Assembly: GCA_009840635.1 (NCBI GenBank) | Contig: VXNL01000047.1 | Coordinates: forward strand, 510-64,509 | Length of the DNA stretch: 64,000 bases | Source of the DNA: Acidobacteriota bacterium | GTDB taxonomy: Bacteria; Acidobacteriota; Vicinamibacteria; Marinacidobacterales; Marinacidobacteraceae | Reading direction: 5' to 3' | Shown here: positions 1 to 64,000 of the stretch, one piece after another | Position numbering within the stretch: the first letter of the stretch is position 1 | How the letters are laid out: every line of letters starts with the position of its first letter | Made by a program: the position numbers and the translations under genes | The notes under the pieces: generated by a model | What the model was told of the DNA's origin: nothing | The model's input: the letters and a program-made list of their open reading frames with translations, nothing else | The model's database searches: none

Positions 1-116
1 GGTTTCGCCGCGCGGCCTCGGCAAGCGACGGTTGGTCCTCCTGAGCGGACCGTGAGGGAGCCGTGCTCCCTGCTGTCGCGATCAGGAGGCCGAAGACGAA
101 AACCGCGACGAACGGC

Positions 117-1340
117 TCAGGCCTTGACGGGATTGCCGAAGCGGTCCCGCAGGACGTAAGGCGGCAGGCGATGTTTCTCGCGGAACATCTGGGTACGGAC
201 GGAACCCGTGACATGGGACGCGATGTCTCTCCCGGTGAGCAGATAGACGACAGTGGGGCAAAGGTCGCGCCGCATCACCTGCTCGGAGAAGACCGCGCCC
301 TGCCGGAAGTCGGGGCCGACCCCGAGCGTCCAGACGTTGTGGGCGTAGTAGTTCCCCTGCGAGTGATGGAGCTGTCCGTACACGTTGACCTCGTCGTCAC
401 GGCCGCACTCGGGCCGCAGCAGGATCGAGGTGGTGTCACGCAGGTACGGATCGTTCTGGATGAAATCGTGGAGGTTGCCGATGAGCTCGTCGGTGGCCGC
501 AATATGGCGCCGGTACTGCTCGTAGTCGGTGTCGTAGTCCCAAAAACCCGCATCGGCGTGGGCGTCGTCGAGCGCGAGCATCTGGATGGTGATCAGCTTG
601 GGCCGGAAATCCCGGAGCAGGTGCTTCGCGATCTCGAAGCACTGCCCGTCGCCGAGCGGCACCTCCCGGTCCACGAGCGAGGTCTTCGTGGACGCCGGAA
701 GGTCGGTCCGCCGGGAGACGGCGTCGGCCAGCCAGTCCTCGAGGTCCTTCCGCGTCTGCCGGGTGTGGCCGAGCCCCGGTTCGATGTTCGCATTCACGAG
801 AGCCGCCGCCGACTGCTCCTGATCGTCGTGGAACAGCTTGTTCATGGTCAGCGAATTCGCGCCGAACTGCAGCCCTCCGTCCGGGTGGGCGCTCCAGTGC
901 TTCCGGTCGAAGACCCACGACCGGTAGTAGCTGACTCCCTGGAGCATCCAGTAGTCGTTCACCGAACCGCCGAGTTCCTTCCGCACCGTCTCGGTCCAGG
1001 TCGGATAGAGCGGATGCTCCGAGACCGTCTCCCGGCCGGTCAGCATCTCGGTGTACATGTAGCCGTGGAGGTTCGCGGTCTCGCCGAAGTCCTCGGTGAA
1101 GACGCTGCCGGCGTCCATCATCCGGGCCATGTGCGGCGCGTGCGCCCGGTCCTCGACGGTGTCCTTCTTCCGGCAGCCGTTGCCGTAGAGGATGACGACG
1201 AGGTGCTTCGTCTTCAGGCTCGCGTCGGGGACGACGGCGGTCCGGTCGGGCGTGGCGGCGAGCAGCCGGTTGGCGCTTCCGCCGAGACCGAGTGCCGCCA
1301 CGCCGGCGGCGCCCAGAAAACGTCGGCGGTTCATGCTCAT
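117..1340 (-). CDS. Tat-signal secreted hydrolase-like protein, family not resolved; start trimmed to the internal ATG that precedes the RRRFLGAAG twin-arginine motif
   Basis: ORF 117..1505(-). The MSMNRRRFLGAAGVAALGLGG Tat-type signal begins at codon 56, and CAT is present at 1338-1340 on the + strand. The remaining 408 aa read as a coherent protein. Start overlaps the stop of the upstream gene (ATGA-type coupling). Confidence 0.75.
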   Translation of the reverse strand: MSMNRRRFLGAAGVAALGLGGSANRLLAATPDRTAVVPDASLKTKHLVVILYGNGCRKKDTVEDRAHAPHMARMMDAGSVFTEDFGETANLHGYMYTEMLTGRETVSEHPLYPTWTETVRKELGGSVNDYWMLQGVSYYRSWVFDRKHWSAHPDGGLQFGANSLTMNKLFHDDQEQSAAALVNANIEPGLGHTRQTRKDLEDWLADAVSRRTDLPASTKTSLVDREVPLGDGQCFEIAKHLLRDFRPKLITIQMLALDDAHADAGFWDYDTDYEQYRRHIAATDELIGNLHDFIQNDPYLRDTTSILLRPECGRDDEVNVYGQLHHSQGNYYAHNVWTLGVGPDFRQGAVFSEQVMRRDLCPTVVYLLTGRDIASHVTGSVRTQMFREKHRLPPYVLRDRFGNPVKA

Positions 1341-2797
1341 TGCGGCGACGGCTCCGTGGCCCTGGGTCTTTTCGTTTCGTCGGGCAGGAACACCACTTCC
1401 AGGCCGCGGACCTCTTCGTCGCGGACCGGATTCAGGTTCAGGTAGTTCTGCGCCCGGTCGGAGACATTGACCCGGGACACGGTGTAGGTGCCGCGCTCCT
1501 GCCACTCCGCGATCTTGAGGGCCCCACGGAAGACGTTCGGTTGCGGCACCAGGGAGGGCCGGTTCAGCGGCGGGTTCCTGCTCTCGAGCTCCACCCGGAC
1601 CAGGTCGGCGCCGCTCGCGCTCTGGAAGGACACGTAGACCTTGTCCACCCCGCTCAGGTTGTCTTCCACCAGGGCGGCCACCGGGATGGAGTCGCTGGCG
1701 AGCGCTTCGCGCTGCGGCAGTTCCACGGCGAGCAGTACCGGCGGGTCGTCGTCGCGCTTCTCGGGTTTCTCGCCCACCAGCACACCCACGTCGGCGAGCA
1801 CCGGCGAAGTCGCGGCGAAGATCAGGGCGCTGTTCCGCGCCGCGTCATAGAGCTCGACCTTCTGGACCGTCCAGCGGCCGCCCTCGTACCACTCGGGAAT
1901 GGAGAAGGCCCCGAGAAAGCGGCCCGGGTTCCGGGCGTCACCGATCAGGTCCGCCCGGACGGACCGCCTTCCCGAGGGGCTGACGAACACGGCCCGCGCC
2001 TGGGTCGGACCCGCGAGGTTGTCCTCGGCGAAGGCCTCCACCCGGATGGTGTCGCCGACGCTCGCTTCCGGGGTCAGGATTTCGAGGGAGCGGAGCGTGG
2101 GCGGGGTCAGGTCCGCCGCCGGGTTCTGCGCGACCACGAAGTAGGCCGGGCTGCCGTCCGGCGCCCGCATCACCGGGTTGAACTCGGTGGAATACGCCTT
2201 CTTGTGCCCGTGCTCGTCGGTGATCATGGTGGAGCCGACGTTGTAGCGGCCGCCCGGGTGGTGGCGGTCCACCCTGCCGCGCCCGAGATAGAGGTTTTTG
2301 TCCTTCTCGTGGGGCTTGAAGTTCATGTAGATGACCGAGGCCCGGCCGTACTCCTGGCTCCAGAACTCCGCAACGAACCGCCGCCCCTTTTCGAAGGCCG
2401 GCTCCACCCTGGCGATCGCCCGCACCGTGTCCCCGGGATCCACCTCCAGGTCGATGACGCGGAACTCGGTCAGCGCGGTCGAACGGTGCTCACCGCTCAA
2501 CTCCCGCTGGGCCGGTTGGGTGCCGCGCCGGCGGTACTGAAAGACCTCGGGGATGTAGTCCTCGTCGGCGACCCCGAGCTGGCCGGTCACGTCGGCGCTC
2601 GCCGGTTCCGTCCCCTGGGTTACGTCGTCGACGATCTCGAAGGGATAGGCCGCAGGGTCGGCGAGCCCCGGCTTGTCCTTCCCGGTCTTCGCCTGGCCCA
2701 CCTCCTCGTCCTGCCTCGCGGGCTGCGATTCCGCCCGCTGGGCCAGACCCGCCGACGCGCCGAACAACGCGGCGAGAACCACAAAACGCACTGACAT
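1337..2797 (-). CDS. secreted hypothetical protein with two tandem ~100-aa internal repeats
   Basis: ORF 1337..2860(-). A signal-peptide-like MSVRFVVLAALFGASAGLA starts at the internal ATG (CAT at 2795-2797). Two repeated blocks, roughly D.PP.L..E..P.A..D.I.V.A..EDNL.G...V.SPSG, occur at about aa 250-300 and 340-390. Confidence 0.7.
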   Translation of the reverse strand: MSVRFVVLAALFGASAGLAQRAESQPARQDEEVGQAKTGKDKPGLADPAAYPFEIVDDVTQGTEPASADVTGQLGVADEDYIPEVFQYRRRGTQPAQRELSGEHRSTALTEFRVIDLEVDPGDTVRAIARVEPAFEKGRRFVAEFWSQEYGRASVIYMNFKPHEKDKNLYLGRGRVDRHHPGGRYNVGSTMITDEHGHKKAYSTEFNPVMRAPDGSPAYFVVAQNPAADLTPPTLRSLEILTPEASVGDTIRVEAFAEDNLAGPTQARAVFVSPSGRRSVRADLIGDARNPGRFLGAFSIPEWYEGGRWTVQKVELYDAARNSALIFAATSPVLADVGVLVGEKPEKRDDDPPVLLAVELPQREALASDSIPVAALVEDNLSGVDKVYVSFQSASGADLVRVELESRNPPLNRPSLVPQPNVFRGALKIAEWQERGTYTVSRVNVSDRAQNYLNLNPVRDEEVRGLEVVFLPDETKRPRATEPSPQ

Positions 2798-2896
2798 CAA
2801 GGGGAAACCGAGCCGATCAGCCAATATATCATCCGCCCCCCGGCGCTCCGCCCCACTCACCGGGGCTCCGTTTTCCCGGCGCCTTCCAGAAAGAAC

Positions 2897-4204
2897 ATGC
2901 CTCTATTCGCTCGCCGTTTCGGCCACATGGGCACCGAAAACGCCTTCAAGATCGGGGAAGACATGGCCCGCGCCCGGGCGCGCGGCGTGGATGTCATTCC
3001 GTTCACCATCGGCGAGCCCGACTTCGACAGCGCCCCGCACATCAACGAAGCGGGGATCGCGGCGATCCGGGCCGGAGACACCCACTACACCGATCCCGCC
3101 GGGATCGCGCCGCTCCGGGAAGCGCTCGCCGCCTACGTATCCCGGACGCGCGGAATCGAGGTCACGGCGGACCGGATCATCATCCTCCCGGGGGCGAAAC
3201 CCGCGATCGGCTACACGATGATGGCCTACGTGGACCCCGGCGACGAGGTGATCTATCCAAGTCCCGGGTTCCCGATCTACGAGTCGTGGGTCACCTACCT
3301 CGGGGGGGTGCCGAAACCGCTCGTCCTCCGGGAGGAGCGGGGCTTCTCCTTCACCGTGGACGACCTGGACCGTCTGCTCACCGAGAGGACGAAGGTCCTG
3401 ATGCTGTGCTCGCCTTCGAATCCCACGGGCGGCGTGCTTCCAAGGAGCCTGCTCGAGGAGGTCGCCGCTTTGGTCAAGGAGCGGGGCCGTCCGGACATCC
3501 GCATCTACTCGGACGAGATCTACGAGCACATCACCTTCGACGGCTTCGAGCACACCTCGATGGCTTCCCTGCCGGGCATGGACCGGCACACGATCATCGC
3601 GAGCGGGCACTCCAAGGGTTACGCGATGACCGGCTGGAGGCTCGGCTGGTGCGTACTTCCCACCGCGGAAGAAGCCCTCCGGTTCAAGCAGATCAACATC
3701 AACACGGTGAGCTGCGTCCCTCCCTTCATCCAGCAGGCCGCCCGCGAGGCGCTCGAGAACCCGAAGACCTGGGAGGTGGTGGGCTCGATGGTCGCCGAGT
3801 TCAAGCGGCGGCGCGACTACGTCGTGCCGGCGCTGAACGCCATCCCCGGGATCACCTGCGCGAATCCCCTCGGGGCCTTCTACGTCTTTCCGAACATCAC
3901 GGGCGTCTGCGAGTCCCTCGGCGCCAACGCGCACTTCGAGTCGCTGCCCGATTCCCTGAAGGCGAGCACCAGCCCGGCGACCCTGATTTCCCGGTTCCTC
4001 CTCTACTACCACGGGGTCGCCCTGGTCGACCGCCGCAGCTTCGGCGTGATCGGCAGCGAGGGACAGAACTTCCTGCGGCTCTCCTACGCGGCGGACATGG
4101 ACTCGATCCGCGAAGGCATCCGGCGGATCGCCGCCGGGGTCGCCGACCACGACGGGTTCGCCCGCTTCCTCAACGATCAAACCGCCCTGGGACTTGCCGC
4201 ATGA
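2897..4204 (+). CDS. pyridoxal-phosphate-dependent aminotransferase, class I/II (aspartate/aromatic aminotransferase-like)
   Basis: 435 aa. Family motifs are present: GEPDF, CSPSNPTG and the SGHSKGYAMTGWRLGW lysine region. Confidence 0.9.
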   Translation: MPLFARRFGHMGTENAFKIGEDMARARARGVDVIPFTIGEPDFDSAPHINEAGIAAIRAGDTHYTDPAGIAPLREALAAYVSRTRGIEVTADRIIILPGAKPAIGYTMMAYVDPGDEVIYPSPGFPIYESWVTYLGGVPKPLVLREERGFSFTVDDLDRLLTERTKVLMLCSPSNPTGGVLPRSLLEEVAALVKERGRPDIRIYSDEIYEHITFDGFEHTSMASLPGMDRHTIIASGHSKGYAMTGWRLGWCVLPTAEEALRFKQININTVSCVPPFIQQAAREALENPKTWEVVGSMVAEFKRRRDYVVPALNAIPGITCANPLGAFYVFPNITGVCESLGANAHFESLPDSLKASTSPATLISRFLLYYHGVALVDRRSFGVIGSEGQNFLRLSYAADMDSIREGIRRIAAGVADHDGFARFLNDQTALGLAA

Positions 4205-5223
4205 GCCGCATCTTCGTTACCCGCCCCATCCCCGAAGCCGGCCTCGCCATCCTGCGCGCCGCGGCCGAGGTGGAAGTGGCGCCCACCGCCGACGGCGATT
4301 CGACTCCCCGGGACCAGGTGCTCGCCGGCGCCCGGAGCGCCGACGTCCACGTCTCCCTGTTGACCGAGGCTGTGGACCGGGAACTCATGGAGTCCGCCCC
4401 GCGGCTGCTCGGGGTGGCCAACTACGCCGTCGGCTTCAACAACGTGGATGTGGCCGCGGCGACCGAACTCGGTCTGCCCATCACCAACACCCCCGGCGTC
4501 CTCACCGACACGACCGCGGATCTGGCGTGGACGCTGCTGATGTCAGTCGCGCGCCGGGTGGTTCCGGCGGACGCCTACATGCGGGGCGGCCGGTACCGGA
4601 TCTGGGGGCCGTCGCTGATGCTGGGCGCCGACATCAGCCCCGGCGGCAACGAGCGCCGGAAGGTGCTCGGGGTCGTCGGCTTCGGGCGGATCGGACAGGC
4701 GATGCACCGGCGGGCGCAGGGGTTCGACATGGACGTGCTGGCCTTCGATCCGCCGATGAAGGCGATCATCGAGGCCCGCCCGGACGTGGAATACGCCGAG
4801 TTCGACGACCTGCTCGCGCGCAGCGATTTCGTGACGATCCACACCGACCTCAATCCCTCGACGCACCACCTCTTCGACGCGGCGGCCTTCGCCCGGATGA
4901 AGAAGAGCGCGATCCTCATCAATAGCGCACGGGGTCCCGTGGTCGACGAAGCGGCCCTCGTCGATGCCCTCAAGTCCGGCGAGATCGGGGGGGCGGGGCT
5001 CGACGTCTTCGAGCACGAGCCGGCGTTCCATCCGGGACTCGCCGAGTGCGACAACGTGGTGATGCTGCCCCACATCGCGAGCGGCAGCGTGGCGACGCGG
5101 GACCGCATGGCCACCATGTGCGCCGAGAACGCGGTGGCCCACCTGAACCGGCAGCGCGCGCCGAACTGCGTGAACCCGGAGGTTTACGACACGGAGGCGT
5201 ACCGGCGGCGAACATCCCGGTAG
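4201..5223 (+). CDS. D-isomer-specific 2-hydroxyacid dehydrogenase (glyoxylate/hydroxypyruvate reductase-like)
   Basis: ATG at 4201 overlaps the aminotransferase stop (ATGA). Motifs: GVVGFGRIGQAM Rossmann fold, NSARGPVVDEAAL, GLDVFEHEP. The long ORF 3286..5223 is an out-of-frame upstream artefact. Confidence 0.9.
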   Translation: MSRIFVTRPIPEAGLAILRAAAEVEVAPTADGDSTPRDQVLAGARSADVHVSLLTEAVDRELMESAPRLLGVANYAVGFNNVDVAAATELGLPITNTPGVLTDTTADLAWTLLMSVARRVVPADAYMRGGRYRIWGPSLMLGADISPGGNERRKVLGVVGFGRIGQAMHRRAQGFDMDVLAFDPPMKAIIEARPDVEYAEFDDLLARSDFVTIHTDLNPSTHHLFDAAAFARMKKSAILINSARGPVVDEAALVDALKSGEIGGAGLDVFEHEPAFHPGLAECDNVVMLPHIASGSVATRDRMATMCAENAVAHLNRQRAPNCVNPEVYDTEAYRRRTSR

Positions 5224-5293
5224 GCGAGTGTGTGAACCCGATTGACGCCCGGCATCCGGGATCGATCGGCGCGGCTCCGGCCGTCAGGCCGCG

Positions 5294-6796
5294 ATGAGCC
5301 AGACCTTCGTCATCGTCGCCGTCTGCGTCTATCTGGCGGGGCTCCTCTTCCTGGGGGCCGTCGCCTCCACGAGGATCCGGAACGCCACCGACTTCGTGGT
5401 CGCGGGCCGCCGGCTCGGCCTGGGGCTCTGCACGTTCACGCTGTTTGCTACCTGGTTCGGGGGAGGCACGCTGATCGGGGCGGCCGGAGCCTCCTACGCC
5501 GGCGGCCTGAATGCGGTGGTGGCCGATCCCTTCGGCGCCGCGCTCTGCCTGCTACTGGCCGGCGCGTTCTACGTGCGGCTGCTCCGTCGCCTGCGGCTCC
5601 TGACGGTCCCCGATTTCTTCCGGCGCCGTTTCGGAAGATCGGCCGAAATCCTGTCCGCGCTTTCGATCCTTCCCGCCTATATCGGCTGGGTGGGATCGCA
5701 GTTGCTGGCGGTGGGGACGGTGCTCTCCGCGATGGCGGGTCTCCCGTTTGTCGCCAGCATCCTGATCGCTGCCGCGATCGTCCTCGTCTACACGGTGCTC
5801 GGCGGCATGTGGGGCGTGACCCTCACCGATTTCTTCCAGGCGGTGGTCCTGATTGCGGCGATCTGCGTGCTGCTGCCGATCGTCCTCGGGGCGGCCGGGG
5901 GAATCTCCTCGGTGCTCGACGCCCTGCCGGAGGGCCGGACCCGATTCCTGCCGACCGGCGGCCTGCTTGAATGGCTCTTCTTCGTGCAGGCCTGGCTGCT
6001 GATCGGCCTCGGGAACCTGCCCGGCCAGGACCTCATGCAGCGGGCCCTCAGCTCGAAGAGCGAGCGCGTCGCGCAGTGGTCCGCCTACTTCGGCGGCTCG
6101 CTCTACCTGGTGGTCGGCCTGATTCCGGTGGCGCTCGGAATGATCGGCTCGGTGCTTATGCCGGGCCTGCAGAACCCGGAAGAGATCGTGCCGCGTCTCG
6201 CCATGGAGTACCTGCCGCCCGCCGGACTCGCCCTCTTCCTGGGCGCGCTCTTCTCGGCGCTCATGAGCTCGGCCGACAGCGGTCTGCTCGCGCCGGCGAG
6301 CGTCTTCGGGCAGAACATCGTGCGCAATCTGGCGCCCGACCTGAAGCCGAAGGAGGTCCTGGCCGCCGTCCGGGTGGGAGTCGTCATCTTCTGCGGACTC
6401 GCGCTCGCGGTGGCGCTCTGGTTCCAGAGCGTCTACACGCTCATGGTCGAATCGTGGACCGTGATGATGGTCGGTCTCTTCGGTCCGCTCACCCTGGGGA
6501 TGTACTGGAAGCGGACGAACACGCCGGGCTGCGTGAGCGGCATCCTGGCCGGGCTGGTCGTGTGGCTGGGGCTCGTCGGGTTGGAACTCGTCTCCGGCGC
6601 GGCCTCCCCCGACGAGGTCCGGGAACTGCCGAACGCGCTCATCGCCACCCCGGTGTCCCTGCTGGTGACGGTCGCCGTCTCCCTGCTGACCGCGAAGAGC
6701 CACCCTCCGCGGGCGCTCACCGACCCCTCGGGAGCGCCGATCGAGGCGAAGGGCCGGCTCGGGACCCTGGGACTCCGCCCGCCGGCGTCCGCCTAG
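5294..6796 (+). CDS. sodium:solute symporter family (SSF) transporter
   Basis: 500 aa with about 13 predicted hydrophobic helices and an SSF-like layout (GRRLG near the N-terminus, GGxxG motifs). Confidence 0.85.
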   Translation: MSQTFVIVAVCVYLAGLLFLGAVASTRIRNATDFVVAGRRLGLGLCTFTLFATWFGGGTLIGAAGASYAGGLNAVVADPFGAALCLLLAGAFYVRLLRRLRLLTVPDFFRRRFGRSAEILSALSILPAYIGWVGSQLLAVGTVLSAMAGLPFVASILIAAAIVLVYTVLGGMWGVTLTDFFQAVVLIAAICVLLPIVLGAAGGISSVLDALPEGRTRFLPTGGLLEWLFFVQAWLLIGLGNLPGQDLMQRALSSKSERVAQWSAYFGGSLYLVVGLIPVALGMIGSVLMPGLQNPEEIVPRLAMEYLPPAGLALFLGALFSALMSSADSGLLAPASVFGQNIVRNLAPDLKPKEVLAAVRVGVVIFCGLALAVALWFQSVYTLMVESWTVMMVGLFGPLTLGMYWKRTNTPGCVSGILAGLVVWLGLVGLELVSGAASPDEVRELPNALIATPVSLLVTVAVSLLTAKSHPPRALTDPSGAPIEAKGRLGTLGLRPPASA

Positions 6797-6809
6797 TCCT
6801 GGCGGCCCC

Positions 6810-7454
6810 ATGACGTCCGCGCCGCCCTGGCGGGTCGCGCCGACCGCGCCCCGCCACGCGGAGGCGCTCGCCGAACTCACGCGGATCGTCTTCCCCACGC
6901 TCGATCCTTCGGAGTGCTTCGCAGCGGACCATTACCGGAAGCACGTCGAGATCTTCCCCGAGGGCCAGTTCGTCGTGCTGACGGGCGAGGACAGGCCGGT
7001 CGCGTCGACCACCACCCTGCGGCTGAACCTCGATCTCAGCCGTCCGCAGCACCGCTTCCCCGAGTTCCTGGGAGGGCTGTACCTCGCCGCGCACGACCCC
7101 GGGGGCGAGTGGCTCTACGGCGCCGATCTCGGAGTCCACCCGGACTGGAGGCGGCAGGGAATTGCCCGGGCGCTCTACGCGGCCCGGCAGGCCGTTGCCC
7201 GGCGGCTCGGCCTGCGCGGCCAGCTCACCGTCGGCATGCTGAACGGCTACGGGGCGGTCGCCGGCCGGATGAGCGCCGAGGACTACTACGGGCGGCTGGT
7301 GGCGGGGGAGATCAGGGATCCGACCGTCTCCGCGCAGATGCGGATCGGATTCCGCCCCGGCGGCCTGATCCCCGGCTACGTCCAGGATCCGCGTTGCGGC
7401 GGCTACGGCGTGCTGCTGACCCTTCCCGCGCACCGGCAGGTCTTGTCCGGGTAG
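6810..7454 (+). CDS. GNAT family N-acetyltransferase
   Basis: 214 aa. An acetyl-CoA binding motif RRQGIARALY is present. Confidence 0.8.
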   Translation: MTSAPPWRVAPTAPRHAEALAELTRIVFPTLDPSECFAADHYRKHVEIFPEGQFVVLTGEDRPVASTTTLRLNLDLSRPQHRFPEFLGGLYLAAHDPGGEWLYGADLGVHPDWRRQGIARALYAARQAVARRLGLRGQLTVGMLNGYGAVAGRMSAEDYYGRLVAGEIRDPTVSAQMRIGFRPGGLIPGYVQDPRCGGYGVLLTLPAHRQVLSG

Positions 7455-7492
7455 CGATTCCTCCGAGTTTCCCCTCCCCGTCTACATCCTGT

Positions 7493-7521
7493 TTGACATC
7501 GTGATCAGAGTAATCCATAAA
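7493..7521 (+). promoter_or_regulatory. sigma70-like promoter: -35 TTGACA (7493-7498), 17-nt spacer, -10 CATAAA (7516-7521), in an AT-rich gap
   Basis: Read directly. It sits 30 nt upstream of the ATG at 7551, with an AGGAGA Shine-Dalgarno at about 7537-7542. The local AT-richness is unusual for this 70%-GC DNA. Confidence 0.4.
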
Positions 7522-7534
7522 ACAGACTACTCTG
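7506..7534 (+). promoter_or_regulatory. inverted repeat CAGAGTA-N15-TACTCTG overlapping the -10 region; candidate operator
   Basis: Perfect 7-bp arms at 7506-7512 and 7528-7534. A winged-helix regulator gene lies immediately downstream in the same putative operon. Confidence 0.35.
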
Positions 7535-7550
7535 ACAGGAGACATCCGAT

Positions 7551-8120
7551 ATGGACACATCCACCGCGCGGAGCGACCTCGCTCTGGTCGACCGGATCCT
7601 TCACGACGTCGACCGCACCTTGAACATGCCGCCGCTCATCCTGCTCGCCTGGGGGCTGTTCGCCGCGATCGTCAACGGAGTGCAGCAGGCTCGGGCCGTC
7701 GGCCTTCCCGTACCGTCGGACGGCTCCTTCCAGATTCCGCTGATGCTGCTCGCGATCGGCATCAGCGTGTGGGCCGCGCGCCGTCATGACACCGGACGCG
7801 AAACGCAGATCGACAGCCAGGCGGGAATCACGTTCAGTGTCGCGTTCGGAGTGTTGTTGCTGTTGAATCTCACTGCCCAGCACCGGGTGATTCCCGCGGA
7901 CGCGATGTCGCTGGTCTGGGCCGGGGGAATGAGCATCGCGCTGCTGGTCGTCGGTCTGCAGGCGAGCCGACCGCTGCTGTGGGGCGGTATCGCGCTACTC
8001 GCCGCCGCAGCGCTCGCCAGTTTCGTTCCGGCCGGGTTCCACGGCACGCTTGTCCTCGGTTGGGTGGCGGGGCTCGTGGTTCCCGCCATCGTGCTCTGGG
8101 TGCGGCGCGGTCGTGGATGA
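7551..8120 (+). CDS. integral membrane protein (hypothetical, about 5 TM helices)
   Basis: 189 aa, hydrophobic throughout, with promoter and SD upstream. Confidence 0.7.
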   Translation: MDTSTARSDLALVDRILHDVDRTLNMPPLILLAWGLFAAIVNGVQQARAVGLPVPSDGSFQIPLMLLAIGISVWAARRHDTGRETQIDSQAGITFSVAFGVLLLLNLTAQHRVIPADAMSLVWAGGMSIALLVVGLQASRPLLWGGIALLAAAALASFVPAGFHGTLVLGWVAGLVVPAIVLWVRRGRG

Positions 8121-8391
8121 GCTCCTGCTGTCCCGGGTCCGTCTGGCGGTCATCGCGGAGCTGGTCGCGGTGGAGTGGGCCACCTTCACCGACCTCCAGA
8201 AGTCGGTCAAGGCGACGAACGGGAACCTGAGCGCGCACCTCGGCAAGCTGATCGCGGGCGGGTACGTCGTCGAGCGCAAACGCTTCGTGCGCCGCCGCCC
8301 GCAGACCCGCTATCGGCTGACGGAAGCCGGGCGCACCGCCCTGCTGCAACACGTCGAGCACCTGCAGGCGCTGGTCGCTCCGGAGCGGTGA
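8113..8391 (+). CDS. winged-helix transcriptional regulator (MarR/PadR-like HTH)
   Basis: A GTG at 8113 overlaps the preceding stop. The segment LSRVRLAVIAEL...LSAHLGKLIAGGYVVERKR...RYRLTEAGR is typical of a wHTH. The ORF-track start at 8050 would overlap the upstream gene by 70 nt. Confidence 0.65.
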   Translation: MDELLLSRVRLAVIAELVAVEWATFTDLQKSVKATNGNLSAHLGKLIAGGYVVERKRFVRRRPQTRYRLTEAGRTALLQHVEHLQALVAPER

Positions 8392-8538
8392 TGCGGCGCC
8401 GTGCCGTCTGTAAGATTCGCGCGCGGCGAACGTAGCGAAGACACGTCCCTTTCCAGCGTTCCGCGTGGAGTCCCGGGCCCGGGCATCGTGCCGGGAACCT
8501 TTCCCTGGCGAGCGGCGTAGGCTCCCTGATCCAAGAAC

Positions 8539-9774
8539 ATGAATCCCCCGAAACCGGCTGACCGGCTCGCCGAACTCAAGATCGGCGAAGAACAGCGCGG
8601 TTCGCGCCCGTTCGCGCTGGTGACCGCGATCATCGGCGGGCTGCTGGTGATCGGGGGCGGAGTATCGGCCGTCTTTCTGCTGGGTTCGGAGCCCGAGGTG
8701 CTCGCGGTCCGCACGGCGCGGGTCCGCTCGATCTCGGTGGACGCCGGGATCACGGTGTTGAACGCGAGCGGCTACGTCACGGCGCGCCGCCAGGCCACCG
8801 TCTCGTCCAAGACCGCGGGACAGATCACCGAAATCGCCATCGAGGAGGGCATGGAAGTGACGGCCGGCCAGGTGTTGGCGCGGCTCGATTCATCGAACCT
8901 GGAGCGGACCCTCCGGCTCGCGGAGGCGCAGACCGCGGCGGCCGGCAAGGCGGTCCTCGAGGTGGAGGCCCAGCTCGGCGAAGCGCGCCTCCGTCAGGAG
9001 CGGACCCGGCGCCTCGTGGAGCAGCAGGTCGCCGGACAGGCGGACCTCGACCAGGTGAACGGCGAAGTCGCCACCCTCGAGGCGCGCATCGACCGCCAGC
9101 GCGAGGACATTCGCGTTTCGGAGCGGCAGGTGGAGGTCATCCGCCAGCAGATCGAGGACATGGTCATCCGGGCGCCGTTCGATGGCGTGATCACCGCGAA
9201 GAACGCCCAGCCCGGCGAGATGATGTCTCCCATCGCGGGCGGCGCCGGGTTCACCCGCACCGGGATCGGGACCATCGTGGACATGGCCTCGCTCGAGATC
9301 GAGGTGGACGTCAACGAGGCCTACATCAACCGGGTCTCGCCGGAACAGCCGGTGGACGCCGTCCTCGACTCCTACGACGACTGGACGATCCCGGCGCGGG
9401 TGATCGCCATCATCCCGACCGCCGACCGGGACCGGGCCACGGTGCGGGTGCGGATCGGCTTCGAGGAGCTCGACCCCCGAATCCTGCCGGACATGGGCGT
9501 CAAGGTGAGTTTCCGGTCCGCCGAAGCGGAACCGGAAGAGGCTCCCGAGGGTCTGCTGGTGGACATGGCGGCGGTATTCCCGGACACCGGCCGGGATCTC
9601 GTCTACCTGGTGCGCGACGGGCGCGTCCAGCGCCGCGCCGTGCGGCTCGGGGACCGGCGCGGGTCCGATGTGTTCGTGCTCTCCGGGCTCGTGGAGGGTG
9701 ACCGGGTCGTCGTGGAGGGTCTCGAGGGCCTCGAGGACGGCGCCGAAGTCGAGGAAGCAGCCGCGGCGCCCTAG
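8539..9774 (+). CDS. efflux transporter periplasmic adaptor subunit (HlyD/MacA membrane-fusion family)
   Basis: 411 aa with an N-terminal TM helix, a long coiled-coil region rich in Q, E, R and L, and a C-terminal beta-barrel. Confidence 0.85.
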   Translation: MNPPKPADRLAELKIGEEQRGSRPFALVTAIIGGLLVIGGGVSAVFLLGSEPEVLAVRTARVRSISVDAGITVLNASGYVTARRQATVSSKTAGQITEIAIEEGMEVTAGQVLARLDSSNLERTLRLAEAQTAAAGKAVLEVEAQLGEARLRQERTRRLVEQQVAGQADLDQVNGEVATLEARIDRQREDIRVSERQVEVIRQQIEDMVIRAPFDGVITAKNAQPGEMMSPIAGGAGFTRTGIGTIVDMASLEIEVDVNEAYINRVSPEQPVDAVLDSYDDWTIPARVIAIIPTADRDRATVRVRIGFEELDPRILPDMGVKVSFRSAEAEPEEAPEGLLVDMAAVFPDTGRDLVYLVRDGRVQRRAVRLGDRRGSDVFVLSGLVEGDRVVVEGLEGLEDGAEVEEAAAAP

Positions 9775-9794
9775 CGGCGGGTGAACAGATTCAC

Positions 9795-10586
9795 GTGGAG
9801 AGTGGAATGAGCGAGACCAGTTTTTCCGACACGGCGGCGGGTAACGGAGCCGCCGCAGAAGCCATGGTGGACGTGCGAAGCGTGAGCCGGACGTTCCACC
9901 GGGGCCGCACCCCGGTTCCGGTGTTGAAGGACCTCAGCCTGCGGATGGAGAAGGGGGAGTTCCTGGCGCTGATGGGCCCCTCCGGTTCCGGGAAGTCGAC
10001 GCTGCTCAACCTCATCGCCGGGCTCGACCGGCCGACCGGCGGCGAGGTGATCGTGGGCGGTTCGGAGATCCACCGTCTTTCCGAGCGGAAGCTCGCCGGC
10101 TGGCGGGCGCGCAACATCGGCTTCGTCTTCCAGTTCTCGAACCTGCTGGGAGCCTTGAGCGCCGAGCGGAACGTGGCGGTGCCGCTGCTGCTGACCTCGT
10201 TCTCGGCCCGGGAGCGGCGCCGGCGGGTCGACATCGCGCTCGAAATCGTCGGGCTTTCGGAGCGCGGCAAGCACCGTCCCCGGGAGCTCTCGGGGGGTGA
10301 GCAACAGCGTGTCGGGATCGCCCGCGCGCTGGTGAACGATCCGATGCTCCTCGTCTGCGACGAGCCGACCGGGGACCTCGACCGGACCACGAGCGGGGAA
10401 ATCCTGGATCTGCTGGCGGCCCTCAACCGGGACCACGGAAAGACCATCCTGATGGTTACCCACGACCCGGTGGCGGCCGAGCGGGCGTCACGAACCCTGC
10501 ATCTCGAGGACGGCCGGCTCGCGGAATGCGGGCACGACGGAACCATCGTGATGCCGACGCACGAACCGGCGGGAGCGGCGGTGTGA
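9795..10586 (+). CDS. ABC transporter ATP-binding protein (MacB/LolD-type)
   Basis: Walker A GPSGSGKST, signature LSGGEQQR, Walker B LLVCDEPTGDLD. The ATG at 9807 carries a GGAGAG SD and is the more likely start. Confidence 0.9.
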   Translation: MESGMSETSFSDTAAGNGAAAEAMVDVRSVSRTFHRGRTPVPVLKDLSLRMEKGEFLALMGPSGSGKSTLLNLIAGLDRPTGGEVIVGGSEIHRLSERKLAGWRARNIGFVFQFSNLLGALSAERNVAVPLLLTSFSARERRRRVDIALEIVGLSERGKHRPRELSGGEQQRVGIARALVNDPMLLVCDEPTGDLDRTTSGEILDLLAALNRDHGKTILMVTHDPVAAERASRTLHLEDGRLAECGHDGTIVMPTHEPAGAAV

Positions 10587-11743
10587 GTTCGTTCACCCTG
10601 ATCAGCGCGGCGCTTCGGCGCAAGAAGACGCGGACCTTCCTGACTTTTTCGTCCGTGGTCTTCGCGTTCCTGATCTTCGGGGTCCTCTCGATGCTCCAGA
10701 CCGCGTTCTCCATGGGAGCCGAGATCGCCAACGAGGACCGGCTGGTGGTGCGCCACCGGGTTTCGCTCTTCCAGCTCCTGCCGCAGTCCTACGAGGCCGA
10801 CATGGAGGAGATCCCGGGCGTCGTGGACGCCATGCACATGACCTGGTTCGGCGGGGTCTACCAGGATCCGTCCAACTTCTTCATGCAGTCCCCGGTGGAG
10901 CCCGCGGAGTACCTCGACATGTACCCGGAGATCTTGATCCCCGACGAGGCGAAACTTCGCTGGATCGAGACCCGGAACGGGGCGATCGTCGGCCGGGCGC
11001 TCGTCGAGCGGCTCGGATGGGAAGTCGGGGACCGCATCCCGATTCAGCCGACGATCTGGCGGCAGCAGGGACGCGGAGACGACGCCTGGGAGTTCGAACT
11101 GGTGGGCATCTATGACAGCGACGTCGAGGGCTTCGATCAGACCCAGTTCCTCTTCCGCTACGACTTCTTCGACGAAGCCCGTTCCTTCGGCCGTGGACAG
11201 GTCGGCTGGTTCATGGTGCGGATCGCGGATCCCGACCGGGCGCCGGAGATCGCCGCCGCCATCGATGCCACCTTCCAAAACTCCGCCGCCGAGACGAAGA
11301 GCGAATCCGAGGGGGCCTTCGCCGCCGGGTTCGCCAACCAGGTCGGGAACCTGGGACTGATCGTCACCTCCATCCTCGCCGCGGTCTTCTTCACGATCCT
11401 GCTCGTGGCGGGGAACACGATGGCGCAGTCGGTGCGCGAACGCATCGGTGAGATCGGCCTGCTCAAGGCGCTGGGCTTCACCGGCGCCCGGGTGCAGCGC
11501 CTCGTCCTCATGGAGTCGGTGACTATGGTGACCACCGCCGGATTCCTGGGGATGGTGCTGGCGGTCGGGTTGGAGCGCGTTCTCCGGCCCGCGCTGGCCG
11601 CCTATTTCCCGGGCCTGTTCCTACGGCCCCAGGACCTGCTCCTCGGGCTGGGACTCGCGGTGGTCACGGGCCTGGTGGTGGGGATCTTCCCGGCGCGGCG
11701 GGCCATGCGCCTCGAGACGGCGCTCGCCCTCCGGCGCCTGTAG
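10583..11743 (+). CDS. ABC transporter permease, FtsX-like (MacB-type), copy 1
   Basis: GTG at 10583 overlaps the ATPase stop (GTGA). It has an N-terminal TM helix, a large periplasmic domain and a C-terminal FtsX-like block of 3 TM helices. Confidence 0.85.
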   Translation: MSSFTLISAALRRKKTRTFLTFSSVVFAFLIFGVLSMLQTAFSMGAEIANEDRLVVRHRVSLFQLLPQSYEADMEEIPGVVDAMHMTWFGGVYQDPSNFFMQSPVEPAEYLDMYPEILIPDEAKLRWIETRNGAIVGRALVERLGWEVGDRIPIQPTIWRQQGRGDDAWEFELVGIYDSDVEGFDQTQFLFRYDFFDEARSFGRGQVGWFMVRIADPDRAPEIAAAIDATFQNSAAETKSESEGAFAAGFANQVGNLGLIVTSILAAVFFTILLVAGNTMAQSVRERIGEIGLLKALGFTGARVQRLVLMESVTMVTTAGFLGMVLAVGLERVLRPALAAYFPGLFLRPQDLLLGLGLAVVTGLVVGIFPARRAMRLETALALRRL

Positions 11744-11751
11744 GGGGAGTC

Positions 11752-12948
11752 ATGCGTCTTGGATCCTTCATCCGCCAGTGTCAGGCGGTGACCCGCTACA
11801 ACCTGGAGACGATCTGGGAGCGGCGCGCCGTTTCGGTGGTCGCGATCTTCGGCATCGCCGGGGTGGTCGGCGTCATGGTGGCCGTCCTGTCGATGGCCGC
11901 CGGTTTCCGTGCGGTAGTGACCGGGCAGGCGCGGGACGACGTGGCGGTGGTGCTGCGGAGCGGCGCCACCGGCGCATCGGACAGCATCCTGAACCACCAG
12001 GACATCCAGGTCCTCTGGGAGGCGCCGGGAGTGGCGCGCGGCCCGGACGGCCCGCTCGTCTCGCCGGAGCTGTTCGTGATCATCGACCGCAAGAAGATCG
12101 GCGCCGGCACCGACGCCAACGTCCCGCTACGGGGCGTCGAAGCGGCCGGTTTCGCGCTGCGGGAGCAGTTCGAGATCGTCGAGGGCCGGAACTTCGAGCC
12201 CGGCCGGAACGAGGTGATCGTCGGCGACGGGGCGGCGGGCGCCTTCGAGGGCCTGCGAGTCGGCGACCGGATCGACGTGGGCCGCGCCTCGTGGGACGTC
12301 GTCGGCCGGTTCACCACCGGCGGCGGGGTCGCCGAATCCGAGATCTGGACCGACAACCGCATCCTCCAGCAGATGTATCAGCGCGGCAATTCGTGGAACA
12401 TCGCCCTGGTGCGGTTGAGGGACGCCGAGGCGTTCGAAGGTTTCGAGCAGACGCTCACCGACGATCCGCGGGTCAGCCTCGGCGCCGAGCGGCAGACGAC
12501 CCACATGGCGGCCCAGTCGGCGCCGATCGAGGTCTTCATTTCCGTGGTCGGCTGGATCATCGTGGTCATGATGTCGGCGGGCGCGGTGTTCGCGGCGCTG
12601 AACACCATGTACGCCGCGGTGTCCTCCCGCTCGCGCGAGATCGCGACCCTGCGCGCCCTCGGGTTTTCCCGCCTGCCGGTGGTCGTCTCGGTGATGATCG
12701 AGTCGCTCGTCTTCGGGCTGATCGGCGCCGGCTTCGGAGGGGCTGCCTCCTGGCTCCTCTTCGACGGGTTCCGCGCGGCAACGATCAACTGGGCCTCCTT
12801 CAGCCAGGTGGCCTTCGCCTTCCAGGTGACGCCGGAGCTGCTCGTCCAGGGGACCACCCTGGCCCTCGTCATCGGGGCGATCGGCGGCTTCCTCCCGGCG
12901 GTAGGCGCCGCCCGCCGCAGCGTCGTGGGCGCCCTCCGGGAGCAGTAG
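11752..12948 (+). CDS. ABC transporter permease, FtsX-like, copy 2
   Basis: 398 aa with the same architecture as the upstream permease (MacB-like periplasmic domain plus 3 C-terminal TM helices). Confidence 0.85.
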   Translation: MRLGSFIRQCQAVTRYNLETIWERRAVSVVAIFGIAGVVGVMVAVLSMAAGFRAVVTGQARDDVAVVLRSGATGASDSILNHQDIQVLWEAPGVARGPDGPLVSPELFVIIDRKKIGAGTDANVPLRGVEAAGFALREQFEIVEGRNFEPGRNEVIVGDGAAGAFEGLRVGDRIDVGRASWDVVGRFTTGGGVAESEIWTDNRILQQMYQRGNSWNIALVRLRDAEAFEGFEQTLTDDPRVSLGAERQTTHMAAQSAPIEVFISVVGWIIVVMMSAGAVFAALNTMYAAVSSRSREIATLRALGFSRLPVVVSVMIESLVFGLIGAGFGGAASWLLFDGFRAATINWASFSQVAFAFQVTPELLVQGTTLALVIGAIGGFLPAVGAARRSVVGALREQ

Positions 12949-12949
12949 G

Positions 12950-15070
12950 TCAGTTCAGGCCGCGCCGCCGGAGCAGGGGCTCGACCTCCGGGTCCCGCCC
13001 GCGGAAGGTGCGGAAGAGGTCCATGGCCTCGATGCTGCCCCCCTTCGAGAGCAGGGTCTCGCGGAAGTGGTCGCCGTTTTCCCGCAGCAGTCCGTCGTTC
13101 TCCCGGAACCACTCCACGGAGTCGGCGTCGAGGACCTCGCTCCAGATGTAGGAGTAGTAGCCGGCCGAGTAGCCGCTGCTCCAGATGTGGGAGAAGTAGG
13201 TGGTGCGGTAGCGCGGCGGCACCGGTGCGAAGGCGATTCCCGCCTCCTCGAGCGCCGCTTCCTCGAACGCGAGCACCCCATCCGCATCGGGCGTCTCACC
13301 GACGCCGAGCTGGTGCCAGGCGAGGTCGAGCAGCGTGGCGGCGAGGTACTCGGTGGTCGCGAAGCCCTGGTTGAAAGTGCGCGCCGAGAGCACCCGGTCG
13401 AGGAGGTCGCCCGGGATCGGTTCGCCGGTCTCGTGGTGGACGGCGTAGTTCCGGAGCACCTCCGGCCAGGTCGCCCACATCTCGTTCACCTGCGAGGGGT
13501 ATTCCACGAAGTCGCGCGGAACCGAGGTCCCGGCGAAATAGGGGTAGCGGACGTTCGAGAAGAGACCGTGCAGCGCGTGCCCGAACTCGTGGAACAGGGT
13601 GATGACCTCGTCGAAGGTCAGCAGCGTGGGTTCGCCTTCGGGGGGCTTGGGGACGTTCAGGTGGTTGGCGACCACCGGCTGCGTCCCGAGCAGGCCGGAC
13701 TGGGAGACGTAGGCGTTCATCCAGGCCCCGCCCCGCTTAGACGGCCGGGCGTAGAAGTCGCCGATGAAGAGCCCGAGCGGGGTGCCGTCCTCCTCGAACA
13801 CTTCCCAGATGCGGACGTCCGGGTGATAGACGGGCAGTTCGGGCCGTTCTTCGAAGGTCAGCCCGAAGAGCTGGTTGGCGGCGAAGAAGACCCCGTTCAC
13901 CAGCACCCCGTCCATCTCGAAGTAGGGCCGGAGCTCGGAGGCGTCGAAGGAGAACCGCTCGGCTCGCAGCTTCTCGGAGTAGTAGGACCAGTCCCAGGCC
14001 GCGATCTCGATGTCGGCGCCCTCGGAGCGGGCCAGTTCCGCCAGGTCCTCGGCTTCCCGGCGCGCATTGGCTACGGCCCTCGGGGTGAGACCGGAAAGCC
14101 GTCCGTCGACCGCCTCGATGGTCTGCGCCGTCTGTTCCTCGAGGATGTAGGCGGCGTGGTGCGGGTAGCCGAGCAGTGCGGCGCGCTCGGCGCGGAGGGC
14201 GGCGATCTGCACCACCGCCTCGCGGTTGTCATGCTCCCCGCCGCGGCTCCCCCGCGCCAGCGAGGTCTTCATGATCCGCTCGCGGAGCGCGCGGTCCTCG
14301 AGCGACGAGAGCGCCGGTTGTCCGCTGGTGTTGAGGAGCGCGATGACGTACTTGCCATCGAGGTCGCGGGCCTTCGCGGCTTCGGCCGCCGCGGCGATCT
14401 CTCCCTCGGAGAGTCCGGCGAGTTCCTCGGCCGAATCCACCACGACCGCCGATGCGTTCACCTCGTCGAGGGTGTTCTCGCTGAAGGCCGCTGAAAGGGA
14501 GGCGAGTTCGGCGTTGATCTCCCGCATCCGGTCCTTTTCGGACTCGGCGAGCAGGGCGCCGGCGCGGGTGAAGTCCCGCCGGTACTGCTCCACGAGGCGT
14601 ACCTCCTCGGGTGAAAGTCCGAGGTCGTTCCGGGATTCGTAGAGCGACTCCACCCGGCCGAAGAGATCGGCGTTCAGCAGGATCTGGTCGGAGTGGGCGG
14701 CGAGCTTCGGAGCCATCTCGGCGCGAATGGCGTTGATCTCGTCGTTCGTGTCCGCGGAAGACAGGCTGAAGAAGACCCGCGCCACCCGGTCGAGCAGCCG
14801 GCCCGACCGTTCGATCGGCACCAGGGTGTTGTCGAAGGTGGCCGGTTCCGGGGACGACGCGATGGCCTCGATCTCCTCGAGGTGCTCGGCCATGCCGCGG
14901 TCGAACGCCGCCCGGTAGTGGCCGTCCTCGATGAGGTCGAAATGGGGCAGTCCGTAGGGCAGCGTGCTCTCGGTGAAGAACGGGTTGTCAGCCACGTCGT
15001 CCTCCGGCGGCGTGCAACCTGCCGCCAACCACAGGGCCGCCGCGGCGGCCGCAACAAAGCGATGGTTCAT
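12950..15070 (-). CDS. dcp: M3 family metallopeptidase, peptidyl-dipeptidase Dcp-like lipoprotein
   Basis: 706 aa. Zincin motif HEFGHALH, lipobox LAAGC, and M3 similarity along the full length. Confidence 0.9.
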   Translation of the reverse strand: MNHRFVAAAAAALWLAAGCTPPEDDVADNPFFTESTLPYGLPHFDLIEDGHYRAAFDRGMAEHLEEIEAIASSPEPATFDNTLVPIERSGRLLDRVARVFFSLSSADTNDEINAIRAEMAPKLAAHSDQILLNADLFGRVESLYESRNDLGLSPEEVRLVEQYRRDFTRAGALLAESEKDRMREINAELASLSAAFSENTLDEVNASAVVVDSAEELAGLSEGEIAAAAEAAKARDLDGKYVIALLNTSGQPALSSLEDRALRERIMKTSLARGSRGGEHDNREAVVQIAALRAERAALLGYPHHAAYILEEQTAQTIEAVDGRLSGLTPRAVANARREAEDLAELARSEGADIEIAAWDWSYYSEKLRAERFSFDASELRPYFEMDGVLVNGVFFAANQLFGLTFEERPELPVYHPDVRIWEVFEEDGTPLGLFIGDFYARPSKRGGAWMNAYVSQSGLLGTQPVVANHLNVPKPPEGEPTLLTFDEVITLFHEFGHALHGLFSNVRYPYFAGTSVPRDFVEYPSQVNEMWATWPEVLRNYAVHHETGEPIPGDLLDRVLSARTFNQGFATTEYLAATLLDLAWHQLGVGETPDADGVLAFEEAALEEAGIAFAPVPPRYRTTYFSHIWSSGYSAGYYSYIWSEVLDADSVEWFRENDGLLRENGDHFRETLLSKGGSIEAMDLFRTFRGRDPEVEPLLRRRGLN

Positions 15071-15153
15071 GATGGGAACTCCCGTCGGCGGCGCCGGCGA
15101 ATCGGGTCTCGCCGAGCTTCCGCAGGCCGCAATTCTGTCGCGGCCGGCCGCCG

Positions 15154-17460
15154 CTACCGCCGGTAGGAGTGGGCGCGACGCACTTCGCGTTCCGCTTCCG
15201 CGAGCCGGCCCTGCCGGTTGTAGACGTCGGCGAGGACGAAGTGGCCGAGGGGCGCCATGTCCGGCTCCGGTTCGAGGGAGAGGCCTCGAAGCGCGGTTTC
15301 CTCCGCTTCCCCCAGTTCGCCCCGGTCCAGCAGTGCCTTGGCCAGATAGAGATACCCCACCCCGAATTCGGCGTTGTGCTCGATTGCGGCCCGGAAGGAG
15401 GCCTCCATTCGCTCAGGGTCGCCCATCGCCCCGTAGAGCCTCGCGACGTTGAAGTGGGACCGGAAGTCTCTCGGCGCCATTTCGAGGCGCGTTTCGTAGG
15501 CCTCGATGGCGCGCGAGCCGTCGCCGCGTTCCTCGAAGAGCAGCGCCAGGTTGTACCAGGCGTCCGAGAGCTGGTCGTCCATCTCCAGCGCGAGGCGCAG
15601 TTCGGCCTCGGCTTCGTCGAGGCGGCCGAGGCTCAGCAGGCACTCGCCCTTCAGGTTGCGGGCCGGGGCCCGCTCCTCGCCGGTGGCCTCGAGCCCCGCG
15701 AGCACTTCGAGCGCCGCTTCGTACTCTCCTTCTGCCGCGTGGATCTCGGCCAGGTGGTAGTGGGCCTTGTTGTCGTTGGGGTCCAGTTCCAGCAGGCGCC
15801 GGTAGCCGGCGGCGGCTTCGTCATACCGCTCCGCCAGCCGGTAGGCGTCCGCCAGCCCCAGGATCGCGGACTTGTACTCGGGATCGAGGACCAACGCCTC
15901 CCGGTAGGCGCCGATCGCCCCGTCCCAGTCTTCCCGCTTGACGTGGAGGTTACCGAGGATCAGGTGCGCTTCCAGGATGCCGGGATCGTCGGCGAGAACG
16001 CGCTGCACCTTGGCCATCGCGTCCTCGATCCGGTCTTCGGTGGAGTCGGTGCCGGCTTCCTTCAGCAGGTTGTAGAGGACGATCTTGTCCTTGGGGTCGG
16101 CGAGTTCCTCACCTTCTTCCACCCGGACGCGCGAAGCGCCGCCCAGGTAGCCGAGCGCGGCGAGCTGGGCCCGCGTCTCCTCGTCCAGGGTCTCGGGGGC
16201 CTCTTCGTCGGCTCCTTCCCTCTCGTGCTCGGCCACCACTTGGTCGAGCCGCGCCTGGAGCTGCCGGACCTGGCCCGGTCGTTCGGCGGCGAGATTCCGC
16301 GTCTGGCCCGGGTCCTCGAGCACCTCGAAGAGTTCCGGGCGCGGCGCTGATATGAAGTGGAGCAGGCCGTTCCGGAGGGCGCGGAGCGGAGACCAGCCGT
16401 AGTGGTTCCGGGGATAGAAGCTCTCCGAGTACGCCCAGAGTCCCAGGTCGGTCTCGGTGCCGTCGGCGAGCGGCACGAGGCTCGCGCCCTGCACGTCGCC
16501 GGGGACCTCCACCCCCACCAGGTCGAGGACGGTGGGCATCAGGTCGATCCCACGCACCTGGGCGGGGACGCGCAGTCCGCGGCCGATCTGGCGGTAGGGC
16601 GCCCGGAGCAGGAAGGGCACCTGCATCGCGGCGTCGTAGATGAAGAACCCGTGCGCCCCCTCGCGGTGCCGGCCGAGGCTCTCGCCGTGGTCCCCCATCA
16701 GGACGAGCAGCGTGTCCTCCGCGAGTTCGTTCTCGTCCAGCCAGTCCAGCAACTGCCCGACCAGGGAATCGGTGAACAGCACCTCCGCGTCATAGGAGGC
16801 TTCGGAGTAGCCGCTGACCCGGGAGGCCCACGGCTCCGGGGCCTCGTAGGGCCAGTGCGGGTCGTACAGGTGGATCCAGGAGAAGAACCGGTCCTCCTTC
16901 ACCCCGTCCATCCAGTCGAGCGCCGCCTCGAGAACCTCGTCGCCCGGGCGCTGCACGCTGTCGAGGCTGATCCGCTCGAACTCGCGGAAGTTGAAGTCGT
17001 CGAAGTAGCGGTCGAATCCCTGGTCGAGTCCCCAGCGGGAATCGACGACGAAAGCGGCGACGAACGCGCCGGTCCGGTACCCCGCCGCGTTCAGCGCTTC
17101 GGCGAGGGTCTCGGAGTCCTCCCGGACGTAGTAGCCGCCGTTGTCCCGCACCCCGTTGAACATCGGGTAGGTCCCGGTGAACATGGAGGTGTGGGAGGGC
17201 AGGGTGAGCGGCACGGTGGCGGTCGCCTGCTCGAAGAGGACGCCCTCGGCCGCTATCCGGCCGAAGGCGGTCGTCTGGATCCGGTCGTTGCCGTACTGGG
17301 TCAGGTGACGCGCCGACAGGGTGTCGAGGGTGACCACGACGACGTTGAGCGGCCGGATCGCGTCGGTTCCGCCGGGAAGCCCGGAACACGCCCCCGCGAG
17401 GAGCGCGGCGGCGGCCGCTCCGGCCGCGGAAAACCACCGGCGGAGGCGGGATTCGGTCAC
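15154..17460 (-). CDS. sulfatase-like (alkaline-phosphatase superfamily) hydrolase/transferase fused to C-terminal TPR repeats; lipoprotein
   Basis: 768 aa with lipobox LAGAC. The N-terminal ~450 aa is sulfatase-like, with LPSHTSMFTG in place of the usual CxPSRxxxxTG, so Thr is the likely nucleophile. The C-terminal ~300 aa carry at least six TPR-like repeats. Confidence 0.85.
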   Translation of the reverse strand: MTESRLRRWFSAAGAAAAALLAGACSGLPGGTDAIRPLNVVVVTLDTLSARHLTQYGNDRIQTTAFGRIAAEGVLFEQATATVPLTLPSHTSMFTGTYPMFNGVRDNGGYYVREDSETLAEALNAAGYRTGAFVAAFVVDSRWGLDQGFDRYFDDFNFREFERISLDSVQRPGDEVLEAALDWMDGVKEDRFFSWIHLYDPHWPYEAPEPWASRVSGYSEASYDAEVLFTDSLVGQLLDWLDENELAEDTLLVLMGDHGESLGRHREGAHGFFIYDAAMQVPFLLRAPYRQIGRGLRVPAQVRGIDLMPTVLDLVGVEVPGDVQGASLVPLADGTETDLGLWAYSESFYPRNHYGWSPLRALRNGLLHFISAPRPELFEVLEDPGQTRNLAAERPGQVRQLQARLDQVVAEHEREGADEEAPETLDEETRAQLAALGYLGGASRVRVEEGEELADPKDKIVLYNLLKEAGTDSTEDRIEDAMAKVQRVLADDPGILEAHLILGNLHVKREDWDGAIGAYREALVLDPEYKSAILGLADAYRLAERYDEAAAGYRRLLELDPNDNKAHYHLAEIHAAEGEYEAALEVLAGLEATGEERAPARNLKGECLLSLGRLDEAEAELRLALEMDDQLSDAWYNLALLFEERGDGSRAIEAYETRLEMAPRDFRSHFNVARLYGAMGDPERMEASFRAAIEHNAEFGVGYLYLAKALLDRGELGEAEETALRGLSLEPEPDMAPLGHFVLADVYNRQGRLAEAEREVRRAHSYRR

Positions 17461-17550
17461 GCGGCGATTATCGCCCGAGCCTGGCGCTGGCGCTGATCGG
17501 CGCGCCCGGATTCACTAGCAGCGCTCCGTCACGTCCACGATGGCAGCGCC

Positions 17551-17640
17551 GGTCTGGAAGGCCGGCTTCAGCCGGCACAGCGGGCCGCAGGCCCGCGGAC
17601 GACGTGCCGTCGTCCGCCTTGGGCGACGCAGGTAGGGGAA
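17551..17640. repeat. REP/MITE family A copy; left-arm half only, no right TIR
   Basis: ggtctggaaggccggcttcagccggcacagcgggccgcaggcccgcgg... matches the left half of the 36641-36801 element, including the gccggc-ttca-gccggc hairpin. Confidence 0.5.
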
Positions 17641-17821
17641 CTTCCCGTCTGCCCGTTGAAGTCCGTCCTTCCCGGTTGCCGGAGCCTTCGTGGTTTCCAC
17701 GGGGCTTTCATAGGTTTGGGCCGGTTGACACGCCCTTCCCGAGTCCATACGGTTCGGGATTGGACCGGAGGCGGTTTCGGTCGTCTTCGGGGTCCGCGAC
17801 TTCCATCTTCAGGGGGTTTTG

Positions 17822-20653
17822 ATGACTCGATCTCGAAGAGCAATTGGAGGCCTGCTGGCGCTCGGACTCATCCTTGCCGCCGGCCCGGCGTTCGGTCAGA
17901 TCACCGGCACGATCCTGGGCACCGTCTCGGATGACCAGGGGCTCGTTCTACCCGGGGCGACCGTGAGCGTCGCCTCGGAGCAGCTTCCCGGTGGTCCGCG
18001 GATGGCGGTAACGAACGCCTCCGGGCAGTACCGCTTCCCCAACCTGCCTCCCGGCGATTACACCCTCACGGTGGAACTCCCCGGCTTCGGCACCTACATC
18101 GAGGAGGGCATGCAGGTCCTGGTCGGCGGCACCGTGGAAAGGCTCGTCTCCCTCGGCCTTGCCACAGTGGCGGAAACCGTGACGGTCACCGGCGAGACCC
18201 CCGTGGTCGACACCCGGAAGTCCGGAGTTTCCACGAACTACTCGAGCGAATACATGGAGAACACGCCGCTCCGCCGGTTCAGCTTCTTCGACTTCACCAA
18301 GTCGGCCCCCGGCATGTCGGCCACGAACCCGACGAGCGGCACGAGCAGCCGGGTTTCCGCCTTCGGCTCCGGGGTCGACGAGAACAAGTACTTGATGGAC
18401 GGGGTGGACTTCACCGCCCCAGTGTCCGGCGCCGCCTGGCCCTGGCCGGCCACCGACCTGATCGAGGAAATGGAGATCGTTTCCCTCGGCGCCTCGGCGG
18501 AACACGGAAGCGCAGCGGGGGCCGTCTTCAACGTGGTGACGAAGCAGGGGACGAACGACTTCACCTTCACCGCGGCCGGTTACAAGCAGCACGCCTCGCT
18601 GACCACCCAGCCCATCAAGCTCAACGCCGACGGCGACGAGGACCCGAGCGGCTGGGGATACAACCGCGACCGCTACGACGACTACACGATCCATGGCGGG
18701 GGACCCATCATCCGCGACCGGGCTTGGCTCTACGGGAACTACCAGTACCTGCAGGACTGGGACACCCAGCCCGGGGCGGACCCGCAGTTCCCCCGGAAGT
18801 TCGGCGCCCATCGCATGTTCTGGAAACTGACGGCGGACCTCACCCCGAACGTCAAGTTCATGCACACCTACCACGACGACATCTGGGTCATCCCCTCCAC
18901 GCCGTCGGTGACACGCCCCTTCTCCACGATCGCGACCTTCAGCGGGAAGAACCCCTCGGTGACCTTCGGGCGCATCACGCACGTGCTCAGCTCCGAGACC
19001 TTCTATGAGGTTGGGGTATCGGGTTTCTACTCTCCCCGCGATCTCAGCGAATCGAACAACCCCGGAGTCCCCAATACCTACGACATCGACAACGGATTCC
19101 ACTACGGCGGTTACGCCTGGTACGACATCTTCAAGCAGGCGCGCACGGACGTGAAGGCGAAGGTCAGTCACTTCGCGAGCGACTGGATGGGGGCGGACCA
19201 CGACTTCAAGTTCGGCGTCGTGTACACGGACGGCTCCCACAGCGTGCACGGCGGCTACGTCCCCGGCCCGAACTACCCGGGCGGCGTCCGCTACTACATC
19301 AACGGCGACGGCAGTCCCTACGGGATCATCACCGGCACGACCTACAACATCGGGGGCCAGTTCAAGGAGACGTCGGCCTACGTCGAGGACGTCATCAACG
19401 TCGGGAACCGCATCACCGTGTCCGCGGGAGTGCGCGTGGAGGCGGTGCAGGGCCTCAGTCAGGACGTGCCCGACCTGCTGGTGAATGACCTGGTTGCGCT
19501 GACCTTCGACGAGCAGGGGACCGTTCCCGGCGCCGGAGAGCAGTTCAGTTGGACCAACGTCGGGCCGCGGTTCGGCTTCAACATGCGGCTCGACGACGAC
19601 GGAAAGACCGTCCTCCGCGGCAACTGGGGCCGCTTCTACCGGACCGCAATTACCGGCGAGCTGAGCGGCATCCATCCCGGGCAGGGAAGCCAGCAGGAGT
19701 TCTATTGGAACGAGGAGACCGGGCTCTACGACATCGAGGGGCCGAAGTACACGGCGAGTACCGACTTCGGGTACGACTCGAACTCCCGATCGCCGGTGAC
19801 GGACCAGATGTCCATCGGTTTCGATCGGGAACTCGGAACCAGTCTCGCCTTCAACTTCACCTACGTCCGGAAGGACCAGAACGACCTCTTGGGCTGGAAT
19901 GTGGACAACGCCACCTACACGACGGTTCCGCACACCTTCGGGAACGGACAGACGCTCGACGTCTATCCCATCACGTCGGACCCGAACGCCCGGTTCTACC
20001 GTCTCAGCAACGTGGACTGCCAGGGCGTGTCTTATCGCTGCGATCCGATGTACATGGACTACAACGGCCTCGTGTTCGGCCTCGAGAAGCGGATGTCCAA
20101 CAACTGGCAGGCGCAGGTCTCCTACGTCTGGTCGAAGGCCTACGGTCTCCTGCCCTCGAGCGGGTTCGGGGCGGCGTCGAGCCAGACCACCCGCGTATAC
20201 GGCAGTTCGCTGGCCCGGGACCCGAACCAGTTCATCAACGCCGAGGGCCATCTGTTGAACGACCGGACCCACACGTTCCGGGTCACGGGGACGCTGATGC
20301 TGCCCTACGACATCCTCTTCGGGTGGAACTACGCCTACTTCAACGGCAAGCCCTGGGCGACGCGCGACCGGGTTGAGCGTGATGTCCTGCCACAGGGTGG
20401 CCGCAGCATCTATCTCGAGAGCCCGGGCTCACAGCGACTTGAAGACCAGAACCTGCTGGACTTCCGGATTTCGACATCGGTGTTCCTCGCCGACACGACC
20501 CGGTTCGAGGTGTTCGTGGACGCGCTGAACCTGATGAACTCGACGTCAACCGAGGACGTAGCGTCCCAGACCTGGGACTCCAGCGTGTTCGGCATCGGCG
20601 AGCGCTGGGTGGATCCCCGGCGGCTCATGATCGGCGTCAAGATCACCTACTGA
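17822..20653 (+). CDS. TonB-dependent outer-membrane receptor with N-terminal carboxypeptidase-regulatory-like domain
   Basis: A signal peptide is followed by the CarbopepD_reg-like segment TGTILGTVSDDQGLVLPGATVSV...YRFPNLPPGDYTL, a plug and a beta-barrel. The C-terminus ends in an aromatic residue (KITY). Confidence 0.9.
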   Translation: MTRSRRAIGGLLALGLILAAGPAFGQITGTILGTVSDDQGLVLPGATVSVASEQLPGGPRMAVTNASGQYRFPNLPPGDYTLTVELPGFGTYIEEGMQVLVGGTVERLVSLGLATVAETVTVTGETPVVDTRKSGVSTNYSSEYMENTPLRRFSFFDFTKSAPGMSATNPTSGTSSRVSAFGSGVDENKYLMDGVDFTAPVSGAAWPWPATDLIEEMEIVSLGASAEHGSAAGAVFNVVTKQGTNDFTFTAAGYKQHASLTTQPIKLNADGDEDPSGWGYNRDRYDDYTIHGGGPIIRDRAWLYGNYQYLQDWDTQPGADPQFPRKFGAHRMFWKLTADLTPNVKFMHTYHDDIWVIPSTPSVTRPFSTIATFSGKNPSVTFGRITHVLSSETFYEVGVSGFYSPRDLSESNNPGVPNTYDIDNGFHYGGYAWYDIFKQARTDVKAKVSHFASDWMGADHDFKFGVVYTDGSHSVHGGYVPGPNYPGGVRYYINGDGSPYGIITGTTYNIGGQFKETSAYVEDVINVGNRITVSAGVRVEAVQGLSQDVPDLLVNDLVALTFDEQGTVPGAGEQFSWTNVGPRFGFNMRLDDDGKTVLRGNWGRFYRTAITGELSGIHPGQGSQQEFYWNEETGLYDIEGPKYTASTDFGYDSNSRSPVTDQMSIGFDRELGTSLAFNFTYVRKDQNDLLGWNVDNATYTTVPHTFGNGQTLDVYPITSDPNARFYRLSNVDCQGVSYRCDPMYMDYNGLVFGLEKRMSNNWQAQVSYVWSKAYGLLPSSGFGAASSQTTRVYGSSLARDPNQFINAEGHLLNDRTHTFRVTGTLMLPYDILFGWNYAYFNGKPWATRDRVERDVLPQGGRSIYLESPGSQRLEDQNLLDFRISTSVFLADTTRFEVFVDALNLMNSTSTEDVASQTWDSSVFGIGERWVDPRRLMIGVKITY

Positions 20654-20673
20654 CCGTACGGGTAAGCCCATTT

Positions 20674-20708
20674 CGGGGCGGGGGCCTTCGGGCCTCCGCC
20701 CCTTTCTC
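20674..20708 (+). terminator. rho-independent terminator after the TonB receptor gene
   Basis: ggggcgggggcc-TTCG-ggcctccgcccc forms an 11-bp stem (one G-U pair) with a UUCG tetraloop, followed by TTTCTC. Confidence 0.6.
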
Positions 20709-20710
20709 GT

Positions 20711-22870
20711 ATGTTCTCCGGCGTGAAAGGCCCGTTCCCGAAGCGCCTCGCGCTCGCGCTGGCGTTTGCGGCGCTGTCATTCACTGCGGCGCCCGCGCAG
20801 GACGGGTCGGATATCCGCAAGCAGGAAGCCGAGGCGCACTTCCAGCACGGCCTGCGCATGGTCGGCCTCCGGAACAACGACCGGGCCATCGAGCTCTTCC
20901 AGTACGCGATCGCGCTGGATCCGGACCATGCGGGCGCCCACTTTTACGTGGGCCTCGCCTACATCCAGCGCGGTTACACCAGCCTGCGGCGCGCCGACCA
21001 CCACCTCTCGCGCGCCATCGCGATTGACGGCTCGAACCCCAGGCAGTACCACTGGCGGGGCATCGCCCGATTGCGGCTCGGGGACTACCCGGCGGCCACC
21101 GCGGACTTCGAGGTGGTGCTGCGCGAGACCCCGGACAGCGCCACCACCCTGCGGGCGCTCGGGGCCGCGCTGCTCCGGATGGGCGCTCCCGGCCCGGCTG
21201 GCGCCGCACTACGCCAGGCGGTCGACCTCGAGCCCGAGTTGCTCGAGACGCGCTGGAACCTGATGGTGGCGGCGGAGCGCGCCGGCGACGATCCGGACGC
21301 GCTTCCGGAGCGCTACCGGCTCGACATCCCGGATCGTGGCCGAGAGTCTCCGTTCCGCTTCGAGGAAGTCTCGGCCGAGATCGGGATCGAACGCTGGTCG
21401 CGCGCCCGGGGCAGCGGGTGGGACGACTTCGACGGTGACGGGGACCTCGATCTGGTTGCCCTCGGTATCCGGGACCCGCACGCGCTCTACCGCAACCGGC
21501 TCGTGGAGGACGGCGACGCCACCTTCGAGGCAGCCTCGCTCGACGCGGCGCTCTTCGATCCGCGCGGCGGCTGGTCGGCGCTCTTCTTCGACTACGACCG
21601 GGACGGCGATCCCGATCTCCATGTCACGCGGGACGGCTGGGACGGTGAGGACGCGAACAGCCTCTATCGAAACGATGGCGGCCGCTTCGTGGACGTGGCG
21701 GCTGCCGCCGGGGTCGCGAGCTCGGCGGACGGGTTTACGGCAACGGTCGCCGACGTGAACCGGGACGGTCTGCTCGACCTCTACGTCGCCAACGGGGTGG
21801 CGACCCGGGGAGGCGCCCCCAACGAACTCTTTCTGGGCGCGCCGGACGGCCGTTTCGTCGAGCGCGGGGAGGCGATGGGGGTGGCGGACCACGGCCGCTC
21901 CGTCGGATCCGCCTTCGGGGACTACGACGGTGACGGCTGGCCCGACCTGCTGGTCGTCAACTTCTTCGACGGCCCCGTGCTCTACCGGAACCTGGAGGGC
22001 GGCGGTTTCGAGGACGTCTCGGCGCGAGCCGGCATCGCCGCTCCGCACGAGGGGTTCGTCGGGTTCTTCTTCGACTACGACAACGACGGCTGGCTGGATG
22101 TCTTCGTCGTGGGATTCGCGTCCGACATGGAGGTCGCCCTCCAGAGCCGGATCGAAGGCAGGGCGGTCCACGAAGGGAGCCGGCTGGCGCTCTACCGCAA
22201 CGACCGCGACGGCACCTTCACCGACGTCACGACCGAAGCCGGGCTCTCCTGGAACCTGGGCGCCATGGCGGCCACCTTCGGCGACTACGATAACGACGGC
22301 TGGCTGGACATCTTCATCGGCGTCGGCGCGCCGCCCATGGAGCGGTTCGAGGCGAACCGGCTGTTCCGCAACCTTGGTGACGGAACGTTCGCCGACGTCA
22401 GCGCCGCGGCCGGCGTGGACGACCTGGGGAAGGGGCACGGCGCGACCTTCGCCGACCCCGATCACGACGGCGACCTGGACCTCTTCGTGCCCATCGGGGG
22501 CGCGTTTCCGGGCGATCGCCAGCGAAGCCGCTTCTACCGGAACCCCGCGGCGCAGCTCCCGCATCCGAACGGCTGGCTACACATCCTGCTCCGGGCCACG
22601 AGTCTCCATCCCGACGCCGTGGGCGCCCAAGTCGCGGTCCGGGTCACCGACGCTCCGCAGGCGCCGGTGCAACTCCAGGAGGTCGCGGTCGGCGGGGGCT
22701 TTGGGGTGACGCCGAGTCCGATCCTGGAGTTCGGCCTCGGGCAGCACCAGACGGTGGCGGAGGTCACGATCCGGTGGCCGGGCGGCGGTCATCGCGTGCT
22801 GCGGAGCGTCCCCGCCAACCAGCGGATCCTGGTGGTCGAGGACCAACCGGGGTATCAGGTTCTGGAGTAG
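20711..22870 (+). CDS. CRTAC1-family protein: N-terminal TPR, FG-GAP/VCBS repeats, C-terminal ASPIC/UnbV domain
   Basis: 719 aa with a signal peptide, a TPR region (aa 30-190), repeated FGDYDGDGWPDL-like FG-GAP motifs and a UnbV_ASPIC-like C-terminus. Confidence 0.85.
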   Translation: MFSGVKGPFPKRLALALAFAALSFTAAPAQDGSDIRKQEAEAHFQHGLRMVGLRNNDRAIELFQYAIALDPDHAGAHFYVGLAYIQRGYTSLRRADHHLSRAIAIDGSNPRQYHWRGIARLRLGDYPAATADFEVVLRETPDSATTLRALGAALLRMGAPGPAGAALRQAVDLEPELLETRWNLMVAAERAGDDPDALPERYRLDIPDRGRESPFRFEEVSAEIGIERWSRARGSGWDDFDGDGDLDLVALGIRDPHALYRNRLVEDGDATFEAASLDAALFDPRGGWSALFFDYDRDGDPDLHVTRDGWDGEDANSLYRNDGGRFVDVAAAAGVASSADGFTATVADVNRDGLLDLYVANGVATRGGAPNELFLGAPDGRFVERGEAMGVADHGRSVGSAFGDYDGDGWPDLLVVNFFDGPVLYRNLEGGGFEDVSARAGIAAPHEGFVGFFFDYDNDGWLDVFVVGFASDMEVALQSRIEGRAVHEGSRLALYRNDRDGTFTDVTTEAGLSWNLGAMAATFGDYDNDGWLDIFIGVGAPPMERFEANRLFRNLGDGTFADVSAAAGVDDLGKGHGATFADPDHDGDLDLFVPIGGAFPGDRQRSRFYRNPAAQLPHPNGWLHILLRATSLHPDAVGAQVAVRVTDAPQAPVQLQEVAVGGGFGVTPSPILEFGLGQHQTVAEVTIRWPGGGHRVLRSVPANQRILVVEDQPGYQVLE

Positions 22871-22879
22871 CCGGTCGGC

Positions 22880-22924
22880 CTCGGAGCGCCAGCCTCCGGC
22901 TGGCATCGCGCGGGAGCGCGAAAC
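22880..22924. repeat. REP family B unit, forward: ctcggagcgccagcctccggctggcatcgcgcgggagcgcgaaac
   Basis: About 45 bp made of two tandem hairpins. An inverted partner lies at 23038-23085, and a third copy at 35675-35719. Confidence 0.55.
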
Positions 22925-23037
22925 CCGCACCTGCTGGCGCTCCTCCCCGTGAACGTGGGGCCGATGTTCGGCTTCTTCCGGGCGCCGTTGCGCCGGTCCG
23001 AGTTGGGGTCACGCTTTCGGAACCGGTCGAGGCGTGC

Positions 23038-23085
23038 GTTTCGCGGCCGACGGCCGCGATGCCGGCCGGAGGCCGGCGCTCCGAG
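23038..23085. repeat. REP family B unit, reverse orientation
   Basis: gtttcgcggccgacggccgcgatgccggccggaggccggcgctccgag is the reverse complement of the family B consensus. Together with 22880-22924 it brackets about 115 bp. Confidence 0.55.
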
Positions 23086-23151
23086 TTCACAGCCGTTTCC
23101 GCCATTCGCATCCGCAGTCGGCCCGGCCGCCCCCTTACGATACGAGCCGGC

Positions 23152-24690
23152 ATGCAAACCGTTCTCGATCGGCTGGGACTCGGGGAGGGCGCTCCCGGCG
23201 TCTGCACCGGCCCGGAGGGCTGGATCCTCACCGGCGAGCCGCCGCTCGTCTCCCTGAACCCCTCGACGGGCGAGCCCATCGCCTCGGTCATTCCGGCGGA
23301 CGCCCGGGCGGCCGAGCGGGTCGTGACGGAAGCGGCGGAGACCTTCGGTTCGTTCCGCGAACTGCCGGCGCCGAAGCGCGGCGACCTGGTGCGCGACCTG
23401 GGAAGCGCGCTCCGCGACGACAAGGAGCCGCTCGGGGACCTGATCGCGCTCGAAGCCGGAAAGATCCAGGCGGAGGGCCATGGCGAAGTTCAGGAGATGA
23501 TCGACATCTGCGACTTCGCGGTGGGCCTTTCCCGCCAGCTCTACGGGCTCACCATGGCCTCGGAGCGGCCGGGCCACCGGATGTTCGAGCAGTGGCATCC
23601 GCTCGGTCCCATCGGCGTCATCACCGCCTTCAACTTCCCCATGGCGGTTTGGTCCTGGAACGCGGCGGTTGCCACGGTCTGCGGCGATCCGGTGATCTGG
23701 AAGCCGTCGGAACACACTCCGCTCTGCTCCGTCGCCGTGCAGAACATTGCGAACCGGGTGATGGACGACCACGGCGTCTCCGGGGTCTTCAACCTGCTGG
23801 TGGGCGGCGGGGAGCTCGGCGCCGGGCTCGCCGCCGACCGGAGGCTGCCGCTGATCTCCTTCACCGGTTCCACCCGGGTCGGCCGGAAGGTCGCCACCGA
23901 GGTTGCCGGCCGGCTGGGCCGCTGCCTGCTGGAGCTCGGCGGCAACAACGCGGTGGTGGTCAGCCGGAACGCCGATCTGGACCTCGCGGTCCGGGCCATC
24001 GTCTTCGGGTCGGTGGGCACCACCGGTCAGCGCTGCACGACCACCCGCCGGGTGCTGGCCGACCGGGAGATCGCGGGACCCCTCGTGGAGCGGCTCGCCG
24101 ACGCCTACCGGCAGGTTCCCATCGGGGACCCGCTCGATCCGGCGACCCTCATGGGGCCGCTGATCTCGGCCGACGCCGTCGCAGCGATGCAGGGCGCGCT
24201 CGAGCGCGTGGTTGCCGACGGCGGAACCGTGGTCTGCGGCGGGGGGCGGCGTCCCGAGATCGGCCCGAACCACGTCGATCCGGCGATCGTGAGAATGTCC
24301 GCCCAGACGCCGCTGGTGGCCGAGGAGACCTTCGCTCCCATCCTCTACGTCCTGGAGACCGAGTCCCTCGACCAGGCGATCGCCCTCCACAACGACGTCC
24401 CGCAGGGCCTCTCCTCGGCGATCTTCACCGACAGCCTCCGCGAGGCCGAGACGTTCCTCTCGGCGCGGGGTTCGGACTGCGGGATCGCCAACGTGAACAT
24501 CGGCACCTCGGGGGCCGAGATCGGCGGCGCTTTCGGCGGCGAGAAGGACACCGGCGGCGGCCGCGAATCCGGCTCGGACGCCTGGAAGGCCTACATGCGC
24601 CGCCAGACGAACACCATCAACTGGTCGAAGGACCTGCCGCTTGCCCAGGGGATCGAGTTCGGTCCCTCGGCAGGTGAAGGAGGCGCGTGA
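23152..24690 (+). CDS. aldehyde dehydrogenase, ALDH7 (antiquitin) family; alpha-aminoadipic semialdehyde / piperideine-6-carboxylate dehydrogenase-like
   Basis: Internal ATG at 23152; upstream ORF-track sequence is low-complexity. Motifs: EGHGEVQEMIDICDFAVGLSRQLYG, ELGGNNA, catalytic GQRCTT. Confidence 0.88.
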   Translation: MQTVLDRLGLGEGAPGVCTGPEGWILTGEPPLVSLNPSTGEPIASVIPADARAAERVVTEAAETFGSFRELPAPKRGDLVRDLGSALRDDKEPLGDLIALEAGKIQAEGHGEVQEMIDICDFAVGLSRQLYGLTMASERPGHRMFEQWHPLGPIGVITAFNFPMAVWSWNAAVATVCGDPVIWKPSEHTPLCSVAVQNIANRVMDDHGVSGVFNLLVGGGELGAGLAADRRLPLISFTGSTRVGRKVATEVAGRLGRCLLELGGNNAVVVSRNADLDLAVRAIVFGSVGTTGQRCTTTRRVLADREIAGPLVERLADAYRQVPIGDPLDPATLMGPLISADAVAAMQGALERVVADGGTVVCGGGRRPEIGPNHVDPAIVRMSAQTPLVAEETFAPILYVLETESLDQAIALHNDVPQGLSSAIFTDSLREAETFLSARGSDCGIANVNIGTSGAEIGGAFGGEKDTGGGRESGSDAWKAYMRRQTNTINWSKDLPLAQGIEFGPSAGEGGA

Positions 24691-25451
24691 TGCCGAGAAC
24701 CTGCCTGACTGCTCTCTTGATGGGAGCTCTCCTGGGATGCGCCGGTGAGCCGGCGGCTCCCGAGCCCGCGCCGCCGGCGCCCGATGTTTCCGCCGCGGAG
24801 GAGTTGATCGCCAGGTCCATCGCCTACCACGATCCGGACGGACTCTGGGACAGCGGCGAGATCGCGCTCCGGCTCATGGAGTCGCGGCCGAACGGGGTTA
24901 CCCGAACGGTCGAAGTGGGCATGGCGCCCGGAAGCGGCGCGATGGAAGTGCGTCGCGAGACCGGCGCCGCGGTGGTGTCGTTCGCGGTCAGCGGTGAGGA
25001 AATCCTTCGGCGCGCCGTGGACGGCGACGAGGAACTCGACGAGGCGGCGCTCGGTGAACACGGCCTCGCCGCCGAACGCGTGATGTGGCTCCGGAACTAT
25101 TACCTGTTCGTCTGGGGACTGCCGATGAAGCTGCGCGATCCGGGGACCATCGTGGACCCGGAGCCGATGATGGACTCCTACGACGGCCAGGAAGCGCTCA
25201 AGGTCCGGGTCACCTACGACCCGGAGGTCGGCGGCGATACCTGGTACTTCTACTTCCACCCGGAAACGGCCCGGATGATCGGCTACCGCTTCTACCACGA
25301 CGAGTCGGCGAACGACGGGGAGTACATCCACCTGGACGGGGAGATCGTCAGCGGCGGACTGCGGCTCCCGGCGAAACGGAGCTGGTTCTTCCACTCGAAC
25401 GAGGAGTTCCTCGGCGAGGACGAGGCGGTGTCCCTGACCGTGACGCCTTGA
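24690..25451 (+). CDS. hypothetical lipoprotein
   Basis: The ATG overlaps the ALDH stop (TGATG). A GAAGGAGG SD sits 6 nt upstream, and the lipobox is LLGCAG. Confidence 0.65.
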   Translation: MPRTCLTALLMGALLGCAGEPAAPEPAPPAPDVSAAEELIARSIAYHDPDGLWDSGEIALRLMESRPNGVTRTVEVGMAPGSGAMEVRRETGAAVVSFAVSGEEILRRAVDGDEELDEAALGEHGLAAERVMWLRNYYLFVWGLPMKLRDPGTIVDPEPMMDSYDGQEALKVRVTYDPEVGGDTWYFYFHPETARMIGYRFYHDESANDGEYIHLDGEIVSGGLRLPAKRSWFFHSNEEFLGEDEAVSLTVTP

Positions 25452-25485
25452 CACAATAGTCGGCAGAGACAGTGCATCGGCAACC

Positions 25486-27030
25486 ATGACTGCCCTCGTC
25501 CTCTCCGTTCTGTTCGTAGCGGCCCCCGGGGTCATCCAGCCGGATGCAGCACTGCTGGCCGAGGCTCGCCGCCTGCTTCGGCAGCAGGACTATGCCTCCG
25601 CGCTGGAGGTTCTGGATGCTGCCGGCCCGAAGGGCGCACAACCGGAGTTCCTTCGGTACTGGGCCGAGGCGTACGTCGGACTGCTCGACTATCCGGCAGC
25701 GGTCGCTGTGCTCGAGGACGCTCCCCCCGAACCCGAGAGCCTGGCGCTTCGCATCCGCCTGCTCGCCATGCTGAGCCGGGACGACGAGGCCCGCGAGGTC
25801 CTGGCCGAGCTGTTGGCCCTTGAACGGCGCCTTCCCGACCTTCCCCGATTGGAACTGGCGATGCAGTTGCGCGAGTCGGGTCTGGTCTCCGAGTCTCGCC
25901 GTTTGGTGGGAGCCCCGACCGCTGCGGATTCGCCCGCCCTGACGCTCGAACACGGCAGGCTCCGGCTCGCCGAGGACGACTACGAGGGCGCCCTGCCTCT
26001 GCTGGCGTCAGCCGCCTCCGCCGAAGAGCCGCCGGCGGGAGCCGCCTACGAGTTCGGCCGCTGCCTTGCACTCCTCGGACGGCGTGAGGAGGCCATCCCC
26101 TGGCTCCGGAAAGCCATTCTCGAACCCGTTGACGATTCCCTGGCCCGTTTCCGGCTGGGCCAGTTGCTCGTCCAGGATTCCGATCCCGACCTGGTTGCCG
26201 AGGGCCGGCGCCTGCTTTCCGGTCATGAGGAGAGTCGCCTGCGGGCGCGACGGCGGGACCTGCTGCTCACCCGGCTCAACGAGCACAGCGTCGTGCGCGG
26301 ATCCGTGATCGATCGGACCCCGGGGCTCGTGACCTCAAGCCGGGACGGCTGGGTCGAACTGTTGGGGTTGTTGCTGGACCGGGGCGATCCCGTGGAAGCG
26401 GCACGCGTCGCGCAGGCGGCGTCGGCCCGGTACCCCGGGGATCCGGCATTCGATATCGCCCGGGCTCGGGCGCATCTCCAATTGGGTCATCTCGGCGCGG
26501 CGGCCGAAATCCTCACTGCGTTCGTCCCGCCGATTGGCGAACCGCTCGATGGCGCCTCGCTGAGCGCCGCACGCTGGCTGGCCGACGTGAAGCTGCGTGA
26601 AGGAAATCCAGCCGCTGCATCGGTGCTCTTCGACCGCGTTCTGGAGTCGGGCGGCGAGGGAATCTCGCCGGTGATTCGCGCCGCTGCCGCCACCGCCTTC
26701 GCGATGAGCGGCAATCCCGCCCGGGCGCTGACGCTCTTTGGTCAGGTACTCGACCGCACCGCCGGTCCGGCCCGGGCCGGACCGCTGGCGGATAGCGGCC
26801 TGGTGCTCGAGATGCTCGGCCGCCCGTCAGAAGCGGAAACCCGCTACCGTCAGTCGCTTCAGGCTGATCCGGCCCACATGGCGGCATCGCTGAGCCTCGC
26901 CGAACTCCTGTTACGGACCGGACGGAACGGGGAGGCGGCCGCGGTGGTTCGGGCCGCTCTGGAACACGCTCCCGACGACGCGACTCTCCGGGAACTCCTT
27001 TCTCGGGCGGCGCTCTCGGACGCCGACTAG
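25486..27030 (+). CDS. TPR-repeat-containing protein
   Basis: 514 aa. It has a signal/TM N-terminus and multiple 34-residue helical repeats of A.......A..LL type. Confidence is moderate because A/L/R-rich sequence is common in this GC context. Confidence 0.6.
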   Translation: MTALVLSVLFVAAPGVIQPDAALLAEARRLLRQQDYASALEVLDAAGPKGAQPEFLRYWAEAYVGLLDYPAAVAVLEDAPPEPESLALRIRLLAMLSRDDEAREVLAELLALERRLPDLPRLELAMQLRESGLVSESRRLVGAPTAADSPALTLEHGRLRLAEDDYEGALPLLASAASAEEPPAGAAYEFGRCLALLGRREEAIPWLRKAILEPVDDSLARFRLGQLLVQDSDPDLVAEGRRLLSGHEESRLRARRRDLLLTRLNEHSVVRGSVIDRTPGLVTSSRDGWVELLGLLLDRGDPVEAARVAQAASARYPGDPAFDIARARAHLQLGHLGAAAEILTAFVPPIGEPLDGASLSAARWLADVKLREGNPAAASVLFDRVLESGGEGISPVIRAAAATAFAMSGNPARALTLFGQVLDRTAGPARAGPLADSGLVLEMLGRPSEAETRYRQSLQADPAHMAASLSLAELLLRTGRNGEAAAVVRAALEHAPDDATLRELLSRAALSDAD

Positions 27031-28424
27031 GAGCCTTCGGGCGGCACACCGGCGGAGACGAACAGGTCGGCGATCGCCTTCCAGGCGTCCGCGCTCACCA
27101 CCAGCGTGCGGTCGTCACCGGCCCGGAGCGCGCGCACCTCGCCGCTCGCTGAGACGGTCAGGCGGACCGTTTCCGGCGCGGTCTCCCTCGTTTCACCGCC
27201 CTCCTCGACTTCTTCCGTGACCGCGATGGCCCAGGCGGCGCCGTCTCCGGGAAGGCTCGCTTCCCCCACGGCCTCGGCCTCGGTGGAGTTCAGCTCGTAG
27301 AGCAGGTCCTCGACCGCCACGGTGTCCACGACCACCGGCGCGGCGCGGCCGCTCTCCATCGTCCATTCCCGGCCTTCCCCTCCCTCCCGGCGGTGGAACG
27401 TCGATTCGCCGTCAGGGGTCGCGAACCGCAGCGCGACGGTCCGGAAGGCCGCGAACCGGAAGAGATCCAGGGAACGAAGGTTGGCCATTTCGTTGTCGGC
27501 CACTTCGCGAAGCGCATCGAAGAGCGGTTTCCGGACCACGAAGATCAGCGGATCCGTTCCCAGCCGGGCGAAGACGCCCGGCGGCGTGCGGCTCTCGCTG
27601 CCGAAATGGACGGTCCGGGAGACGGCCTCTTCCCGCGGCCCGGCGACGAGGTCCAGTGCCGCCGTGAGCCGGGGCGAAGCCAGACCGAAGGGATCCTCTC
27701 CCCCTTCGTCCGGTGGCGGCGCCACGCCGGCCATCTCCGCATCCAGGAGTGCCGAGGCGAACTGCGACGCCTCATAGGGGTCCGCGGCGAAGCGGTAGGG
27801 GCGCAGGATGTTCCACACGCCCTCTTCCCGGGCGACCTCCACCGTGGTTCCTTCCCCGGTGCTGACCCGGAGGCGCCGCGCCGCCGCCATGTCCAGCCGG
27901 AATACCCGTTTGTCCCGAAGGTCCCAGGCGCTTCGGTCGAGGTTGTCCCGGGCGAAGGCGGACGTCACCAGCACCCGTTCTCCCAGCTGCAGGTAGCGGT
28001 TTCCCGCCGCCGGGGTCTCGTCCCCGAATCGGGCGGTGAGGGGATGGTCGTCCGACTCCGGGAACACCCGCAACAGCAATCCGGGTGGATCGAGCCCGAA
28101 ACCGGGGAGGTCCTCTCCCGTCACGTTTTCGATCTCCCGCTCGAAACGCAGCGAGACGACGTTCTGGAGGAAGAGGTCCGCCTCCCCGGCGTCGGCGGCC
28201 GACGCCGGGCCATCGCCTTCCGCGACGACGAACCCTTCGCCGTCCCGGGCCAGGCGGACGGCCGATTCGCCGGGGCGCTCGATCTCGATGGCCCGGATCT
28301 CGGGCTCGTCAAGGCCGAAGACCGGGTGTCCCTCGTCGCCGGCGCCTCCTTCGCGCTCGAACAGCGCGATCCAGCCGGCGACCGCCAGCGCGGCCAGTAG
28401 CGCGAGGAGCGTCGTCCTCCGCAC
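27027..28424 (-). CDS. DUF4340 domain protein (accessory component of the GldG-type ABC system)
   Basis: 465 aa with an N-terminal TM helix. It lies immediately downstream of gldG in the same operon. Confidence 0.7.
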   Translation of the reverse strand: MRRTTLLALLAALAVAGWIALFEREGGAGDEGHPVFGLDEPEIRAIEIERPGESAVRLARDGEGFVVAEGDGPASAADAGEADLFLQNVVSLRFEREIENVTGEDLPGFGLDPPGLLLRVFPESDDHPLTARFGDETPAAGNRYLQLGERVLVTSAFARDNLDRSAWDLRDKRVFRLDMAAARRLRVSTGEGTTVEVAREEGVWNILRPYRFAADPYEASQFASALLDAEMAGVAPPPDEGGEDPFGLASPRLTAALDLVAGPREEAVSRTVHFGSESRTPPGVFARLGTDPLIFVVRKPLFDALREVADNEMANLRSLDLFRFAAFRTVALRFATPDGESTFHRREGGEGREWTMESGRAAPVVVDTVAVEDLLYELNSTEAEAVGEASLPGDGAAWAIAVTEEVEEGGETRETAPETVRLTVSASGEVRALRAGDDRTLVVSADAWKAIADLFVSAGVPPEGS

Positions 28425-28430
28425 GTCACT

Positions 28431-29987
28431 TCACCTTCGCGACCACCAGACGGTGACGCCCCAGATCAGGAAGAACCCGGGCAGGAACACCAGGCTCAGC
28501 AGCACCACGTTCCGTACCTGCGCGGAAGTCATCGTGATCCGCCGGTCCTCGGCCGCGCGCGGACGGATCGCGATGAGGTCCTCGTCCTCGGTGAGCCAGT
28601 TCACCATGTTGAGGAACAGATCGGCGTTGCCGAGCGGCGCGAGAGCCAGGTTGTTCCCGATGAAATCGGAGTCCCCGACGATGACCAGGCGGCCCTCCGG
28701 GGCTTCGGCAGATCCCTCGTCGGAGGACTCTTCCTCAGGATCGACCTCGGGCTCCGCGGCGGTTTCCGGAGGATGCGGTGCCGCAGGGTCCACTTCCGCC
28801 GCCGGATCGTCCTGATCGCCGGTCGGAACGTGGACCGCGTAGGCGAGCCTCAGCGGTCCGGTCCGCTCGTCCTCTCCGGCGTTCACTTCACCGGTCTCCA
28901 GCTCCTCGGGATCGACCTCCCCCCAGGCGACGTCGGAGCTGAGGACGAGTTCCGAGAGACGCATCCCCCGGGGAAGCTCGTCGGGCGGGGTGGCGATGAG
29001 GCTCTGCGCGAGTGGAAAGACGGTGGCCGCGTTCACGAACCCCCGGGTGATCGGATGGAACCCGTAGGAGGCGGCGAGCGGAACCTCCACCCCGAAGCCG
29101 AAGAGCTGACCGACTCCGCTGGCGTCGATCACCACGTCCCCGGCCGGCGTCGCCCCGAACGTTCCGGCCAACCCGGTGAGCTCCTCCCTTTCATCGGGGG
29201 TTCCCGGCGGATCCGGTGGATCGAGGAGCAGCATGGCCTTCCCGCCCGCCCGGACGTGGGCGGCGAGGGCCGCGGCCTCCGCCTCCAGGAGATCGAGCCG
29301 GGGACCGGCGACGATCACGGCGGCCGCATCCTCGGGAATCCGGACCTCGCCGTCCTCGACGTGTTCGAGCAGCGCCAGCGCGGCAACCTCGTAGTTGGAC
29401 TCCTCGAGCCGCGACCCGATGGCGGAGAGTCCGCCGGCGCCCGTCTCTTCGAGGGACCGCTCCTGGTGCCCGGTCGTGAAGTAGACCTTCCTGGTCTCGC
29501 CCTTCAGGATCTTCACGATGGCGTTCGTGATGTCCTGCTCCTGGGGCGCGGTGACGCGTTCCTGCCGTTCGCCGCTTTCCACGACGATGGTGCCGAAGGG
29601 AATCCCGGCTTCGGCGGTCGCCTGGTAGGCCCGCGCCCGGGCGGGTTCCGCCTCCTGGTCGATGACCTCCCAGGCGACCCGGTCGCTCCGGTCGGCGTAG
29701 CGCTCGAAGAGTTCGACGGTGCGTCCGGCGGCGCGCGGCTGGTCGAGCACCACGAGGCGGATGTCGCGGTCGAGTTCTTCCAGGATCCTGATCGTCTGCG
29801 GGGAGAGGCTGAACTGGCCGCCGGCGGTGAGGTCCCAGGAGACGTTTCGCCGGTTCGCCACGTAGTTGACGCCCACCAGGACGCCGAGGAGCAGGAGCGC
29901 CGTCACCCCGAGATTCGCCCCTTCACGCGCGCTCCGCCTGCCGAAAGCGGTGCGCAACCGGTCGAGCGGGCCGCTCATCCGCGCCAC
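28431..29987 (-). CDS. gldG: GldG-family protein (ABC-type uncharacterised transport system, auxiliary component)
   Basis: 518 aa with N- and C-terminal TM helices around a large periplasmic domain. Its start overlaps the stop of the ABC-2 permease. Confidence 0.75.
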   Translation of the reverse strand: MARMSGPLDRLRTAFGRRSAREGANLGVTALLLLGVLVGVNYVANRRNVSWDLTAGGQFSLSPQTIRILEELDRDIRLVVLDQPRAAGRTVELFERYADRSDRVAWEVIDQEAEPARARAYQATAEAGIPFGTIVVESGERQERVTAPQEQDITNAIVKILKGETRKVYFTTGHQERSLEETGAGGLSAIGSRLEESNYEVAALALLEHVEDGEVRIPEDAAAVIVAGPRLDLLEAEAAALAAHVRAGGKAMLLLDPPDPPGTPDEREELTGLAGTFGATPAGDVVIDASGVGQLFGFGVEVPLAASYGFHPITRGFVNAATVFPLAQSLIATPPDELPRGMRLSELVLSSDVAWGEVDPEELETGEVNAGEDERTGPLRLAYAVHVPTGDQDDPAAEVDPAAPHPPETAAEPEVDPEEESSDEGSAEAPEGRLVIVGDSDFIGNNLALAPLGNADLFLNMVNWLTEDEDLIAIRPRAAEDRRITMTSAQVRNVVLLSLVFLPGFFLIWGVTVWWSRR

Positions 29988-30745
29988 CGGCGGGAGCGCA
30001 CGGACTCCCGGGCGAGGTAGAGCCAGAAGGCGGCAAACGACAGGTAGAACACGAGGTCGCGCGTCGTGATCACCCCGCGCGCGAACCCCTCCATGTGTCC
30101 GGTCACCGAGAGATAGGCGAGCAGGCGCCCCGGCTCGCCGCCGCGGGCCCCGGCGAACTCCACCAGCCAGAGCACGAGCAGCGCACCGAAGGTCAGCAAC
30201 CCGGCCACGATCTGGTTGCGGGTGAGGCTCGAGAAGAAGAGGCCGAGCGCCAGCAGGCCGGCCCCGAGCAGCAGCAGACCCAGATAGGCGGCGAGGACGG
30301 GCGCGATCTCGGGCCGGGAAAACCAGAACAGGACGCCCACGTGGAGTCCGGTCAGCGCCAGCATCCCGGCGTAGAGGGCGAACGCGGCCAGGAACTTGCC
30401 GATCACGATCTGGCCGTCGGTGATCGGCGCCGTGAGCAGCAGCTCCATGGTGCCCGAACGGATCTCCTCGGACACCGTGCGCATGGAGAGCAGGGGCAGC
30501 AGGAAGAGCGCCAGAATCGCGGTGCTCGCCATCAGCCAGCGGAGCAGGTCGGTGTTCACGTTCAGCGTTCCGCCGCTGAAGCCGCCCATCTGGCTCATCC
30601 GCATCCCGGCTTCCACGAAGCTCTGGAGGTAGTCGGCGAAGAAGTATCCGTAGAGGAAAGCGAACGCGCCGAAGAGGACGTAGGCCACCGGCGAGGCCAG
30701 CGCGGCGCCGATCTCGCGCCGGGCGATCGTCAGCGCGTTCCTCAT
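29975..30745 (-). CDS. gldF: ABC-2 type transporter permease (GldF-like)
   Basis: 256 aa with six TM helices. It overlaps the stop of the upstream ATPase (ATGA). Confidence 0.8.
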   Translation of the reverse strand: MRNALTIARREIGAALASPVAYVLFGAFAFLYGYFFADYLQSFVEAGMRMSQMGGFSGGTLNVNTDLLRWLMASTAILALFLLPLLSMRTVSEEIRSGTMELLLTAPITDGQIVIGKFLAAFALYAGMLALTGLHVGVLFWFSRPEIAPVLAAYLGLLLLGAGLLALGLFFSSLTRNQIVAGLLTFGALLVLWLVEFAGARGGEPGRLLAYLSVTGHMEGFARGVITTRDLVFYLSFAAFWLYLARESVRSRRWRG

Positions 30746-31758
30746 GCGTCTTCTTCCGGAACCCCGGACGCGTCCGTGACGTCGCCGGTCCCGTTCGCCT
30801 CAGTCTCCTCGGTGGTGAGCGCGAGGAAGACGTCCTCGAGGCTCGCGCCGCCCCGGCGCAGGCCGTAGAGCGGACATCCGGCCTCGAGAAGCGCCCGGGC
30901 CAGGGCGGTGGCGATCGTCCGGTCTCCGGCCGCCTCGACCTGGAGCACCAGCGTCCGCTCCGCCGTCTCGGGGCCCGCCTCCACCCGCGCGACGCCGGGG
31001 ATGGCCCGCAGCGCGGCCTCCGCCGCGTCCGCCGGCGGCGCCGTTTCGATCTCCCAGGTTCCGGAGCCGCGCTCGGCGGCGCCCAGCCGCGCCACCAGCC
31101 TCTCGGGAGTGTCTTCGGCGCGCAGCCGGCCGCCGGCGATGATGACCACCCGGTCGCAGGTGACGGCGACCTCGGGAAGGATGTGTGTGGAGAGCACGAC
31201 CGTCCGTTCGCCCGCCAGGGTCCGGATCAGCTTGCGCGTCTCGTGGATCTGCTTGGGATCGAGCCCGGCGGTCGGCTCGTCGAGGACGAGCAGCTCGGGT
31301 TCGTGGACGAGCGCCTGCGCGAGGCCCACCCGTTGGCGGAAGCCGCGGCTCAGCTTCCCGATGATGTGCTCCCGGGCCTCCCCGAGGGCGCAGCGCTCGA
31401 TCGCACGCTCGACGGCCGGCCGAATCCCGGTCTTCGGGACGCCCCGGAGCCGCGCCGCGAACTCGAGGAAGGCGGCGACCTCCATTTCCGGATAGAGCGG
31501 CGGGTTCTCCGGCAGGTATCCGATCCGCCGCCTCACCTCGAGCGGGGACTCCGCGATGTCCAGACCGCCGACCAGCACCCGTCCTTCGCTCGGCGGCATG
31601 AAGCCGGTGATGACCCGCATGGTGGTCGTCTTCCCGGCGCCGTTCGGCCCCAGGAAGCCGAGGACCTCGCCCTTCGCGACGCCGAAGCTGAGGTCCGCTA
31701 CTGCGAGCGTCCTCCCGTAGCGCTTGGAGACACTCTCCACCAATACGAGGGGTTCCAC
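30742..31758 (-). CDS. gldA: ABC transporter ATP-binding protein (GldA-like)
   Basis: Walker A GPNGAGKTT, signature LSRGFRQRV, Walker B LLVLDEPTAGLD. Confidence 0.88.
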   Translation of the reverse strand: MEPLVLVESVSKRYGRTLAVADLSFGVAKGEVLGFLGPNGAGKTTTMRVITGFMPPSEGRVLVGGLDIAESPLEVRRRIGYLPENPPLYPEMEVAAFLEFAARLRGVPKTGIRPAVERAIERCALGEAREHIIGKLSRGFRQRVGLAQALVHEPELLVLDEPTAGLDPKQIHETRKLIRTLAGERTVVLSTHILPEVAVTCDRVVIIAGGRLRAEDTPERLVARLGAAERGSGTWEIETAPPADAAEAALRAIPGVARVEAGPETAERTLVLQVEAAGDRTIATALARALLEAGCPLYGLRRGGASLEDVFLALTTEETEANGTGDVTDASGVPEEDA

Positions 31759-31883
31759 GGCTGTTTCGAGGAGTGGGTTCTCGATGGCGTTCGGTACTCG
31801 CTGACTCGGGTCGCCGGGTAGGCGGGAGGTGGCCGGCCCGGCAGTCTATACTGGCGGCGGGGCGGTTCCCGCCCGAGACTGCC

Positions 31884-32534
31884 ATGCATTTTCGCCGCCT
31901 TCTTCTCCCGTCCGGTGTTGGCCTTGCCGTGCTGCTCGCCGGCTTGCTCCCGCTCGCGATCACGGCTCCCGGCTGCGTCAACCAGGAGGACAACGCGACC
32001 GCCTCGCGGATGAGGCTGACCGAGCTCGTCGCCTACTGGGCGGTGCGCGGCCGGGATTCCGAGGGAAACAACTACATCCGGCCGGCGGTCCGTTTCCGGG
32101 TCACCAACACGAACCCGGAACCGGTCGAGTACGTCCAGGTGATGTCGGTGTTCCGTCGCGAATCGATGCCGGACGAGGCCTGGGGGACCGGCTACGTCCA
32201 CTCGGTCGCCGAAGAGGCGCTCGCCCCCGGCGAAGCGAGCGGGGAACACACCCTGCGCGCGGATTCCAACTACCTCTCGCAGGGCGCGCCGGAGCGGATG
32301 TTCGAAAACGAACTCTGGGAAGACGTAGAGGTCGAGATGTTCGTTCGGGTGGGCGCCTCCTCGTGGATTTCGCAGGGGAAGACCATGGCGCTTCGCCGGC
32401 TCGGCCCGCCGGGCGTCGAGAAGTACCTCGAACCCATCGACGACGAGCCGATCTACGGCATCGCTCCGGGGCCGGACGACGTGCCGGAGCCCGAACCGGA
32501 GCCCTCGGCGGAAAACCCCTCGGAAGCGCGCTGA
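31884..32534 (+). CDS. hypothetical lipoprotein
   Basis: Internal ATG followed by signal MHFRRLLLPSGVGLAVLLAGLLPLAITAPGC with a lipobox. The acidic, P/E-rich C-terminal tail resembles a linker. Confidence 0.6.
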   Translation: MHFRRLLLPSGVGLAVLLAGLLPLAITAPGCVNQEDNATASRMRLTELVAYWAVRGRDSEGNNYIRPAVRFRVTNTNPEPVEYVQVMSVFRRESMPDEAWGTGYVHSVAEEALAPGEASGEHTLRADSNYLSQGAPERMFENELWEDVEVEMFVRVGASSWISQGKTMALRRLGPPGVEKYLEPIDDEPIYGIAPGPDDVPEPEPEPSAENPSEAR

Positions 32535-32545
32535 GCGCGCCGGCG

Positions 32546-33673
32546 TCAGCGGGCGCCTGATCCGCCGAAGCGCCGCTGGTGGTCCCAGGTGGCGAAGCGG
32601 TCGGTCATGCCGGCGATGTAGTCGCAGACCACCCGCTCCCGGGACGATTCCCCGATCCGCTGCCGGAAGTGGGCCGGCAGGTCCTCCGGCGTTTCCAGGT
32701 AATGGCGGAAGAGGCCTGGCAACCGCCGCGTTTCGGCCTCGGTGGTGCCGGCTACGCGCGGGTGGCGGTAGAGGCGCTGGTGGAGGATCGCCTTGAGTTC
32801 CCGCAACTCCCCAGCATGGCCCGCGGGAAGCTCGACGAGTCGTGCCGCGGATGCGGGTGCTGCCGGACCGCTTCCTCCAGGGGCCTCGATCCCGGCTTCG
32901 CGGATGCGCCTTTCCGTCTCGCCGACGAGCGCGATCACGAGGTCCGCGATGACCGCGCGGAGCAGGGTGCGGACCTTGACGCGCCCGTAGTGCTGTCCCT
33001 TCTCGAAGGACCCCGGCCAGTGCCTCCGGAAGAGCGCCGCTTCCTCCAGGTCCGAAACGCCGATCAGCCCCGAGGAGAGGCCGTCTTCCATGTCGTGGGC
33101 GCTGTATGCGATCTCGTCGGCGAGGTCCGCGACCTGCGCCTCGAGGGGCGGCGGCCCGAGGCCCCGGAGATCGTCCGGAACGAATCCCGCCCGGCTCGAG
33201 TGGGCGAAGATCCCGTGCCGCGATTCGCGGGTCAGGTTGAGGCCCGGAAAATCCGGATAGGCGCGTTCGAGTGCGTCCACGATGCGGAAGGACTGGATGT
33301 TGTGCTCGAACCCGCCGTGGTCTCGCATCAGGTGGTCCAGCACCTCCTCTCCCGCGTGGCCGAAGGGGGTGTGGCCGAGGTCGTGGGCCAGCGCGACCGC
33401 CTCGGTGAGGTCCTCGTTGAGGCGGAGCGTCCGGGCGATCGTCCGCGCGATCTGGGCGACCTCGAGGGTGTGCGTGAGGCGGGTGCGGTAGTGGTCGCCC
33501 TCGTGGTTGATGAAGACCTGGGTCTTGTACTGGAGCCGGCGGAAGGCGCTCGAATGGATGATCCGGTCGCGGTCGCGCTGGTACGGCGTCCGGAAAGGGT
33601 CGGTCTCTTCCGGCCAGCGGCGTCCTGCCGTCAGGTCGCTGCGGCAGGCGGCGGGCCTGAGACCTACCTCCAC
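32546..33673 (-). CDS. dGTP triphosphohydrolase-like HD-domain protein (Dgt family)
   Basis: GTG at 33673. Motifs: FRTPYQRDRDRIIHSSAFRRLQYKTQVF, HTRLTHTLEVAQIAR and DLGHTPFGH, which carries the HD pair. The first ~330 aa of ORF 32546..34621 are low-complexity and overlap the VWA gene out of frame. Confidence 0.85.
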   Translation of the reverse strand: MEVGLRPAACRSDLTAGRRWPEETDPFRTPYQRDRDRIIHSSAFRRLQYKTQVFINHEGDHYRTRLTHTLEVAQIARTIARTLRLNEDLTEAVALAHDLGHTPFGHAGEEVLDHLMRDHGGFEHNIQSFRIVDALERAYPDFPGLNLTRESRHGIFAHSSRAGFVPDDLRGLGPPPLEAQVADLADEIAYSAHDMEDGLSSGLIGVSDLEEAALFRRHWPGSFEKGQHYGRVKVRTLLRAVIADLVIALVGETERRIREAGIEAPGGSGPAAPASAARLVELPAGHAGELRELKAILHQRLYRHPRVAGTTEAETRRLPGLFRHYLETPEDLPAHFRQRIGESSRERVVCDYIAGMTDRFATWDHQRRFGGSGAR

Positions 33674-33687
33674 GCCTTCGAGCGCCG

Positions 33688-34635
33688 CTAACCCGGCGCG
33701 TAGTAGCCGAGCTTGGTCCGTACCCTGAGATCCGGACGGTTGGTCTGCACCACGATGCGCCTCCAGGCGCCGTCCTGCCGGGGGTTGTTGGAGATGTAGC
33801 CGACGTTGTACTGGCTCTTGAGTTCCTCGGCGATCCGGGCGTACACCGAGTCCAGTTCGGCCAGCTCGGCGGGGAAGAACCACTGGCCGCCGGTCTCTTC
33901 GGCCAGGTTCTTGAGGACGTGCTCGGCTTCGGAAAAGCGCCTTCCGCGCCGTCGCGCGGTGTTCTGCAGCGAGATGGAGTAGATGACGACGTCGGTGTCC
34001 TTGGTCAGGTCCAGCACCTGTTCGAAGGTGACGAGCGAACTCGTGTCCCGGCCGTCGGACAGCAGGATGATGGCCTGCCGGCGGGCTTCCATCCGCTGGC
34101 GTTCGAGCGAGCGGAGCGAGATGTACATGGCGTTGTGCAGTTTGGTGGTGCCGCCCGCCTGGGTCATCCGGATGGCGTGCTCGAGTTCGCCGTGGTCGTT
34201 CGTGAACTTCTGCAGGATGTTGGCGTTGCTGCCGAACTCGACCACCTGCGCCACGTCCTCCAGGCGCAGGGTCTGGGTGAACCGGACTGCTGCCTCCTGG
34301 GCGAAGTTCATCTTGTCCACCATGCTCGCCGAGGTGTCGAGCAGCAGGACCATGCGGATCGGCAGGTCCTCGCGGGAGAAGGCCTCGATTTCCTGCAGGA
34401 TGCCGTCCTCGTAGACCGAGAAGTCCTCTTCGATCAGATCGGTGATGAACCGCTCGCGTGCGTCGGTGACGGTGACGTTGAGCGAGATCAGGTCCACCGT
34501 CACCCGGAACTGGTAGGCCTGCTGGACAAGGGGACCGGCCGCCGCGGTCAGGCCGCCAAGGACGAGGGTCAGGCTGCCGGCGGCAACGACCCCTCGCCAT
34601 CCCCGAAGGAACCGGCGGCACGCGCGGATGTCCAT
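33688..34635 (-). CDS. VWA-domain protein with N-terminal signal/TM (Acidobacteria-type VWFA family)
   Basis: Internal ATG (CAT at 34633-34635). MIDAS motif LLLDTSASM, then a vWA fold, with a conserved C-terminal region. Confidence 0.8.
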   Translation of the reverse strand: MDIRACRRFLRGWRGVVAAGSLTLVLGGLTAAAGPLVQQAYQFRVTVDLISLNVTVTDARERFITDLIEEDFSVYEDGILQEIEAFSREDLPIRMVLLLDTSASMVDKMNFAQEAAVRFTQTLRLEDVAQVVEFGSNANILQKFTNDHGELEHAIRMTQAGGTTKLHNAMYISLRSLERQRMEARRQAIILLSDGRDTSSLVTFEQVLDLTKDTDVVIYSISLQNTARRRGRRFSEAEHVLKNLAEETGGQWFFPAELAELDSVYARIAEELKSQYNVGYISNNPRQDGAWRRIVVQTNRPDLRVRTKLGYYAPG

Positions 34636-34727
34636 GAGCAACCCGCTATTCTGACGCAATTCCCGCGCCCTCCCTCGTGTTCTTCGACCCTTCTTCAAGC
34701 TTGCCGGAAGGCCGGCGCTGAGTCACG

Positions 34728-35273
34728 GTGTCGAGCACCTCCCGACCGGCCGCCGGCGCGGCGGCTTCCGGCCCGACCGCCGCGATCCTGACCGCGAGCG
34801 ACGGGTGCGCCGCCGGAGTGGTTCCCGACCGTTCCGGGGCCGTCGCCCGCCGGATCCTCCTCGAACTTGGGTTTCGCATTGCCGATGCGGCGATCGTGCC
34901 CGACGAAGTGGACGCCATCCGGGAAAGAGTGGGCGCCTGGGCCGCGTCCGGCATTCAACTGGTCCTGACGACCGGCGGCACCGGGCTCGGGCCCCGGGAC
35001 CGCACGCCGGAGGCGGTCGCGCCCTTGCTCGACCGTGAACTTCCCGGCTACGGCGAATTGCTGCGGTCGGAGGGCCTCCGGGATACACCCATGGCGGTCC
35101 TGTCCCGGAGCCTCGCGGGAAGCATCGGCGCCACCCTGGTGATCGTCCTTCCGGGGAGCCCGCGGGCCGTCGAAAGCGGGCTGCGGACGCTGGCTCCGAC
35201 GATCCCTCACGCCCTGCAACTCCTTGCCGGAGACACCGCGCATTCCCGTTCCGTAAACCCTCGTAACGGTTGA
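34728..35273 (+). CDS. molybdopterin adenylyltransferase / MoaB-MogA family protein
   Basis: GTG start. Motifs: ILTASDGCAAG, TTGGTGLGPRD, LPGSP. Confidence 0.8.
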   Translation: MSSTSRPAAGAAASGPTAAILTASDGCAAGVVPDRSGAVARRILLELGFRIADAAIVPDEVDAIRERVGAWAASGIQLVLTTGGTGLGPRDRTPEAVAPLLDRELPGYGELLRSEGLRDTPMAVLSRSLAGSIGATLVIVLPGSPRAVESGLRTLAPTIPHALQLLAGDTAHSRSVNPRNG

Positions 35274-35332
35274 TATACTTGGCGAATTCCACCGCGCCGC
35301 ACCCGGTTTGAGGCGGCGCGCGGACTCCGAAA

Positions 35333-35665
35333 ATGACACCCGAGGAACTGCAACTGCACGAAGCGAACCTTCTTGCCAAGAAGGCCGCCATCGAGAAGCT
35401 CGTGCACACGCGCGCCTTCTCGCGGACGCCGCCGCACGGAGATGACGGGGACCGCTCCATGGTGGCGAACGACGACGAGATCGTGATCCAGCTTCAGCAG
35501 AACGACGCGAAGCTGCTCCGCGCCATCGACAAGGCGCTCGCCCGGATCAAGGCCGGCGAGTTCGGTATCTGTTCCGACTGCGACGAGGAGATCCCGCGCC
35601 TCCGGCTGGAGGCGGTTCCCTGGACTCGCGTCTGCGTCCCCTGCAAGGAACGGCAGTACTCCTGA
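35333..35665 (+). CDS. DksA/TraR-family C4-type zinc-finger protein
   Basis: 110 aa with a coiled-coil N-terminus and a CSDC...CVPC zinc finger. Confidence 0.8.
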   Translation: MTPEELQLHEANLLAKKAAIEKLVHTRAFSRTPPHGDDGDRSMVANDDEIVIQLQQNDAKLLRAIDKALARIKAGEFGICSDCDEEIPRLRLEAVPWTRVCVPCKERQYS

Positions 35666-35674
35666 ACGCGGCGG

Positions 35675-35719
35675 TTCGGAGCGCCGGCCTCCGGCCGGCA
35701 TCGCGCGGTAGCGCGAAAC
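35675..35719. repeat. REP family B unit (third copy)
   Basis: ttcggagcgccggcctccggccggcatcgcgcggtagcgcgaaac lies directly after the DksA-family gene stop and may also serve as a terminator hairpin. Confidence 0.5.
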
Positions 35720-35764
35720 GAGCCCCCACAACCCCAAGCCAAGCGAACAGGGGCTGACCCACGG

Positions 35765-36556
35765 ATGGACCTCGGTATTACCGGCCGCGCCGCCGTCGTC
35801 GCCGCGGGAAGCCAGGGGCTCGGCCGCGCGGTCGCCGAAGCGCTGGCCGCGGAGGGGGCCCGGGTCGCCATCGGAGCGCGGGGCCGGGACGCCCTCGACC
35901 GCGCCGCCGCGGGGATCCGGGAACGCCACGGGGTGGAGGTCCTCGCCCACCCGGTGGACGTCGGCGATCCGGATGCCGCCTTCGGGTTCGTCCGGGCCGC
36001 GGAGGAGCGCTTCGGGCAGGTGGACATCCTGGTGACGAACGCCGGAGGGCCCCCGCCGACCCGGCTCAAGGACACGACGCCCCAGCAGTGGCGGGACGCG
36101 CTCGAGGCGAACCTGCTCTCCTGCGTGAACCTGGTACGCGCCGCCCTCCCGGGCATGATCGCCCGCCGCTGGGGGCGGATCCTCGCCATCGCCTCGGTCT
36201 CGGTGAAACAGCCGGTGCCGGACATCATCCTGTCCAACACCGCGCGATCCGGGATCGCCGGGTTCATGAAGTCGCTGGCCAACGAGGCGGCGCCCCATGG
36301 AGTGCTCGCCAACGTGCTCTGTCCCGGCTACACGCGGACCGCCCGGCTCGTCGAACTTGCCGACCACATAGCGGCGAGGCGCGGTTGTTCCGTGGACCAG
36401 GTGTACGCCGAATGGTCCGCGGACATCCCGCTCGGACGGGTCGGGGAACCCGAGGAGTTCGCCGCCGCGGCCGCCTTCCTCGTCTCCGAGCGCGCCAGTT
36501 ACATCACGGGGACGGTGCTCGCGGTGGACGGCGGCCACATCAAGAGCGTCACCTGA
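35765..36556 (+). CDS. SDR-family oxidoreductase (3-oxoacyl-ACP reductase-like)
   Basis: TGRAAVVAAGSQGLGRA Rossmann motif, NAG, and catalytic S...Y...K. Confidence 0.88.
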   Translation: MDLGITGRAAVVAAGSQGLGRAVAEALAAEGARVAIGARGRDALDRAAAGIRERHGVEVLAHPVDVGDPDAAFGFVRAAEERFGQVDILVTNAGGPPPTRLKDTTPQQWRDALEANLLSCVNLVRAALPGMIARRWGRILAIASVSVKQPVPDIILSNTARSGIAGFMKSLANEAAPHGVLANVLCPGYTRTARLVELADHIAARRGCSVDQVYAEWSADIPLGRVGEPEEFAAAAAFLVSERASYITGTVLAVDGGHIKSVT

Positions 36557-36640
36557 TTGCCCGGGCGCAGGTGGGCTCGGACTCCATGGCGTGGGCGGGA
36601 GGGTCGCGGAGCCGCGGGTTTTGTTGCCGTGATGGCGCCG

Positions 36641-36801
36641 CCGGCTTGGAACGCCGGCTTCAGCCGGCACAGCGGCCCGCAGGGCCGCGGGCGGGTTCGT
36701 CGCTACCCCGGGTGCACAGCCGCGCCATCCCGGCGAATGAGGTCCGTCTCGCCGCCCGCCTTGGGCGGGCTGTGCCGGCTGAAGCCGGCGTTCCAAGCCG
36801 G
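36641..36801. mobile_element. MITE-like element, 161 bp, with perfect 33-bp terminal inverted repeats (family A)
   Basis: Left TIR 36641-36673 ccggcttggaacgccggcttcagccggcacagc. Right TIR 36769-36801 is its exact reverse complement. Inside are the palindromes gcggcccgcagggccgc and ccgcccgccttgggcggg. It carries no ORF and sits in the 397-nt gap upstream of nuoL. Confidence 0.65.
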
Positions 36802-36953
36802 CGGACCACCGTGCTGGGTCAAGTGACGCGTCCCTTTGCGGCGGCGCCGCGCGGGTCTCCGAAATGGCTTCCCTACGTTGACCTAAACGCCCCGATCCGG
36901 TACCTTCCGCGCGCCGTCCAACCCCGTATTTCAGGAGTGCTCAGTAGCCCGTT

Positions 36954-38978
<2,025 letters not shown>

Positions 38979-39028
38979 CCAGCCCGCATGAACACCGCGA
39001 CTAGCGCTGCCAGCTCCGGATAAGCCGA

Positions 39029-40618
39029 ATGTTCGAGAACAACCCCTTCAACTTCCCGATCCTGTCGCTGGTGGTCTTCTTCCCGGCGATCGCGGCGCTC
39101 TTCATCCTGTTCTTCGTCAAGAAGACCGATGAGGACCGGGTCCGCTGGCTCGCGAACGGCGCGGCGCTCATCGGATTCCTGATCTCCCTGCCGCTGTGGT
39201 TCGCGTTCGACGCGGCCGGGCCGCAGTTCCAGTTCGGAGAGCGCTACGAGTGGATCCCGAGCATCGGCGTCGAATACAACCTCGGCCTCGACGGAATCAG
39301 CCTGCTGCTGGTCCTCATGACCACGCTGCTCGGCTTCATCGCCATCCTGTCGTCGTGGAAGGCGGTCACCGAGCGCGTCAAGCAGTACTACGTCTTCCTG
39401 CTGTTGCTCCAGACGGGAATGCTCGGCGTCTTCGTGGCGCTCGACTTCTTCCTGTTCTACGTGTTCTGGGAAGTGATGCTGGTCCCGATGTACTTCCTTA
39501 TCGGGGTCTGGGGCGGCCCGAGGAAGCTTTACGCGGCCATCAAGTTCTTCCTCTACACGCTGGTGGGAAGCGTCCTGATGCTGCTCGGCATCCTGGCGCT
39601 CTACTTCGCCCACCATGGGGCGACCGGCGAATACACCTTCGACCTGCTCCGCCTCATGGAGACCTCCTACGCGTCGGGTCTCCAGTTCTGGGTGTTCCTC
39701 GCCTTCTTCATCGGGTTCGCGATCAAGGTCCCGATGTTCCCGTTCCACACTTGGCTTCCCGACGCCCACGTCGAGGCGCCCACCGCGGGTTCGGTCATCC
39801 TGGCCGGGGTGCTGCTGAAGATGGGGACCTACGGTTTCGTGCGGTTCTCGATTCCGCTCCTGCCCGAGGCGAGCCGCGAAGCGGTGTGGTGGGTCGCCAC
39901 CCTCGCGATCATCGGGATCATCTACGGAGCCCTCGTCGCTCTGGTCCAGAAGGACTGGAAGAGCCTCGTCGCCTACAGCTCGGTGAGCCACCTCGGCTTC
40001 GTGATGCTCGGCGTCTTCGCGCTGAACACCCTGGGTCTCGAGGGTGGCATCCTCCAGATGATCAACCACGGTCTCTCCACGGGAGGACTCTTCCTGCTCG
40101 TCGGCATCATGTACGAGCAGCGCCACACGCGGGACATCGCGGCCTACGGCGGGATCGCCAAGGTGGTGCCGAAGTACGCCGCGCTCTTCCTGATCATCGC
40201 GCTCGCCTCCATGGGTCTTCCGATGCTCAACGGCTTCATCGGCGAGTTCCTGATCCTGCAGGGCGTCTTCCAGGTGGACTGGGTGTATGCCGCGTTCGCC
40301 GTCTCGGGCATCGTGCTCGGCGCCGCCTATCTGCTGTGGCTCTACCAGCGGGTCATGTTCGGCAAGCTGGACAAGGAAGAGAACAAGACGCTCGCCGATG
40401 TGACCAGCCGCGAGAACGCCACCCTGGTCCCGATCGTCGCGCTCTGCATCTTCATCGGCGTCTATCCCAAGCCGTTCCTCGAGAAGCTCGCCGTTCCGGT
40501 GGCGGCCATCGTCGAGCGCGTCTCTCCCGAGAGCGCGCAGACCGCCGAGGCGCCGCCGATGCCGGCCGAGGTGGAGGAAGAGCTTCGGGGCGCCGCTCCC
40601 GTTCCGAGCGACGACTGA
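39029..40618 (+). CDS. nuoM: NADH-quinone oxidoreductase subunit M
   Basis: 529 aa with NuoM/ND4 conserved blocks ([40 protein letters not shown]). Confidence 0.9.
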
Positions 40619-40651
40619 TCCCGCGGCTGTTCCACTTGCCTCGGCGGGAGA

Positions 40652-40918
40652 ATGCCGCCGATGACCCCGGAGCCTCCGGTGGCGCCGCGTGCCCGGCTGC
40701 TGACCCTGCTGAGCCTCGGCTTTTCGGTGCCCATGGCGATCGTGATCGGCGGCGGGTCCGGCTGGCTGCTCGACCGCTGGCTCGGAACGGAGCCCTGGCT
40801 CTTCCTGGTCTTCCTGGCCTTCGGAATCGTGGCCGGGCTCAGGAACGTGGTTCGGGCCGCCTCCGCGGTGGCGGACAGCGACGCGCCGCCTGAGGATTCT
40901 GGGGGAGAGGGGTCATGA
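40652..40918 (+). CDS. AtpZ/AtpI-family small membrane protein (putative F0 assembly/accessory)
   Basis: 88 aa with two TM helices, immediately upstream of the atpI-like gene and atpB. Confidence 0.6.
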   Translation: MPPMTPEPPVAPRARLLTLLSLGFSVPMAIVIGGGSGWLLDRWLGTEPWLFLVFLAFGIVAGLRNVVRAASAVADSDAPPEDSGGEGS

Positions 40919-41364
40919 CGGATTCGGGGAGGCCGGCGGAAGCGAGCCGCGAAGAGCGGCTCACCCGGCGCGCGCTAGCCCTCGGAGCGGCCGCCGCGCT
41001 GATCGCACTTGCCTTCGGCCCCCGGATCGGGCTCTCGGTGCTGGGCGGGGCCACCATCTCCGTCCTCAACATCGTCGCGCTCCGCCGGGTGGCCGCCGGT
41101 CTGACCGCCGACCACTCCGCCCGGTCGGCCATCGTGCTGGCCGCGCTCACCGGGGTTCGTTATCTCTTGCTCGGGGGCGCGCTGGTTGCGATAATTGCCG
41201 TCTGGAACGCCGACGTGATCGGCGTCGTGTGCGGGTTGGGCGCGCCGAACCTGGCCGTCCTGCTGGAACTGCGAAACGGGGGCCTCCGGGGCCTTCGTAC
41301 ACCGCAGGCCTCTCCTCCCCCGGATGATCCGGAGGACAGGGAGAACCCCCCGCCAGGCGTCTGA
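40915..41364 (+). CDS. atpI: ATP synthase protein I-like membrane protein
   Basis: 149 aa, with an ATGA overlap onto the previous gene, four hydrophobic segments, and a position directly before atpB. Confidence 0.55.
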   Translation: MTDSGRPAEASREERLTRRALALGAAAALIALAFGPRIGLSVLGGATISVLNIVALRRVAAGLTADHSARSAIVLAALTGVRYLLLGGALVAIIAVWNADVIGVVCGLGAPNLAVLLELRNGGLRGLRTPQASPPPDDPEDRENPPPGV

Positions 41365-41387
41365 CCGCACGTACTCCCGGCCCGACC

Positions 41388-42077
41388 ATGGAAATCCACC
41401 ACTACTCAGCCTTCACCCTCTGGATCGAGGAGTGGTTCCACGTCCATCCGCCGGACCACGTCGTGATGGCGGTCTTCGTGGCGCTTCTCCTGTCCGGGTT
41501 CGCGATCTTTTTCCGCCGCCGGATTTCGGTGGAGAATCCCGGCCGGCTCCAACTGATCCTCGAGGCGCTCGTCGGGGGCTTGCTCTCGCTCCTGCGTGAG
41601 AACGTGGGTCCGAGGGGCCGGCGGTTCCTGGGCCTGGTGGGCACGCTCGCCCTCTTCATCTGGATCAGCAATCTGTGCGGGCTGGTGCCCTATCTCTCAT
41701 CCCCCACGGTGAGCATCAACATGCCCGTGGGATGCGCCATCGTCGCGTTCCTCTACTACAACTACCAGGGGATCCGGGCCCACGGAGCGAAGAAGTACTT
41801 CGCCCACTTCCTCGGGCCGAGCCCCTGGCTGGCGATCGTGATGCTGCCGGTCGAGATCATCAGCCATGTCAGCCGCATCCTCTCGCTTTCGGTCCGGCTC
41901 TTCGGAAACATTTTCGGCGAAGAGCTGGTCGTCATCGTGCTGGCGTTCCTGATCCCGTTCGTGGTGCCGCTCCCGATGATGGCCTTCGGCGTCTTCGGCA
42001 GCACGCTGCAGGCATTCGTTTTCACCATGCTCACTGTCATCTATCTCGGCGGCGCGGTCGCGGCCGAGGAACATTGA
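41388..42077 (+). CDS. atpB: F0F1 ATP synthase subunit a
   Basis: 229 aa with the conserved a-subunit arginine region LSLSVRLFGNIFGEEL. Confidence 0.9.
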   Translation: MEIHHYSAFTLWIEEWFHVHPPDHVVMAVFVALLLSGFAIFFRRRISVENPGRLQLILEALVGGLLSLLRENVGPRGRRFLGLVGTLALFIWISNLCGLVPYLSSPTVSINMPVGCAIVAFLYYNYQGIRAHGAKKYFAHFLGPSPWLAIVMLPVEIISHVSRILSLSVRLFGNIFGEELVVIVLAFLIPFVVPLPMMAFGVFGSTLQAFVFTMLTVIYLGGAVAAEEH

Positions 42078-42112
42078 TTCGGCCGCGTAATCAGTTCAAG
42101 GAGAAAAGAATC

Positions 42113-42436
42113 GTGTCCAAGAAGTTTCGGACGACCCTGCTGGCTGGCCTCGGCGTGCTCGCCGCGTCCCCGGCCTTCGCCCAAGGGGCCTGGGACCCGG
42201 TAGTCAGTCAGTGGGCGCTGATCTCGGCAGGTGGCGCGATCGCCATCGCCGCCGCCTTCGGCGCCACCGCGCAGGGACGCGCGGTGGTCGGCGCCTGCGA
42301 GAGCCTCGCCCGGAACCCCGGCGCCGCGCCGCAGATCCGCTTCTCGCTGCTTCTCGGTCTGGTGCTGATCGAGTCCCTCGTCATCTACGCCTTCGTCACC
42401 GCGCTCATCATCTTCTTCGTTCTCTGGAACGGCTGA
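42113..42436 (+). CDS. atpE: F0F1 ATP synthase subunit c, with an N-terminal signal-peptide-like extension
   Basis: GTG at 42113 with an AAGGAGAAAAG SD 8 nt upstream. The c-subunit hairpin GAIAIAAAFGATAQGRAVVGACESLARNPG...LLLGLVLIESLVIYAFVTALIIFFV is present. An extra N-terminal ~35 aa reads KKFRTTLLAGLGVLAASPAFAQGA. Confidence 0.88.
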   Translation: MSKKFRTTLLAGLGVLAASPAFAQGAWDPVVSQWALISAGGAIAIAAAFGATAQGRAVVGACESLARNPGAAPQIRFSLLLGLVLIESLVIYAFVTALIIFFVLWNG

Positions 42437-42445
42437 GTCGGAACT

Positions 42446-42478
42446 GGTGTGAAACGGGCGAGCAGCCCGTTTCACACC
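42446..42478 (+). terminator. rho-independent terminator after atpE
   Basis: ggtgtgaaacgggc-GAGCA-gcccgtttcacacc forms a perfect 14-bp stem, starting 10 nt after the atpE stop. Confidence 0.6.
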
Positions 42479-42479
42479 A

Positions 42480-42670
42480 TTCCGACTCTGGGGGAACGCC
42501 GGTCTCCAGACCGGCAGAGCCGTTCGCGTCCGGCCGCCATGGATCTGGCGGTAGCCCAGATCCATGGCGACCGGCGCGTCGGCGAATTCGCACCCCCTCG
42601 ATCGCCTTCACCGCGACTACGGCTTGGAACGCCGGTCTCTAGACCGGCACGCGCGGCGCTTCGCGCCGCG
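42480..42670. repeat. array of REP-like palindromes (family A variants) in the atpE-mtnA intergenic gap
   Basis: Hairpins seen: ccggtctccagaccgg, ccatggatctggcggtagcccagatccatgg, ggcttggaacgccggtctctagaccggcac, gcggcgcttcgcgccgc. Confidence 0.45.
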
Positions 42671-42731
42671 TCGCAACCCCAATCATCCTCAAGGCGCGCA
42701 CCACTCCCCACCCCGCTGGTAGGGTGAACCC

Positions 42732-43781
42732 ATGGTCCGCCCCTTCCGCTGGGACCCCGAGCGCAAGGTCCTCCACCTCCTGGACCAGCGCCGGCTCCCG
42801 GCCGAGGAGGTGTGGATCGAGCGCGCCGAAGCGCATGAGGTCGCGGACGCCATTCGGGACATGGTGGTCCGCGGGGCACCGGCCATCGGGATCGTCGCCG
42901 CCTACGCGGTGGTGCTGGGGTTCGCCCGTGACGCCGGAGACTCGCCTGCGGCTCGGTTCGAGGACCTGGCCGCTGCACTGCTGAATACCCGGCCAACCGC
43001 CGTCAACCTGCGCGCCGCCATCGTGCGCATGCGCACCCGGTTGGAAACGCTATCCGCCGCTTCGGCAGCGGGACGGGTTCGCGGCCTGGAGGCGGAGGCG
43101 GACCGCATCGCCGCCGAGGACCTCGAAGCCAACCGCCGCCTGGGCACGCTCGGGGCCAGCCTGCTGCGGCCGGCGGGGAAGAGGGCCCGCGTCCTCACCC
43201 ACTGCAACGCGGGGAGCCTCGCCACCTCCGGATACGGGACCGCTCTCGGGATCGTCCGGGCGCTGGCCGAGTCGGGCCGCGAGGTCGAGGTGTTCGCTCC
43301 CGAAACCCGCCCGTATCTGCAGGGCGCCCGGCTCACCGCGTGGGAACTGATGGCGGACGGAATCCCGGTCACCCTCGTCACCGACGGAATGGTCGGTTCC
43401 CTGCTCGCTGGCGGAGACATGGATGCGGTGGTCGTGGGGGCCGACCGGATCGCGGCGAACGGGGATTCGGCCAACAAGATCGGCACTTACCAGGCCGCGG
43501 TCCTCGCGAAGGAGCACGGTGTGCCGTTCCTGGTGGCCGCGCCCTTCTCGAGCGTGGATCTCGAGACGCCGACCGGTGCGGAGATCCCCATCGAGGAGCG
43601 CCGCCCCGAGGAGATCGTCGAGATCGTCGGAAGGCGCATCGCGCCGGAGGGCGTGTCCGTCTGGAATCCGGCCTTCGACGTGACTCCGGCCGGCTACATC
43701 ACTGCAATCGTGACCGAGCGTGGGATTGCGCACCCGCCTTTTGCGGCTTCGCTGGCGCGTCTGGGCAGGACCCGGGAATAA
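42732..43781 (+). CDS. mtnA: S-methyl-5-thioribose-1-phosphate isomerase (eIF-2B-like family)
   Basis: 349 aa. Matches MtnA conserved blocks: RGAPAIG, THCNAGSLATSGYGTALG, GADRIAANGDSANKIGTY. Confidence 0.88.
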   Translation: MVRPFRWDPERKVLHLLDQRRLPAEEVWIERAEAHEVADAIRDMVVRGAPAIGIVAAYAVVLGFARDAGDSPAARFEDLAAALLNTRPTAVNLRAAIVRMRTRLETLSAASAAGRVRGLEAEADRIAAEDLEANRRLGTLGASLLRPAGKRARVLTHCNAGSLATSGYGTALGIVRALAESGREVEVFAPETRPYLQGARLTAWELMADGIPVTLVTDGMVGSLLAGGDMDAVVVGADRIAANGDSANKIGTYQAAVLAKEHGVPFLVAAPFSSVDLETPTGAEIPIEERRPEEIVEIVGRRIAPEGVSVWNPAFDVTPAGYITAIVTERGIAHPPFAASLARLGRTRE

Positions 43782-43790
43782 CCTAACGGC

Positions 43791-44855
43791 ATGCTGATCC
43801 TGGGGATCGAGACCTCCTGCGACGAGACCTCCGCGGCGGTGGTCGAAGACGGCCGGCGCATCCTCTCGAACGTCGTCTCGTCCCAGGTCGCCCAGCACGC
43901 GCAGTTCGGAGGGGTGGTGCCCGAGATCGCGTCCCGGCAGCACCTCCTCAACCTGTCGCCGGTGGTGCGGCAGGCGCTCACTGAGGCCGAGGTCGGCCTC
44001 GATGACATCGAGGCGGTCGCGGTCACGAACGGCCCCGGCCTCATCGGGGCCCTGCTGGCGGGTGTCTCCTTCGCCAAGGCGTTCGCGTTCGCGCGCGGGA
44101 TTCCGCTGGTGGGGGTGGATCACATCGAAGGGCATATCCGCGCGTGCTACCTCGAAGGCGGCGAGGTTCCCCACCCGGCGCTCGCGCTCGTGGTCTCCGG
44201 GGGGCACACGAACCTCTTCCTGCTCGAAGGCGAGAGTTCCTACCGGCTGCTCGGCAAGACCCGCGATGACGCCGCGGGCGAGGCCTACGACAAGCTCGCC
44301 AAGCGACTCGGTCTCGGGTATCCGGGCGGTCCGATCCTCGACCGGTTGGCGCAGCGGGGCGATGCGAACCGCCACCTCTTCTCGCTCCCGCACTTTTCGG
44401 ACGGAGCCAAGCTGGACTTCAGTTTCTCGGGCCTCAAGACCCAGGTCCTCCGGCTCATCGAGCACGAGAGCATCGAGCCGCTGGCCGACGGCGACGATCC
44501 TTTCGCCCGCGAAGACCTCCGCGATCTGGCCGCCAGCTTCCAGTCGGCGGTCGTCCGCGCCCTGCGCCGCTCGGTGGACCGGGCGCTTCGCATGTTGGAA
44601 GCCAGCGCCGTGCTGTTGACGGGCGGGGTCGCCGCCAACTCGGCTCTGCGGGCCAACTTCCAGGCTCTCGGCGAGAAACGCGGCCTGCCCGTCTTCTATC
44701 CCAGCGTCGCCCTCTCCACCGACAACGCCGCCATGATCGCGGCGGCCGGCCACCTGGCGCTTCTCCGCGGCGAAGTGGCGGGTCCGGACCTGACGGCGGA
44801 CACCGAACTGCGGCTGGGCGAGACCGGACCGCGCCGGTCCCGGCGTCACCGCTGA
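43791..44855 (+). CDS. tsaD: tRNA N6-adenosine threonylcarbamoyltransferase
   Basis: 354 aa with Kae1/TsaD motifs: GIETSCDETS, GVDHIEGH, VVSGGHT, GGVAANSALR. Confidence 0.9.
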   Translation: MLILGIETSCDETSAAVVEDGRRILSNVVSSQVAQHAQFGGVVPEIASRQHLLNLSPVVRQALTEAEVGLDDIEAVAVTNGPGLIGALLAGVSFAKAFAFARGIPLVGVDHIEGHIRACYLEGGEVPHPALALVVSGGHTNLFLLEGESSYRLLGKTRDDAAGEAYDKLAKRLGLGYPGGPILDRLAQRGDANRHLFSLPHFSDGAKLDFSFSGLKTQVLRLIEHESIEPLADGDDPFAREDLRDLAASFQSAVVRALRRSVDRALRMLEASAVLLTGGVAANSALRANFQALGEKRGLPVFYPSVALSTDNAAMIAAAGHLALLRGEVAGPDLTADTELRLGETGPRRSRRHR

Positions 44856-44863
44856 ACTCCGGA

Positions 44864-46429
44864 ATGTCCGAGGCGCGGCCCGACCCCGGCCGGGTCACTG
44901 CCGTCTACCGTGTCCAGCCGGGCTCCGCCACGCCCGAGGATCGGGCCCGCATGATCGCGGTCGAGCAGACCGTCGAGGTCCCGGAAGCACTCATACCGCC
45001 GCACATCGAGAAGGAGATCGTCGGGCGGGTCGAATCCGTAACGCCCGACCCCGAGGTCCCGGGAGCGAGCCGCGTCACGATCAGCTACGGGGCGGAACTT
45101 GCCGCGAACCTCTTCGATTTACTGGCGGTCGCGATCGGCAACGCGCCGATGTACGGCGGGGTGCGGCTCGTGGGACTCGAGCCGCCGCGGGCGCTACTCG
45201 AGTCTCTCCCCGGCCCCAATCACGGCGTCGAGGGTGTGCGGCGGATGTGCGGCGTCCTGGGACGGCCGCTGCTGGCCACCGCGCTCAAACCGCAGGGCTC
45301 GACCGTGTCCGAGCTGGCTTCCATGGGGGAGGCGTTCGCCCGCGGCGGCGGCGACCTGGTCAAGGACGACAACAACATCACCGATGACTTCGAGGGTTTT
45401 CGAGACCGGGTCACGGCCTGCGCGGAGGCCGTGGAACGCGGCAACCAGACCACCGGCCGCCGGTGCCTCTACGTCCCGCACGCCGGCGCCCGCGCCGATG
45501 AGCTCGAACGGTACGTCGAGTTCGTCGCCGAGATCGGGCTTCCCGGAGTGCTGATCTGTCCGATGATCACCGGACTCGACACGATGCGCGCCCTGGCAGA
45601 GCGCTATCCGCTCATCTTCATGGCCCATCCGTCCCTGACCGGGGTCTATACCCACGCCCCTCAGAACGGGGTGGCCCACGGCGTCCTCTTCGGGACCCTG
45701 TTCCGGCTGGCTGGCGCCGACATCTCGGTGTTTCCGGACGCCCGCGGCCGGTTCCAGTTCGCCAAGGCTCAGTGCGAAGCGATCACCGAGCGGCTCCGCG
45801 AGCCGCTCGGCGCGCTCCGTCCGGCGTGGCCGGCCCCAACCGGCGGGATCGGACCCGCGGATGTCGCGCGGGTCTGCGGTATCTACGGTCCCGACACCGT
45901 GTTACTGATCGGCGGTGCCCTGCTCGGCCATCCGGACGGAATCGAGGCGGGAACCCGCGAGATCCTCGACCGGATTCGCTCGGTCCACCCGGAGGTTTCG
46001 ATAGAGCCGTCGGAGCCGCCGCGGCTTTCGCTCCCCGAACCGCGGCGGCTCGCCTTCCGCCGGGACTGGAACTGGGAGGGCCGGGACAGTTCCCCATACA
46101 AGGACGCCGGGGACCTCACCTTCCGGGGCGTGCGCCGGGTGGAGCTCGTCGGGAAGTTCGGGGAGCGCACCCGCTGCGACCTGCGCTACTTCGAAGTGGA
46201 ACCCGGCGGTCACACGAGCTTCGAAAAACACCTCCACACCCACGTCGTGATCGGCGCCCGCGGGGAGGGCGTCCTGCTGCTCGCAGACCGGCGGATGCCA
46301 CTCCGTCACCTCGACGTCGCCTGCGTGGGTCCGCTGGAGGCCCACCAGTTGCGGAACGAGTCCGACGAGCCGTTCGGCTTCTTCTGCGTGGTGGACCACG
46401 ACCGCGACCGCCCGTTGCGGGCCGAGTAA
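44864..46429 (+). CDS. RuBisCO-like protein (form IV RLP) fused to a C-terminal cupin domain
   Basis: 521 aa. Residues ~1-395 are RuBisCO large-subunit-like, including the lysine-region motif GGDLVKDDNNITDD and CPMITGLDTMRALAE. Residues ~400-521 carry cupin-like motifs (FEKHLHTHVVIGARGEG and GPLEAHQLRNE). It lies directly downstream of mtnA-tsaD. Confidence 0.8.
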   Translation: MSEARPDPGRVTAVYRVQPGSATPEDRARMIAVEQTVEVPEALIPPHIEKEIVGRVESVTPDPEVPGASRVTISYGAELAANLFDLLAVAIGNAPMYGGVRLVGLEPPRALLESLPGPNHGVEGVRRMCGVLGRPLLATALKPQGSTVSELASMGEAFARGGGDLVKDDNNITDDFEGFRDRVTACAEAVERGNQTTGRRCLYVPHAGARADELERYVEFVAEIGLPGVLICPMITGLDTMRALAERYPLIFMAHPSLTGVYTHAPQNGVAHGVLFGTLFRLAGADISVFPDARGRFQFAKAQCEAITERLREPLGALRPAWPAPTGGIGPADVARVCGIYGPDTVLLIGGALLGHPDGIEAGTREILDRIRSVHPEVSIEPSEPPRLSLPEPRRLAFRRDWNWEGRDSSPYKDAGDLTFRGVRRVELVGKFGERTRCDLRYFEVEPGGHTSFEKHLHTHVVIGARGEGVLLLADRRMPLRHLDVACVGPLEAHQLRNESDEPFGFFCVVDHDRDRPLRAE

Positions 46430-46542
46430 GGGAGGGAGCGCCGGACGGGTCCCGGACTCGGGGAAACCGGATCAGTCCCGACGGGGTCGCCGCCGGCCCG
46501 GCTCGTGACCGGCTACGGGCGGCCGGACACGACCGCGAGCCG

Positions 46543-47139
46543 CTAGCGCCGGCTGAGTAGATGTTGAACCTGTTCGGGAGAGAGTTGCTTTTCGCTTCCC
46601 AGCACCTGGGTGACGACCGCAATTTCGGCGGAGCGTTCCAGGGTCTCCATCCGGTCGAAAGCGTTCTGCAGGTCGCGGCCCATGGTGAGGGCGCCGTGGT
46701 TGGCGAGCAGGATGGCGTTCGAGTCGGCCGCGGCCTCGCCGACGGCGGCCGCCAGATCGGACGACGACGGCGCGTGGTATCCGACAGTGACGATGTGACC
46801 GAGGTCCACCAGCACCTCGGCGAGGGAATGGCGGCAGAGATCCACGCCGGCGGCGGCAAAGCCGGTGGCACACACCGGATGGGCGTGGACGATCGCCTGG
46901 ATGTCCTGCCGGACGTCATAGATGGCGAGGTGCACCTTGATCTCGCTGCTCATCCGGTGACGGCCGCCAATCTGGCGTCCCGCGAGGTCGCAGCGGACGA
47001 GGTCGTCTGGCGTCAGTTCGCCCTTCCGGAAGCCGCTCGGGGTACAGAGGAGTTCGTCGCCTCCGATCCGGACGCTCGCATTGCCTTCGCGGGCGACAAC
47101 GAGTCGGGCCGCGGCCAGCTTCCGTGTCACGCCGCACAT
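46543..47139 (-). CDS. class II aldolase/adducin-family protein (fuculose-phosphate aldolase / MtnB-like)
   Basis: Start at the internal ATG (CAT at 47137-47139). Motifs: AREGNASVRIGGDELLCTPSG and the Zn-binding pair AIVHAHP. The upstream 75 aa of the ORF are low-complexity. A GTG about 21 nt further upstream is also possible. Confidence 0.75.
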   Translation of the reverse strand: MCGVTRKLAAARLVVAREGNASVRIGGDELLCTPSGFRKGELTPDDLVRCDLAGRQIGGRHRMSSEIKVHLAIYDVRQDIQAIVHAHPVCATGFAAAGVDLCRHSLAEVLVDLGHIVTVGYHAPSSSDLAAAVGEAAADSNAILLANHGALTMGRDLQNAFDRMETLERSAEIAVVTQVLGSEKQLSPEQVQHLLSRR

Positions 47140-47308
47140 CTCATGCGCCAGGGCGTCGACCTGCGGACCCTGCCAGTCGCGTTCCGGTCGCGGGGCGGTA
47201 CCGTCGTCCAGTGGGGACGAGACGCCCAGGGGATTCCCGCTCAAGATTTTCAGCGTATCACCCGGGGGCTCCGTCCGAGCGTCCCGGTTTCTCGCGCTCG
47301 GCGCGGCG

Positions 47309-50300
47309 TTACCTTCCGGTGGGGCTGATTTCCTCGGCAAGCTCCCGGAACCGGCAGAAGGCATTGGCCAGCCGCATCTGGTGCGGCGTCTTGCAGTCGG
47401 GAAAAAAGAGTTCCGGGCTCGCGACCACCACTGCGAGGCAGCGGGCGCGCGAGGTGGCCACGTTGAGGCGGTTCAGCGAGTAGAGGAAGTCCATCCCTCG
47501 CGGGGCGGCGTCCGGCGTCGAGGTGGCGAGCGAGTAGAAGACCACCGGGGCTTCCTGTCCCTGGAACTTGTCCACGGTTCCCACCCGAGCCCGTCCGTCG
47601 AGGATCCCGGCGAGGCGGTCCACCTGGGCGTTGTAGGGGGCGACGATCAGGATGTCCTCCGGGGTGATCCGCCGGGCCACTCCGCCGGCGTCCGTCCAGG
47701 AAGCGGCATCGAGCAGCCCGGCGACCAGCGACGCGATGCGTTCGGCCTCTTCCGGCGACTCGCGCTGGTTGCCGTCGTGCTCGACGGGGACGAAACGGAG
47801 TCCGGCGCCAGGGAGCGGACCTTCGGTGATCGCCTGCCGCTCCAGTCCGGGCCGCGCCCCGAGTCGGCCGTCGTAGAAGAGTTCCGAGGTGAACCGGCCG
47901 ATCTCGGGGTGCATCCGCCAGGTGTGGTCGAGGAAGAGGCCGCGTTCCGGTGGAATCGTCTTCTCCTCACCGAGCAGGTGCCCGAGCGCCGAGGCGGACG
48001 ATCCCTCCGGATGGATCCCCTGGGTGACCTGATCGAGTTGGCGCGGATCGCCCAGCAACACGAGGCTCTCGGCGGCCGGCGCGGAGGTGAGCGCGCCCGC
48101 GAGGGAGAACTGTCCGGCCTCGTCCACCACCAGTACGTCCACCGCGTCCTGCATGTCCTCCCGCGCCCAGACCCAGGTCGTGCCCGCGATCAGCCGCACA
48201 TCGGGGTCTCTGACGGCGTCGACCGCCTTTCCGGAACCCGCCTTCCGTTCGATGCGGGGATCGGCGCAGCCCGCGTGCGAGACGATCTGAACTCCCTGGA
48301 ACGTGACGCCCTCCTCATCGGCGGCGGCGCAGACCTGGTCGAGCAGGTTGGTGATGACCTGGTGGCTCTGCGCCGTCACCCCCACCCGCCGGTCGGCCGC
48401 CAGGAGCGCGGTGATGACGCGGGCGCCGAGGTAGGTCTTGCCGCTTCCCGGCGGCCCCTGCACCGGCAGCACCTCCCGGTCGAGATCGAGCGCGAGGCGC
48501 CTGGCCGCGTGAACCAGGTCTTCCCCGGGCTGTAGCAGGGGTGTGCCGTTGCCGCCGTTTCGCGGCGGAACCCGCCGGAGCAGATCGAACGCGGCGCGCC
48601 GCGGGTGGCCGTCCGGGAATCCACCCTCGGCAACCAGCTCGCCGAGACGGAACAGGGAATCGCGCATCGTGCGGGTGGGCAGAACGTCCACGGGGACAAG
48701 CGCCCCTGGATGGGGCTGCTGCACCTTCTGGCGGCTGCGCTTCAGGATCAGCGCGTCCTCGGTCATCCCGAAGACCTCGCCCGGCGACGCCCCCGTCGCG
48801 GGGTCGCGGACGCTCGTGCCGACGTCGATTCCATGGTCCTGGGGCGGAAACCGGTAGCGGTGGAGTACGGACTGCTTCTCGGGACCGATCTCCGCCTCGA
48901 ACGTCAGACCACCCAGCGTCGTCCGTTCCTCGAAGAGTTGCTCGGCATCCAGCCCGCAGAGGTGGAAGAACTCCCACCATGCCGACTTGTCCTCCCGCCG
49001 GTGGTAGTCGAGGAGGTATCTCAGGAGTTGCCGAGCCTCGGATTCGTCCGGTGGACAGTCGGACACCAGGCGCGTTCCAAGGTGTTCGACCCGCGCCGCG
49101 GCCTCGCCCTGCTCGTGTTCCTTTTCCGGCGCGATCTCGACGGTTCGGCGCCGCCGCGGGCCGATCTCGCTGGTGAGTTCCCGGCGGAGGTCCTCGAGCC
49201 AGCCGTGGAGCGCCAGCGTGGAAAGGCAATCCTCGCGGTTGTAACGCCGGACGACCTCGAGGTCGCCCGGTTCCGCCCGGCCGCCCGAGTCCAGTGCGGC
49301 ATCCGTCCGGGCACGCGCCCGGATGGACTCGACGAGGTCCTGTTTCCGGGTGAACCCGTAAAACCGTTCCATCTCCTTGATGGAGTAGCTCTCCACCGAC
49401 GCAACCAGCCCCTGCCGGACCACCTGGAGGAGGTCCACGAACACCTGGTGGCGAAGGAGCACGTCCATCGCGTCCTCGCGGCTCGCGTAGCGGCTCATGA
49501 GGCGCTTCAGCGCCCCTGTCTCGTAGCCCCCGTAGTGGTAGATGTGGAGACCTCCGAACTGTTCCCGGCGTTCGGCCACCAGGTCCATGAAGGACTCGAA
49601 GACCTCGCGCTCTCCGCCGCGGTCGAAAGCCCAGCGGTCGTCATAGTCACCGTCCCGATCCACGAAGCCGAACAGGTACTCGAGCCCGCCGTCCGTGGTC
49701 GGCCGGGAACTCTCGATGTCGAAGAAGAGATCACCTTCGGAGGGTTCGGGGAGCGCCAGCAGACCGCGGTCCTCCTCCGGCGGTGCGGTCAGATCCCGAA
49801 AGGGCCGGCCCGACGCGCGCTCGGTGAGCTGCGCCTTCGCTTGGCGATGGATGCGCTTCAGTGAAGCTGGTTGGACGCCGTCGAGCGGCGGGTCGAGGGG
49901 CAGGGCGACCCCGGCCAGAGCCGCCAGGGTCGTGATGCCGCGGTCCTCCAGGCGCTGGCGCTGGTGCCGGGAGGCTCCGGCAACGAGCGAGAGATGGTCA
50001 TCCGTCCGTCGCCGATCGCGGCACACCTGGTTCCAGTCGCAGCGGGGACACAGGTCCACGGGCTCCGGATAGGTCGGCCCCGGGTCGGCGCAATGGCCCT
50101 CGAACTGGCGCCTCAGCGCGCGCTCGAACGCCGCGAAGTCCGCAACGCGAAAAGGCTCGAGCTCGCCGGCGCCGCCGAGCGCGAGGTGCATTTCGACTGG
50201 CGCCGTTCCCTGCACACGCTCCAGCAGCCACGAATACACCGCGATCTGGAGGACGGCGTCCGCCTTCGCGACCGTGGCGAGCTTGGCGTCCACCACCTCG

Positions 50301-50689
50301 TAGGACCAGTCACCGAGCGCGCTCGGGCGCGGGGCCCGAACCAGGAAATCGGGGTAGCCGCCCCACTTCCCACGGCCGAGCCGCCCCTGGTGGATCACCT
50401 CCACGCCGCGCCGCATAGCGTCGAGGGTCCGCTCGTTTCGTTCCGCGAAACCCTCGGACGCGCCGATCTCCTCGACCGTGAACCCCTCCATCCGGTATCG
50501 CTCGAGCATTCGGGCCTCGTGCTCCCGCCCGGCCTCGGCCAGCGCGTCGCGGCGGGGGTCTTCGAAGATGAGTGGTGGGGACCTCTCGCCGAGCTTGACC
50601 CCGCGGTCGAGGCTCGTCAGGTGGCGGCAGGCGAGGAACCGGCTGAGATCGGTGGGAGCGAAGAAGAGTTTGCCGTCCCTCTGGCGCAT
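47309..50689 (-). CDS. RecB-like (TM0106/Cas4-type PD-(D/E)xK, Cys-cluster) nuclease fused to an SF1B Upf1/Dna2-like helicase; Nhi-like architecture
   Basis: 1126 aa. The N-terminal ~450 aa have DAKL, QIAVY and a C..CPRCDWNQVC Cys cluster. The C-terminal ~500 aa have Walker A GPPGSGKT, VVDEAGQ, LLGDPRQL, RMHPEIGRFTSELFY, DKFQGQE and NVATSRAR. Confidence 0.85.
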   Translation of the reverse strand: MRQRDGKLFFAPTDLSRFLACRHLTSLDRGVKLGERSPPLIFEDPRRDALAEAGREHEARMLERYRMEGFTVEEIGASEGFAERNERTLDAMRRGVEVIHQGRLGRGKWGGYPDFLVRAPRPSALGDWSYEVVDAKLATVAKADAVLQIAVYSWLLERVQGTAPVEMHLALGGAGELEPFRVADFAAFERALRRQFEGHCADPGPTYPEPVDLCPRCDWNQVCRDRRRTDDHLSLVAGASRHQRQRLEDRGITTLAALAGVALPLDPPLDGVQPASLKRIHRQAKAQLTERASGRPFRDLTAPPEEDRGLLALPEPSEGDLFFDIESSRPTTDGGLEYLFGFVDRDGDYDDRWAFDRGGEREVFESFMDLVAERREQFGGLHIYHYGGYETGALKRLMSRYASREDAMDVLLRHQVFVDLLQVVRQGLVASVESYSIKEMERFYGFTRKQDLVESIRARARTDAALDSGGRAEPGDLEVVRRYNREDCLSTLALHGWLEDLRRELTSEIGPRRRRTVEIAPEKEHEQGEAAARVEHLGTRLVSDCPPDESEARQLLRYLLDYHRREDKSAWWEFFHLCGLDAEQLFEERTTLGGLTFEAEIGPEKQSVLHRYRFPPQDHGIDVGTSVRDPATGASPGEVFGMTEDALILKRSRQKVQQPHPGALVPVDVLPTRTMRDSLFRLGELVAEGGFPDGHPRRAAFDLLRRVPPRNGGNGTPLLQPGEDLVHAARRLALDLDREVLPVQGPPGSGKTYLGARVITALLAADRRVGVTAQSHQVITNLLDQVCAAADEEGVTFQGVQIVSHAGCADPRIERKAGSGKAVDAVRDPDVRLIAGTTWVWAREDMQDAVDVLVVDEAGQFSLAGALTSAPAAESLVLLGDPRQLDQVTQGIHPEGSSASALGHLLGEEKTIPPERGLFLDHTWRMHPEIGRFTSELFYDGRLGARPGLERQAITEGPLPGAGLRFVPVEHDGNQRESPEEAERIASLVAGLLDAASWTDAGGVARRITPEDILIVAPYNAQVDRLAGILDGRARVGTVDKFQGQEAPVVFYSLATSTPDAAPRGMDFLYSLNRLNVATSRARCLAVVVASPELFFPDCKTPHQMRLANAFCRFRELAEEISPTGR

Positions 50690-50893
50690 CGGCGGGCGCA
50701 GTGTACGGATCGGCCGGCGAGCCCGCCCGGTCGGCGCAAACTTCAGGAGCGGTCCGCGCCCGGAGGCTCCCAGAGCCGGCGGATCGGCTCTGCGTACAGA
50801 CGCTCACCAAACCGGGGCGGTCGTCTCCCCGGCCTAAAGGACCATCCCGTCTGCGCGCTCCACAACGAGATCCACCACCACGCCGTCCTGGAC

Positions 50894-50956
50894 GTCGGCA
50901 GATTGCAAGTGTCGGGTGCGGCTGAATGAAAAAGTTACGGTCGGCAGACTGAAAGT
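50894..50956. repeat. two imperfect 17-bp direct repeats (GTCGGCAGAtTGcAAGT and GTCGGCAGAcTGaAAGT) in an AT-richer island
   Basis: Read at 50894-50910 and 50940-50956. They sit in the 409-nt gap between the nuclease-helicase start and the ParE locus. Local AT content is clearly above the window average. Confidence 0.35.
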
Positions 50957-51098
50957 TGACGGCCAAGTGAGCCGCAAGCGAAGTCAATGGAAGGCGACAC
51001 CGCCCTGAACACCTCCCCATGCCTGAGTGCCGGACCCTCAGACCGGCTCCACGGCTAGCGGCCGGCACGCCACCCACCCCGTGCCGAGGCGGTCGAGG

Positions 51099-51392
51099 CT
51101 ACTGCCGGCCAGCCCAGTAGGTGGGTCTTCGTTTCGTGTGCATGGTGGCGAGGACCCGAAGGTGGTCGCCGGTCACCCTGTAGAGGACGGCATACGGAAA
51201 ACCCCCGGCGAGTTGCCGACGGATCTCTTCTCGTACGACTCGGCCCGCGTCCGGAAACGCGCGAACGGACTCCGCGCACGTCTCGACCGCGGCCAGGAAC
51301 AGCGATCCCAACCCGGCACTTCGGGTCTCGTACTAGTGCGCCGCCTCCGCGAGTTCGAGCTCGGCCAGACGGTGAAACGAGAGTTCTCGCAA
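51099..51392 (-). pseudogene. parE: ParE/RelE-family toxin disrupted by an in-frame amber stop (TAG at about 51333-51335)
   Basis: The ORF track gives only 70 aa (51099..51311), matching a ParE C-terminus (FPYAVLYRVTGDHLRVLATMH). The same frame continues upstream as LRELSFHRLAELELAEAAH*YETRSAG, a typical ParE N-terminus, broken by TAG where a conserved Tyr is expected. The antitoxin ORF lies in the same frame directly upstream. Confidence 0.65.
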
Positions 51393-51608
51393 CTAGGCGA
51401 GTTGTTGCCGTAACTCTTTGAAGACCTGCTCTGCCGAGCGGTCCGTCGTTTCCGGTTCCAAGTCGCGTCTGGCGGCCTGTTCCGCCCAGATTTGCTCGTT
51501 CTGCTCGACCGTGAGTTCGTCCAGACTCCGGAGGAGCTTTCCGGCCAATTGTGCGCGTGACCTCGGGCTGAGCTTGAGGGCCTCCGCCACGAGGTGGTCG
51601 AGTTGCAT
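51393..51608 (-). CDS. type II antitoxin, putative addiction-module component (ParD-like / TIGR02574-like)
   Basis: 71 aa ending 81 nt upstream of the ParE remnant, with sequence LSPRSRAQLAGKLLRSLDE... Confidence 0.6.
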   Translation of the reverse strand: MQLDHLVAEALKLSPRSRAQLAGKLLRSLDELTVEQNEQIWAEQAARRDLEPETTDRSAEQVFKELRQQLA

Positions 51609-51699
51609 GCACCAAGCGTATCCGTCCGGGACACGCCTTGTTCGCCCCTACTCGGTGATATAACGCCGAACCGCCCAACCCCCCACCCAAGGAGGCGTC

Positions 51700-53652
51700 A
51701 TGGCGAACGGATCCGGCAGCACCCGCGAGTTCACGCTCCGGGCACTTCTCCTCGGCCTGTTCATGGCCGTCGTGCTGGGAGCGGCGAACGCCTATCTCGG
51801 CATCCGCGCTGGCCAGACGGTCGCGGCCACCTTCCCGGCGGCGGTCGTCTCCATGGTCGTCATCCGGGGTCTCTTCAAGGGCAGCCTGCTCGAAGAGAAC
51901 ATCGCCCGCACCACGGCCTCGGTGGGAGAGGCGCTGGCCGCCGGGGCGATCTTCACGTTGCCGGCGTTCCTGATGGCGGGCGCCTGGGAGGAGTTCAACT
52001 ACTGGGAGAGCACCCTGCTGATGCTCATCGGCGGTCTGCTCGGCATCCTGTTCGTCGTCATCCTGCGGCGGAGCATGGTGACCGACCCCGAACTCCCGTT
52101 CCCCGAGTCGGTCGCCGCGGCCGAGATCCACCGTGCCGGAAAGGGTGCGAGCGGGGGCCGGCTGCTCTTCCAGATGATGGGGGTCGGCGCGCTGACCGAG
52201 GTCCTCAAGAACTCGAAGGGGATCCAGCTCTTCACCGACCGCATTTCGGGGGCCCTGGGGTACGGGTCCTTCCAGGGATCGGTCGCCGTCGGGGGCCAGT
52301 CCTTCGGGGCGGCGGCCCAGCCCGGGGTGCTGCCGTTCTCGACACCCGCGGCTTCGCCCGCCTACCTCGGGGTGGGCTACATCATCGGGTTCCGGCTCTC
52401 GGCGCTCGTCTTCTCCGGCGGGGTCTTCGCCTGGTGGTTCATGATCCCGGCGGTCCTCTTCTTCAATCCGGAGTTCGCCGACGCGGGAAGGCTGGCGGCG
52501 GCGGGCGCCGACTGGACGGCGGTCAGCAGCGTGGTCTGGGCTGAACTCGTGCGGCCGATCGCGGTGGGAGCGATGATCGCCGGCGCCATCTGGACGCTGC
52601 TCCGGATGCGGAAGTCGCTCGGCGAAGGTCTGAAGCGGTCCATCGGGGAGTTGAAGACCGGGCACCCGGCCGGATCGGGCGACGAGAAGGACCGCGACAT
52701 CCCCTTCAGCTGGACGACGGCGGGAGTCGTGGCACTCATCATCCCGACCTTCTTCCTCTACAACTACTACACCGGGCAGCCGCTCGGGGCGCTCGGTTCG
52801 GCGATCGTGATGATCGTGGCCGGGTTCTTCTTCTCGGCGGTGGCCGGCTACCTCGTCGGCGTGGTCGGGAGCTCCTCGAACCCGGTCTCCGGACTCACGA
52901 TCTCGACATTGCTGCTGGCGGCGCTGCTGATGACCTTCCTAGGAGTCACCGGAACGGAGGGCGTGACCGCGGTGCTGGGGGTGGCGGCCGTCGTCTGCTG
53001 CGCCTGCGCGGTTGCCGGGGACATGCTGCAGGACCTGAAGGTGGGTCAGATTCTCGGCGGCACCCCGTTCCGCATGGAATGGGCCGAGATCATCGGCGTG
53101 GTCTTCGCGTCGCTGTTCCTGGTGCTGCCGATGATGCTGCTCCACCAGGGAGACATCGCGGCGGGCGGCATCGGGATCGGCGGCGAAGAGCTTCCGGCTC
53201 CGCAGGCGGGGCTCATGGCGCTGCTTTCCCAGGGCATCGTGGGCGGCGACATGCGCTGGCCGCTCGTGGTGTTCGGGATCGCGCTCTGCCTCTTCCTGAT
53301 CCTGATCCAAGCGCCCTCCCCAATGCTGATCGCGGTGGGGATGTACCTGCCGCTCCAGACGACCTTCGCGATCTTCGTCGGCGGTTTCTTCCGCTGGCTG
53401 AGCGACCGCCAGATGGCCAGGCTGCCGGCCGAACGCCGGACGCTCGGGGAAAGCGCCGGGACGCTCATCGCGTCCGGGCTCATCGCGGGCGAGGCGCTCA
53501 TGGGCGTCGGGCTCTCCGGGTTCGCGGTCGCGGAGTTCCAGTTGCCGATACTCGTGTCCGCGCCCTCCGGCATCCCGGGATTCCTGGTCTTCGTCGTGCT
53601 CGGCTGGTTCCTGATCCGGATCCCGCTCCGCCACGCGAAGGGGCAGGGTTGA
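51700..53652 (+). CDS. OPT-family oligopeptide transporter
   Basis: 650 aa with about 16 TM helices and OPT superfamily blocks. An AAGGAGG SD lies 5 nt upstream. Confidence 0.85.
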   Translation: MANGSGSTREFTLRALLLGLFMAVVLGAANAYLGIRAGQTVAATFPAAVVSMVVIRGLFKGSLLEENIARTTASVGEALAAGAIFTLPAFLMAGAWEEFNYWESTLLMLIGGLLGILFVVILRRSMVTDPELPFPESVAAAEIHRAGKGASGGRLLFQMMGVGALTEVLKNSKGIQLFTDRISGALGYGSFQGSVAVGGQSFGAAAQPGVLPFSTPAASPAYLGVGYIIGFRLSALVFSGGVFAWWFMIPAVLFFNPEFADAGRLAAAGADWTAVSSVVWAELVRPIAVGAMIAGAIWTLLRMRKSLGEGLKRSIGELKTGHPAGSGDEKDRDIPFSWTTAGVVALIIPTFFLYNYYTGQPLGALGSAIVMIVAGFFFSAVAGYLVGVVGSSSNPVSGLTISTLLLAALLMTFLGVTGTEGVTAVLGVAAVVCCACAVAGDMLQDLKVGQILGGTPFRMEWAEIIGVVFASLFLVLPMMLLHQGDIAAGGIGIGGEELPAPQAGLMALLSQGIVGGDMRWPLVVFGIALCLFLILIQAPSPMLIAVGMYLPLQTTFAIFVGGFFRWLSDRQMARLPAERRTLGESAGTLIASGLIAGEALMGVGLSGFAVAEFQLPILVSAPSGIPGFLVFVVLGWFLIRIPLRHAKGQG

Positions 53653-53689
53653 TCGGACGCTACGGACGGGCCAGGGACCGCCGGCCAGT

Positions 53690-53760
53690 CCTCCCGGTGG
53701 GGGCCTTCAGACCGGCATCGCCAAGCCTAAGGCTGGCGAAGCGCGCGGCACCGCGCTGTC
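53690..53760. repeat. REP-like palindromic element (hybrid of families A and B)
   Basis: tcccggtgggggccttcagaccggcatcgcc...gcgcgcggcaccgcgctg shares tcccggtggggg with 58985-59000 and ccggcatcgc with family B. Confidence 0.35.
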
Positions 53761-54105
53761 CTTGACGAGGCCGGGAGCTCGTTTCGGGTCGGCGAGGGGC
53801 GACGGGGAGAGAGCGGCGCGACCGGAACTGCGCCGCGCCGGTTCCACGCGGATCGGCAGGGATGCCCGGTGACGCAACAACGCTCTCGATCAAGGGCTTC
53901 GCGCAGTCGTCGTGACAGCTGGCGGGAACCATGCTTCTCCCTTGTTCGCGGACAGATGATGGCGTCATTTATCCGTATAGGAAGGAGAACCCGAATCCAA
54001 CGCCGTCCGCTCTCCCGTCATCTGCGGGACTTGGCTATGGCTGCGGCGCGGCCGGGTTGGCTGCTGGATGCGCCGGGCCCACGGCGCGTACCCCGGCCGA
54101 GCGGA

Positions 54106-54510
54106 CTACTGGCGGAAGGGATCGAGCGTCGGGACGCCGAACGGCTCGAAGTCCCGGACGTTCCGGGTCACGACCGTCAGGCGGTGCACGTTTGCCGTGG
54201 CGGCAATCAGCGCGTCGGTGATGAGCGTGTCGGACTTGCGATGCATGAGGCGCGCCCATTCCCGGAACACCGGACCGTCCTGGGCCAGAACCTGGTACGT
54301 GGCGAGCACGCCGTCGAGCCAAGCCTCCAGGTCCCCCGCCTTGGCGGGGTCCTGTTCTCGCGTGATCTCGATGCCGGCCTGAATCTCACCGATCGTGACG
54401 CCGGACAGGTGGAGCCTCTCCGGTGAAACGTCCTGAATCCAGCCCAGGACCGCCGGGTGAGGCCGTGGGCGCCGTAACTCCGAAACGACGTTCGTGTCCA
54501 GCAGATACAC
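54106..54510 (-). CDS. vapC: type II toxin VapC (PIN-domain ribonuclease)
   Basis: 134 aa with an MYLLDTNVVSE PIN N-terminus and the conserved D...E...D...D acidic residues. Its start is 5 nt after the antitoxin stop. Confidence 0.85.
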   Translation of the reverse strand: MYLLDTNVVSELRRPRPHPAVLGWIQDVSPERLHLSGVTIGEIQAGIEITREQDPAKAGDLEAWLDGVLATYQVLAQDGPVFREWARLMHRKSDTLITDALIAATANVHRLTVVTRNVRDFEPFGVPTLDPFRQ

Positions 54511-54514
54511 CGGG

Positions 54515-54775
54515 TTACTCGAACCGGGGCGGCGGACGGCGGGCGAGTGGCCTGCGTTCCGGCGCGAGGGACTCGATGCGGGGCGCCGGCGCGAGGAGCA
54601 GCTCCTTCAAGTTCGGCTTCGTCGTTCGCTGCAGGCCTTCCCACTGCTCCATCGGCACAACCACCGCTGTCTCAACGCCTCTTCGAGTCACGACCTGGGG
54701 GCCCTCCGCCACGGCTTTTTCGAGCAGTTCGCTGAACCGCGCCTTGGCCGTCTGGACCTGCCACCGATTGCTCAT
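54515..54775 (-). CDS. type II antitoxin, Phd/YefM family (VapB partner)
   Basis: Internal Met start with sequence MSNRWQVQTAKARFSELLEKAVAEGPQVVTRRG. The 20 upstream codons of the ORF look non-coding. Confidence 0.75.
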   Translation of the reverse strand: MSNRWQVQTAKARFSELLEKAVAEGPQVVTRRGVETAVVVPMEQWEGLQRTTKPNLKELLLAPAPRIESLAPERRPLARRPPPRFE

Positions 54776-54868
54776 CGAATCCTCCGTGCGTATCGGACTA
54801 GACAGAAGACTAGTCCGATAAGGGCTTGAGCGCAAGCTCCGGTCCCCCGGAACGTCAGGGCCGCCGCC

Positions 54869-56029
54869 TCACTCGACGGCGCAGATTGGCTCGGATCCGA
54901 TCCGGCTCCGGTTGCGGGCGACGAGGTCGTACGCCGCCTGGCCGACGCGGTCGAAAGCCGGAAAGAAGAACGCGATCATGCCGGCGATCGCGAGGCTCCG
55001 GGCCCACGCCGGACCCCAGTGCAGGCTCAGGAGGACCCCGAGCATGACGAAGTAGGTGACGGGGTTGTAGAGCAGCATCAGCTTGAACGCCTGGAAGCCC
55101 TCCGCGACACGCTCGCCGTCCACGACGATGTGCAGACGCTTCGCGAGGGCGTCCCGGGAGATGCCGAAGCGGTCACCGGCGCCGCTCTGGAACGTCGTCC
55201 ACCGGAAGGCACCTTCGAAGTCGAGGGTCTCGAACCACCGCTTCGTCTTCGCGCAGATGCCGCAGTCGCCGTCGTAGATGACCTCCGTCGTCGTCCGGGG
55301 CCAGCGGGCGAACGCGAAGTAGGCGGCGGGCGCGACGTAGAGAAACAGGACGAACGTGATCCCGGTGAAGAGCGTCATCGCCGCGTGGAACAGGATCCCG
55401 AGCCAGATCGCGACTGGCCACAGCCGTGGCCACGCGAAGCCCACGAAGATGCTCCACTCGGTCGCGATCGTGGCCCAGCACATGAATTTGGACAGCGCCA
55501 TCGGCGGCAGCAGCGCCGCGGCGCGCAGGTACAGGTCGTGCTCGAGGTTGACGGTCCAGTGCTCGAAGAATTGGCCGGAGAGCCAGTCCGGGTCGAGGGC
55601 CTTGTTGAGTCCGGCGCCGAAATAGATCATCGCCACCTGGATCCGCAGGAGCCAGATCGACCGCTCGGACGCGTAGAGGCCGATCAGGGTGAGGACCGCT
55701 CCCATGAAGAAGGTGTTGTTGGCCCAGTAGATCCTCGACGAGGCGATCCCGACGAGGATCGTCATGCCGACCACGAAGGAAGCCGCCCGCACCCCGCGGT
55801 TGAAGAGCAGCGCGGCGGAGCCGGCGAGGAACAGGACCTGCAGCGCGGTCCGGAAGCGCTCGGGATCGCCGATCCCGTCGAACACGGACAGAAAGGGAAG
55901 GAACGGATCCGGCAGCGTCGTCACGTGCCCCGTCGCCAGCATCGTGACCACGATGAGCTTCGCCGACAGCAGGAGCGGCACGGGGAGCGCCGTACCCGTC
56001 AGCCGCAGCGGGTTCCACGACGGTGTCAT
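54869..56029 (-). CDS. HTTM-domain (vitamin-K gamma-carboxylase-like) membrane protein fused to a DCC1-like thiol-disulfide oxidoreductase (DUF393) domain
   Basis: 386 aa. The N-terminal ~250 aa are polytopic and HTTM-like. The C-terminal ~130 aa carry YDGDCGICAKTKRW (the DUF393 CxxC motif). Confidence 0.75.
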   Translation of the reverse strand: MTPSWNPLRLTGTALPVPLLLSAKLIVVTMLATGHVTTLPDPFLPFLSVFDGIGDPERFRTALQVLFLAGSAALLFNRGVRAASFVVGMTILVGIASSRIYWANNTFFMGAVLTLIGLYASERSIWLLRIQVAMIYFGAGLNKALDPDWLSGQFFEHWTVNLEHDLYLRAAALLPPMALSKFMCWATIATEWSIFVGFAWPRLWPVAIWLGILFHAAMTLFTGITFVLFLYVAPAAYFAFARWPRTTTEVIYDGDCGICAKTKRWFETLDFEGAFRWTTFQSGAGDRFGISRDALAKRLHIVVDGERVAEGFQAFKLMLLYNPVTYFVMLGVLLSLHWGPAWARSLAIAGMIAFFFPAFDRVGQAAYDLVARNRSRIGSEPICAVE

Positions 56030-56036
56030 GGCGTTC

Positions 56037-56378
56037 TCAGCGGGGCGGCCAGGTCCAGGTCTCCTCCGGGCGCCCGTTGACGGTGTAGGTCACGACGACC
56101 TCGGCGTCGTCGTCCCGGCCGTAGGTCTCCTCGTACTGCCGGACCTTGTCGAGCGCGTGCTGGATGGCCTGCCAGTTGCCCCCCTGCGCCGGCTGCCGGT
56201 AGCGCGCCTCGATCTCTCCGGGCCCGAGTTCGCGCCCGTCGATGACCACCGCGATCGAGTACAGGTTCTGGGAGTCCATCGGCGCCCAGCAGAAGTAGCG
56301 GGACGGGACGAAGCGCGCATAGCCGATCATGACCACCTGGAAGGCGAGCAGCGCGATCGCGGCGAGCGTGCGGGTCAC
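56037..56378 (-). CDS. small membrane-anchored hypothetical protein, translationally coupled to the upstream SSF transporter
   Basis: GTG at 56378 overlaps the SSF stop (GTGA on the minus strand). There is one TM helix (TLAAIALLAFQVVMIGYARF) and a ~85-aa soluble domain. The longer ORF-track extension 56037..58007 is an opposite-frame artefact. Confidence 0.5.
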   Translation of the reverse strand: MTRTLAAIALLAFQVVMIGYARFVPSRYFCWAPMDSQNLYSIAVVIDGRELGPGEIEARYRQPAQGGNWQAIQHALDKVRQYEETYGRDDDAEVVVTYTVNGRPEETWTWPPR

Positions 56379-57898
56379 GGGCCGAGCGTACCCCGCCGAG
56401 GCTTCGGGTTCTCCCATACCGCGCTCACCGTCCAGCCGACGGCGACCTGGACCAGGAGCGACGCCGAGGCGACCCACTGGAAGCTCACCGGGTCGCCTCC
56501 GGTCTCGGGATCGAAACCGAAGATGGGTCCGGAGAAGGCGACGAGCGCCGCCGCGATGATGCCCGCCACGGTGCCGACGGTCGCTCCGACGGCCCGCACC
56601 CGGGGGATGAACAGCGCGAAAAGGAAGAGGCCGAAGATGGGTCCGGTCAGGAGGTTCGACGTCTTGGACGTCACCTCGGTGATGTTGCCGGGGACGAGGT
56701 CCATGAGGAAGCTGCCGAGCACGATGAGCCCCCCGGCCGCCGCGGCGAGCCAGCGGGCCTGCCGGAGGTCCCGCGCGTCGTCGCGCGGGCGCTTCCGGAA
56801 GCGGCCCACGAAGTCGGTCAACACCACCGCCGAGATCGAGTTGACCCCCGAGTCCACGCTGGACATGGCCGCCGCGAACATGGCGGCGACGACGAGTCCC
56901 GCAATGCCCGCCGGGAGCCGGTTGGCGATGAAGAACGGGAACACGTGGTCCGCGTCGGCCCGCAGCGACATGCCCGCCCCGAGCTGTCCCGGAAAGGCCT
57001 CGAAGTAGCCGAGGAGCGCTACCCCGACCAGCGCCAGCACGATCGTGACGACGGCGATGGCCAGGAGCTGGGTCCCGTAGGCCCGCCGGGCCGCCCGCAG
57101 ATCGGTCGTCGCCATGAATCGCTGCACCGAGACCTGGTCGCCGCCCGCGGTGGCCGCGTACCAGACCATCGTGGAGACCACCGTCCCGAACGCGGTCACC
57201 CGCACGGCCGGGTCGAAGCTGAAGATGGGCTGCGTGTCCCAGTTGGCCTGCCAGGTCGTCGGAAACCAGCCGAAACCGCCGAGTTCCACGGTCACGATGC
57301 CGAGCACGAGCAGCGCCCCTCCGAAGAGCAGCAGGGACTGGATGCAGTCGGTGACGACGACGGCCCGGAGGCCTCCCAGGGACGTGTAGATGACGGCCAC
57401 CGTCGCCGTGAACAGGACGACGAGCGGTACCGCGGAGGGGCCGGCGCCGATCATGACCGTCAGCGCCACCGCCGCCGCGTAGACCACGAGCGACATCCAG
57501 GCGAGCCGCAGGACGATGAACATCGAAGCGCCCAGGAGCCGCGCCCCGGTCCCGAGGCGCACTTCGAGGAGTTCGTAGGCGCTCGTCACCCGGTGCTTCA
57601 TGTAGACCGGAAGCAGCCCGTAGGCGACGACGACATAGACGAGGGGAAGCCCCAGGAGCTGGACGAGCAGCACCGGCCCGCGCCCGAGCGTCTCTCCCGG
57701 CACGGACAGGTAGGACACCGTGCTCACGAGCGTCGCGAACAGCGAGACGCCGACGGCCACGGGGTGGAGCCGGCCGCCGCCGATGAAGTACTCCTTCGTC
57801 GAGGACTGGCGCCGGCCGTAGTGCCAGCCGAGCCAGAGGGTGAGGCCCGCATAGGCGGCGAGCACGAGCCAGTCGACGGCGGCCAGGCCTTGATTCAT
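56375..57898 (-). CDS. sodium:solute symporter family transporter
   Basis: Internal ATG (CAT at 57896-57898) with a GAGGA SD 7 nt upstream. 507 aa with about 13 TM helices. The 16 upstream ORF-track codons lack an SD. Confidence 0.85.
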   Translation of the reverse strand: MNQGLAAVDWLVLAAYAGLTLWLGWHYGRRQSSTKEYFIGGGRLHPVAVGVSLFATLVSTVSYLSVPGETLGRGPVLLVQLLGLPLVYVVVAYGLLPVYMKHRVTSAYELLEVRLGTGARLLGASMFIVLRLAWMSLVVYAAAVALTVMIGAGPSAVPLVVLFTATVAVIYTSLGGLRAVVVTDCIQSLLLFGGALLVLGIVTVELGGFGWFPTTWQANWDTQPIFSFDPAVRVTAFGTVVSTMVWYAATAGGDQVSVQRFMATTDLRAARRAYGTQLLAIAVVTIVLALVGVALLGYFEAFPGQLGAGMSLRADADHVFPFFIANRLPAGIAGLVVAAMFAAAMSSVDSGVNSISAVVLTDFVGRFRKRPRDDARDLRQARWLAAAAGGLIVLGSFLMDLVPGNITEVTSKTSNLLTGPIFGLFLFALFIPRVRAVGATVGTVAGIIAAALVAFSGPIFGFDPETGGDPVSFQWVASASLLVQVAVGWTVSAVWENPKPRRGTLGP

Positions 57899-57948
57899 GG
57901 AAGTCCTCGGGTATAACACAGCCGCCCAACGGAAAGGAGACTCCACCC

Positions 57949-58884
57949 ATGACTCCGGCGGACGCCAAGCGCACCATCTGTGGACCGCTGATTCCGGTCA
58001 TCACCAACTACGCGGACGACCTCAGCGTCGATCACGACGCTATCCGGGAGAACGTCAACTATGTCGTGGACCGGGGTGTCCGCACGGGGAGCGGGGTGCT
58101 CCTGGCCGCCGGCGCCGGGGGTGACTTTCCGATGCTGACGCTCGACGAGCGAAAGGCGGTGAGCGAGACCATCGTGCGGGCCGCGGACGGCCGGACGCCC
58201 GTGCTCGTCGGGGCCCAGGACACGAACCCCGCGGTGTCCGTCGAGCTCGCGCGCTTCGCCGAGGACATCGGCGCCTGGGGCATCCAGCTTGCGCCGGGCT
58301 ACTACTACGAGTCGTCTCCCGAAGACTGCTACCGGCTGTTCGAGACGGTGCACGAAGCCACCAGCACGCTGGGGATCATGGTCTACAACACGCACTGGGA
58401 GGCCTACGACATGTCGCTCGACGACGTCGAGCGGCTCGCCGAGCTACCGCGCTGCCTTGCCCTCAAATGGTCGACCGCGCGCGGCACCCTGGACTACCAG
58501 CGCGGGGTCGTGCGCTTCCGGGACCGCTTGGCCGTCATCGACAACCACGGTCTCCAGGGCCTGACCCACATGCTCGGCGGGCGGGGATACATCACCCACC
58601 TGTGTACCGTCTGGCCCGAGCATGACCTCGAGGTCTTTCGGTTGATGGAAGCGGGCGAGTACGCCCGGGCGCAGGAGCTGTTGAGCACGGTCAACTGGCC
58701 GTGGTACGACTTCCGGGTGCGGATGTGGCGCCGCACCGGGGCGGAGAGCCCCGTCGTCAACGCGGCGCTCGAGCTGACCGGGCGTAAAGGCGGCCCGAGC
58801 CGGCTTCCCACCCGCCGCCTCGACGAGTCCGAGCGCGAGGAGCTCAGAACGCTTCTTTCCGAGATCGCGGTGCCGGGCGTTTAG
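57949..58884 (+). CDS. dihydrodipicolinate synthase / N-acetylneuraminate lyase family (DapA-like class I aldolase)
   Basis: 311 aa with an AAAGGAGA SD. It shows the DapA-family fold: GTGVLLAAGAGGDF and a Schiff-base lysine region. It is divergent from the SSF transporter. Confidence 0.8.
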   Translation: MTPADAKRTICGPLIPVITNYADDLSVDHDAIRENVNYVVDRGVRTGSGVLLAAGAGGDFPMLTLDERKAVSETIVRAADGRTPVLVGAQDTNPAVSVELARFAEDIGAWGIQLAPGYYYESSPEDCYRLFETVHEATSTLGIMVYNTHWEAYDMSLDDVERLAELPRCLALKWSTARGTLDYQRGVVRFRDRLAVIDNHGLQGLTHMLGGRGYITHLCTVWPEHDLEVFRLMEAGEYARAQELLSTVNWPWYDFRVRMWRRTGAESPVVNAALELTGRKGGPSRLPTRRLDESEREELRTLLSEIAVPGV

Positions 58885-58963
58885 GGGGCGTCAACCCTCG
58901 GCCGATCTTCCGCGAGGGCGCACGAGGGCGCGCGGCGGCGCGCCGCCCGCGGCGCTGCGCGCT

Positions 58964-59020
58964 GCTGTGCCGGCTGAAGCCGGCCCAGTTCTCCCGGTGG
59001 GGGCTCCAAGCCGTTTCCGC
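58964..59020. repeat. REP family A copy, right-arm orientation
   Basis: gctgtgccggctgaagccggcccagttctcccggtgggggctccaagccgtttccgcc equals the right TIR of the 36641-36801 element plus the tcccggtggggg motif. Confidence 0.45.
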
Positions 59021-59085
59021 CCCTTGATGGCGCGATGGGTGTGCAGGAGGACCCGATCAGGCGGGTTCCTTCCGCGGGGGATTCG

Positions 59086-60486
59086 CTAACGCGTGGCGTG
59101 GCGGGCGACGACGGTAGCGACGGCTTCCGTGAGGCGCTTGGCGTAGGCGATCTCCAGGAACTCGTTCGGTCCGTGGGCGTTCGAGTTCGGGCCGAGCACG
59201 CCGGTGATCACGAACTGCGCCTCGGGGAACTGCTCGCCGAGCATGCCCATGAAGGGGATCGACCCGCCCTCGCCCATGTACATGGCTGGTTTGCCGTAGG
59301 CGCCCATGGAGGCGTCGTGGAGGGCGTCGCCGAGCCAGGGCGCGAGCGCCGGGGCGGACCAGCCCTGCGCGGGCTCGTGGAAGTGCACGGTGACCTTCGC
59401 GCCGTAGGGCGGATCCGGTTCGACGACTTCCCGGATCGCCTCCTGCGCCGCGCGGGGGTCCACCGTCGGGGGAAGCCGGATGGAGAGGTTCAGCGTCACC
59501 TGGGGCAGCAGGACGTTGCCGGCCTTTTCGAGCGACGGCAACCCGCCCTGTCCGGTCACCGCCAGGTTCGGGCGCCAGGTGCGGTTCAGGATGAGTTCGC
59601 TGGTGGGGACTCCCGGTCGCCCGGTGCTTCCCGCCCAGGGAAAGCGCGTGAAGGTGTCCGCGCCCAGGGTCTCGGCCGCCGCCTCCGCCTGCGCGATCCG
59701 TTCCGCGGGGATCTCGGCGTGGAGCGCCTCGGGAATGATGCGGTCCGTCACCGGGTCCTCGAGCCGATCGAGCAGCTTGCGCAGGATGAGGAAGGGCGGG
59801 GGGACGACCCCGCCGGCGTCGCCGGAGTGGACGCCCTCGGTGAGCACCTCCGCCTGCAGGGTGCCGCCCACCATCCCGCGGAGTGAGGTCGTGGACCAGA
59901 GCTGGTCGTAGTTGCCGGCGCCCGAGTCGAGGCAGATCACCAGGTCGGGGCTGCCGATGACGTCGGCGAAGGACTCCATGTAGGCGGGCAGGTCCGGGGA
60001 GCCGCTCTCCTCGGAGAACTCGACGAGCAGGACTACGCGCGCCCGCTTCTTCCCCTCGCGGCGCACCACCTCGAGCGCCGCGAGCGCGCAGTAGAGGGCG
60101 TACCCGTCGTCCGCCCCGCCCCGCCCGTAGAGCTTGTCGCCCTCGCGGACCGGGCTCCAGGGCCCGAGCCCCTCCCGCCAGCCGACCATCTCGGGCTGCT
60201 TGTCGAGGTGGCCGTACATCAGGATCGTGCCGTCCGCCTCACCCGGGCAGTCGAGCAGCAGCAGGGGCGTCCTTCCCGGAATCCGTCCCACGTGGAGGGT
60301 CGCGTCGTCCGGAGCGTGCTTCTCCATGAACGCCTTGCCCATCTGGAGCGCGTCCTCCATGTGGCCGTTCGCCTCCCAGTCCGGGTCGAACAGCACCGAG
60401 ACGTTGGGGACGGCGACGTACTCGGTGAGGGAGGGGAGGATCTCGTCCTCCCAGAAACGGTCCAGGAACTCGCGGGTGTCCGTCAT
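59086..60486 (-). CDS. M20-family metallopeptidase (dipeptidase / carboxypeptidase-like)
   Basis: Internal ATG (CAT at 60484-60486). Motifs: HLDKQP, GRGGADDGYAL, E.SEESGS. 466 aa. Confidence 0.85.
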   Translation of the reverse strand: MTDTREFLDRFWEDEILPSLTEYVAVPNVSVLFDPDWEANGHMEDALQMGKAFMEKHAPDDATLHVGRIPGRTPLLLLDCPGEADGTILMYGHLDKQPEMVGWREGLGPWSPVREGDKLYGRGGADDGYALYCALAALEVVRREGKKRARVVLLVEFSEESGSPDLPAYMESFADVIGSPDLVICLDSGAGNYDQLWSTTSLRGMVGGTLQAEVLTEGVHSGDAGGVVPPPFLILRKLLDRLEDPVTDRIIPEALHAEIPAERIAQAEAAAETLGADTFTRFPWAGSTGRPGVPTSELILNRTWRPNLAVTGQGGLPSLEKAGNVLLPQVTLNLSIRLPPTVDPRAAQEAIREVVEPDPPYGAKVTVHFHEPAQGWSAPALAPWLGDALHDASMGAYGKPAMYMGEGGSIPFMGMLGEQFPEAQFVITGVLGPNSNAHGPNEFLEIAYAKRLTEAVATVVARHATR

Positions 60487-60569
60487 GGCGGCGATTGTAG
60501 GACGCGGGGGGAGAGGCGGCCGGCGCTCCGAGCGGTTGCTCCGGTAGAGTGGCCAGCGGCCGGAAGCCA

Positions 60570-61052
60570 ATGCAGGGCCTGATGAACCGCCTCTGGCGTG
60601 CGCTCGAGACCGGGGCGGCGATCTCCCTCGGACTGATGGCGGCGCTCGTGATCTACCAGGTGGGGGCCCGCTACCTGTTCGGCAGCCCGCCGAGCTGGAC
60701 CGAGGAACTCGCCCGCTTCCTGCAGGTCTGGCTGGTGCTGCTGGCGTCCCCGATCTGCGTGCGGCGCGGGATGCACCTCGCGGTGGACTACGTGACGCCG
60801 CGTCTGCCGGCGGGGGCGGCGCTGGCCCTCCGGACCGGGGTGTTGCTGATCTCCGCGCTCTTCTGCCTCGGCCTCGCCTTCTACGGCGCCCGGCTGCTGG
60901 CGGTCGCGGGCTTCCAGACCTCGCCGGCCCTCGGGATCTCGATGATCTGGCCCTACCTCGCGGTGCCGGTCAGCGGAGTCCTCATGGCGGTGGCGGCAGG
61001 GGTCCTCATCGTTGCCGGGCTCCGCCGGCGGACCGAGGACGACGAGCCGTGA
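60570..61052 (+). CDS. dctQ: TRAP transporter small permease (DctQ family)
   Basis: About 160 aa with four TM helices, directly upstream of an overlapping dctM. A start at 60549 or 60582 is also possible. Confidence 0.75.
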   Translation: MQGLMNRLWRALETGAAISLGLMAALVIYQVGARYLFGSPPSWTEELARFLQVWLVLLASPICVRRGMHLAVDYVTPRLPAGAALALRTGVLLISALFCLGLAFYGARLLAVAGFQTSPALGISMIWPYLAVPVSGVLMAVAAGVLIVAGLRRRTEDDEP

Positions 61053-62332
61053 TCCCGGCGCTCCTCATCACCCTCGCCCTCCTGCTCCTGCTCGGGGTGC
61101 CGGTCGCCTTCGCGATCGGCCTGAGCGGTGTGGCGGCGCTCGTCGCCGACGGCCAGATCCCCTTCGAGATCATCCCGCAGCGCGCTTTCGCGGCGCTGAA
61201 CTCCTGGGCGCTCATGGCGGTGCCGCTCTTCATCTTCGCCGGGGAACTCATGAACGCCTGCGGGATCTCCCGGCGGACGGTCGAGGTGGTGGGACGGCTG
61301 CGGGGCGGGCTCCCCATCGTCTCGGTGGTTTCGTCCATGTTCTTCGCGAGCATCTCGGGCAGTTCCAGCGCCAGCACCGCGGCGGTGGGCTCCATGATGA
61401 TCCCGGCGATGCGGGAACGCGGCTATCCCACCGGTTTCGCCACCGCGCTCCAGGCGGCGGGCGGCGCCATCGGGCCGATCATCCCGCCGAGCATCATCAT
61501 GATCGTCATGGGCTACGTGACGGAGACCTCCATCGCGGCGCTCTTCGTGGGGGGCATCGTGCCCGGGTTCCTCATGGCGGCCGCGCTGATCGGCATCAAC
61601 ATCCGGCGGTCGCGCCGCTACGAGGCGGCGTTCGCGGCGTCCGGAAACGCGCCCCCCGCCCCGGACGGCTCCCTCGGCCGGGCGATCCTGGGGGCGGTCC
61701 CGGCGCTCGGGATGCCGGTGGTGGTGCTTGGCGGCATCCTGGCCGGGATCTTCACCGCCACCGAAGCCGCCGGGGTGGCGGTCGCCTACGGCCTGGCGGT
61801 GGGGTTCTTCATCTACCGCGAACTCCGTCTCCGGGACCTGCGCCCGCTGCTGGTGAGCGCGGCGCTCCGTTCCTGCGTCGTGCTCTTCGTGGCCACCAGC
61901 GCCTTCCTGCTCGCCTGGATCATCGCGGTGGGCCGGGTGCCCGATCAGGTGGGAGGACAGGTGGAAGCCCTGGCCGGCGGCCAGCTCTCCTTCCTGATCG
62001 TCTGCAACATCATCCTCATCGTCGTGGGCATGTTCATGGAGAGCATCTCGGCCATCATCGTGATCATGCCCATCCTGTTTCCGCTGGCGCTCCAGCTCGG
62101 GATCGATCCGATCCACTTCGGGGTGCTGGCTTCGGTGAACCTCTGCATCGGCATGGTGACGCCGCCCTACGGCGCGACCCTGTTCGTCGCCTGCACCATC
62201 GCGAAGCGGAGCATCAGCGACATCGCGGGATGGACCGTGCGTCCGGTGCTCGCCATGGTTGCGGTGCTGGTGCTGATGACCGTCTTCCCGGACGCGGTGA
62301 CGATCCTGCCGCGCTGGCTGGGGATGCTGTGA
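61049..62332 (+). CDS. dctM: TRAP transporter large permease (DctM family)
   Basis: 427 aa with a GTGA overlap onto dctQ and about 12 TM helices. Confidence 0.88.
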   Translation: MIPALLITLALLLLLGVPVAFAIGLSGVAALVADGQIPFEIIPQRAFAALNSWALMAVPLFIFAGELMNACGISRRTVEVVGRLRGGLPIVSVVSSMFFASISGSSSASTAAVGSMMIPAMRERGYPTGFATALQAAGGAIGPIIPPSIIMIVMGYVTETSIAALFVGGIVPGFLMAAALIGINIRRSRRYEAAFAASGNAPPAPDGSLGRAILGAVPALGMPVVVLGGILAGIFTATEAAGVAVAYGLAVGFFIYRELRLRDLRPLLVSAALRSCVVLFVATSAFLLAWIIAVGRVPDQVGGQVEALAGGQLSFLIVCNIILIVVGMFMESISAIIVIMPILFPLALQLGIDPIHFGVLASVNLCIGMVTPPYGATLFVACTIAKRSISDIAGWTVRPVLAMVAVLVLMTVFPDAVTILPRWLGML

Positions 62333-63318
62333 TGGTGCGCCCGCTCCTTTCCATCGTGGCGGCTGTGGCGCTGTTCGCCGGCTGCGCGCCGCCGGAAGAG
62401 CGCCGGATCACCATCAAGGCCAGCACCAGCACCGCCGCGAACGAACCGGCGGTGAGAGGGCTCGAGGTGTTCGCGGAGGAGGTCGCCGCCGCCACCGACG
62501 GCCGCATCGTGGTCGAGATTTACCCGAACAACGCGCTCGGGAACGAGCGGGACGTCATCGAGCTCACGATCATCGGAGCGGTCGAGCTCACCACGCCCTC
62601 GAACGCCCCGCTCGCGACGTTCGTGCCCGAGCTGCTCGTGTTCGACCTGCCCTACCTGTTCCGTGACCGCCCGCACATGTACGACGTGCTCGACGGCCCC
62701 ATCGGACGGCGGTTCGAGGCGCCACTCGCCGAGCGCGGGCTCGTCCTGCTCGGCTATTTCGAGGCGGGTCTCCGCCACGTGATGACCCGCGACCGGCCGG
62801 TCGAGAGGACGGAGGACCTGGCCGGACTCAAGATCCGCACCATGGAGAACCCGCTCCACCTGCGGGCTTTCGAGGCGTTCGGCGCGAACCCGCTGCCGAT
62901 GGCCTACGGGGAGGTCTATACGGCGCTCGAACAGGGGGTGATCGACGGCGCCGAGGCCGCGCGCTCGAACTACCTTTCGAAGCGCTTCTTCGAGGTGGCC
63001 CCCAACTGGTCCGAGATCGGCTGGATGTACCTGGTGCAGCCGCTGGTGATGAGCGAGCGGTTCTTCTCCTCGCTGTCCCCGGAGGATCAGGCAGCGGTCC
63101 GCGCCGCGGCCCGGAAGGCGGTGGACGCCGAGCGCGAGGAGTACCAGCGGCAGGACGCGGAGGCGCTCTCCACCCTCGAAGCCGCGGGGGTGCGGTTCGC
63201 CCATCCGGACACCGGCGTTCTCCTGGAGTTGGCGCGCGAGGTGTGGCGGAACGCGGGAGACAACGTCGACCTGACGCTCGTCGAGGCCATCACCGGTCAC
63301 GATATCGAAGCGCGCTAG
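62332..63318 (+). CDS. dctP: TRAP transporter substrate-binding protein (DctP family), lipoprotein
   Basis: The ATG overlaps the dctM stop (TGATG). Lipobox LFAGCAPP, followed by a DctP-like fold of 328 aa. Confidence 0.85.
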   Translation: MVRPLLSIVAAVALFAGCAPPEERRITIKASTSTAANEPAVRGLEVFAEEVAAATDGRIVVEIYPNNALGNERDVIELTIIGAVELTTPSNAPLATFVPELLVFDLPYLFRDRPHMYDVLDGPIGRRFEAPLAERGLVLLGYFEAGLRHVMTRDRPVERTEDLAGLKIRTMENPLHLRAFEAFGANPLPMAYGEVYTALEQGVIDGAEAARSNYLSKRFFEVAPNWSEIGWMYLVQPLVMSERFFSSLSPEDQAAVRAAARKAVDAEREEYQRQDAEALSTLEAAGVRFAHPDTGVLLELAREVWRNAGDNVDLTLVEAITGHDIEAR

Positions 63319-63321
63319 CCC

Positions 63322-64000
63322 ATGGACCCCCGCCGCGCGCTGGAACTGGCGGAGGGGTCCCGGGCGGAACTGCTCGCGCTCCTCGAAGCACTGATCGAGG
63401 TGCCGAGTCCGTACGGCGCGTCCGGCTGGGAGGCCCAGGAACGGCTTGGGGAGTACCTGGAGCGGAACGGTTTCGTGGTCGAGACCGGCGAGGACCCGTG
63501 GGAACCGTTTCGCGATCATCCCGAGTTCAGTCCGCCGCCGCCGGAGATCGAAACTCCCGTGAACCTGGTCGCGACGCCTCCCGACGGTCCACCCCTCACG
63601 TTCTTCGCACACGTGGACACCGAGACGCCGTCGGCCGGCTGGAGTTCGCCACCCGCGGTAGCCACGGTGCGAGACGGACGCGTCTACGGTCTGGGAGCGG
63701 CGGACGACAAGGGAGGGCTGGCCGCGATGGCAGTGGCGGCGGCCCTACTCGCGCGGGACTCAGGGACAGCGCCCCGGGTGGCGAGCGTCCACGGCAAGGG
63801 CGGCGGAGCGAGGGGGACGCTCCCCGTCTTCGCCCGGATGGAGGCGGGAGACTCCGTCTACGTGCACCCGCCCGAGAACGGGGCGGGGCTCGGCGTACTC
63901 AAGAGCGCGAGCCGGGGGGTCGTGGACGTGCATCTCCGGGTCACCGGCTGGTCCGGCCGGCCCCGGGAAATCGGGACTCCGGGGAGCGCACCGTTCGCGG
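63322..64000 (+). CDS. M20-family peptidase (ArgE/DapE/acetylornithine deacetylase-like), 3' partial at the window end
   Basis: ATG at 63322. The frame stays open to the window end (226 codons). The M20 signature GLGAADDKGG is present, and codon usage matches neighbouring genes. It is absent from the ORF track because no stop falls inside the window. Confidence 0.7.
   Translation, partial: MDPRRALELAEGSRAELLALLEALIEVPSPYGASGWEAQERLGEYLERNGFVVETGEDPWEPFRDHPEFSPPPPEIETPVNLVATPPDGPPLTFFAHVDTETPSAGWSSPPAVATVRDGRVYGLGAADDKGGLAAMAVAAALLARDSGTAPRVASVHGKGGGARGTLPVFARMEAGDSVYVHPPENGAGLGVLKSASRGVVDVHLRVTGWSGRPREIGTPGSAPFA

Follow-up and report, generated by a model that had tools for sequence, protein, structure and literature searches.

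The segment at positions 36626-36811 of the window, the 64-kb stretch of Acidobacteriota DNA analysed here, is most probably a full-length, feet-outward inverted doublet of a new REP/BIME-type (REPIN-like) family found in a clade of Vicinamibacteria-like Acidobacteriota. The unit that is repeated in this family is an arm of about 50 nt, not the 161-bp element that an earlier note on this DNA had described as MITE-like. That description holds insofar as the element is non-autonomous, dispersed and unstable in its occupancy between relatives. It fails on the unit and on the mechanism, as the arms are autonomous and the doublets compared carry no target-site duplication (TSD).

The element lies between a gene for an SDR oxidoreductase (35765-36556) and nuoL, which is followed by nuoM. 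The identity of nuoL is given by NCBIfam model NF005141, with 709.8 bits against a cut-off of 556, and 143 nt upstream of the nuoLM operon fall outside the element. Its two arms are exact reverse complements of each other over 36 nt, a perfect inverted repeat with a chance expectation of zero and somewhat longer than the 33 nt first reported; imperfect pairing lengthens it to 53 nt at 85% (36638-36690/36752-36804). A 34-nt arm pattern is matched without mismatch at 36640-36673 (+) and 36769-36802 (-), and with three mismatches at 17548-17581, while none of 100 dinucleotide-preserving shuffles contains it. The fold of the single-stranded element lies far beyond that of shuffled sequences, both as RNA (-144.6 kcal/mol, z = -8.7) and as DNA (-85 kcal/mol, z = -9.2).

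The features of the element are collected in Table 1. Foot and hairpin A are common to both sides of the doublet, but hairpin B and the two halves of the spacer differ from left to right, and the doublet is therefore a heterodimer of two unit subtypes. Within the spacer, the window copy is without about 11 internal nt (GCATTGGCGCGC) that are present in most other aligned copies. The GATGGCGC-N4 motif of the outer flank is also the tail of an 81-nt unit that is found in tandem arrays.

Table 1. Features of the element, associated repeat modules and related copies in the window
Feature	Position	Strand	Remarks
Conserved outer flank GCCGTGATGGCGCCGCCG	36626-36643	+	GATGGCGC-N4 ahead of foot; left and/or right of most of 46 aligned copies
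Left arm	36638-36673	+	Perfect 36-nt inverted repeat
Left foot GGCTTGGAAC	36643-36652	+	Family consensus C-Y-N-GGA-R-C, from foot census
Left hairpin A	36653-36668	+	GCCGGC-TTCA-GCCGGC, then AC tail
Left hairpin B	36672-36688	+	GCGGCCC-GCA-GGGCCGC
Spacer	36689-36753	.	Conserved within subfamily (alignment of full-length copies)
Right hairpin B	36754-36770	-	GCCCGCC-TTG-GGCGGGC, subtype unlike the left one
Right arm	36769-36804	-	Perfect 36-nt inverted repeat
Right hairpin A	36774-36789	-	
Right foot GTTCCAAGCC	36790-36799	-	
Degenerate outer flank GGCGGACCACCG	36800-36811	-	
Module M1, CCAGTTGCTGTGAAAATGCAGTCC...GCCGTGATGGCGCCGCC			One or both sides of full-length copies
Module M2, GTTTCCGCCGTTTTCATGACCGGCGGGGTGYGCAGGAGGAC-N6-ATG...			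Flank of full-length copies
19-20-nt module CCAGTYCTCCCGGTGGGGGC	53685-53704; 58985-59003		Inside arms
Single type-A arm	17551-17616	+	Foot, hairpin A, hairpin B and third hairpin; divergent intergenic region
Feet-outward doublet, type-B arms	22879-23103	.	GCCAGCC-TCC-GGCTGGC / GCCGGCC-TCC-GGCCGGC; downstream of gene ending at 22870
Single type-B arm	35674-35726	+	10 nt past stop of dksA-like gene
Single type-C arm	42488-42588	+	GCCGGTCT-CC-AGACCGGC and hairpins; after nuo-cluster gene
Single type-C arm	42621-42672	+	GCCGGTCT-CT-AGACCGGC and hairpin B
Type-C arm, interrupted	53671-53758	+	Hairpin A split by 20-nt module CCAGTCCTCCCGGTGGGGGC (53685-53704)
Type-A arm, interrupted	58910-59075	-	Hairpin A at 58969-58984; same 19-nt module (58985-59003) between hairpin and foot, then degenerate M2 module

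The nature of the repeated unit emerges from the reading of about 90 diverse copies. Each arm consists of a foot with the consensus C-Y-N-GGA-R-C, a GC hairpin A of 6-8 bp, an AC or AT tail and a GC hairpin B of variable sequence, and it often ends in GAAAC or GGAAC. Foot and hairpin A together take up about 28 nt. A census of the feet gives CTTGGAAC 136 times, CTTGGAGC 26, CTGGGAGC 22, CCTGGAAC 22, CCGGGAGC 16 and CTCGGAGC 14 times, besides others. Arms number 329 in 884 kb of loci, and a looser search that allows any stem finds 366 in the real loci against 34 in mononucleotide-shuffled DNA. A strong hairpin B (dG <= -12) follows 95% of the arms, with sequences that split into several unrelated subfamilies.

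Hairpin A offers the clearest sign of constraint. When sites were defined by the foot, the outer GCC...GGC and the tail only (n = 326), the four inner stem positions proved perfectly complementary in 94.5% of them. Nine stem pairs account for this variation (GGCT/AGCC 186, GGTC/GACC 70, GGCC/GGCC 24, GGTG/CACC 11, GACC/GGTC 7, GCTC/GAGC 5 and three rarer ones), and stem halves recombined between variants pair in only 8.9%. These compensatory variants show that hairpin A is conserved as a hairpin and not as a sequence.

Copies in other genomes were collected by searching one genome per species for exact matches to the core 21-mer GCCGGCTTCAGCCGGCACAGC, which means that the copy set is ascertained through a single subtype. 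The 21-mer is found in at least 107 8-kb tiles from at least 10 assemblies of Vicinamibacteria-type Acidobacteriota. Among the matches listed, 32 tiles are spread over OY821641.1, a complete Vicinamibacteria chromosome, from 32 kb to 3.53 Mb, and 19 come from OZ220713.1; the remaining listed tiles belong to other Acidobacteriota MAGs and to a few contigs that are probably mis-binned. The element is thus a dispersed, multi-copy one, as the earlier note had supposed, does not occur only here, and belongs to an abundant family that is clearly proliferating. BLAST of the element yields 57 matches of at least 140 nt and 290 partial ones, the latter in discrete classes that comprise either the left arm with the first hairpin or an 81-nt right half. 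The 46 full-length copies that were aligned are 75-92% identical to the window copy. For comparison, the alignable parts of the window and OY821641.1 share 89-93% identity, and over 6.8 kb the window is 100% identical to contig VXVZ01000017.1 of NCBI assembly GCA_009836105.1. No copies were found in the viral contigs or plasmids searched, and a literature search returned no description of this repeat family in Vicinamibacteria.

The window itself holds eight intact and two interrupted arms in 64 kb. BLAST delimits relatives at 17539-17618, 58910-58984 (minus strand) and 42604-42670, and direct reading with motif search places others at 42493, 42626 and 53671-53758. The relatives that the earlier note reported at four loci are therefore real, but they are mostly intact single units of sister subtypes instead of decayed 161-bp copies; its list also missed the doublet downstream of the gene ending at 22870 and the singlet past the dksA-like gene. 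All copies in the window are intergenic by ORF and GC3 calls, and the element between the SDR gene and nuoL is non-coding, both as previously described. The interruption of hairpin A at 53685-53704 is kept in OY821641.1.

The arms combine in several ways. Neighbouring arms form 76 feet-outward inverted pairs, of which 64 are homodimers and 12 heterodimers, against five feet-inward pairs, and 67 neighbour arms are in tandem, mostly with an arm of unlike subtype. Arms also occur as singlets and in tandem arrays, such as an 81-nt unit repeated 2.6 times (L074) and a 316-nt composite repeated 2.9 times (L089), and some heterodimers join two arms that are unable to pair with each other. The flanks of full-length copies are themselves repeat modules. 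Sequence conservation runs past the ends of the inverted repeat into further modules. M2, in which GGAGGA-N6-ATG resembles a gene start, was considered as the beginning of a transposase gene and rejected: the ORFs past the ATG are short and inconsistent, and M2 also occurs in facing inverted pairs. The mosaic layout is that of BIMEs and REP clusters and not that of a unit transposon.

REPs, as described by Di Nocera et al. (2013, PMC3733652), are short tagged palindromes. They may stand alone as singlets, pair as HH or TT dimers (in the HH type usually across a conserved spacer of 20-100 bp), combine as homo- or heterodimers or gather in clusters, and most of them lie downstream of genes. The family described here resembles the REP, REPIN and BIME sequences of E. 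coli and Pseudomonas, which are mobilised by RAYT (TnpA_REP) HUH tyrosine transposases, in its short GC-rich palindrome with a conserved 5' foot, its extragenic position mostly downstream of genes and its hundreds of copies. It also shares with them singlets, inverted HH dimers with a conserved 20-100-nt spacer, heterodimers, clusters, mosaics, several co-resident subfamilies and the lack of TSDs. Its foot is C-Y-N-GGA-R-C (CTTGGAAC, CTCGGAGC, CTGGGAGC and similar), however, and not the defining GT[AG]G; a GTAG is found only within the spacer, 12 nt from any hairpin. Further differences are the two consecutive hairpins per unit, the lack of a RAYT in the sampled DNA, the acidobacterial host and the absence of sequence similarity to described REPs.

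Acidobacteria carry RAYT-like 'TIRYT' genes with inverted-repeat families (PMC3733652). These TIRYT or 'TIRtron' repeats are moderately abundant, occur as singlets, dimers and clusters and are tied to RAYT-like genes. No TIRYT gene is seen in the DNA sampled here. The TIRYT motif GGGGWSAS fits GGGGTGAG in some M2 copies, a weak and inconsistent likeness given that most copies read GGGGTGYG.

Class 3 TnpA_Y1 HUH proteins are found mainly in Planctomycetes and Acidobacteria. In Acidobacteria, Planctomycetes and Legionella the class 3 genes have atypical, GC-rich REP-like hairpins on their flanks, preceded by a foot of the CnGA type (Quentin et al., 2018, PMC6006769). The copy number in Solibacter usitatus is about 600, and Table S1 of that study contains CGGAGC and CAGAGC directly before a GC hairpin (PMC6006769). 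Common to both systems are the phylum, a high copy number and the hexamer CGGAGC, which is the type-B foot here and is identical to that of S. usitatus. Stem and loop differ (CGCGACC-GTAA-GGGAGCG there, GCCGG..CCGGC here), as does the commonest foot of the present family, the type-A TGGAAC, which is without the C of CnGA and does not fit that pattern as the type-B foot does, and a motif scan of the sampled DNA found no class 3 gene, the signature of which is NHVH ... YV[VI]xEQ. The resemblance of the feet may be taken as a lead to the likely enzyme and not as a demonstration.

Orthologous sites differ between close relatives. At the SDR-nuoL site of L110/L111, a long-read assembly whose SDR protein is 94% identical, the same arms and junctions enclose a different interior of 212 nt. 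In L117, a short-read scaffold from the same population (99.97% identical), 168 nt (36644-36811) are missing with CCG microhomology at both junctions, while the GATGGCGCCGCCG flank and its GATGGCGC-N4 motif are kept. This short allele is best read as a secondary, hairpin-mediated deletion, because the outgroup is filled. It may also be an artefact of the library or the assembly, given its place at the end of a scaffold and the breaks or error-ridden sequence that L116 and L119-L121 show at the hairpin. More distant SDR orthologs (76-85% identity) have no type-A arms there and are followed by different genes. Between dksA and the SDR gene, the spacer has a type-B arm in the window and a type-C arm in L110; in L112 it is free of arms. 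Directly past one and the same stop codon, a type-A doublet and a type-C singlet stand in L059 and L075, respectively. OY821641.1 has a doublet at the site corresponding to 57877-57898, where the window has none, and another at 60506-60520, where the window keeps just a small foot-GCCGGC-foot palindrome; it also carries a composite of roughly 290 nt nested in the arm at 58985. Whether by gain or by loss, arms therefore turn over rapidly at such sites, in occupancy as well as in subtype.

Position and orientation relative to genes point, tentatively, to a role of the arms at transcript ends. With crude gene calls, for which stop-to-stop ORFs were filtered on GC3, 130 of 143 arm clusters fall between genes, 54 of them in convergent, 62 in tandem and 14 in divergent regions, compared with 88, 257 and 79 in the background (chi-square p = 8.6e-6). 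In 132 of 170 cases a gene and the arm nearest to its stop codon are co-oriented, and about 39% of such arms are no more than 50 nt away from the stop. The same preference is seen in isolated arms that stand between co-directional genes, 19 being co-oriented and six opposed (p = 0.015). Because arms are co-oriented with the upstream gene, transcription that reaches a feet-outward doublet meets a forward arm whichever side it comes from. G-U pairs showed a small effect, opposite to expectation, with a somewhat higher share on the reverse strand (330 of 4008) than in the arm-forward direction (210 of 3761). The data therefore give no sign of RNA-level selection on the forward strand. A replication-strand bias derived from the GC skew of the tiles was not significant (15 against 8).

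This distribution is what would be expected if the arms were host-selected transcript-end elements, such as terminators, mRNA 3' stabilisers or sites for nucleoid or RNA-binding proteins, that spread and homogenise only through gene conversion and recombination, without a transposase of their own. The enrichment past stop codons and in convergent regions, in co-orientation with the upstream gene, favours such an account, as do the different subtypes at one site in relatives, which conversion predicts, and the failure to find a transposase in the sampled DNA. We nevertheless consider it unlikely. Conversion makes no new loci, yet the arms occupy hundreds of unrelated sites and their presence differs between genomes that are 91-93% identical. 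Moreover, a covarying hairpin set between a conserved foot and a conserved tail resembles a site of protein recognition and cleavage, and the G-U asymmetry does not favour a forward RNA. The hairpins are not followed by a U-tract, the arms ending in GAAAC, GGAAC or GCACG. A scan of the element for promoters and terminators found neither a sigma-70-like promoter nor a hairpin with U-tract, contrary to the earlier suggestion that it might carry such signals; the sole terminator-like site of the region lies upstream of it, at 36604-36617. A sigma-54 or ECF promoter reading of TGGAAC-N-... did not survive inspection, as the spacing is wrong and the -12 element is without its GC.

Both TSDs and a cognate transposase, which the earlier note had proposed to look for, were sought without success. 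A search for duplicated k-mers of 3-5 nt, over every pair of offsets from 0 to 30 nt, was negative, the best case being 6 of 45 copies where 1.9 are expected. For 45-74 doublets, the longest common substring of the two flanks averages 6.47, against 6.24 in controls with mismatched left and right flanks, and the corresponding means of the Smith-Waterman flank score are 8.3 and 7.2. One copy alone stands out, L078 (6646-6847), which is flanked by a 23-nt imperfect direct repeat. As for the enzyme, a tblastn search of the window, the 107 tiles and 12 further loci with E. coli RayT had no match below E = 3, and a motif scan of the window and the sampled loci revealed no ORF with an HUH...Y motif of the RAYT or class 3 type. 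Clustering of 532 predicted proteins disclosed no transposase-like multi-copy gene near arms, Pfam found no transposase among single genes bracketed by arms, and neither a transposase of any kind nor an IS with arm termini is present in the window and about 0.9 Mb around the copies. This negative is weak for an enzyme that acts in trans, since the sampling covers only about 6% of each complete chromosome.

These searches bear directly on the classical MITE, that is, an internally deleted IS derivative with a unit of 161-170 bp whose terminal inverted repeats are bound by a DDE transposase that makes TSDs. Perfect 36-nt inverted termini, a length of about 165 nt, the lack of any coding potential and the large number of full-length copies, 75-92% identical, all fit a MITE, and so do the direct repeat around L078 and the breaking of short-read contigs at the element, as happens at mobile repeats. 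The lack of a TSD at any offset or length in 45-74 doublets does not, nor do the independence of the arms as singlets, tandem arrays and heterodimers, the conservation that passes beyond the inverted repeat into other modules and the want of an IS or transposase with these ends in the DNA sampled, which together make this origin distinctly improbable. The Correia elements of Neisseria are a familiar MITE-like case, being about 100-160 bp long and intergenic, with terminal inverted repeats, and able to fold into a long hairpin in transcripts. They have defined ends and a TA target duplication. The family described here differs from such Correia-type MITEs in the lack of TSDs and in arms that are independent units.

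It is very unlikely that the arms are structured non-coding RNA genes (sRNAs or cis-regulatory RNAs) and not DNA-level repeats. The very stable fold (z about -9), the compensatory changes in hairpin A and the orientation bias relative to genes would suit RNA genes, but their copy number, mosaics, tandem arrays and inverted doublets are typical of repeats, the structure is symmetric on both strands, and there is no promoter-like site. Rfam likewise reports no family at the gathering score across the whole window and, at the element with E <= 10, only chance-level matches of E about 8. An analogy with integron attC sites was also considered and rejected, as copies are scattered among housekeeping genes and the consensus of the core site is not matched. 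The idea that the palindrome arose by a single local duplication and resembles other loci by chance has nothing in its favour except the palindrome itself; it is refuted by hundreds of copies in many genomes and retains practically no probability.

For the REP/BIME-type family, the units would be spread and reshuffled in trans by an enzyme that reads the foot and hairpin on single-stranded DNA. The likeliest candidate would be an HUH Y1 endonuclease of the RAYT or class 3 TnpA_Y1 type, and we infer mobilisation by an HUH endonuclease only hesitantly, as a possibility that falls short of an even chance. Hairpin-mediated slippage and gene conversion may add to the turnover. In the host, the hairpins could act on transcripts as 3'-end structures that stabilise or terminate them.

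A more ambitious reading would make the arms an undescribed REP superfamily, with a YGGARC foot and a two-hairpin unit, that is mobilised by a class 3 HUH enzyme, provides orientation-dependent transcript-end signals and supplies breakpoints for the exchange of small accessory genes and of larger segments. As a whole this is improbable. Arms do bracket accessory genes for PIN, ParE, nucleotidyltransferase and Uma2 proteins, and one variable segment measures 13.5 kb. If this reading were true, the arms would constitute a hairpin-bounded cassette-shuffling system in streamlined symbiont genomes.

At the locus itself the effect is modest. The element stands between the SDR stop codon and a conserved region upstream of nuoL, and its hairpins probably do nothing further than insulate two transcription units, the SDR gene and the nuoLM operon. 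If the density of the window holds genome-wide, there would be several hundred arms in each genome that carries the family, and these repeats would therefore rank among the main reasons why contigs break in short-read assemblies of uncultured sponge- and soil-associated Acidobacteriota. The arms also give rise to false calls of a 'novel RNA' or a 'MITE'. The foot and hairpin A, with their natural compensatory variants, offer a concrete substrate for the poorly known class 3 HUH endonucleases, and the family carries REP/BIME-type organisation into Vicinamibacteria-like bacteria.

The gene downstream of the SDR gene is nuoL in the window's lineage. Among the loci with SDR orthologs of 76-85% identity (L122-L125), this place is taken by topoisomerase I in L124; the other three (L122, L123, and L125) have a 202-aa protein and an AAA_15/AAA_21 ATPase there. 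As the genes downstream differ, the SDR 3' flank is therefore a synteny breakpoint. In L122, another repeat, GGCTGTGGAGAAAGTCCCTCG...GGGGAGGGGTGCGGGGAG, flanks the SDR gene on both sides. In short-read assemblies from the window's population and related populations (L112-L114, L116, L117, L119-L121), contigs end just past the SDR gene, inside or right at the element, and the contig end in L116 (GCA_009844305.1) consists of error-ridden C/G-rich sequence. The element hairpin is an obstacle to both assembly and sequencing. A hairpin that resembles a terminator and carries a T-run (TCGCGGAGCCGCGG GTTTTGTT) occupies window positions 36604-36626, immediately upstream of the element; it may be the terminator of the SDR gene itself, or else a degenerate copy of module M1.

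Chromosome OY821641.1, of which L078 and L024 are pieces, differs from the window at several sites in its arms. The convergent intergenic region at window 58880-59086 (206 nt) corresponds to ~13.5 kb of OY821641.1 (about 175,825-189,343, spanning the end of L078 to L024 1-5343), and the additional segment carries arm clusters at both borders. A heterodimeric doublet occupies a divergent promoter region at L078 6646-6847, whereas none is present at window 57877-57898. This doublet is flanked by an imperfect direct repeat of 23 nt (GGCGGCCAGGCCCTGGTTCATCC / GGCGGCCAGACCCTGTTTCATCC), which takes in the start codon of the gene on the minus strand; none of the other doublets, 74 in all, has such a flanking repeat. 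Where OY821641.1 has a type-C doublet (L024 6764-6938), window 60485-60520 holds only GGAGAGGCG-GCCGGC-GCTCCGAG, half a stem between two feet. Either a deletion left this sequence as its footprint, or it is a palindromic target of small size.

Module M2 contains a Shine-Dalgarno-like GGAGGA with an ATG 6 nt downstream, and the ORFs that follow this ATG are short and inconsistent. M2 is probably a structural module, because it is found as facing inverted pairs. In some copies the sequence GGGGTGAG is present, in agreement with GGGGWSAS, the motif of the TIRYT repeats of Acidobacteria (PMC3733652). Elsewhere in the window, at 42437-42487, a near-perfect long hairpin (GTCGGAACTGGTGTGAAACGGGC-GAGCA-GCCCGTTTCACACCATTCCGAC) directly follows the stop codon of a gene in the nuo cluster, and a type-C arm begins shortly after it; the hairpin's GTGTGAAA core is similar to module M1.

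Repeat features of the window and further copies
Feature	Window position	Sequence	Other loci
Module M2	59014-59075		many, e.g. L007 3414-3512, L096 1518, L103 2510
Second feet-outward doublet, type-B arms	22879-23103	GCCAGCC-TCC-GGCTGGC / GCCGGCC-TCC-GGCCGGC	L099 1434-1656 (82% identity)

The type-B doublet directly follows a gene end at 22870. Within the long ORF 20711-22870, three diverged 67-nt direct repeats (21583-22342) encode an FFDYD.DG-like motif; they constitute an internal protein repeat with no relation to the arm family.

Arms also stand on both sides of lone small genes at other loci (L001 7062-7448, L035 3771-4232, L079 1117-1503, and L045 991-1998). Their products are a nucleotidyltransferase, a PIN domain protein, a ParE toxin, and a Uma2 nuclease, and the genes bracketed in this way are accessory and of toxin-antitoxin type.

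Follow-up and report, generated by a model that had tools for sequence, protein, structure and literature searches.

An ORF on the plus strand (44864..46429) of the window, i.e. the whole 64-kb stretch of DNA that was analyzed, was found to encode a 521-aa protein in which a RuBisCO-like protein (RLP) of ~375 aa is joined through a linker of ~25 aa to a cupin of ~120 aa. Judging from the homology of its two parts, we consider it fairly probable that this fusion is bifunctional and works in the MTA-isoprenoid shunt, acting as both 5-methylthio-D-ribulose-1-phosphate (MTRu-1-P) 1,3-isomerase and 1-methylthio-D-xylulose-5-P (MTXu-5-P) methylsulfurylase. In Rhodospirillum rubrum, the RLP and the cupin are encoded by separate neighboring genes, and methylthioadenosine (MTA), a by-product of SAM, is turned into isoprenoid precursor and methanethiol (PMC5893883, PMC4958253, PMC4334135).

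Integrity and architecture of the fusion gene

The ORF begins with ATG, and its two-domain architecture is confirmed by the ORF list and by Pfam. AlphaFold modeled the whole protein with a mean pLDDT of 88.7 and a pTM of 0.74, the values dropping to 63-78 in the linker (residues 376-399, PEVSIEPSEPPRLSLPEPRRLAFR; 45989..46060, plus strand), which by pLDDT and alignment lies between two well-predicted domains and is variable from one fused homolog to the next, both in sequence and in length. The protein is longer than the closest stand-alone RLPs (365-395 aa) by ~130-155 aa and longer than MtnW-type RLPs (409-425 aa) by ~110 aa; the initial annotation had given an excess of about 120 aa.

In Rhodopseudomonas palustris BisB18, the gene of the RLP with PDB structure 3qfw is followed by a separate gene for a 166-aa cupin, and as these two overlap by 14 nt, one indel could join them. 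The fused frame could thus be the product of a sequencing or assembly error that merged two neighboring genes. Against this, the same 521-aa protein was called identically on 10 contigs from independent NCBI, ENA and Logan assemblies, and the same architecture, including a true linker of ~25 aa, recurs in no fewer than 120 clusters (90% identity) from a number of phyla. In the 120 homolog clusters listed, query coverage was 94-100% throughout, and RuBisCO_large and Cupin_2 Pfam domains were both present in 119. An artefact is effectively refuted by the agreement of independent assemblies and clusters and is hardly conceivable; the fusion proposed in the initial annotation is real, with at least 119 two-domain homolog clusters.

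The RuBisCO-like domain

Residues 1-375 (44864..45988, plus strand) make up a RuBisCO-like (form IV) domain of the short type that includes 3qfw, as indicated by PDB matches, Foldseek and a tree. RuBisCO_large was identified at residues 123-365 with 82.8 bits (cutoff 30.1). In the PDB, 3qfw was the best match (205 bits), followed by 4nas (165) and MtnW (144), and in structure, too, it superposed best on the model (Foldseek TM-score 0.93, rmsd 1.8 Å). The domain, 3qfw and the short stand-alone RLPs form one clade in 95 of 100 bootstraps, while the YkrW-type references, namely MtnW of B. subtilis (2zvi) and G. kaustophilus (2oek) together with 4nas of A. acidocaldarius, form a separate clade in 100 of 100.

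The MtnW/YkrW RLP is 2,3-diketo-5-methylthiopentyl-1-P enolase. It has in common with the fusion the RuBisCO-like fold, a K-D-D metal-site core, a methionine-salvage context and comparable Foldseek E-values. As MtnD (acireductone dioxygenase, ARD) is itself a cupin and MtnW an RLP, the fusion might be read as two enzymes of classical methionine salvage, an MtnW-type enolase with an MtnD-type cupin, and among NCBIfam models it is indeed an MtnW model that scores best on the full-length protein. The scores of the MtnW models are, however, far under their equivalog cutoffs (203 bits vs 409, and 157 vs 513.6), and the signatures differ: GK, KDDE, G-S-V and P-x-A-G in MtnW are replaced by GN, KDDN, G-R-F and P-x-G-G. 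Nor was any ARD family matched at E <= 0.1 in Pfam or named among the PDB matches at E <= 1. Tested on scores, signatures, tree and ARD matches, this reading was rejected, and we regard it as very improbable. The RLP part was placed outside the YkrW/MtnW enolase clade, an outcome that does not refute the initial annotation.

All quoted motifs, i.e. the active-site lysine region and the two cupin motifs, were recovered (residues 162-171, 454-460 and 490-498). The first of these, GGDLVKDDNN (45347..45376, plus strand; K167, D168, D169 and N170 in the alignments), contains the equivalent of the carbamylated lysine of RuBisCO, K167, which is unchanged across 31 fused proteins, as are D168 and D169. 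At position 170, members of the RLP clade have H, Q or N, and MtnW and RuBisCO have E; the clade mostly carries H or Q there, with Asn, as in the fusion, seldom seen, and 3qfw has His. In the alignment, G92-N93 (45137..45142, plus strand) carries Asn where MtnW enolases have Lys: position 93 is N in the fusion, in 3qfw and in 129 of 138 representatives, and K in 4nas, 2zvi and 2oek. The clade signature G295-R296-F297 (45746..45754, plus strand), invariant in the fused family, corresponds in the signature table to G-S-V in MtnW and G-K-L in RuBisCO 8dht. Residues shared with 3qfw are E34, Q35, N93, K142, K167, D168, D169, a non-Glu 170, H255-P256, R296-F297 and G327-G328, among which E34, Q35, N93, the non-Glu 170, R296, F297 and G327 are unlike MtnW.

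The known counterparts are Rru_A1998 of R. rubrum and RLP1 (RPA2169) of R. palustris, DeepYkr-clade RLPs with 5-methylthioribulose-1-P 1,3-isomerase activity for which 3qfw served as structural representative. By inference the domain would be DeepYkr-type, a label that rests on 3qfw because this is an R. palustris RLP1-type protein, with Rru_A1998 outside the comparison. As in the RLP1 type, the RLP of the fusion is short (~370 aa) and has a cupin of this family on its C-terminal side. Unlike 3qfw, to which it is ~36% identical, it is covalently joined to that cupin and has a predicted activity, and it is found in Acidobacteriota, whereas the RLP1 type is alphaproteobacterial. A member of the 3qfw family (P0340) has been named 'S-methyl-5-thioribulose 1-phosphate isomerase' by JGI.

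The cupin domain

Residues 400-521 (46061..46426, plus strand) were assigned to the Rru_A2000 (MTXu-5-P methylsulfurylase) family using phmmer, Foldseek and Pfam, although Cupin_2 at residues 442-510 scored slightly below its cutoff (26.5 vs 27.2 bits). The closest structures are 3ibm, 3jzv and 3kgz, i.e. Hhal_0468 of H. halophila, Rru_A2000 of R. rubrum and RPA2170 of R. palustris, respectively; Rru_A2000 is the cupin-type 1-methylthio-D-xylulose-5-P methylsulfurylase. In phmmer searches of the PDB these were matched at E-values of 2e-30 (3ibm), 5e-20 (3jzv) and 2.5e-18 (3kgz), with identities of 46, 36 and 35%, while generic cupins were matched only at E >= 5e-6. Using the AlphaFold model of the cupin domain alone, Foldseek ranked 3jzv first, 3kgz second and 3ibm ninth. 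The identity between 3kgz and 3jzv is 55.8%, in agreement with a published value of 56% for RPA2170, which has been validated genetically (PMC5893883). With Rru_A2000 and its homologs as the best PDB matches in both sequence and fold, the C-terminal region belongs to the methylsulfurylase family, as the initial annotation had suggested.

Homology to this group extends over the full length of the domain: the W..R..YK segment at its N-terminal end is kept, as are both motifs (E-x-H-x-H-x-H and HQ..N), the cysteine of GF.C and the RD.P tail. Motif 1 is present in the variant E454-x-H456-x-H458-x-H460 (EKHLHTH; 46223..46243, plus strand), which in the alignments is unchanged across 31 fused proteins and also found in 3jzv (ERHQHAH), 3ibm and 3kgz; by analogy with the general cupin motif, it would supply metal ligands. 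Motif 2, P490...H494-Q495...N498 (PLEAHQLRN; 46331..46357, plus strand), is likewise invariant in the fused family, its H-Q pair being kept in all three structures. The C-terminal signature GF(F/L)C...RD(R/K)P, with the invariant C508 (46376..46414, plus strand), is common to Rru_A2000 (GFLCMVNAERDKP), 3ibm and 3kgz. In total, W..R....Y, LRYFE, PGG, E-x-H-x-H-x-H, RG, HQ..N, GF.C and RD.P are invariant in the 31 fused proteins and common to Rru_A2000. The fused cupin differs from the group in being tethered to an RLP, in its identity of 35-46%, and in lacking the 30-40 extra C-terminal residues of the solved stand-alone cupins (chains of 156-167 aa).

Since Cupin_2 domains are frequently sensors, and AraC_binding gave a weak match (15.5 bits, below the Pfam cutoff), the cupin might instead be a ligand-sensing or regulatory module attached to a catalytic RLP, as in AraC- or XRE-cupin proteins. 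This appears improbable: its nearest homologs are stand-alone enzymes and not regulator domains, the fusion is without a DNA-binding domain, and the putative metal ligands and family cysteine are invariant across phyla. Moreover, cross-phylum identity to the window's domains is higher for the cupin (46-71%) than for the RLP (43-48%).

Distribution of fused and split forms

The fusion is not rare but common in metagenomes. It occurs in 30 of the 150 nearest representatives at 50% identity, and its carriers, i.e. Acidobacteriota, Nitrospirota, Planctomycetota, Gammaproteobacteria and others, are all uncultured and generically annotated. No functional name for an RLP-cupin fusion was found in the databases, nor any description in the searchable literature. 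Its frequency among the representatives, together with the conservation of both domains across phyla, speaks for the two having been selected jointly. The order of the domains is that of the split pair in R. palustris BisB18, whose cupin is 63% identical to Rru_A2000.

Each domain is only ~35-37% identical to its nearest characterized or validated homolog, a level at which function can change in both superfamilies. The same architecture could accordingly serve another substrate or chemistry, a reading that we hold to be possible but on the unlikely side. The RLP would then isomerize or enolize another 5-substituted pentulose phosphate or sugar phosphate, e.g. 5-deoxyribulose-1-P from 5'-deoxyadenosine, while the cupin would catalyze some other metal-dependent reaction, e.g. 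an epimerization, the cleavage of another C-S or C-X bond, or the turnover of a ribulose-5-P side product of the RLP. Several partnerships speak for this. Stand-alone cupins also form a large sister group (a 55-member clade) whose partner is a Zn-dehydrogenase, an RLP being absent within 6 kb; as these are as near to Rru_A2000 (39%) as are the fused cupin domains (36%), the chemistry of the family may exceed methylsulfurylase. Stand-alone RLPs of the same clade have an SDR and an Ldh_2 gene in place of the cupin, and the closest two (P0121 and P0122, 47% identity) have no adjoining cupin. Other fusions in the RLP clade, with inositol-monophosphatase or transketolase_N domains, hint at wider sugar-phosphate roles. 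On the other side, the sole pairing with a demonstrated joint function is that of an RLP with this cupin family, the gene order is that of the validated split pair, both domains retain all family motifs, and mtnA is found near the fusion in this lineage.

Gene neighborhood

The fusion gene is preceded on the same strand by mtnA (S-methyl-5-thioribose-1-phosphate isomerase; 42732..43781; TIGR00512, 434 bits, cutoff 279; PF01008) and tsaD (tRNA t6A synthesis; 43791..44855; TIGR03723, 402 bits, cutoff 296), with gaps of 9 and 8 nt. We know of no functional link between tsaD, which separates mtnA from the fusion and lies directly upstream of it in every Vicinamibacteria locus, and the fusion itself. 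mtnA is syntenic with the fusion in 13 of 13 Vicinamibacteria-type loci and in the locus of a 71%-identical protein (P0024). Within Vicinamibacteria, synteny also extends to tsaD and the atp genes, and mtnA may therefore lie close to the fusion by inheritance of gene order and not through a functional link. Outside Vicinamibacteria, none of seven annotated fused-gene neighborhoods contained MTA-pathway gene families, and in six further cross-phylum loci (L014-L019) neither mtnA nor tsaD nor the aldolase of the window had a relative within 6 kb, which again favors another substrate. The initial annotation was right in placing mtnA two genes upstream, but the linkage proved to be synteny limited to Vicinamibacteria and no conserved functional neighborhood.

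A class II aldolase gene lies convergently at 46543..47364 on the minus strand (PF00596, 152 bits), its 273 aa replacing the 198 aa that result from the shorter start at 47139 given earlier. In the methionine salvage reading this adjoining gene would be MtnB, as also first annotated. It fails the mtnB cutoff (71 vs 137 bits) and is closer to FucA and DrdA, with 105-109 bits for FucA-like models and best PDB matches to 6btd (DrdA, 77 bits) and FucA (73). This FucA/DrdA/Ald2-like protein is possibly a DHAP-shunt aldolase, and is conserved solely in three loci (L001, L002 and L008). The rest of the 64-kb window contains no mtnP, mtnN, mtnK, dxr or O-acetylhomoserine sulfhydrylase gene.

Proposed function

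In the bifunctional shunt enzyme that we favor, MTRu-1-P would be supplied by MtnA from two genes upstream and isomerized by the RLP domain at a carbamylated-Lys/Asp metal site (K167/D169), whereupon the C-terminal cupin domain would, in a metal-dependent step, remove the methylthio group, using a thiol as co-substrate. In R. rubrum, this thiol is glutathione (PMC5893883, PMC4958253, PMC4334135). The fusion most likely arose by joining of the RLP-then-cupin gene pair of R. rubrum and R. palustris, with the order kept.

Successive steps of MTA recycling on a single polypeptide are also found in Tetrahymena MtnBD (PMC3698126) and the bifunctional MtnC, although folds, steps and pathway branch differ. 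While MtnBD has been biochemically characterized (PMC3698126), the activities of the RLP-cupin fusion are predicted ones. The fusion probably serves stoichiometric co-expression of the two activities, and possibly also the hand-over of the intermediate between their sites.

Architecture and reality of the fusion gene

The fusion gene (44864-46429, plus strand) is a 521-aa ORF that follows mtnA and tsaD on the same strand, with gaps of 9 and 8 nt between the three genes. By means of Pfam, RuBisCO_large (PF00016) was identified at residues 123-365 with 82.8 bits (cutoff 30.1), and Cupin_2 at residues 442-510 with 26.5 bits, marginally under its cutoff of 27.2. The RuBisCO-like protein (RLP) part and the cupin part are joined by a linker of about 25 residues (376-399), which is poorly conserved and has a low pLDDT; the full-length AlphaFold model has a pLDDT of 88.7 and a pTM of 0.74. 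The motifs quoted for this protein in the initial annotation were recovered at the positions it gave. A promoter and terminator scan of 42300-46700 gave no hits, and is uninformative because the genome has a GC content of about 69%.

An assembly artefact could be ruled out. The fusion is real, since the identical 521-aa protein is found on 10 contigs in NCBI, ENA and Logan assemblies (e.g. GCA_009836105.1 contig VXVZ01000017.1), and since the architecture is kept in the listed homolog clusters. Query coverage was 94-100% in all 120 of these clusters, 119 of which had both Pfam domains.

Distribution and annotation

Within the Acidobacteriota, 13 species-level genomes carry the fusion at identities of 76-90%, among them Vicinamibacteria and 'Ca. 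Marinacidobacterium'. Other carriers belong to Nitrospirota (including 'Ca. Magnetoovum'), Planctomycetota, Hydrogenedentes, Gammaproteobacteria and unclassified bacteria, and all carriers are MAGs or uncultured. The identities of the two domains, their order, their motifs and this distribution are direct observations. Source labels are generic, i.e. 'RuBisCO large subunit', 'RuBisCO large subunit C-terminal-like domain-containing protein', 'ribulose-bisphosphate carboxylase large chain' or 'cupin domain-containing protein', and RuBisCO labels on fusions constitute an annotation gap that can mislead carbon-fixation surveys. The initial view of the fusion as an undescribed architecture agrees with the literature searched, where neither a description nor a functional annotation was found; an earlier passing mention is possible. 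Already known are the kind of system and the two-domain Pfam assignment, which is precomputed for these proteins. The gene is a clean Rosetta-stone fusion that is easy to test, with no surprising new mechanism.

The RLP domain

The modeled RLP domain has the catalytic fold of the RuBisCO large subunit, with Foldseek TM-scores of 0.8-0.93 to solved RLPs and RuBisCOs. Compared to the type III RuBisCO 8dht, substitutions are found at positions 170 (E to N), 256 (R to P), 296 (K to R) and 325 (S to P). This fold, together with substitutions at residues kept by bona fide RuBisCO, places the domain in form IV, and the RuBisCO models of NCBIfam scored far under their own cutoffs. The top PDB sequence match was 3qfw (205 bits), ahead of the MtnW-type RLP 4nas (165 bits), the MtnW proteins of B. 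subtilis and G. kaustophilus (about 144 bits) and type III RuBisCOs. 3qfw was also the best fit to the full-length model (target-normalized TM-score 0.93, rmsd 1.8 A). A homolog encoded on CP000301.1 (P0270) is 100% identical to 3qfw, which is an RLP of R. palustris BisB18.

An exhaustive search with residues 1-385 against 1.84 billion representatives gave 269 matches at E <= 1e-30. The 150 best of these included about 97 stand-alone RLPs of less than 430 aa, for the most part 365-395 aa long, and 30 proteins with a cupin. A neighbor-joining tree was rooted with 8dht and included the window domain, 3qfw, the MtnW/YkrW-type structures 4nas, 2zvi and 2oek, and a random sample of 15 fused RLPs and 20 that are short and stand-alone, with Rru_A1998, the R. 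rubrum RLP, left out. The window domain, 3qfw and the sampled fused and short RLPs formed one clade in 95 out of 100 bootstraps, with the YkrW/MtnW clade (4nas, 2zvi, 2oek) set apart in 100 out of 100. At positions 34, 35, 93, 170, 296, 297 and 327 the window protein carries E, Q, N, N, R, F and G, 3qfw carries E, Q, N, H, R, F and G, and the MtnW enolases carry G, L, K, E, S, V and A; Q144 is likewise identical to 3qfw. The initial annotation had made its proposal dependent on the RLP part lying outside the enolase (YkrW) clade, and this is where tree, signature residues and NCBIfam scores all place it. An MtnW/YkrW enolase would have K rather than N at position 93 and KDDE rather than KDDN, and the NCBIfam MtnW models gave 203 bits (cutoff 409) and 157 bits (cutoff 513.6). 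The reading as a fusion of MtnW with MtnD was rejected, for which residues, tree and model cutoffs gave the grounds.

The grouping with 3qfw, the residues shared with it, and the genetic coupling to an Rru_A2000-type cupin suggest that the RLP domain is of the DeepYkr type. The label is reached by way of 3qfw, as this is a protein of the R. palustris RLP1 type, which has been assigned to the DeepYkr clade (PMC5893883).

The cupin domain

When residues 381-521 were searched against the PDB with phmmer, the first matches were 3ibm from Halorhodospira halophila (E 2e-30), 3jzv, i.e. 'Rru_A2000' of R. rubrum (E 4.8e-20), and 3kgz from Rhodopseudomonas palustris (E 2.5e-18), followed after a gap by generic Cupin_2 proteins at E >= 5e-6. 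The match to 3jzv spans positions 17-137 of the 141-residue query. Identities to 3ibm, 3jzv and 3kgz are 46%, 36% and 35%, respectively. 3kgz and 3jzv are 55.8% identical to each other, which matches the 56% published for Rru_A2000 and RPA2170, the genetically validated methylsulfurylase of R. palustris (PMC5893883).

The C-terminal domain is all-beta in both AlphaFold models, full-length and domain alone, and the latter is an all-beta barrel with a pLDDT of 78 (core >88). With this model, Foldseek returned 3jzv and 3kgz as the top two matches, and every listed match was a cupin. All of the family-specific motifs are kept without variation in 31 fused proteins, and they recur in 3jzv, 3ibm and 3kgz. 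These are an N-terminal W..R....YK, LRYFE, PGG, E454-x-H456-x-H458-x-H460, R466-G467, D484, P490...H494-Q495..N498, GF.C508 and R514-D515-x-P517. The domain hence combines a double-stranded beta-helix fold with whole-domain homology, including the family motifs, to the Rru_A2000 type. The initial annotation had predicted a cupin related to the methylsulfurylase, and both parts of this prediction held, given the PDB matches, the model and the shared invariant motifs. An identity as MtnD, an acireductone dioxygenase (ARD), was rejected: there was no Pfam ARD match at E <= 0.1, and no PDB match at E <= 1 carries that name. NCBIfam gave no match for the cupin domain.

Relation to the split gene pair

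Downstream of the 3qfw gene (368 aa) of R. palustris BisB18, and overlapping it by 14 nt, lies a separate Cupin_2 gene of 166 aa, whose product shares 75% identity with 3kgz and 63% with Rru_A2000. The order, RLP then cupin, is the same as in the window protein, but the two parts are covalently joined here and separate, overlapping genes there. After the linker, the fusion retains the whole stand-alone cupin, including its N-terminal segment. A similar two-gene organization has been described for R. palustris, Meiothermus, Nitrococcus mobilis and H. halophila (PMC4958253). In the RLP tree, fused and unfused forms are intermixed, and in the star-like cupin tree the fused domains fall in several places. 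Both patterns hint that fusion or fission took place repeatedly, the resolution of the two trees being too low for a count of the events.

Some longer relatives of the same short-RLP clade have, as gene-called, other domain combinations. These are an inositol-monophosphatase domain with an RLP (P0129, 726 aa), an RLP with a Transketolase_N or weak DXP_synthase_N domain (P0245, 730 aa), an RLP with two cupin domains (P0258, 781 aa), and two long RLP-cupin forms (P0233 and P0240, 773-785 aa). No MtnA-RLP fusions were found among the longer RLP-domain relatives.

Gene neighborhood

The gene mtnA (42732-43781, plus strand) is bona fide, scoring 434 bits against the TIGR00512 cutoff of 279, and tsaD (43791-44855, plus strand) lies between it and the fusion gene. 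The order mtnA ... tsaD-fusion is kept in 13 out of 13 Vicinamibacteria-type loci, as well as in the locus of a 71%-identical homolog (P0024). The proximity of mtnA fits the function proposed below, though as evidence it is weak, because the insertions between mtnA and tsaD vary and the unrelated atp genes are also syntenic. The initial annotation had stressed mtnA two genes upstream; this stands for Vicinamibacteria, where a bona fide mtnA is found near the fusion, but does not extend to the distant fused genes examined. None of seven annotated neighborhoods around such genes contained an MTA (methylthioadenosine) pathway gene family, and in six further loci searched with tblastn no relative of the window mtnA, tsaD or aldolase occurred within 6 kb. 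The fused gene stands alone in all of these, and a functional neighborhood conserved across phyla could accordingly be rejected. The rest of the window holds no mtnP, mtnN, mtnK, dxr or metY/sulfhydrylase gene.

A class II aldolase gene (46543-47364, minus strand, 273 aa) is convergent on the fusion gene. It had been called MtnB-like, a label that must be dropped: the mtnB model TIGR03328 gave 71 bits (cutoff 137), and the best PDB matches were the 5-deoxyribulose-1-P aldolase DrdA (6btd, 77 bits) and FucA (73 bits). FucA-, epimerase- and decarboxylase-type models scored 105-109 bits, and the product is best described as FucA/DrdA-like. The gene is kept only in the three closest relatives (loci L001, L002 and L008). 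As a 273-aa ORF it shares 56 nt with the end of the next gene; a start at an internal Met, just ahead of the Pfam domain, would give a product of 198 aa. In R. rubrum and R. palustris the MtnA product is used by the DHAP-shunt aldolase Ald2 (PMC5893883), and the window aldolase might act on this product in the same way.

Upstream of mtnA (36954-42436, plus strand) are two Proton_antipo_M (NuoL/M-like) genes, then atpZ-like, atpI, atpB and atpE. The atp genes are split here, as atpE is followed by mtnA instead of the remaining F-ATPase genes, an arrangement kept in relatives. In the locus of P0024 (L088, 887-4366), a defense-like GmrSD_N / AAA_15-DUF3696 set is situated between atpE and mtnA, while mtnA and tsaD are separated by an SprT-like gene; the region therefore tolerates insertions.

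Directly downstream of the aldolase gene is a gene for an 1126-aa protein (47309-50689, minus strand) with an RNase_H_2/RecB-like nuclease domain and the superfamily-1 helicase domains AAA_11, AAA_30 and AAA_12. Small toxin-antitoxin-type genes follow at 51099-51311, 54106-54510 and 54515-54775 (all minus strand). They encode a toxin that faintly resembles ParE, and a PIN-domain toxin alongside a PhdYeFM antitoxin. Elsewhere in the window, a 768-aa protein with an N-terminal sulfatase domain and a C-terminal TPR repeat array (15154-17460, minus strand) is encoded near a TonB-dependent-receptor-like outer-membrane protein (17819-20653) and an FG-GAP/ASPIC protein (20711-22870).

Relatives outside the characterized pair

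A genome scan identified about 60 stand-alone cupins, 40-51% identical to the fused cupin domain, in Nitrospirota, Binatia, Gemmatimonadota, Kryptoniota and Desulfuromonadales (loci L020-L080). No RLP occurred within 6 kb of any of these. A Zn-dependent MDR dehydrogenase gene (about 348 aa) directly precedes the cupin gene in 46 of the loci, in most cases on the same strand (e.g. the dehydrogenase at 143-1189 in L068, and the cupin at 5938-6411 in L045). The dehydrogenase is Tdh/IolM-like, under all NCBIfam cutoffs, and together with the cupin it looks like an uncharacterized conserved gene pair. Rru_A2000 is about equally similar to the dehydrogenase-adjacent cupins (mean identity 39%) and to the fused domains (36%), and in an attempt to set RLP-linked cupins apart from dehydrogenase-linked ones the cupin tree came out star-like, with too little resolution.

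The closest stand-alone RLPs, P0121 (locus L090) and P0122 (L091), with 47% identity, have no adjacent cupin. P0121 follows an SDR gene and is near an Ldh_2-family gene, a context which suggests that part of the short-RLP clade works in another pathway. In light of the dehydrogenase-paired cupins and the closest stand-alone RLPs lacking a cupin, both families are wider than the characterized pair, and sequence membership alone leaves the substrate unfixed. We regard the main rival explanation, i.e. that the same architecture acts on a different substrate, as rather unlikely; the pointer specific to the MTA-isoprenoid shunt is the co-occurrence of both domains, which here is covalent.

We consider it improbable that the RLP-cupin module is not dedicated to MTA and that the fusion is one specialized form of a broader chemistry. 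Such a reading draws on the fused genes without MTA neighbors in most phyla, on the stand-alone RLPs of the same clade that can be without a cupin, and on the large sister cupin clade paired with the Zn-dehydrogenase instead of an RLP. The broader chemistry might be e.g. a general, thiol-dependent cleavage of C-S bonds adjacent to a carbonyl, or the processing of 5-deoxy-pentulose phosphates from radical-SAM waste. Were it true, the RLP and cupin families would both need re-annotation, and these cupins might include the one that releases methanethiol in the aerobic DHAP shunt, a step still missing there.

Proposed function and significance

DeepYkr-type RLPs convert MTRu-1-P to MTXu-5-P (plus MTRu-5-P). 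The reading we favor, and hold to be fairly probable, is that the fusion performs both shunt steps, from MTRu-1-P via MTXu-5-P to DXP. MtnA would supply MTRu-1-P, the RLP domain would catalyze its 1,3-isomerization to MTXu-5-P, and the cupin domain would carry out a thiol-dependent dethiomethylation of MTXu-5-P to DXP and a methylthiol adduct, with methanethiol then passing back into methionine. Both activities are thus predicted, as are the metal, the thiol and any channeling; the chemistry of the two steps is that described for the shunt (PMC5893883, PMC4334135).

The likely range of the MTA-isoprenoid shunt becomes broader with this fusion; to our knowledge, demonstrations of the shunt have to date been limited to R. 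rubrum and R. palustris. If active as predicted, the fusion would extend the shunt to Acidobacteriota, where carriers include sponge-associated Vicinamibacteria-like MAGs, and to Nitrospirota, Planctomycetota and uncultured Gammaproteobacteria. It would likewise constitute a Rosetta-stone confirmation that RLP and cupin act together, a single-gene module for engineering MTA-to-DXP conversion, and a natural system in which a possible direct hand-over of the labile intermediate between the two active sites could be examined. The carriers themselves would gain a DXS-independent source of DXP, as well as a biological source of methanethiol.

Follow-up and report, generated by a model that had tools for sequence, protein, structure and literature searches.

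A TM0106-family protein from an acidobacterial lineage that joins two nuclease folds to an SF1B helicase

The stretch of Acidobacteriota DNA analyzed here (64,000 nucleotides, referred to as the window) carries, at 47309..50689 on the (-) strand, a real gene; its product is a large enzyme that combines a motor for unwinding DNA with two different domains for cutting it. The gene is a new member of the known, uncharacterized family in which a TM0106 (TIGR03491/COG2251) region is joined to an SF1B helicase. Our best overall explanation, to which we give a probability of about 0.5, is that this resident gene encodes a single-chain machine acting on DNA ends, with a guard role resembling that of RecBCD.

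Domain architecture of the gene product

The open reading frame has an ATG start and consists of 1126 codons plus a stop codon. It is the only frame at the locus with coding-type GC3 (0.86), confirming the large single ORF proposed in the initial annotation. The AlphaFold model of the 1126-residue protein has a pLDDT of 94.6 and a pTM of 0.92. We rejected a pseudogene or chance ORF on the grounds that the residues of all three active sites are conserved and that model confidence is very high. Around the gene no sigma-70-like promoter was seen, terminators did not exceed chance expectation, and no Rfam family was matched. The gene and its domains are as follows.

47309..50689, (-) strand: whole gene, TM0106-family nuclease/exonuclease fused to an SF1B helicase
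50000..50689, (-) strand: iron-staple PD-(D/E)xK nuclease (Cas4/AddB/Dna2 type), residues 1-230; TIGR03491 match, weak PDDEXK_1 and Cas4 matches
49775..49999, (-) strand: helical linker, residues 231-305; secondary structure
49175..49774, (-) strand: RNase H-fold DEDDy 3'-5' exonuclease of the PolB-proofreading type, residues 306-505
48500..49174, (-) strand: helical stalk, beta-barrel (Upf1/Dna2-type 1B/1C accessory domains) and linker, residues 506-730; secondary structure, inferred boundaries
47312..48499, (-) strand: SF1B helicase core (RecA1 + RecA2), residues 731-1126; AAA_11/AAA_12/AAA_30

The key residues of the N-terminal nuclease are a cysteine cluster of the pattern C21 + C214-x2-C217-x5-C223, together with D114, E131-x2-D134-x-K136 and Q148-x3-Y152. 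Among 117 homologues the four cysteines, Q148 and Y152 are invariant, and D114, D134 and K136 are conserved in at least 90%; on alignment, the catalytic residues of the nuclease are present and conserved. The linker that follows may contain a helix-hairpin-helix-like segment (LSLVAGASRHQRQRLEDRGITTLAALAG, residues 233-260), picked out by eye from the sequence. Residues 321-498 match PF13482 (RNase H-like/DEDDy exonuclease; Pfam E 7e-17), with the active-site residues D324-x-E326, D419 and Y483-x3-D487, and the nearest likeness of this domain is to DNA-polymerase proofreading domains.

The helicase core contains Walker A GPPGSGKT (745-752), DEAGQ (856-860), motif III LLGDPRQL (878-885), QGQE (1043-1046) and TSRAR (1079-1083), all of which are invariant among homologues. 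In Pfam it matches AAA_11/AAA_12 (E 1.8e-25), and PDDEXK_1 is weakly matched by the protein. Every helicase motif quoted in the initial annotation was found, as was its cysteine cluster, and its reading of a nuclease joined to a complete SF1B helicase is supported by the iron-staple PD-(D/E)xK domain and the full motif set. Both parts of that layout are present, but a third enzymatic part, the PolB-like 3'-5' exonuclease (PF13482), had been overlooked. The protein has three folds with intact, conserved catalytic residues in a Dna2-like domain order.

The helicase core matched Ighmbp2, Upf1, Sen1 and Dna2 by sequence in the PDB (E 2e-7 for Dna2), and Foldseek alignments to Ighmbp2/Upf1 spanned about 660-680 columns, exceeding the RecA core. 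Over the whole length the best structural match was eukaryotic Dna2 (Foldseek E 3.5e-25, about 1240 aligned columns), so that the comparison with Dna2 proposed in the initial annotation returned the top whole-length fold match. Identity to Dna2 is 13-14%, and the TM-score of about 0.36-0.38 indicates that the domains are arranged differently.

These likenesses bear on whether the substrate could be RNA. A role in RNA decay or in conflict directed at RNA, with a Upf1-like RNA helicase working alongside an exoribonuclease of the RNase D/T type, would fit the closest helicase structures, since Ighmbp2, Upf1 and Sen1 are RNA/DNA helicases, and many DEDD exonucleases are RNases. There is also a precedent in the McrBC-linked CoCoNuT systems, whose UPF1-like helicases are predicted to target RNA (PMC11090510). 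Against this, the exonuclease lies nearest to DNA-polymerase proofreading domains, nucleases of the iron-staple class, namely AddB, Dna2, Cas4 and Bad, act specifically on DNA (PMC7430649), and the whole-length best match is Dna2. We regard an RNA-targeting enzyme as very improbable.

Family spread and genomic setting

The protein scored 252.1 bits against TIGR03491 (TM0106, NCBIfam; cut-off 97.45, E 1.1e-74), residues 13-498 aligning with profile positions 4-462 of 462. Both features of TIGR03491/COG2251 members, the Cas4-like four-Cys PD-(D/E)xK domain and the PF13482 RNase H-like domain, are present, and members of the same 90% cluster carry the NCBI name TM0106 family. The 150 representatives of 50%-identity clusters among the matches listed all have E <= 1e-207, nearly all with end-to-end alignments. 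The family comprises thousands of sequence clusters in most bacterial phyla; it is found in mycobacteria, Rhodococcus, one Pelagibacteraceae genome and on rhizobial plasmids, and 59 full-length plasmid copies are annotated as TM0106 family. Rv1251c is a possible member from M. tuberculosis. The distribution is sporadic and the family tree is phylum-scrambled overall, with the Acidobacteriota members forming a taxonomically coherent clade.

The same family was catalogued in 2014 as COG2251/PF13482 family F.13 in a survey of the RNase H-like superfamily (Majorek et al. 2014, PMC3985635). There, F.13 combines PF13482 with DUF83 (PD-(D/E)XK) and "frequently" with tandem AAA domains, clusters with PolB exonuclease domains and is "presumably" a 3'-5' exonuclease; it is a catalogue entry without function, context analysis or experiments (PMC3985635). 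We found no experiments on any TM0106-SF1B member in the literature, PADLOC 2.0 has no full-length model for the family, and the NCBIfam label (June 2026) is still "putative nuclease."

In the acidobacterial lineage the gene occupies a stable site. All five relatives examined (69-82% identity) share the backbone OPT ... gene ... RLP-TsaD-MtnA-ATP synthase, and the divergence of the gene (77%, versus 71-94% for the backbone) is like that of its housekeeping neighbors. A metagenome scan anchored on the neighboring RLP gene yielded a single close relative carrying the gene (L092). Within this lineage the locus is conserved and syntenic, which counts in part against the defense reading of the initial annotation, although the gene is not universally conserved. 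Variation around it in the lineage is confined to small toxin-antitoxin modules, two of which are found in the window.

51099..51608, (-) strand: ParE-type toxin pseudogene interrupted by an in-frame TAG, plus a small antitoxin-like ORF upstream of it; both lie in the variable slot separating the gene from the OPT transporter
54106..54835, (-) strand: intact Phd/YefM antitoxin (54515-54835) and PIN/VapC toxin (54106-54510)

The ParE remnant (51099-51311 plus upstream) matches ParE_toxin at profile positions 28-88 of 89 (E 2.4e-5), with a weak antitoxin match at 51393-51608 (Unstab_antitox, E 8.5e-5); in relatives the OPT-side slot holds Uma2 or AAA_14/DUF4143 instead. The decayed ParE/antitoxin locus of the initial annotation is therefore real, and its VapBC locus corresponds to the intact Phd/YefM-PIN pair (PIN E 1.1e-14, PhdYeFM_antitox E 3.7e-15). 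The gap described as AT-rich does have a lower GC content, but only mildly so (0.66-0.67 versus 0.69). REP-like palindromic repeats do exist, at 17.5, 36.6-36.8, 42.5-42.65 and 58.9 kb of the window; being scattered, they do not bracket the gene. No PADLOC defense system lies within about 17 kb of the gene, there is no tRNA or integrase nearby, and the gene shows no GC or compositional anomaly. With synteny in five relatives and backbone-like divergence, the defense-island signature is weak. The acidobacterial copy is a long-resident, vertically inherited, stand-alone gene at a stable chromosomal site, not a mobile defense island, and the copy in the window is an ordinary resident of the TM0106 family.

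Outside this lineage the family is often on plasmids or beside WYL regulators, and operons repeatedly pair it with McrBC-like, Shango or DrmD/TmtA-like genes. Examples are an operon of TM0106, McrB-like and McrC genes in Leisingera, one of DrmD-like, TmtA-like and TM0106 genes in Ensifer, and the Shango genes with TM0106 in Erythrobacter. SbcCD-like genes lie beside the family gene in L005 and L007, the closest relatives with a name, and on a Sphingobium plasmid; RmuC adjoins the family gene in four loci. The family has no universal partner gene. Its neighbors matched PADLOC models (103 and 138 families). Control neighborhoods anchored on an unrelated gene matched 167 models, including generic helicase/ATPase matches, and raw counts were therefore rejected; only the identity and strength of matches were kept. 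Enrichment relative to the control anchor is modest. Matches labeled BrxHI/BrxD proved to be the Shango proteins SngC and SngB. Co-localization with defense genes thus holds at the family level, with many members on plasmids or in defense-type operons, so a defense-type role for the window's copy is still plausible.

Proposed mechanism and cellular role

The most likely substrate of the single polypeptide is free-ended DNA, which it would process or destroy. The Upf1/Dna2-type SF1B motor would translocate 5' to 3' on single-stranded DNA, and the N-terminal Fe-S iron-staple nuclease would cut the 5'-tailed strand fed to the motor; Dna2 and Bad work in this way. The complementary strand, with its 3' end, may be digested by the PolB-like DEDDy exonuclease inserted in the chain. 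A single polypeptide could then degrade a DNA end on both strands, a task for which RecBCD and AddAB use several subunits. The polarity, the choice of DNA as substrate, the way the activities are coupled and the assignment of one strand to each nuclease are our inferences. If the mechanism is correct, the protein would be the first bacterial enzyme known to unite, in a single chain, a 5' nuclease of the Dna2 type, a 3'-5' exonuclease of the polymerase type and a 5'-3' motor. It would thereby offer a compact alternative to RecBCD and AddAB.

The most likely cellular role, though at slightly under even odds, is to guard the cell, as RecBCD does, against DNA that is foreign or has free ends, which is defense in a broad sense; DNA-break repair is a close second. 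Synteny, backbone-like divergence, the lack of a defense system within about 17 kb, the lack of a compositional anomaly, the modest PADLOC enrichment and the lack of a universal partner gene count against defense, and the SbcCD-like and RmuC neighbors fit repair equally well.

As a housekeeping repair or replication enzyme, the protein would be a bacterial Dna2/AddAB analogue, damage-induced and without a dedicated immune role, with the resection of double-strand breaks or the trimming of flaps and stalled forks as its task. Consistent with this are the stable gene order and the backbone-like divergence seen in the window's lineage, the coherent Acidobacteriota clade, the absence of defense genes, tRNA and integrase nearby, the SbcCD-like neighbors (L005, L007, Sphingobium plasmid) and RmuC in four loci, the presence of the family in a Pelagibacteraceae genome and the best structural match to Dna2. 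In addition, WYL regulators as a class include damage-responsive types, PafBC among them. However, a core repair factor would not usually be distributed sporadically, have a phylum-scrambled tree or be carried so often on plasmids. The operons in which the gene is tightly linked to McrBC-like, Shango and DrmD/TmtA-like genes also count against this account. We consider a purely housekeeping function less likely than the guard role, but a close rival to it.

The broad guard role can also be taken further. The TM0106-SF1B family as a whole may be a widespread, unlisted anti-plasmid/anti-phage effector, a "mini-RecBCD" made of one protein, with two unrelated nucleases that shred invading DNA ends on both strands; we put this forward tentatively. 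Such an effector would act alone, as in the window, or as the degradative arm of McrBC-, Shango- or DISARM/Tiamat-like modules under WYL-type control. The operons with McrBC-like, Shango and DrmD/TmtA-like genes are testable candidates for new defense-system variants.

Comparison with known systems

The initial annotation took the protein for an Nhi-family anti-phage nuclease-helicase in an accessory defense/toxin-antitoxin island. Nhi (nuclease-helicase immunity), reportedly described in Staphylococcus by Bari and colleagues in 2022, is a single protein combining a nuclease with an SF1 helicase, and its anti-phage activity is reportedly triggered via phage SSB or replication intermediates. 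The general logic is shared, variable toxin-antitoxin modules flank the gene on both sides, and some TM0106-SF1B members have a defense-island or mobile setting. At E <= 0.1, however, PADLOC matched only MkoA, MkoC, DpdJ, PDC-S37 and Cas4, with no Nhi match from a library whose Nhi model is unconfirmed; the MkoA, MkoC and DpdJ matches (Mokosh and Dpd models) cover the helicase core only. The best whole-length match is Dna2, the family is TM0106/COG2251, the DEDDy domain is extra, and the window contains no recognized defense system. Moreover, Nhi sits in a mobile SCCmec-adjacent cassette (PMC11470126), whereas the window's gene is syntenic and vertically inherited. The protein cannot be shown to belong to the Nhi family, and this reading is improbable.

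Several other candidates were rejected. CRISPR-associated Cas4 scored 18.7 bits (TIGR00372; cut-off 65), and the window has no CRISPR-like repeat array. The suggested comparison with HamB and AddB found no Hachiman HamB model among the PADLOC matches and a domain order reversed relative to AddB, with only the nuclease class shared. AddB has a helicase-like N terminus and a C-terminal nuclease that is the prototype iron-staple domain. The BRIGADE "DNA2-like fusion" belongs to halophilic archaea, and no link to the TM0106-SF1B family was established.

As in Dna2 and Bad, a four-Cys RecB-family nuclease with motifs I-III and QxxxY lies N-terminal to a complete SF1B core. Dna2 (PDB 5EAN/5EAX) shares the N-terminal 4Fe-4S iron-staple PD-(D/E)xK nuclease, the stalk/barrel and the 5'-3' SF1B helicase in one chain. 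Unlike the window's protein it has no DEDDy exonuclease domain, and it is essential and universal in eukaryotes, whereas the TM0106-SF1B family is sporadic in bacteria.

[quoted passage not shown] 2020, PMC7430649). Compared by description only, Bad is likewise three-part with similar spacing (motif III D150 versus D134 here, Walker A K815 versus K751), but its central domain has no detectable homology, whereas here it matches PF13482 (E 7e-17). Bad also adjoins a Type III-like methyltransferase in Geobacillus, and none is near the window's gene. The central domain and the missing methyltransferase neighbor are indirect evidence against identity with Bad. The "second class" mentioned for Mycobacteria and Rhodococcus (PMC7430649) comes from taxa that also contain the TM0106-SF1B family.

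In the proposed mechanism the protein resembles RecBCD, AddAB and AdnAB, where nucleases linked to a helicase motor break down both strands starting at a DNA end. Those enzymes are multi-subunit, with SF1A motors (plus the SF1B RecD) and PD-(D/E)xK nucleases only, whereas the window's protein places a single SF1B motor and two nuclease folds of unrelated type in one chain. The likeness is one of function, homology being limited to the nuclease domain. RecBCD itself has dual roles, in repair and in the destruction of phage DNA.

Domain architecture and active-site conservation

The target is a single ATG-started open reading frame of 1126 codons with a third-position GC content of 0.86, which is of the coding type and similar to that of neighbouring genes. 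All motifs quoted in the initial annotation were located in its translation; the PF13482 domain had gone unmentioned.

47309-50689, minus strand: target gene, TM0106-family nuclease and SF1B helicase, 1126 aa
Residues 13-498: TIGR03491 'TM0106 family RecB-like putative nuclease' (NCBIfam, 252 bits against a cut-off of 97)
C21 and C214-x2-C217-x5-C223: Cys cluster
Residues 110-224: PDDEXK_1 (weak Pfam match)
Residues 321-498: PF13482 'RNase_H_2' (Pfam, E 7e-17)
Residues 734-1091: SF1B core (Pfam AAA_12, E 1.8e-25, with AAA_11 and AAA_30)
Residues 745-752: GPPGSGKT
Residues 856-860: DEAGQ
Residues 878-885: LLGDPRQL
Residues 1043-1046: QGQE
Residues 1079-1083: TSRAR

Alignments of 28, 32 and 117 full-length homologues, with identities as low as 37%, showed no variation at the four cysteines, Q148, or Y152. 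The nuclease catalytic residues, the absence of which had been raised as a possibility, are present: the PD-(D/E)xK site (D114, D134, and K136) is kept in at least 90% of the aligned homologues. The same holds for D324, E326, D419, Y483, and D487, which form a DEDDy signature (DxE ... D ... Yx3D), and the helicase motifs are kept throughout. Given this conservation, the protein carries three enzymatic modules that are apparently active.

An AlphaFold model built from 117 homologues was very confident (pLDDT 94.6, pTM 0.92). Its top whole-length match in the PDB was Dna2 (5EAN; E 3.5e-25, ~1240 columns, TM ~0.37), followed by Ighmbp2, Upf1, and Sen1, which cover the C-terminal part and extend beyond the RecA core. 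The firmest part of our interpretation is that the protein is a motor-nuclease like Dna2 and Bad (the bacterial Dna2-like helicase-nuclease of Geobacillus) with an added polymerase-type 3'-5' exonuclease. The most economical use of such an arrangement would be the degradation or resection of both strands of a DNA end by one polypeptide; a role directed at RNA is considered highly improbable. Beyond the folds and conserved residues established here, the polarity, substrate, and coupling of the activities would be those expected from Dna2, Bad, and the PolB exonucleases.

The locus and its syntenic relatives

The neighbours of the target are housekeeping or metabolic genes, encoding Mrp/Nuo-type antiporter subunits, an ATP synthase I/a/c cluster, MtnA, TsaD, a RuBisCO-like protein fused to cupin, a class II aldolase, an OPT transporter, a DCC1/HTTM protein, a sodium:solute symporter, and DHDPS. 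The same backbone surrounds the gene in the related loci L001 (77% protein identity), L002/L003 (71%), and L087 (69%) and on the metagenome contig L092 (~82%). Between the window and L001 the backbone proteins are 71-94% identical and the target 77%. Two relatives at 63-64% identity carry the gene at a different locus, conserved between the two. On L092 (14998-18359) the orthologue aligns in two pieces (residues 1-162 and 167-1121) 11 nt apart, which suggests a frameshift, due either to a pseudogene or to an assembly error.

The small modules flanking the gene differ between genomes. In the relatives they are Uma2, AAA_14/DUF4143, MNT/HepT, HipBA, and PIN/FitA; their equivalents in the window are a ParE pseudogene, an ORF with a weak antitoxin match, and a Phd/YefM-PIN pair with both genes intact. 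The ParE-type gene contains one in-frame TAG and is therefore a recent pseudogene. The aldolase, the true start of which is probably internal to the ORF, is missing from this position in the syntenic relatives, where MNT/HepT or AAA_14/DUF4143 is found instead.

51099-51400, minus strand: ParE-type toxin, one in-frame TAG (…LAELELAEAAH*YETRSAGLG…)
51393-51608: antitoxin-like small ORF upstream of the ParE-type toxin, intact, weak match
46543-47364, minus strand: class II aldolase (MtnB-like), just downstream of the target (Aldolase_II E 2e-44)
17534-17618, 36626-36804, 42493-42649, 58927-58985: REP-like GC-rich palindromic intergenic repeats, core GGAACGCCGGCTTCAGCCGGCACAGCGG…

The initial annotation had described the gene as Nhi-like (nuclease-helicase immunity) and placed it in a defence island; neither description is supported at this locus. 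The target has no GC anomaly (0.694 versus 0.688 for the high-GC window), and no tRNA, integrase, or Rfam element was found beside it. A scan of the 27 genes within ~17 kb against PADLOC, a library of defence-system profiles, gave only three single matches, each to one component of a multi-gene system: mad3 (E 1.7e-25), AriA (9e-9), and mad8 (2e-8). Those to mad3 and mad8 are read as generic because they were also seen among ATPases and among control neighbours, obtained with the same pipeline anchored on an unrelated gene. The REP-like repeats occur throughout the window in both orientations, sometimes paired as inverted copies. The supposed defence-island signature therefore comes down to a stably inherited gene set within a hotspot of small toxin-antitoxin modules. 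Membership of the Nhi family is very unlikely.

Several other features were observed. The intergenic stretch 50880-51000, ~200-300 bp upstream of the target start, has locally lower GC content and contains direct repeats that match imperfectly (AAAGTTACGG / AAAGTTGACGG); it may serve the target as promoter or operator, and a simple scan of it found no sigma-70 consensus. The aldolase, followed by MtnA, TsaD, and RuBisCO-like/cupin genes (42732-46429, plus strand), resembles a methionine-salvage-type cluster. In L087 (14991-17633) TsaD and RuBisCO-like/cupin are called as one 880-aa product, either because the genes are fused or through an artefact of gene calling or a frameshift. L092 (8079-8831) encodes a 250-aa protein with PIN as its only Pfam domain and a PADLOC match to 'type II methyl-directed restriction enzyme' (E 4e-48); its counterpart lies between MtnA and TsaD in L001-L003 and L087, has a FitA-like antitoxin partner in the relatives, and is absent from the window. 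Mrp/Nuo-type antiporter-like subunits (36954-40618) directly precede an ATP synthase set (40652-42430) that starts with 'ATPase_gene1' and AtpI, followed by the a and c subunits, a layout that recalls N-type (Na+) ATPase operons. Within a coding region (21583-22342), three diverged direct repeats of 67 nt encode motifs of the FFDYDNDGWLD type, as is typical of FG-GAP/VCBS repeat proteins.

Distribution and neighbourhoods of the family

Searched exhaustively, a set of 1.84 billion cluster representatives yielded 23,291 matches at E <= 0.001, of which 2,910 reached E <= 1e-30. Among the best 150 matches, all had E <= 1e-207 and nearly all were collinear across the whole 1,100-1,200 residues. When species-representative genomes were scanned, full-length copies turned up in Acidobacteriota, Chloroflexota, Alpha-, Beta- and Gammaproteobacteria, Bacteroidota, Actinomycetota (including Mycobacterium, Mycolicibacterium, and Amycolatopsis), Verrucomicrobiota, Planctomycetota, Thermotogota, Myxococcota, and one Pelagibacteraceae genome. 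NCBI gives the name 'TM0106 family RecB-like putative nuclease' to members of the 90% cluster that holds the window protein. The corresponding COG2251 (PF13482 plus DUF83, 'frequently' with tandem AAA domains) was catalogued by Majorek et al. (2014; PMC3985635), who group it with PolB exonucleases and regard it as 'presumably' a 3'-5' exonuclease. The window protein is thus a member of a catalogued and very common family, the annotation of which can be sharpened. A literature search found no experimental work on the TM0106-helicase family, and the interest lies in its unexplored biology as a whole rather than in the window copy.

Across 80 diverse family loci there was no universal neighbouring family. 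The commonest neighbour was an HTH-WYL-WCX regulator, adjacent in six loci from five phyla and mostly divergently transcribed; McrB-like plus McrC, RmuC, and NERD-UvrD each occurred in 4 of the 80. Translated searches (tblastn) found 59 full-length plasmid copies, with 26 of 69 matching plasmids predicted to be conjugative, and no match in phage records. The annotated plasmid contexts are clearly of conflict type. They and the Erythrobacter case are as follows.

Leisingera plasmid: WYL and HEPN divergent from hypothetical-TM0106-AAA (McrB-like)-McrC
Ensifer adhaerens plasmid pCTYH.Ch1_3 (L091), 2113-12366: tight four-gene operon adjoining repABC, encoding a 184-aa hypothetical protein, DrmD-like SNF2 helicase (E 3e-103), TmtA-like protein (E 6.5e-51), and TM0106-helicase
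Qipengyuania plasmid: Abi, 3'-5' exonuclease, DUF4011 (Hhe-type)
Phenylobacterium plasmid: Multiubiquitin-E2-E1 cluster directly upstream
Sphingobium plasmid (L174): WYL, HEPN, DUF3883, SbcCD-like pair (11304-15040)
Erythrobacter sp. AP23 (L017), 6511-13384: Shango SngB (E 2e-179), SngC (E 3e-270), then TM0106-helicase

The Ensifer cluster resembles a composite defence operon of a kind not described before. In Erythrobacter the TM0106-helicase starts 15 bp past SngC and may be the fourth gene of a Shango variant. SbcD/SbcC-like genes (Metallophos plus SMC-type ATPase) adjoin target homologues in L005 (4304-8702) and L007 (6332-9637), the two Vicinamibacterales-type relatives nearest to the clade of the window protein, and in L174, where the pair directly follows the homologue and is flanked by two WYL regulators. 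Among neighbours within two genes, PADLOC gave strong singletons to HmaC, JetD, type IV restriction enzymes, SoFic (twice), E2, Hhe, and seven WYL proteins. This enrichment is suggestive rather than decisive, because the control set also matched many models, including generic helicases.

A distance tree placed the window protein in a coherent Acidobacteriota clade, with phyla scrambled in the remaining family. A separate subfamily, ~37-40% identical to the window protein, held 5 of 6 plasmid copies, all four McrBC-linked loci, and 5 of 6 WYL-linked loci; the Ensifer plasmid and Erythrobacter Shango cases fell within the window's own half.

Cellular role and comparison with Bad

At the family level, plasmid carriage, placement in defence operons, association with WYL regulators, and horizontal transfer lean towards conflict with mobile DNA. 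We tentatively favour a defence-type 'guardian' role for the window protein, with a probability of about 0.45. Evidence at the window locus (a syntenic, vertically inherited gene with no defence genes around it, and SbcCD beside the closest named relatives) leans towards resident genome maintenance; a purely repair role is somewhat less probable than the guardian role. As RecBCD illustrates, defence and repair need not be exclusive.

The characterised enzyme nearest to the window protein is Bad, to which we liken it from the published description (PMC7430649). In Bad, an unexplained central domain separates an iron-staple nuclease from an SF1B helicase; the enzyme has an Fe-S cluster and a 5'-3' motor and prefers 5' flaps, and its role is not established (PMC7430649). 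A Type III-like methyltransferase adjoins the Bad gene, and the study refers to a 'second class' from Mycobacteria and Rhodococcus (PMC7430649).

Follow-up and report, generated by a model that had tools for sequence, protein, structure and literature searches.

A parE pseudogene with a lineage-specific amber codon lies beside an intact PF09720-type antitoxin gene in an uncultured acidobacterium

The 64-kb stretch of acidobacterial DNA analysed here (the window) carries on its minus strand a small toxin-antitoxin cassette whose two genes occupy a single continuous reading frame; the frame is shared because the toxin start codon adjoins the antitoxin stop directly (TAG-TTG). Translated from 51608 to 51099, it reads MQLDHLVAEALKLSPRSRAQLAGKLLRSLDELTVEQNEQIWAEQAARRDLEPETTDRSAEQVFKELRQQLA-stop-LRELSFHRLAELELAEAAH-stop-YETRSAG LGSLFLAAVETC...TYWAGRQ-stop. 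The original prediction had described an antitoxin ORF and a ParE-like ORF lying in frame 81 nt apart, with an amber codon in the stretch between them; the spacing is exact (51392-51312), as is the translation that was quoted for the 81 nt, and re-reading the frame returns the in-frame TAG at 51335-51333. The locus is composed of the following features:

51608-51099, minus strand: continuous frame with three TAG codons inside
51609..51699, minus strand: presumed promoter region of the toxin-antitoxin operon, 91 bp, intergenic, assigned by position only
51393..51608, minus strand: antitoxin gene of the PF09720 'Unstab_antitox' type, 71 aa, ATG start, TAG stop at 51395-51393
51099..51392, minus strand: parE pseudogene, 97 codons plus a terminal TAG (51101-51099), start TTG at 51392-51390
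51333..51335, minus strand: in-frame amber TAG at toxin codon 20, within the predicted helix alpha1; base 51333 is the mutated one
51099..51311, minus strand: residual 70-aa ORF whose TTG start is toxin codon 28; all of helix alpha1 is absent

Nineteen sense codons lie between the toxin TTG at 51392-51390 and the amber codon, and the sole in-frame start codon after the stop is the TTG at 51311, 7 codons (21 nt) further on. On the other side of the cassette, an OPT transporter gene starts at 51700 on the plus strand and is divergent from the antitoxin gene, so placed that the intergenic region 51609..51699 would serve as the promoter of the toxin-antitoxin operon; no match to a sigma-70 consensus was found upstream of the antitoxin gene, and a terminator scan returned one terminator-like site, which is on the wrong strand and within chance expectation.

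The antitoxin gene is immediately upstream of, and co-oriented with, the ParE-family toxin frame. Its product scores 23.0 bits against PF09720, for which the cut-off is 23.3, and 12.9 bits against TIGR02574, for which it is 31.9; the 20 relatives aligned with it, whose genes all directly precede that of a ParE homologue, match PF09720 without exception (best E 3e-11). The window protein resembles the PF09720/TIGR02574 'putative addiction module component' antitoxins in its similar size of 71 aa, and the PF09720 antitoxins in its N-terminal motif (L-x-L-x-P-x-x-R-A-x-L-A-x-x-L-L-x-S-L) and in its position immediately upstream of a RelE/ParE-superfamily toxin; unlike them, it has a pseudogene as its cognate toxin and is now an orphan. 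In other genomes 81 homologous loci were identified, L091 and a further 80 that came from scanning one genome for each species, and in every one of them an antitoxin homologue precedes the toxin. That the antitoxin stays intact, as had been claimed, is borne out by its full length, by the retention of all 13 family-invariant columns, and by a 71-aa sequence that is identical in ten independent contigs. No solved structure was detectable for the antitoxin by sequence search.

The 97-aa toxin that the original prediction had reconstructed, with tyrosine restored at the stop, scores 35.7 bits against Pfam PF05016 (cut-off 23) and spans profile positions 2-88 of 89, fitting end to end the profile of the ParE toxins of ParDE type II systems. 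The 70-aa remnant alone scores 25.3 bits and reaches profile positions 28-88 only; the upstream 27 codons contribute roughly 10 bits to the match and complete the domain. The profile match and the alignment of homologues agree that these 27 codons are a ParE N-terminus, as had been proposed. A search of 5.8 billion protein clusters yielded thirteen homologues of 97-98 aa with 48-66% identity, together with the 70-aa remnant itself, and alignment of the toxin with its closest clade requires no indel. The toxin family profile also matches PDB entry 8c26_A, the M. tuberculosis ParE2, and the two align at the YY motif.

The fold of the window toxin was judged by proxy, from an AlphaFold2 model of the homologue P0002, which is 66-67% identical to it (pLDDT 80.1). 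The model places helix alpha1 at residues 6-24 and alpha2 at 28-45, followed by four strands within 51-85; this is the two-helix hairpin with an antiparallel sheet that is found in ParE toxins. In a Foldseek search with the model, the top 12 matches were without exception ParE-type toxins of toxin-antitoxin complexes (3kxe, 8c24, 8c26, 7ycs (PrpT), 6xrw, 5czf/5cw7 and 5ceg; TM about 0.64-0.70), and RelE ranked lower. Solved ParE examples include Caulobacter ParE1 (3KXE), M. tuberculosis ParE1 and ParE2 (8C24 and 8C26), P. aeruginosa ParE (6XRW), and E. coli O157 ParE2 (5CZF). The toxicity of ParE is classically a poisoning of DNA gyrase that the cognate antitoxin neutralises. As in ParDE systems, the window toxin gene is directly downstream of a small antitoxin gene; unlike them, the window has a PF09720-type protein, and not a ParD (RHH) antitoxin, as the partner, and a toxin frame that is broken at codon 20 and encodes no full-length ParE. 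An uninterrupted frame for the full ParE domain is absent from the window and from all ten independent contigs; the toxin ORF is a ParE-family pseudogene and not a ParE gene.

The amber codon was predicted to replace a conserved ParE tyrosine, and the position it occupies is aromatic in 80 of the 81 homologous loci, 68 loci having Y, 12 having F and one having S; the tyrosine is encoded by TAC in 50 loci and by TAT in 18. All 13 full-length homologues have EAA[HQR]YY[ED] at the site. The remaining 96 toxin codons are intact, with no second stop and no frameshift, and the frame keeps every one of the 33 family-invariant residues, including those of the C-terminal KRRPTYWAGR tail.

The antitoxin protein was found on 21 public contigs, ten of which we read: they come from ENA assemblies, two NCBI metagenome-assembled genomes, Logan assemblies built from four runs, and a separate project that contributed a 365-kb contig (labelled 54x). 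None of the ten departs from the window sequence in the 710 bp that span the locus, TAG included, so that a look at other strains for the TAC or TAT of an intact allele returns TAG throughout. The ten are not copies of one assembly, since each shows 0-9 SNPs relative to the window over 3.9-6.2 kb. Single-base errors do arise in metagenome-assembled genomes, and one of the homologous loci, L024, comes from an assembly of 1.2x coverage with probable errors in its antitoxin; a true TAC misread as TAG through a base-calling or consensus error would nevertheless have to have been made alike in samples, projects and assemblers that disagree at up to 9 SNPs elsewhere, and we regard an artefact of this kind as having next to no chance of being correct. 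The mutation looks fixed in the sampled population and, being common to all ten contigs, is older than the small strain diversity that was sampled. No intact toxin allele with more than 67% identity was present in the collection of 5.8 billion protein clusters, and a pattern search of JGI metagenome contigs for either allele (TAN) gave no match.

The direction of the change is apparent from two Acidobacteria metagenome-assembled genomes, L011 and L012, in which the orthologous locus is syntenic. In L011, which represents a sister species, the flanks are well conserved, with 92% nucleotide identity for the OPT gene upstream and 88% for the gene of a 1126-aa nuclease-helicase downstream, and the toxin is intact: its CAT TAC TAC GAG corresponds to CAC TAG TAC GAG in the window, and base 51333, on the minus strand, is G in the window and C in L011. 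Because L011 is intact and has TAC, the window TAG arose by TAC>TAG after the lineages split, and the claim of a single-base nonsense change stands. Codon 20 is a sense codon in all 81 other loci.

The TTG start of the toxin was considered as a second degenerative lesion and rejected, since L011 and L012, which is likewise intact, have the same TAG-TTG junction; the TTG is ancestral. The junction is TAG-ATG in L013-L017 and L091 and mostly TGA-ATG in the wider family, and the offset between antitoxin stop and toxin start is 0 in most of 73 loci, an abutment that would be the usual arrangement for translational coupling. Three residues, E55, Q60 and G63, were likewise set aside as extra inactivating substitutions: they differ from the 12 closest homologues, but intact sequences of the wider family vary at these positions.

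The state of the remnant indicates that the pseudogene is comparatively young, as judged from the sequence: it has acquired no second lesion, it retains all of the invariant residues, and its pairwise dN/dS against L011 is 0.22 (0.30 for the antitoxin). Of the two readings that the original prediction had left side by side, recent inactivation is upheld by these features, and tolerated read-through found no positive support. Relative-rate counts with four outgroups gave 16 window-specific and 10 L011-specific changes for the toxin, and 3 and 9, respectively, for the antitoxin; neither contrast is significant, and a relaxed constraint on the toxin remnant, with which the direction fits, is suggestive at most. 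The cassette with its promoter region is 73-77% identical in nucleotide sequence to L011 (about 76% for the cassette, and 73% for the intergenic region 51609..51699), as against 92% for the adjoining OPT gene, and the outgroup topology is uncertain because the cassette is so much more diverged than the flanks. Relaxed selection was therefore not adopted as a result from either the relative rates or dN/dS, which are non-significant and confounded by a cassette roughly three times more diverged than its flanks. Either fast evolution or replacement by a related cassette through recombination would account for this divergence.

The neighbourhood of the cassette also differs between the two lineages. 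Between the toxin and the helicase gene, L011 has about 1.3 kb (3298-4615) that is absent from the window and encodes an AAA_14/DUF4143 ATPase (PF13173 and PF13635; ORF at L011 3218-4717); in the window its place is taken by 232 unrelated nt (50855-51087). The toxin-antitoxin cassette is therefore part of a short variable islet with conserved genes on either side. Upstream of the nuclease-helicase gene, the 409-nt intergenic region contains a 17-nt direct repeat (50894-50910 and 50940-50956; GTCGGCAGATTGCAAGT and GTCGGCAGACTGAAAGT) whose copies are 46 nt apart, and a 12-nt inverted repeat (50912-50923 and 50970-50981) flanks it; the repeats at 50894-50981 may be a regulatory site. The 1126-aa protein itself (47309-50689, minus strand) combines RNase_H_2/RecB-like nuclease and superfamily-1 helicase domains, and its precomputed domain matches are AAA_11, AAA_12 and AAA_30. 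Just beyond the OPT gene, at 54106-54835 on the minus strand, is a second and apparently intact type II toxin-antitoxin pair, a Phd/YefM antitoxin (PF02604, 55.9 bits) followed by a PIN-domain toxin (PF01850, 55.5 bits), which is also present in the independent contigs.

The reading that we favour, and hold to be very probable, is that the locus is a chromosomal type II toxin-antitoxin cassette in which a PF09720-type antitoxin precedes a ParE-fold toxin, and that the cassette has entered the first stage of decay, with the toxin reduced to a pseudogene by the lineage-specific TAC>TAG change. A single C-to-G change converted Tyr20 of the toxin into a stop in the window lineage. Transcription of the operon would still start in the 91-bp divergent intergenic region that precedes the antitoxin gene, and the 71-aa antitoxin would still be made; coupled ribosomes would restart at the abutting TTG and terminate after 19 codons, leaving a product that extends no further than the first two-thirds of alpha1. 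The 77 codons beyond the stop would go untranslated, or would at most yield the 70-aa fragment without alpha1, which is unlikely to fold into the ParE core. The toxin would thus be functionally dead, with no active ParE formed and probably no selection on the remnant. The mutation has spread through all of the sampled population and is younger than the split from the sister species, whose toxin is still intact. The antitoxin may have stayed intact either because too little time has elapsed or because its loss would formerly have been lethal; we favour the youth of the lesion as the explanation for its persistence and consider continued use of the antitoxin less likely.

The amber codon could instead act as a reducer of dose, in that rare UAG read-through, or re-initiation at the TTG at 51311 to give a 70-aa fragment with some residual activity, would maintain a weakened but live module. 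Basal near-cognate read-through of UAG would occasionally restore a full-length ParE, and if tRNA-Tyr were the near-cognate decoder the ancestral protein would be recreated; an in-frame start codon is available just 7 codons past the stop, and the rest of the gene is preserved, down to its invariant residues and C-terminal tail, a state for which a young lesion accounts equally well. Programmed recoding sites are conserved among relatives. The stop at codon 20 is confined to this lineage and absent from the 81 other-genome loci, including the syntenic orthologue, a distribution contrary to that expected of programmed recoding. Within the window, TAG is the stop of 19 of the 49 coding-like ORFs, and it is read as a stop at this very locus, since the TAG of the window clade is matched in position by a TGA or TAA stop in the other antitoxins of the family. 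The +4 base after the amber codon is T, a context also found at 4 of the window's 19 ordinary TAG stops; the 64-kb window contains no tRNA genes, and on these grounds a reassigned TAG or a suppressor was rejected as far as the window extends. No Rfam motif was found in 50000-52500. An inverted repeat does lie at the gene junction (51380-51393 and 51404-51417), and as a coupling or recoding element it was rejected, its fold being no better than that of shuffled sequences (z = +0.45) and being unsupported by covariation among 7 relatives (covariation term +0.98). No Shine-Dalgarno-like sequence precedes the internal TTG, and the 70-aa product that this codon would give is predicted from the P0002 model to start exactly at alpha2, and so to lack alpha1 of the core of two helices and a beta-sheet. 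Nothing in the window sequence suggests read-through of the amber codon, and we consider an attenuated live toxin highly improbable. More doubtful still is an elaboration in which the amber codon is a dose valve, near-cognate decoding of UAG by tRNA-Tyr or tRNA-Gln, or re-initiation at the TTG, providing a trickle of ParE that the antitoxin buffers, so that the module would remain addictive or defensive and would have been fixed by selection and not by drift.

A further proposal concerns only why the antitoxin stays intact and is compatible with the pseudogene explanation: the orphan antitoxin may be retained by selection, either as a regulator or for anti-addiction against ParE toxins from mobile elements or from elsewhere in the genome. 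Such an anti-addiction role for orphan antitoxins is a published hypothesis, although the review that presents it says itself that the role remains to be demonstrated (PMC7354431). The complete set of family-invariant columns in the antitoxin fits this proposal, as do its fewer lineage-specific changes than the orthologue (3 vs 9) beside the larger number in the toxin (16 vs 10), a contrast that does not reach statistical significance. No paralogous ParE and no second antitoxin of the same kind were found in the 64-kb window, and a search for a mobile-element source of a related toxin returned plasmid matches of at most 38% identity and no phage matches, leaving no incoming toxin in sight; a young lesion, moreover, accounts for the intact antitoxin without selection. 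We judge retention by selection to be unlikely. Were the antitoxin shown to be maintained in this way, the anti-addiction hypothesis could be put to a natural test at this locus; nothing that we found points there.

The favoured reading, decay of the module beginning with the toxin, has counterparts both within the family and in the literature. Among the 81 loci, three other species of the ParE/PF09720 family, each represented by one assembly, have a broken toxin beside an intact antitoxin:

L059, about 3000-3290: toxin Gln19>TAG, in the codon adjacent to the window stop; antitoxin intact
L085, about 2406-2700: toxin Tyr67>stop; antitoxin intact
L060, about 2994-3290: toxin with an N-terminal frameshift; antitoxin intact

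A damaged antitoxin, on the other hand, is seen in only 2 of the 81 loci, the low-coverage L024 and L040, in which the antitoxin match is split. Chromosomal toxin-antitoxin modules decay toxin-first because loss of the toxin is harmless and loss of the antitoxin is not. Such decay has been described for ccdO157 in E. coli, for which PMC7167474 in the passage concerned cites Mine et al. 2009, in a survey of the chromosomal toxin-antitoxin systems of Photorhabdus (PMC13617665), and in Caulobacter, where a parE pseudogene has left an orphan ParD (PMC7354431). Like these documented cases, the window combines a toxin bearing a point nonsense lesion with an intact antitoxin, at a conserved chromosomal position and with an intact orthologue in a relative; the lesion is real, and it is derived, given the TAC of L011 and the lack of this stop from all other loci. 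Unlike them, the locus belongs to an uncultured acidobacterium that is known from metagenome assemblies alone, and its lesion appears to be fixed, not polymorphic, in the available samples. The window locus is ordinary: it represents the first step by which chromosomal toxin-antitoxin systems decay, one that has been described before.

These findings bear on how such loci are annotated. The 70-aa remnant is in the public databases as a protein (P0001) that NCBI names 'type II toxin-antitoxin system RelE/ParE family toxin [Acidobacteria bacterium]', and other gene callers omit it or call a spurious ORF on the opposite strand (L001 3196-3447). The toxin annotation of the remnant is misleading, and because the remnant is labelled as a toxin, such metagenome-assembled genomes are credited with more intact toxin-antitoxin systems than they contain. 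The antitoxin, for its part, is missed in some gene calls, and the practical value of the locus is in the correction of annotation. Its biological importance is small, and is that of a clean and well-dated example of the rule that these modules decay toxin-first.
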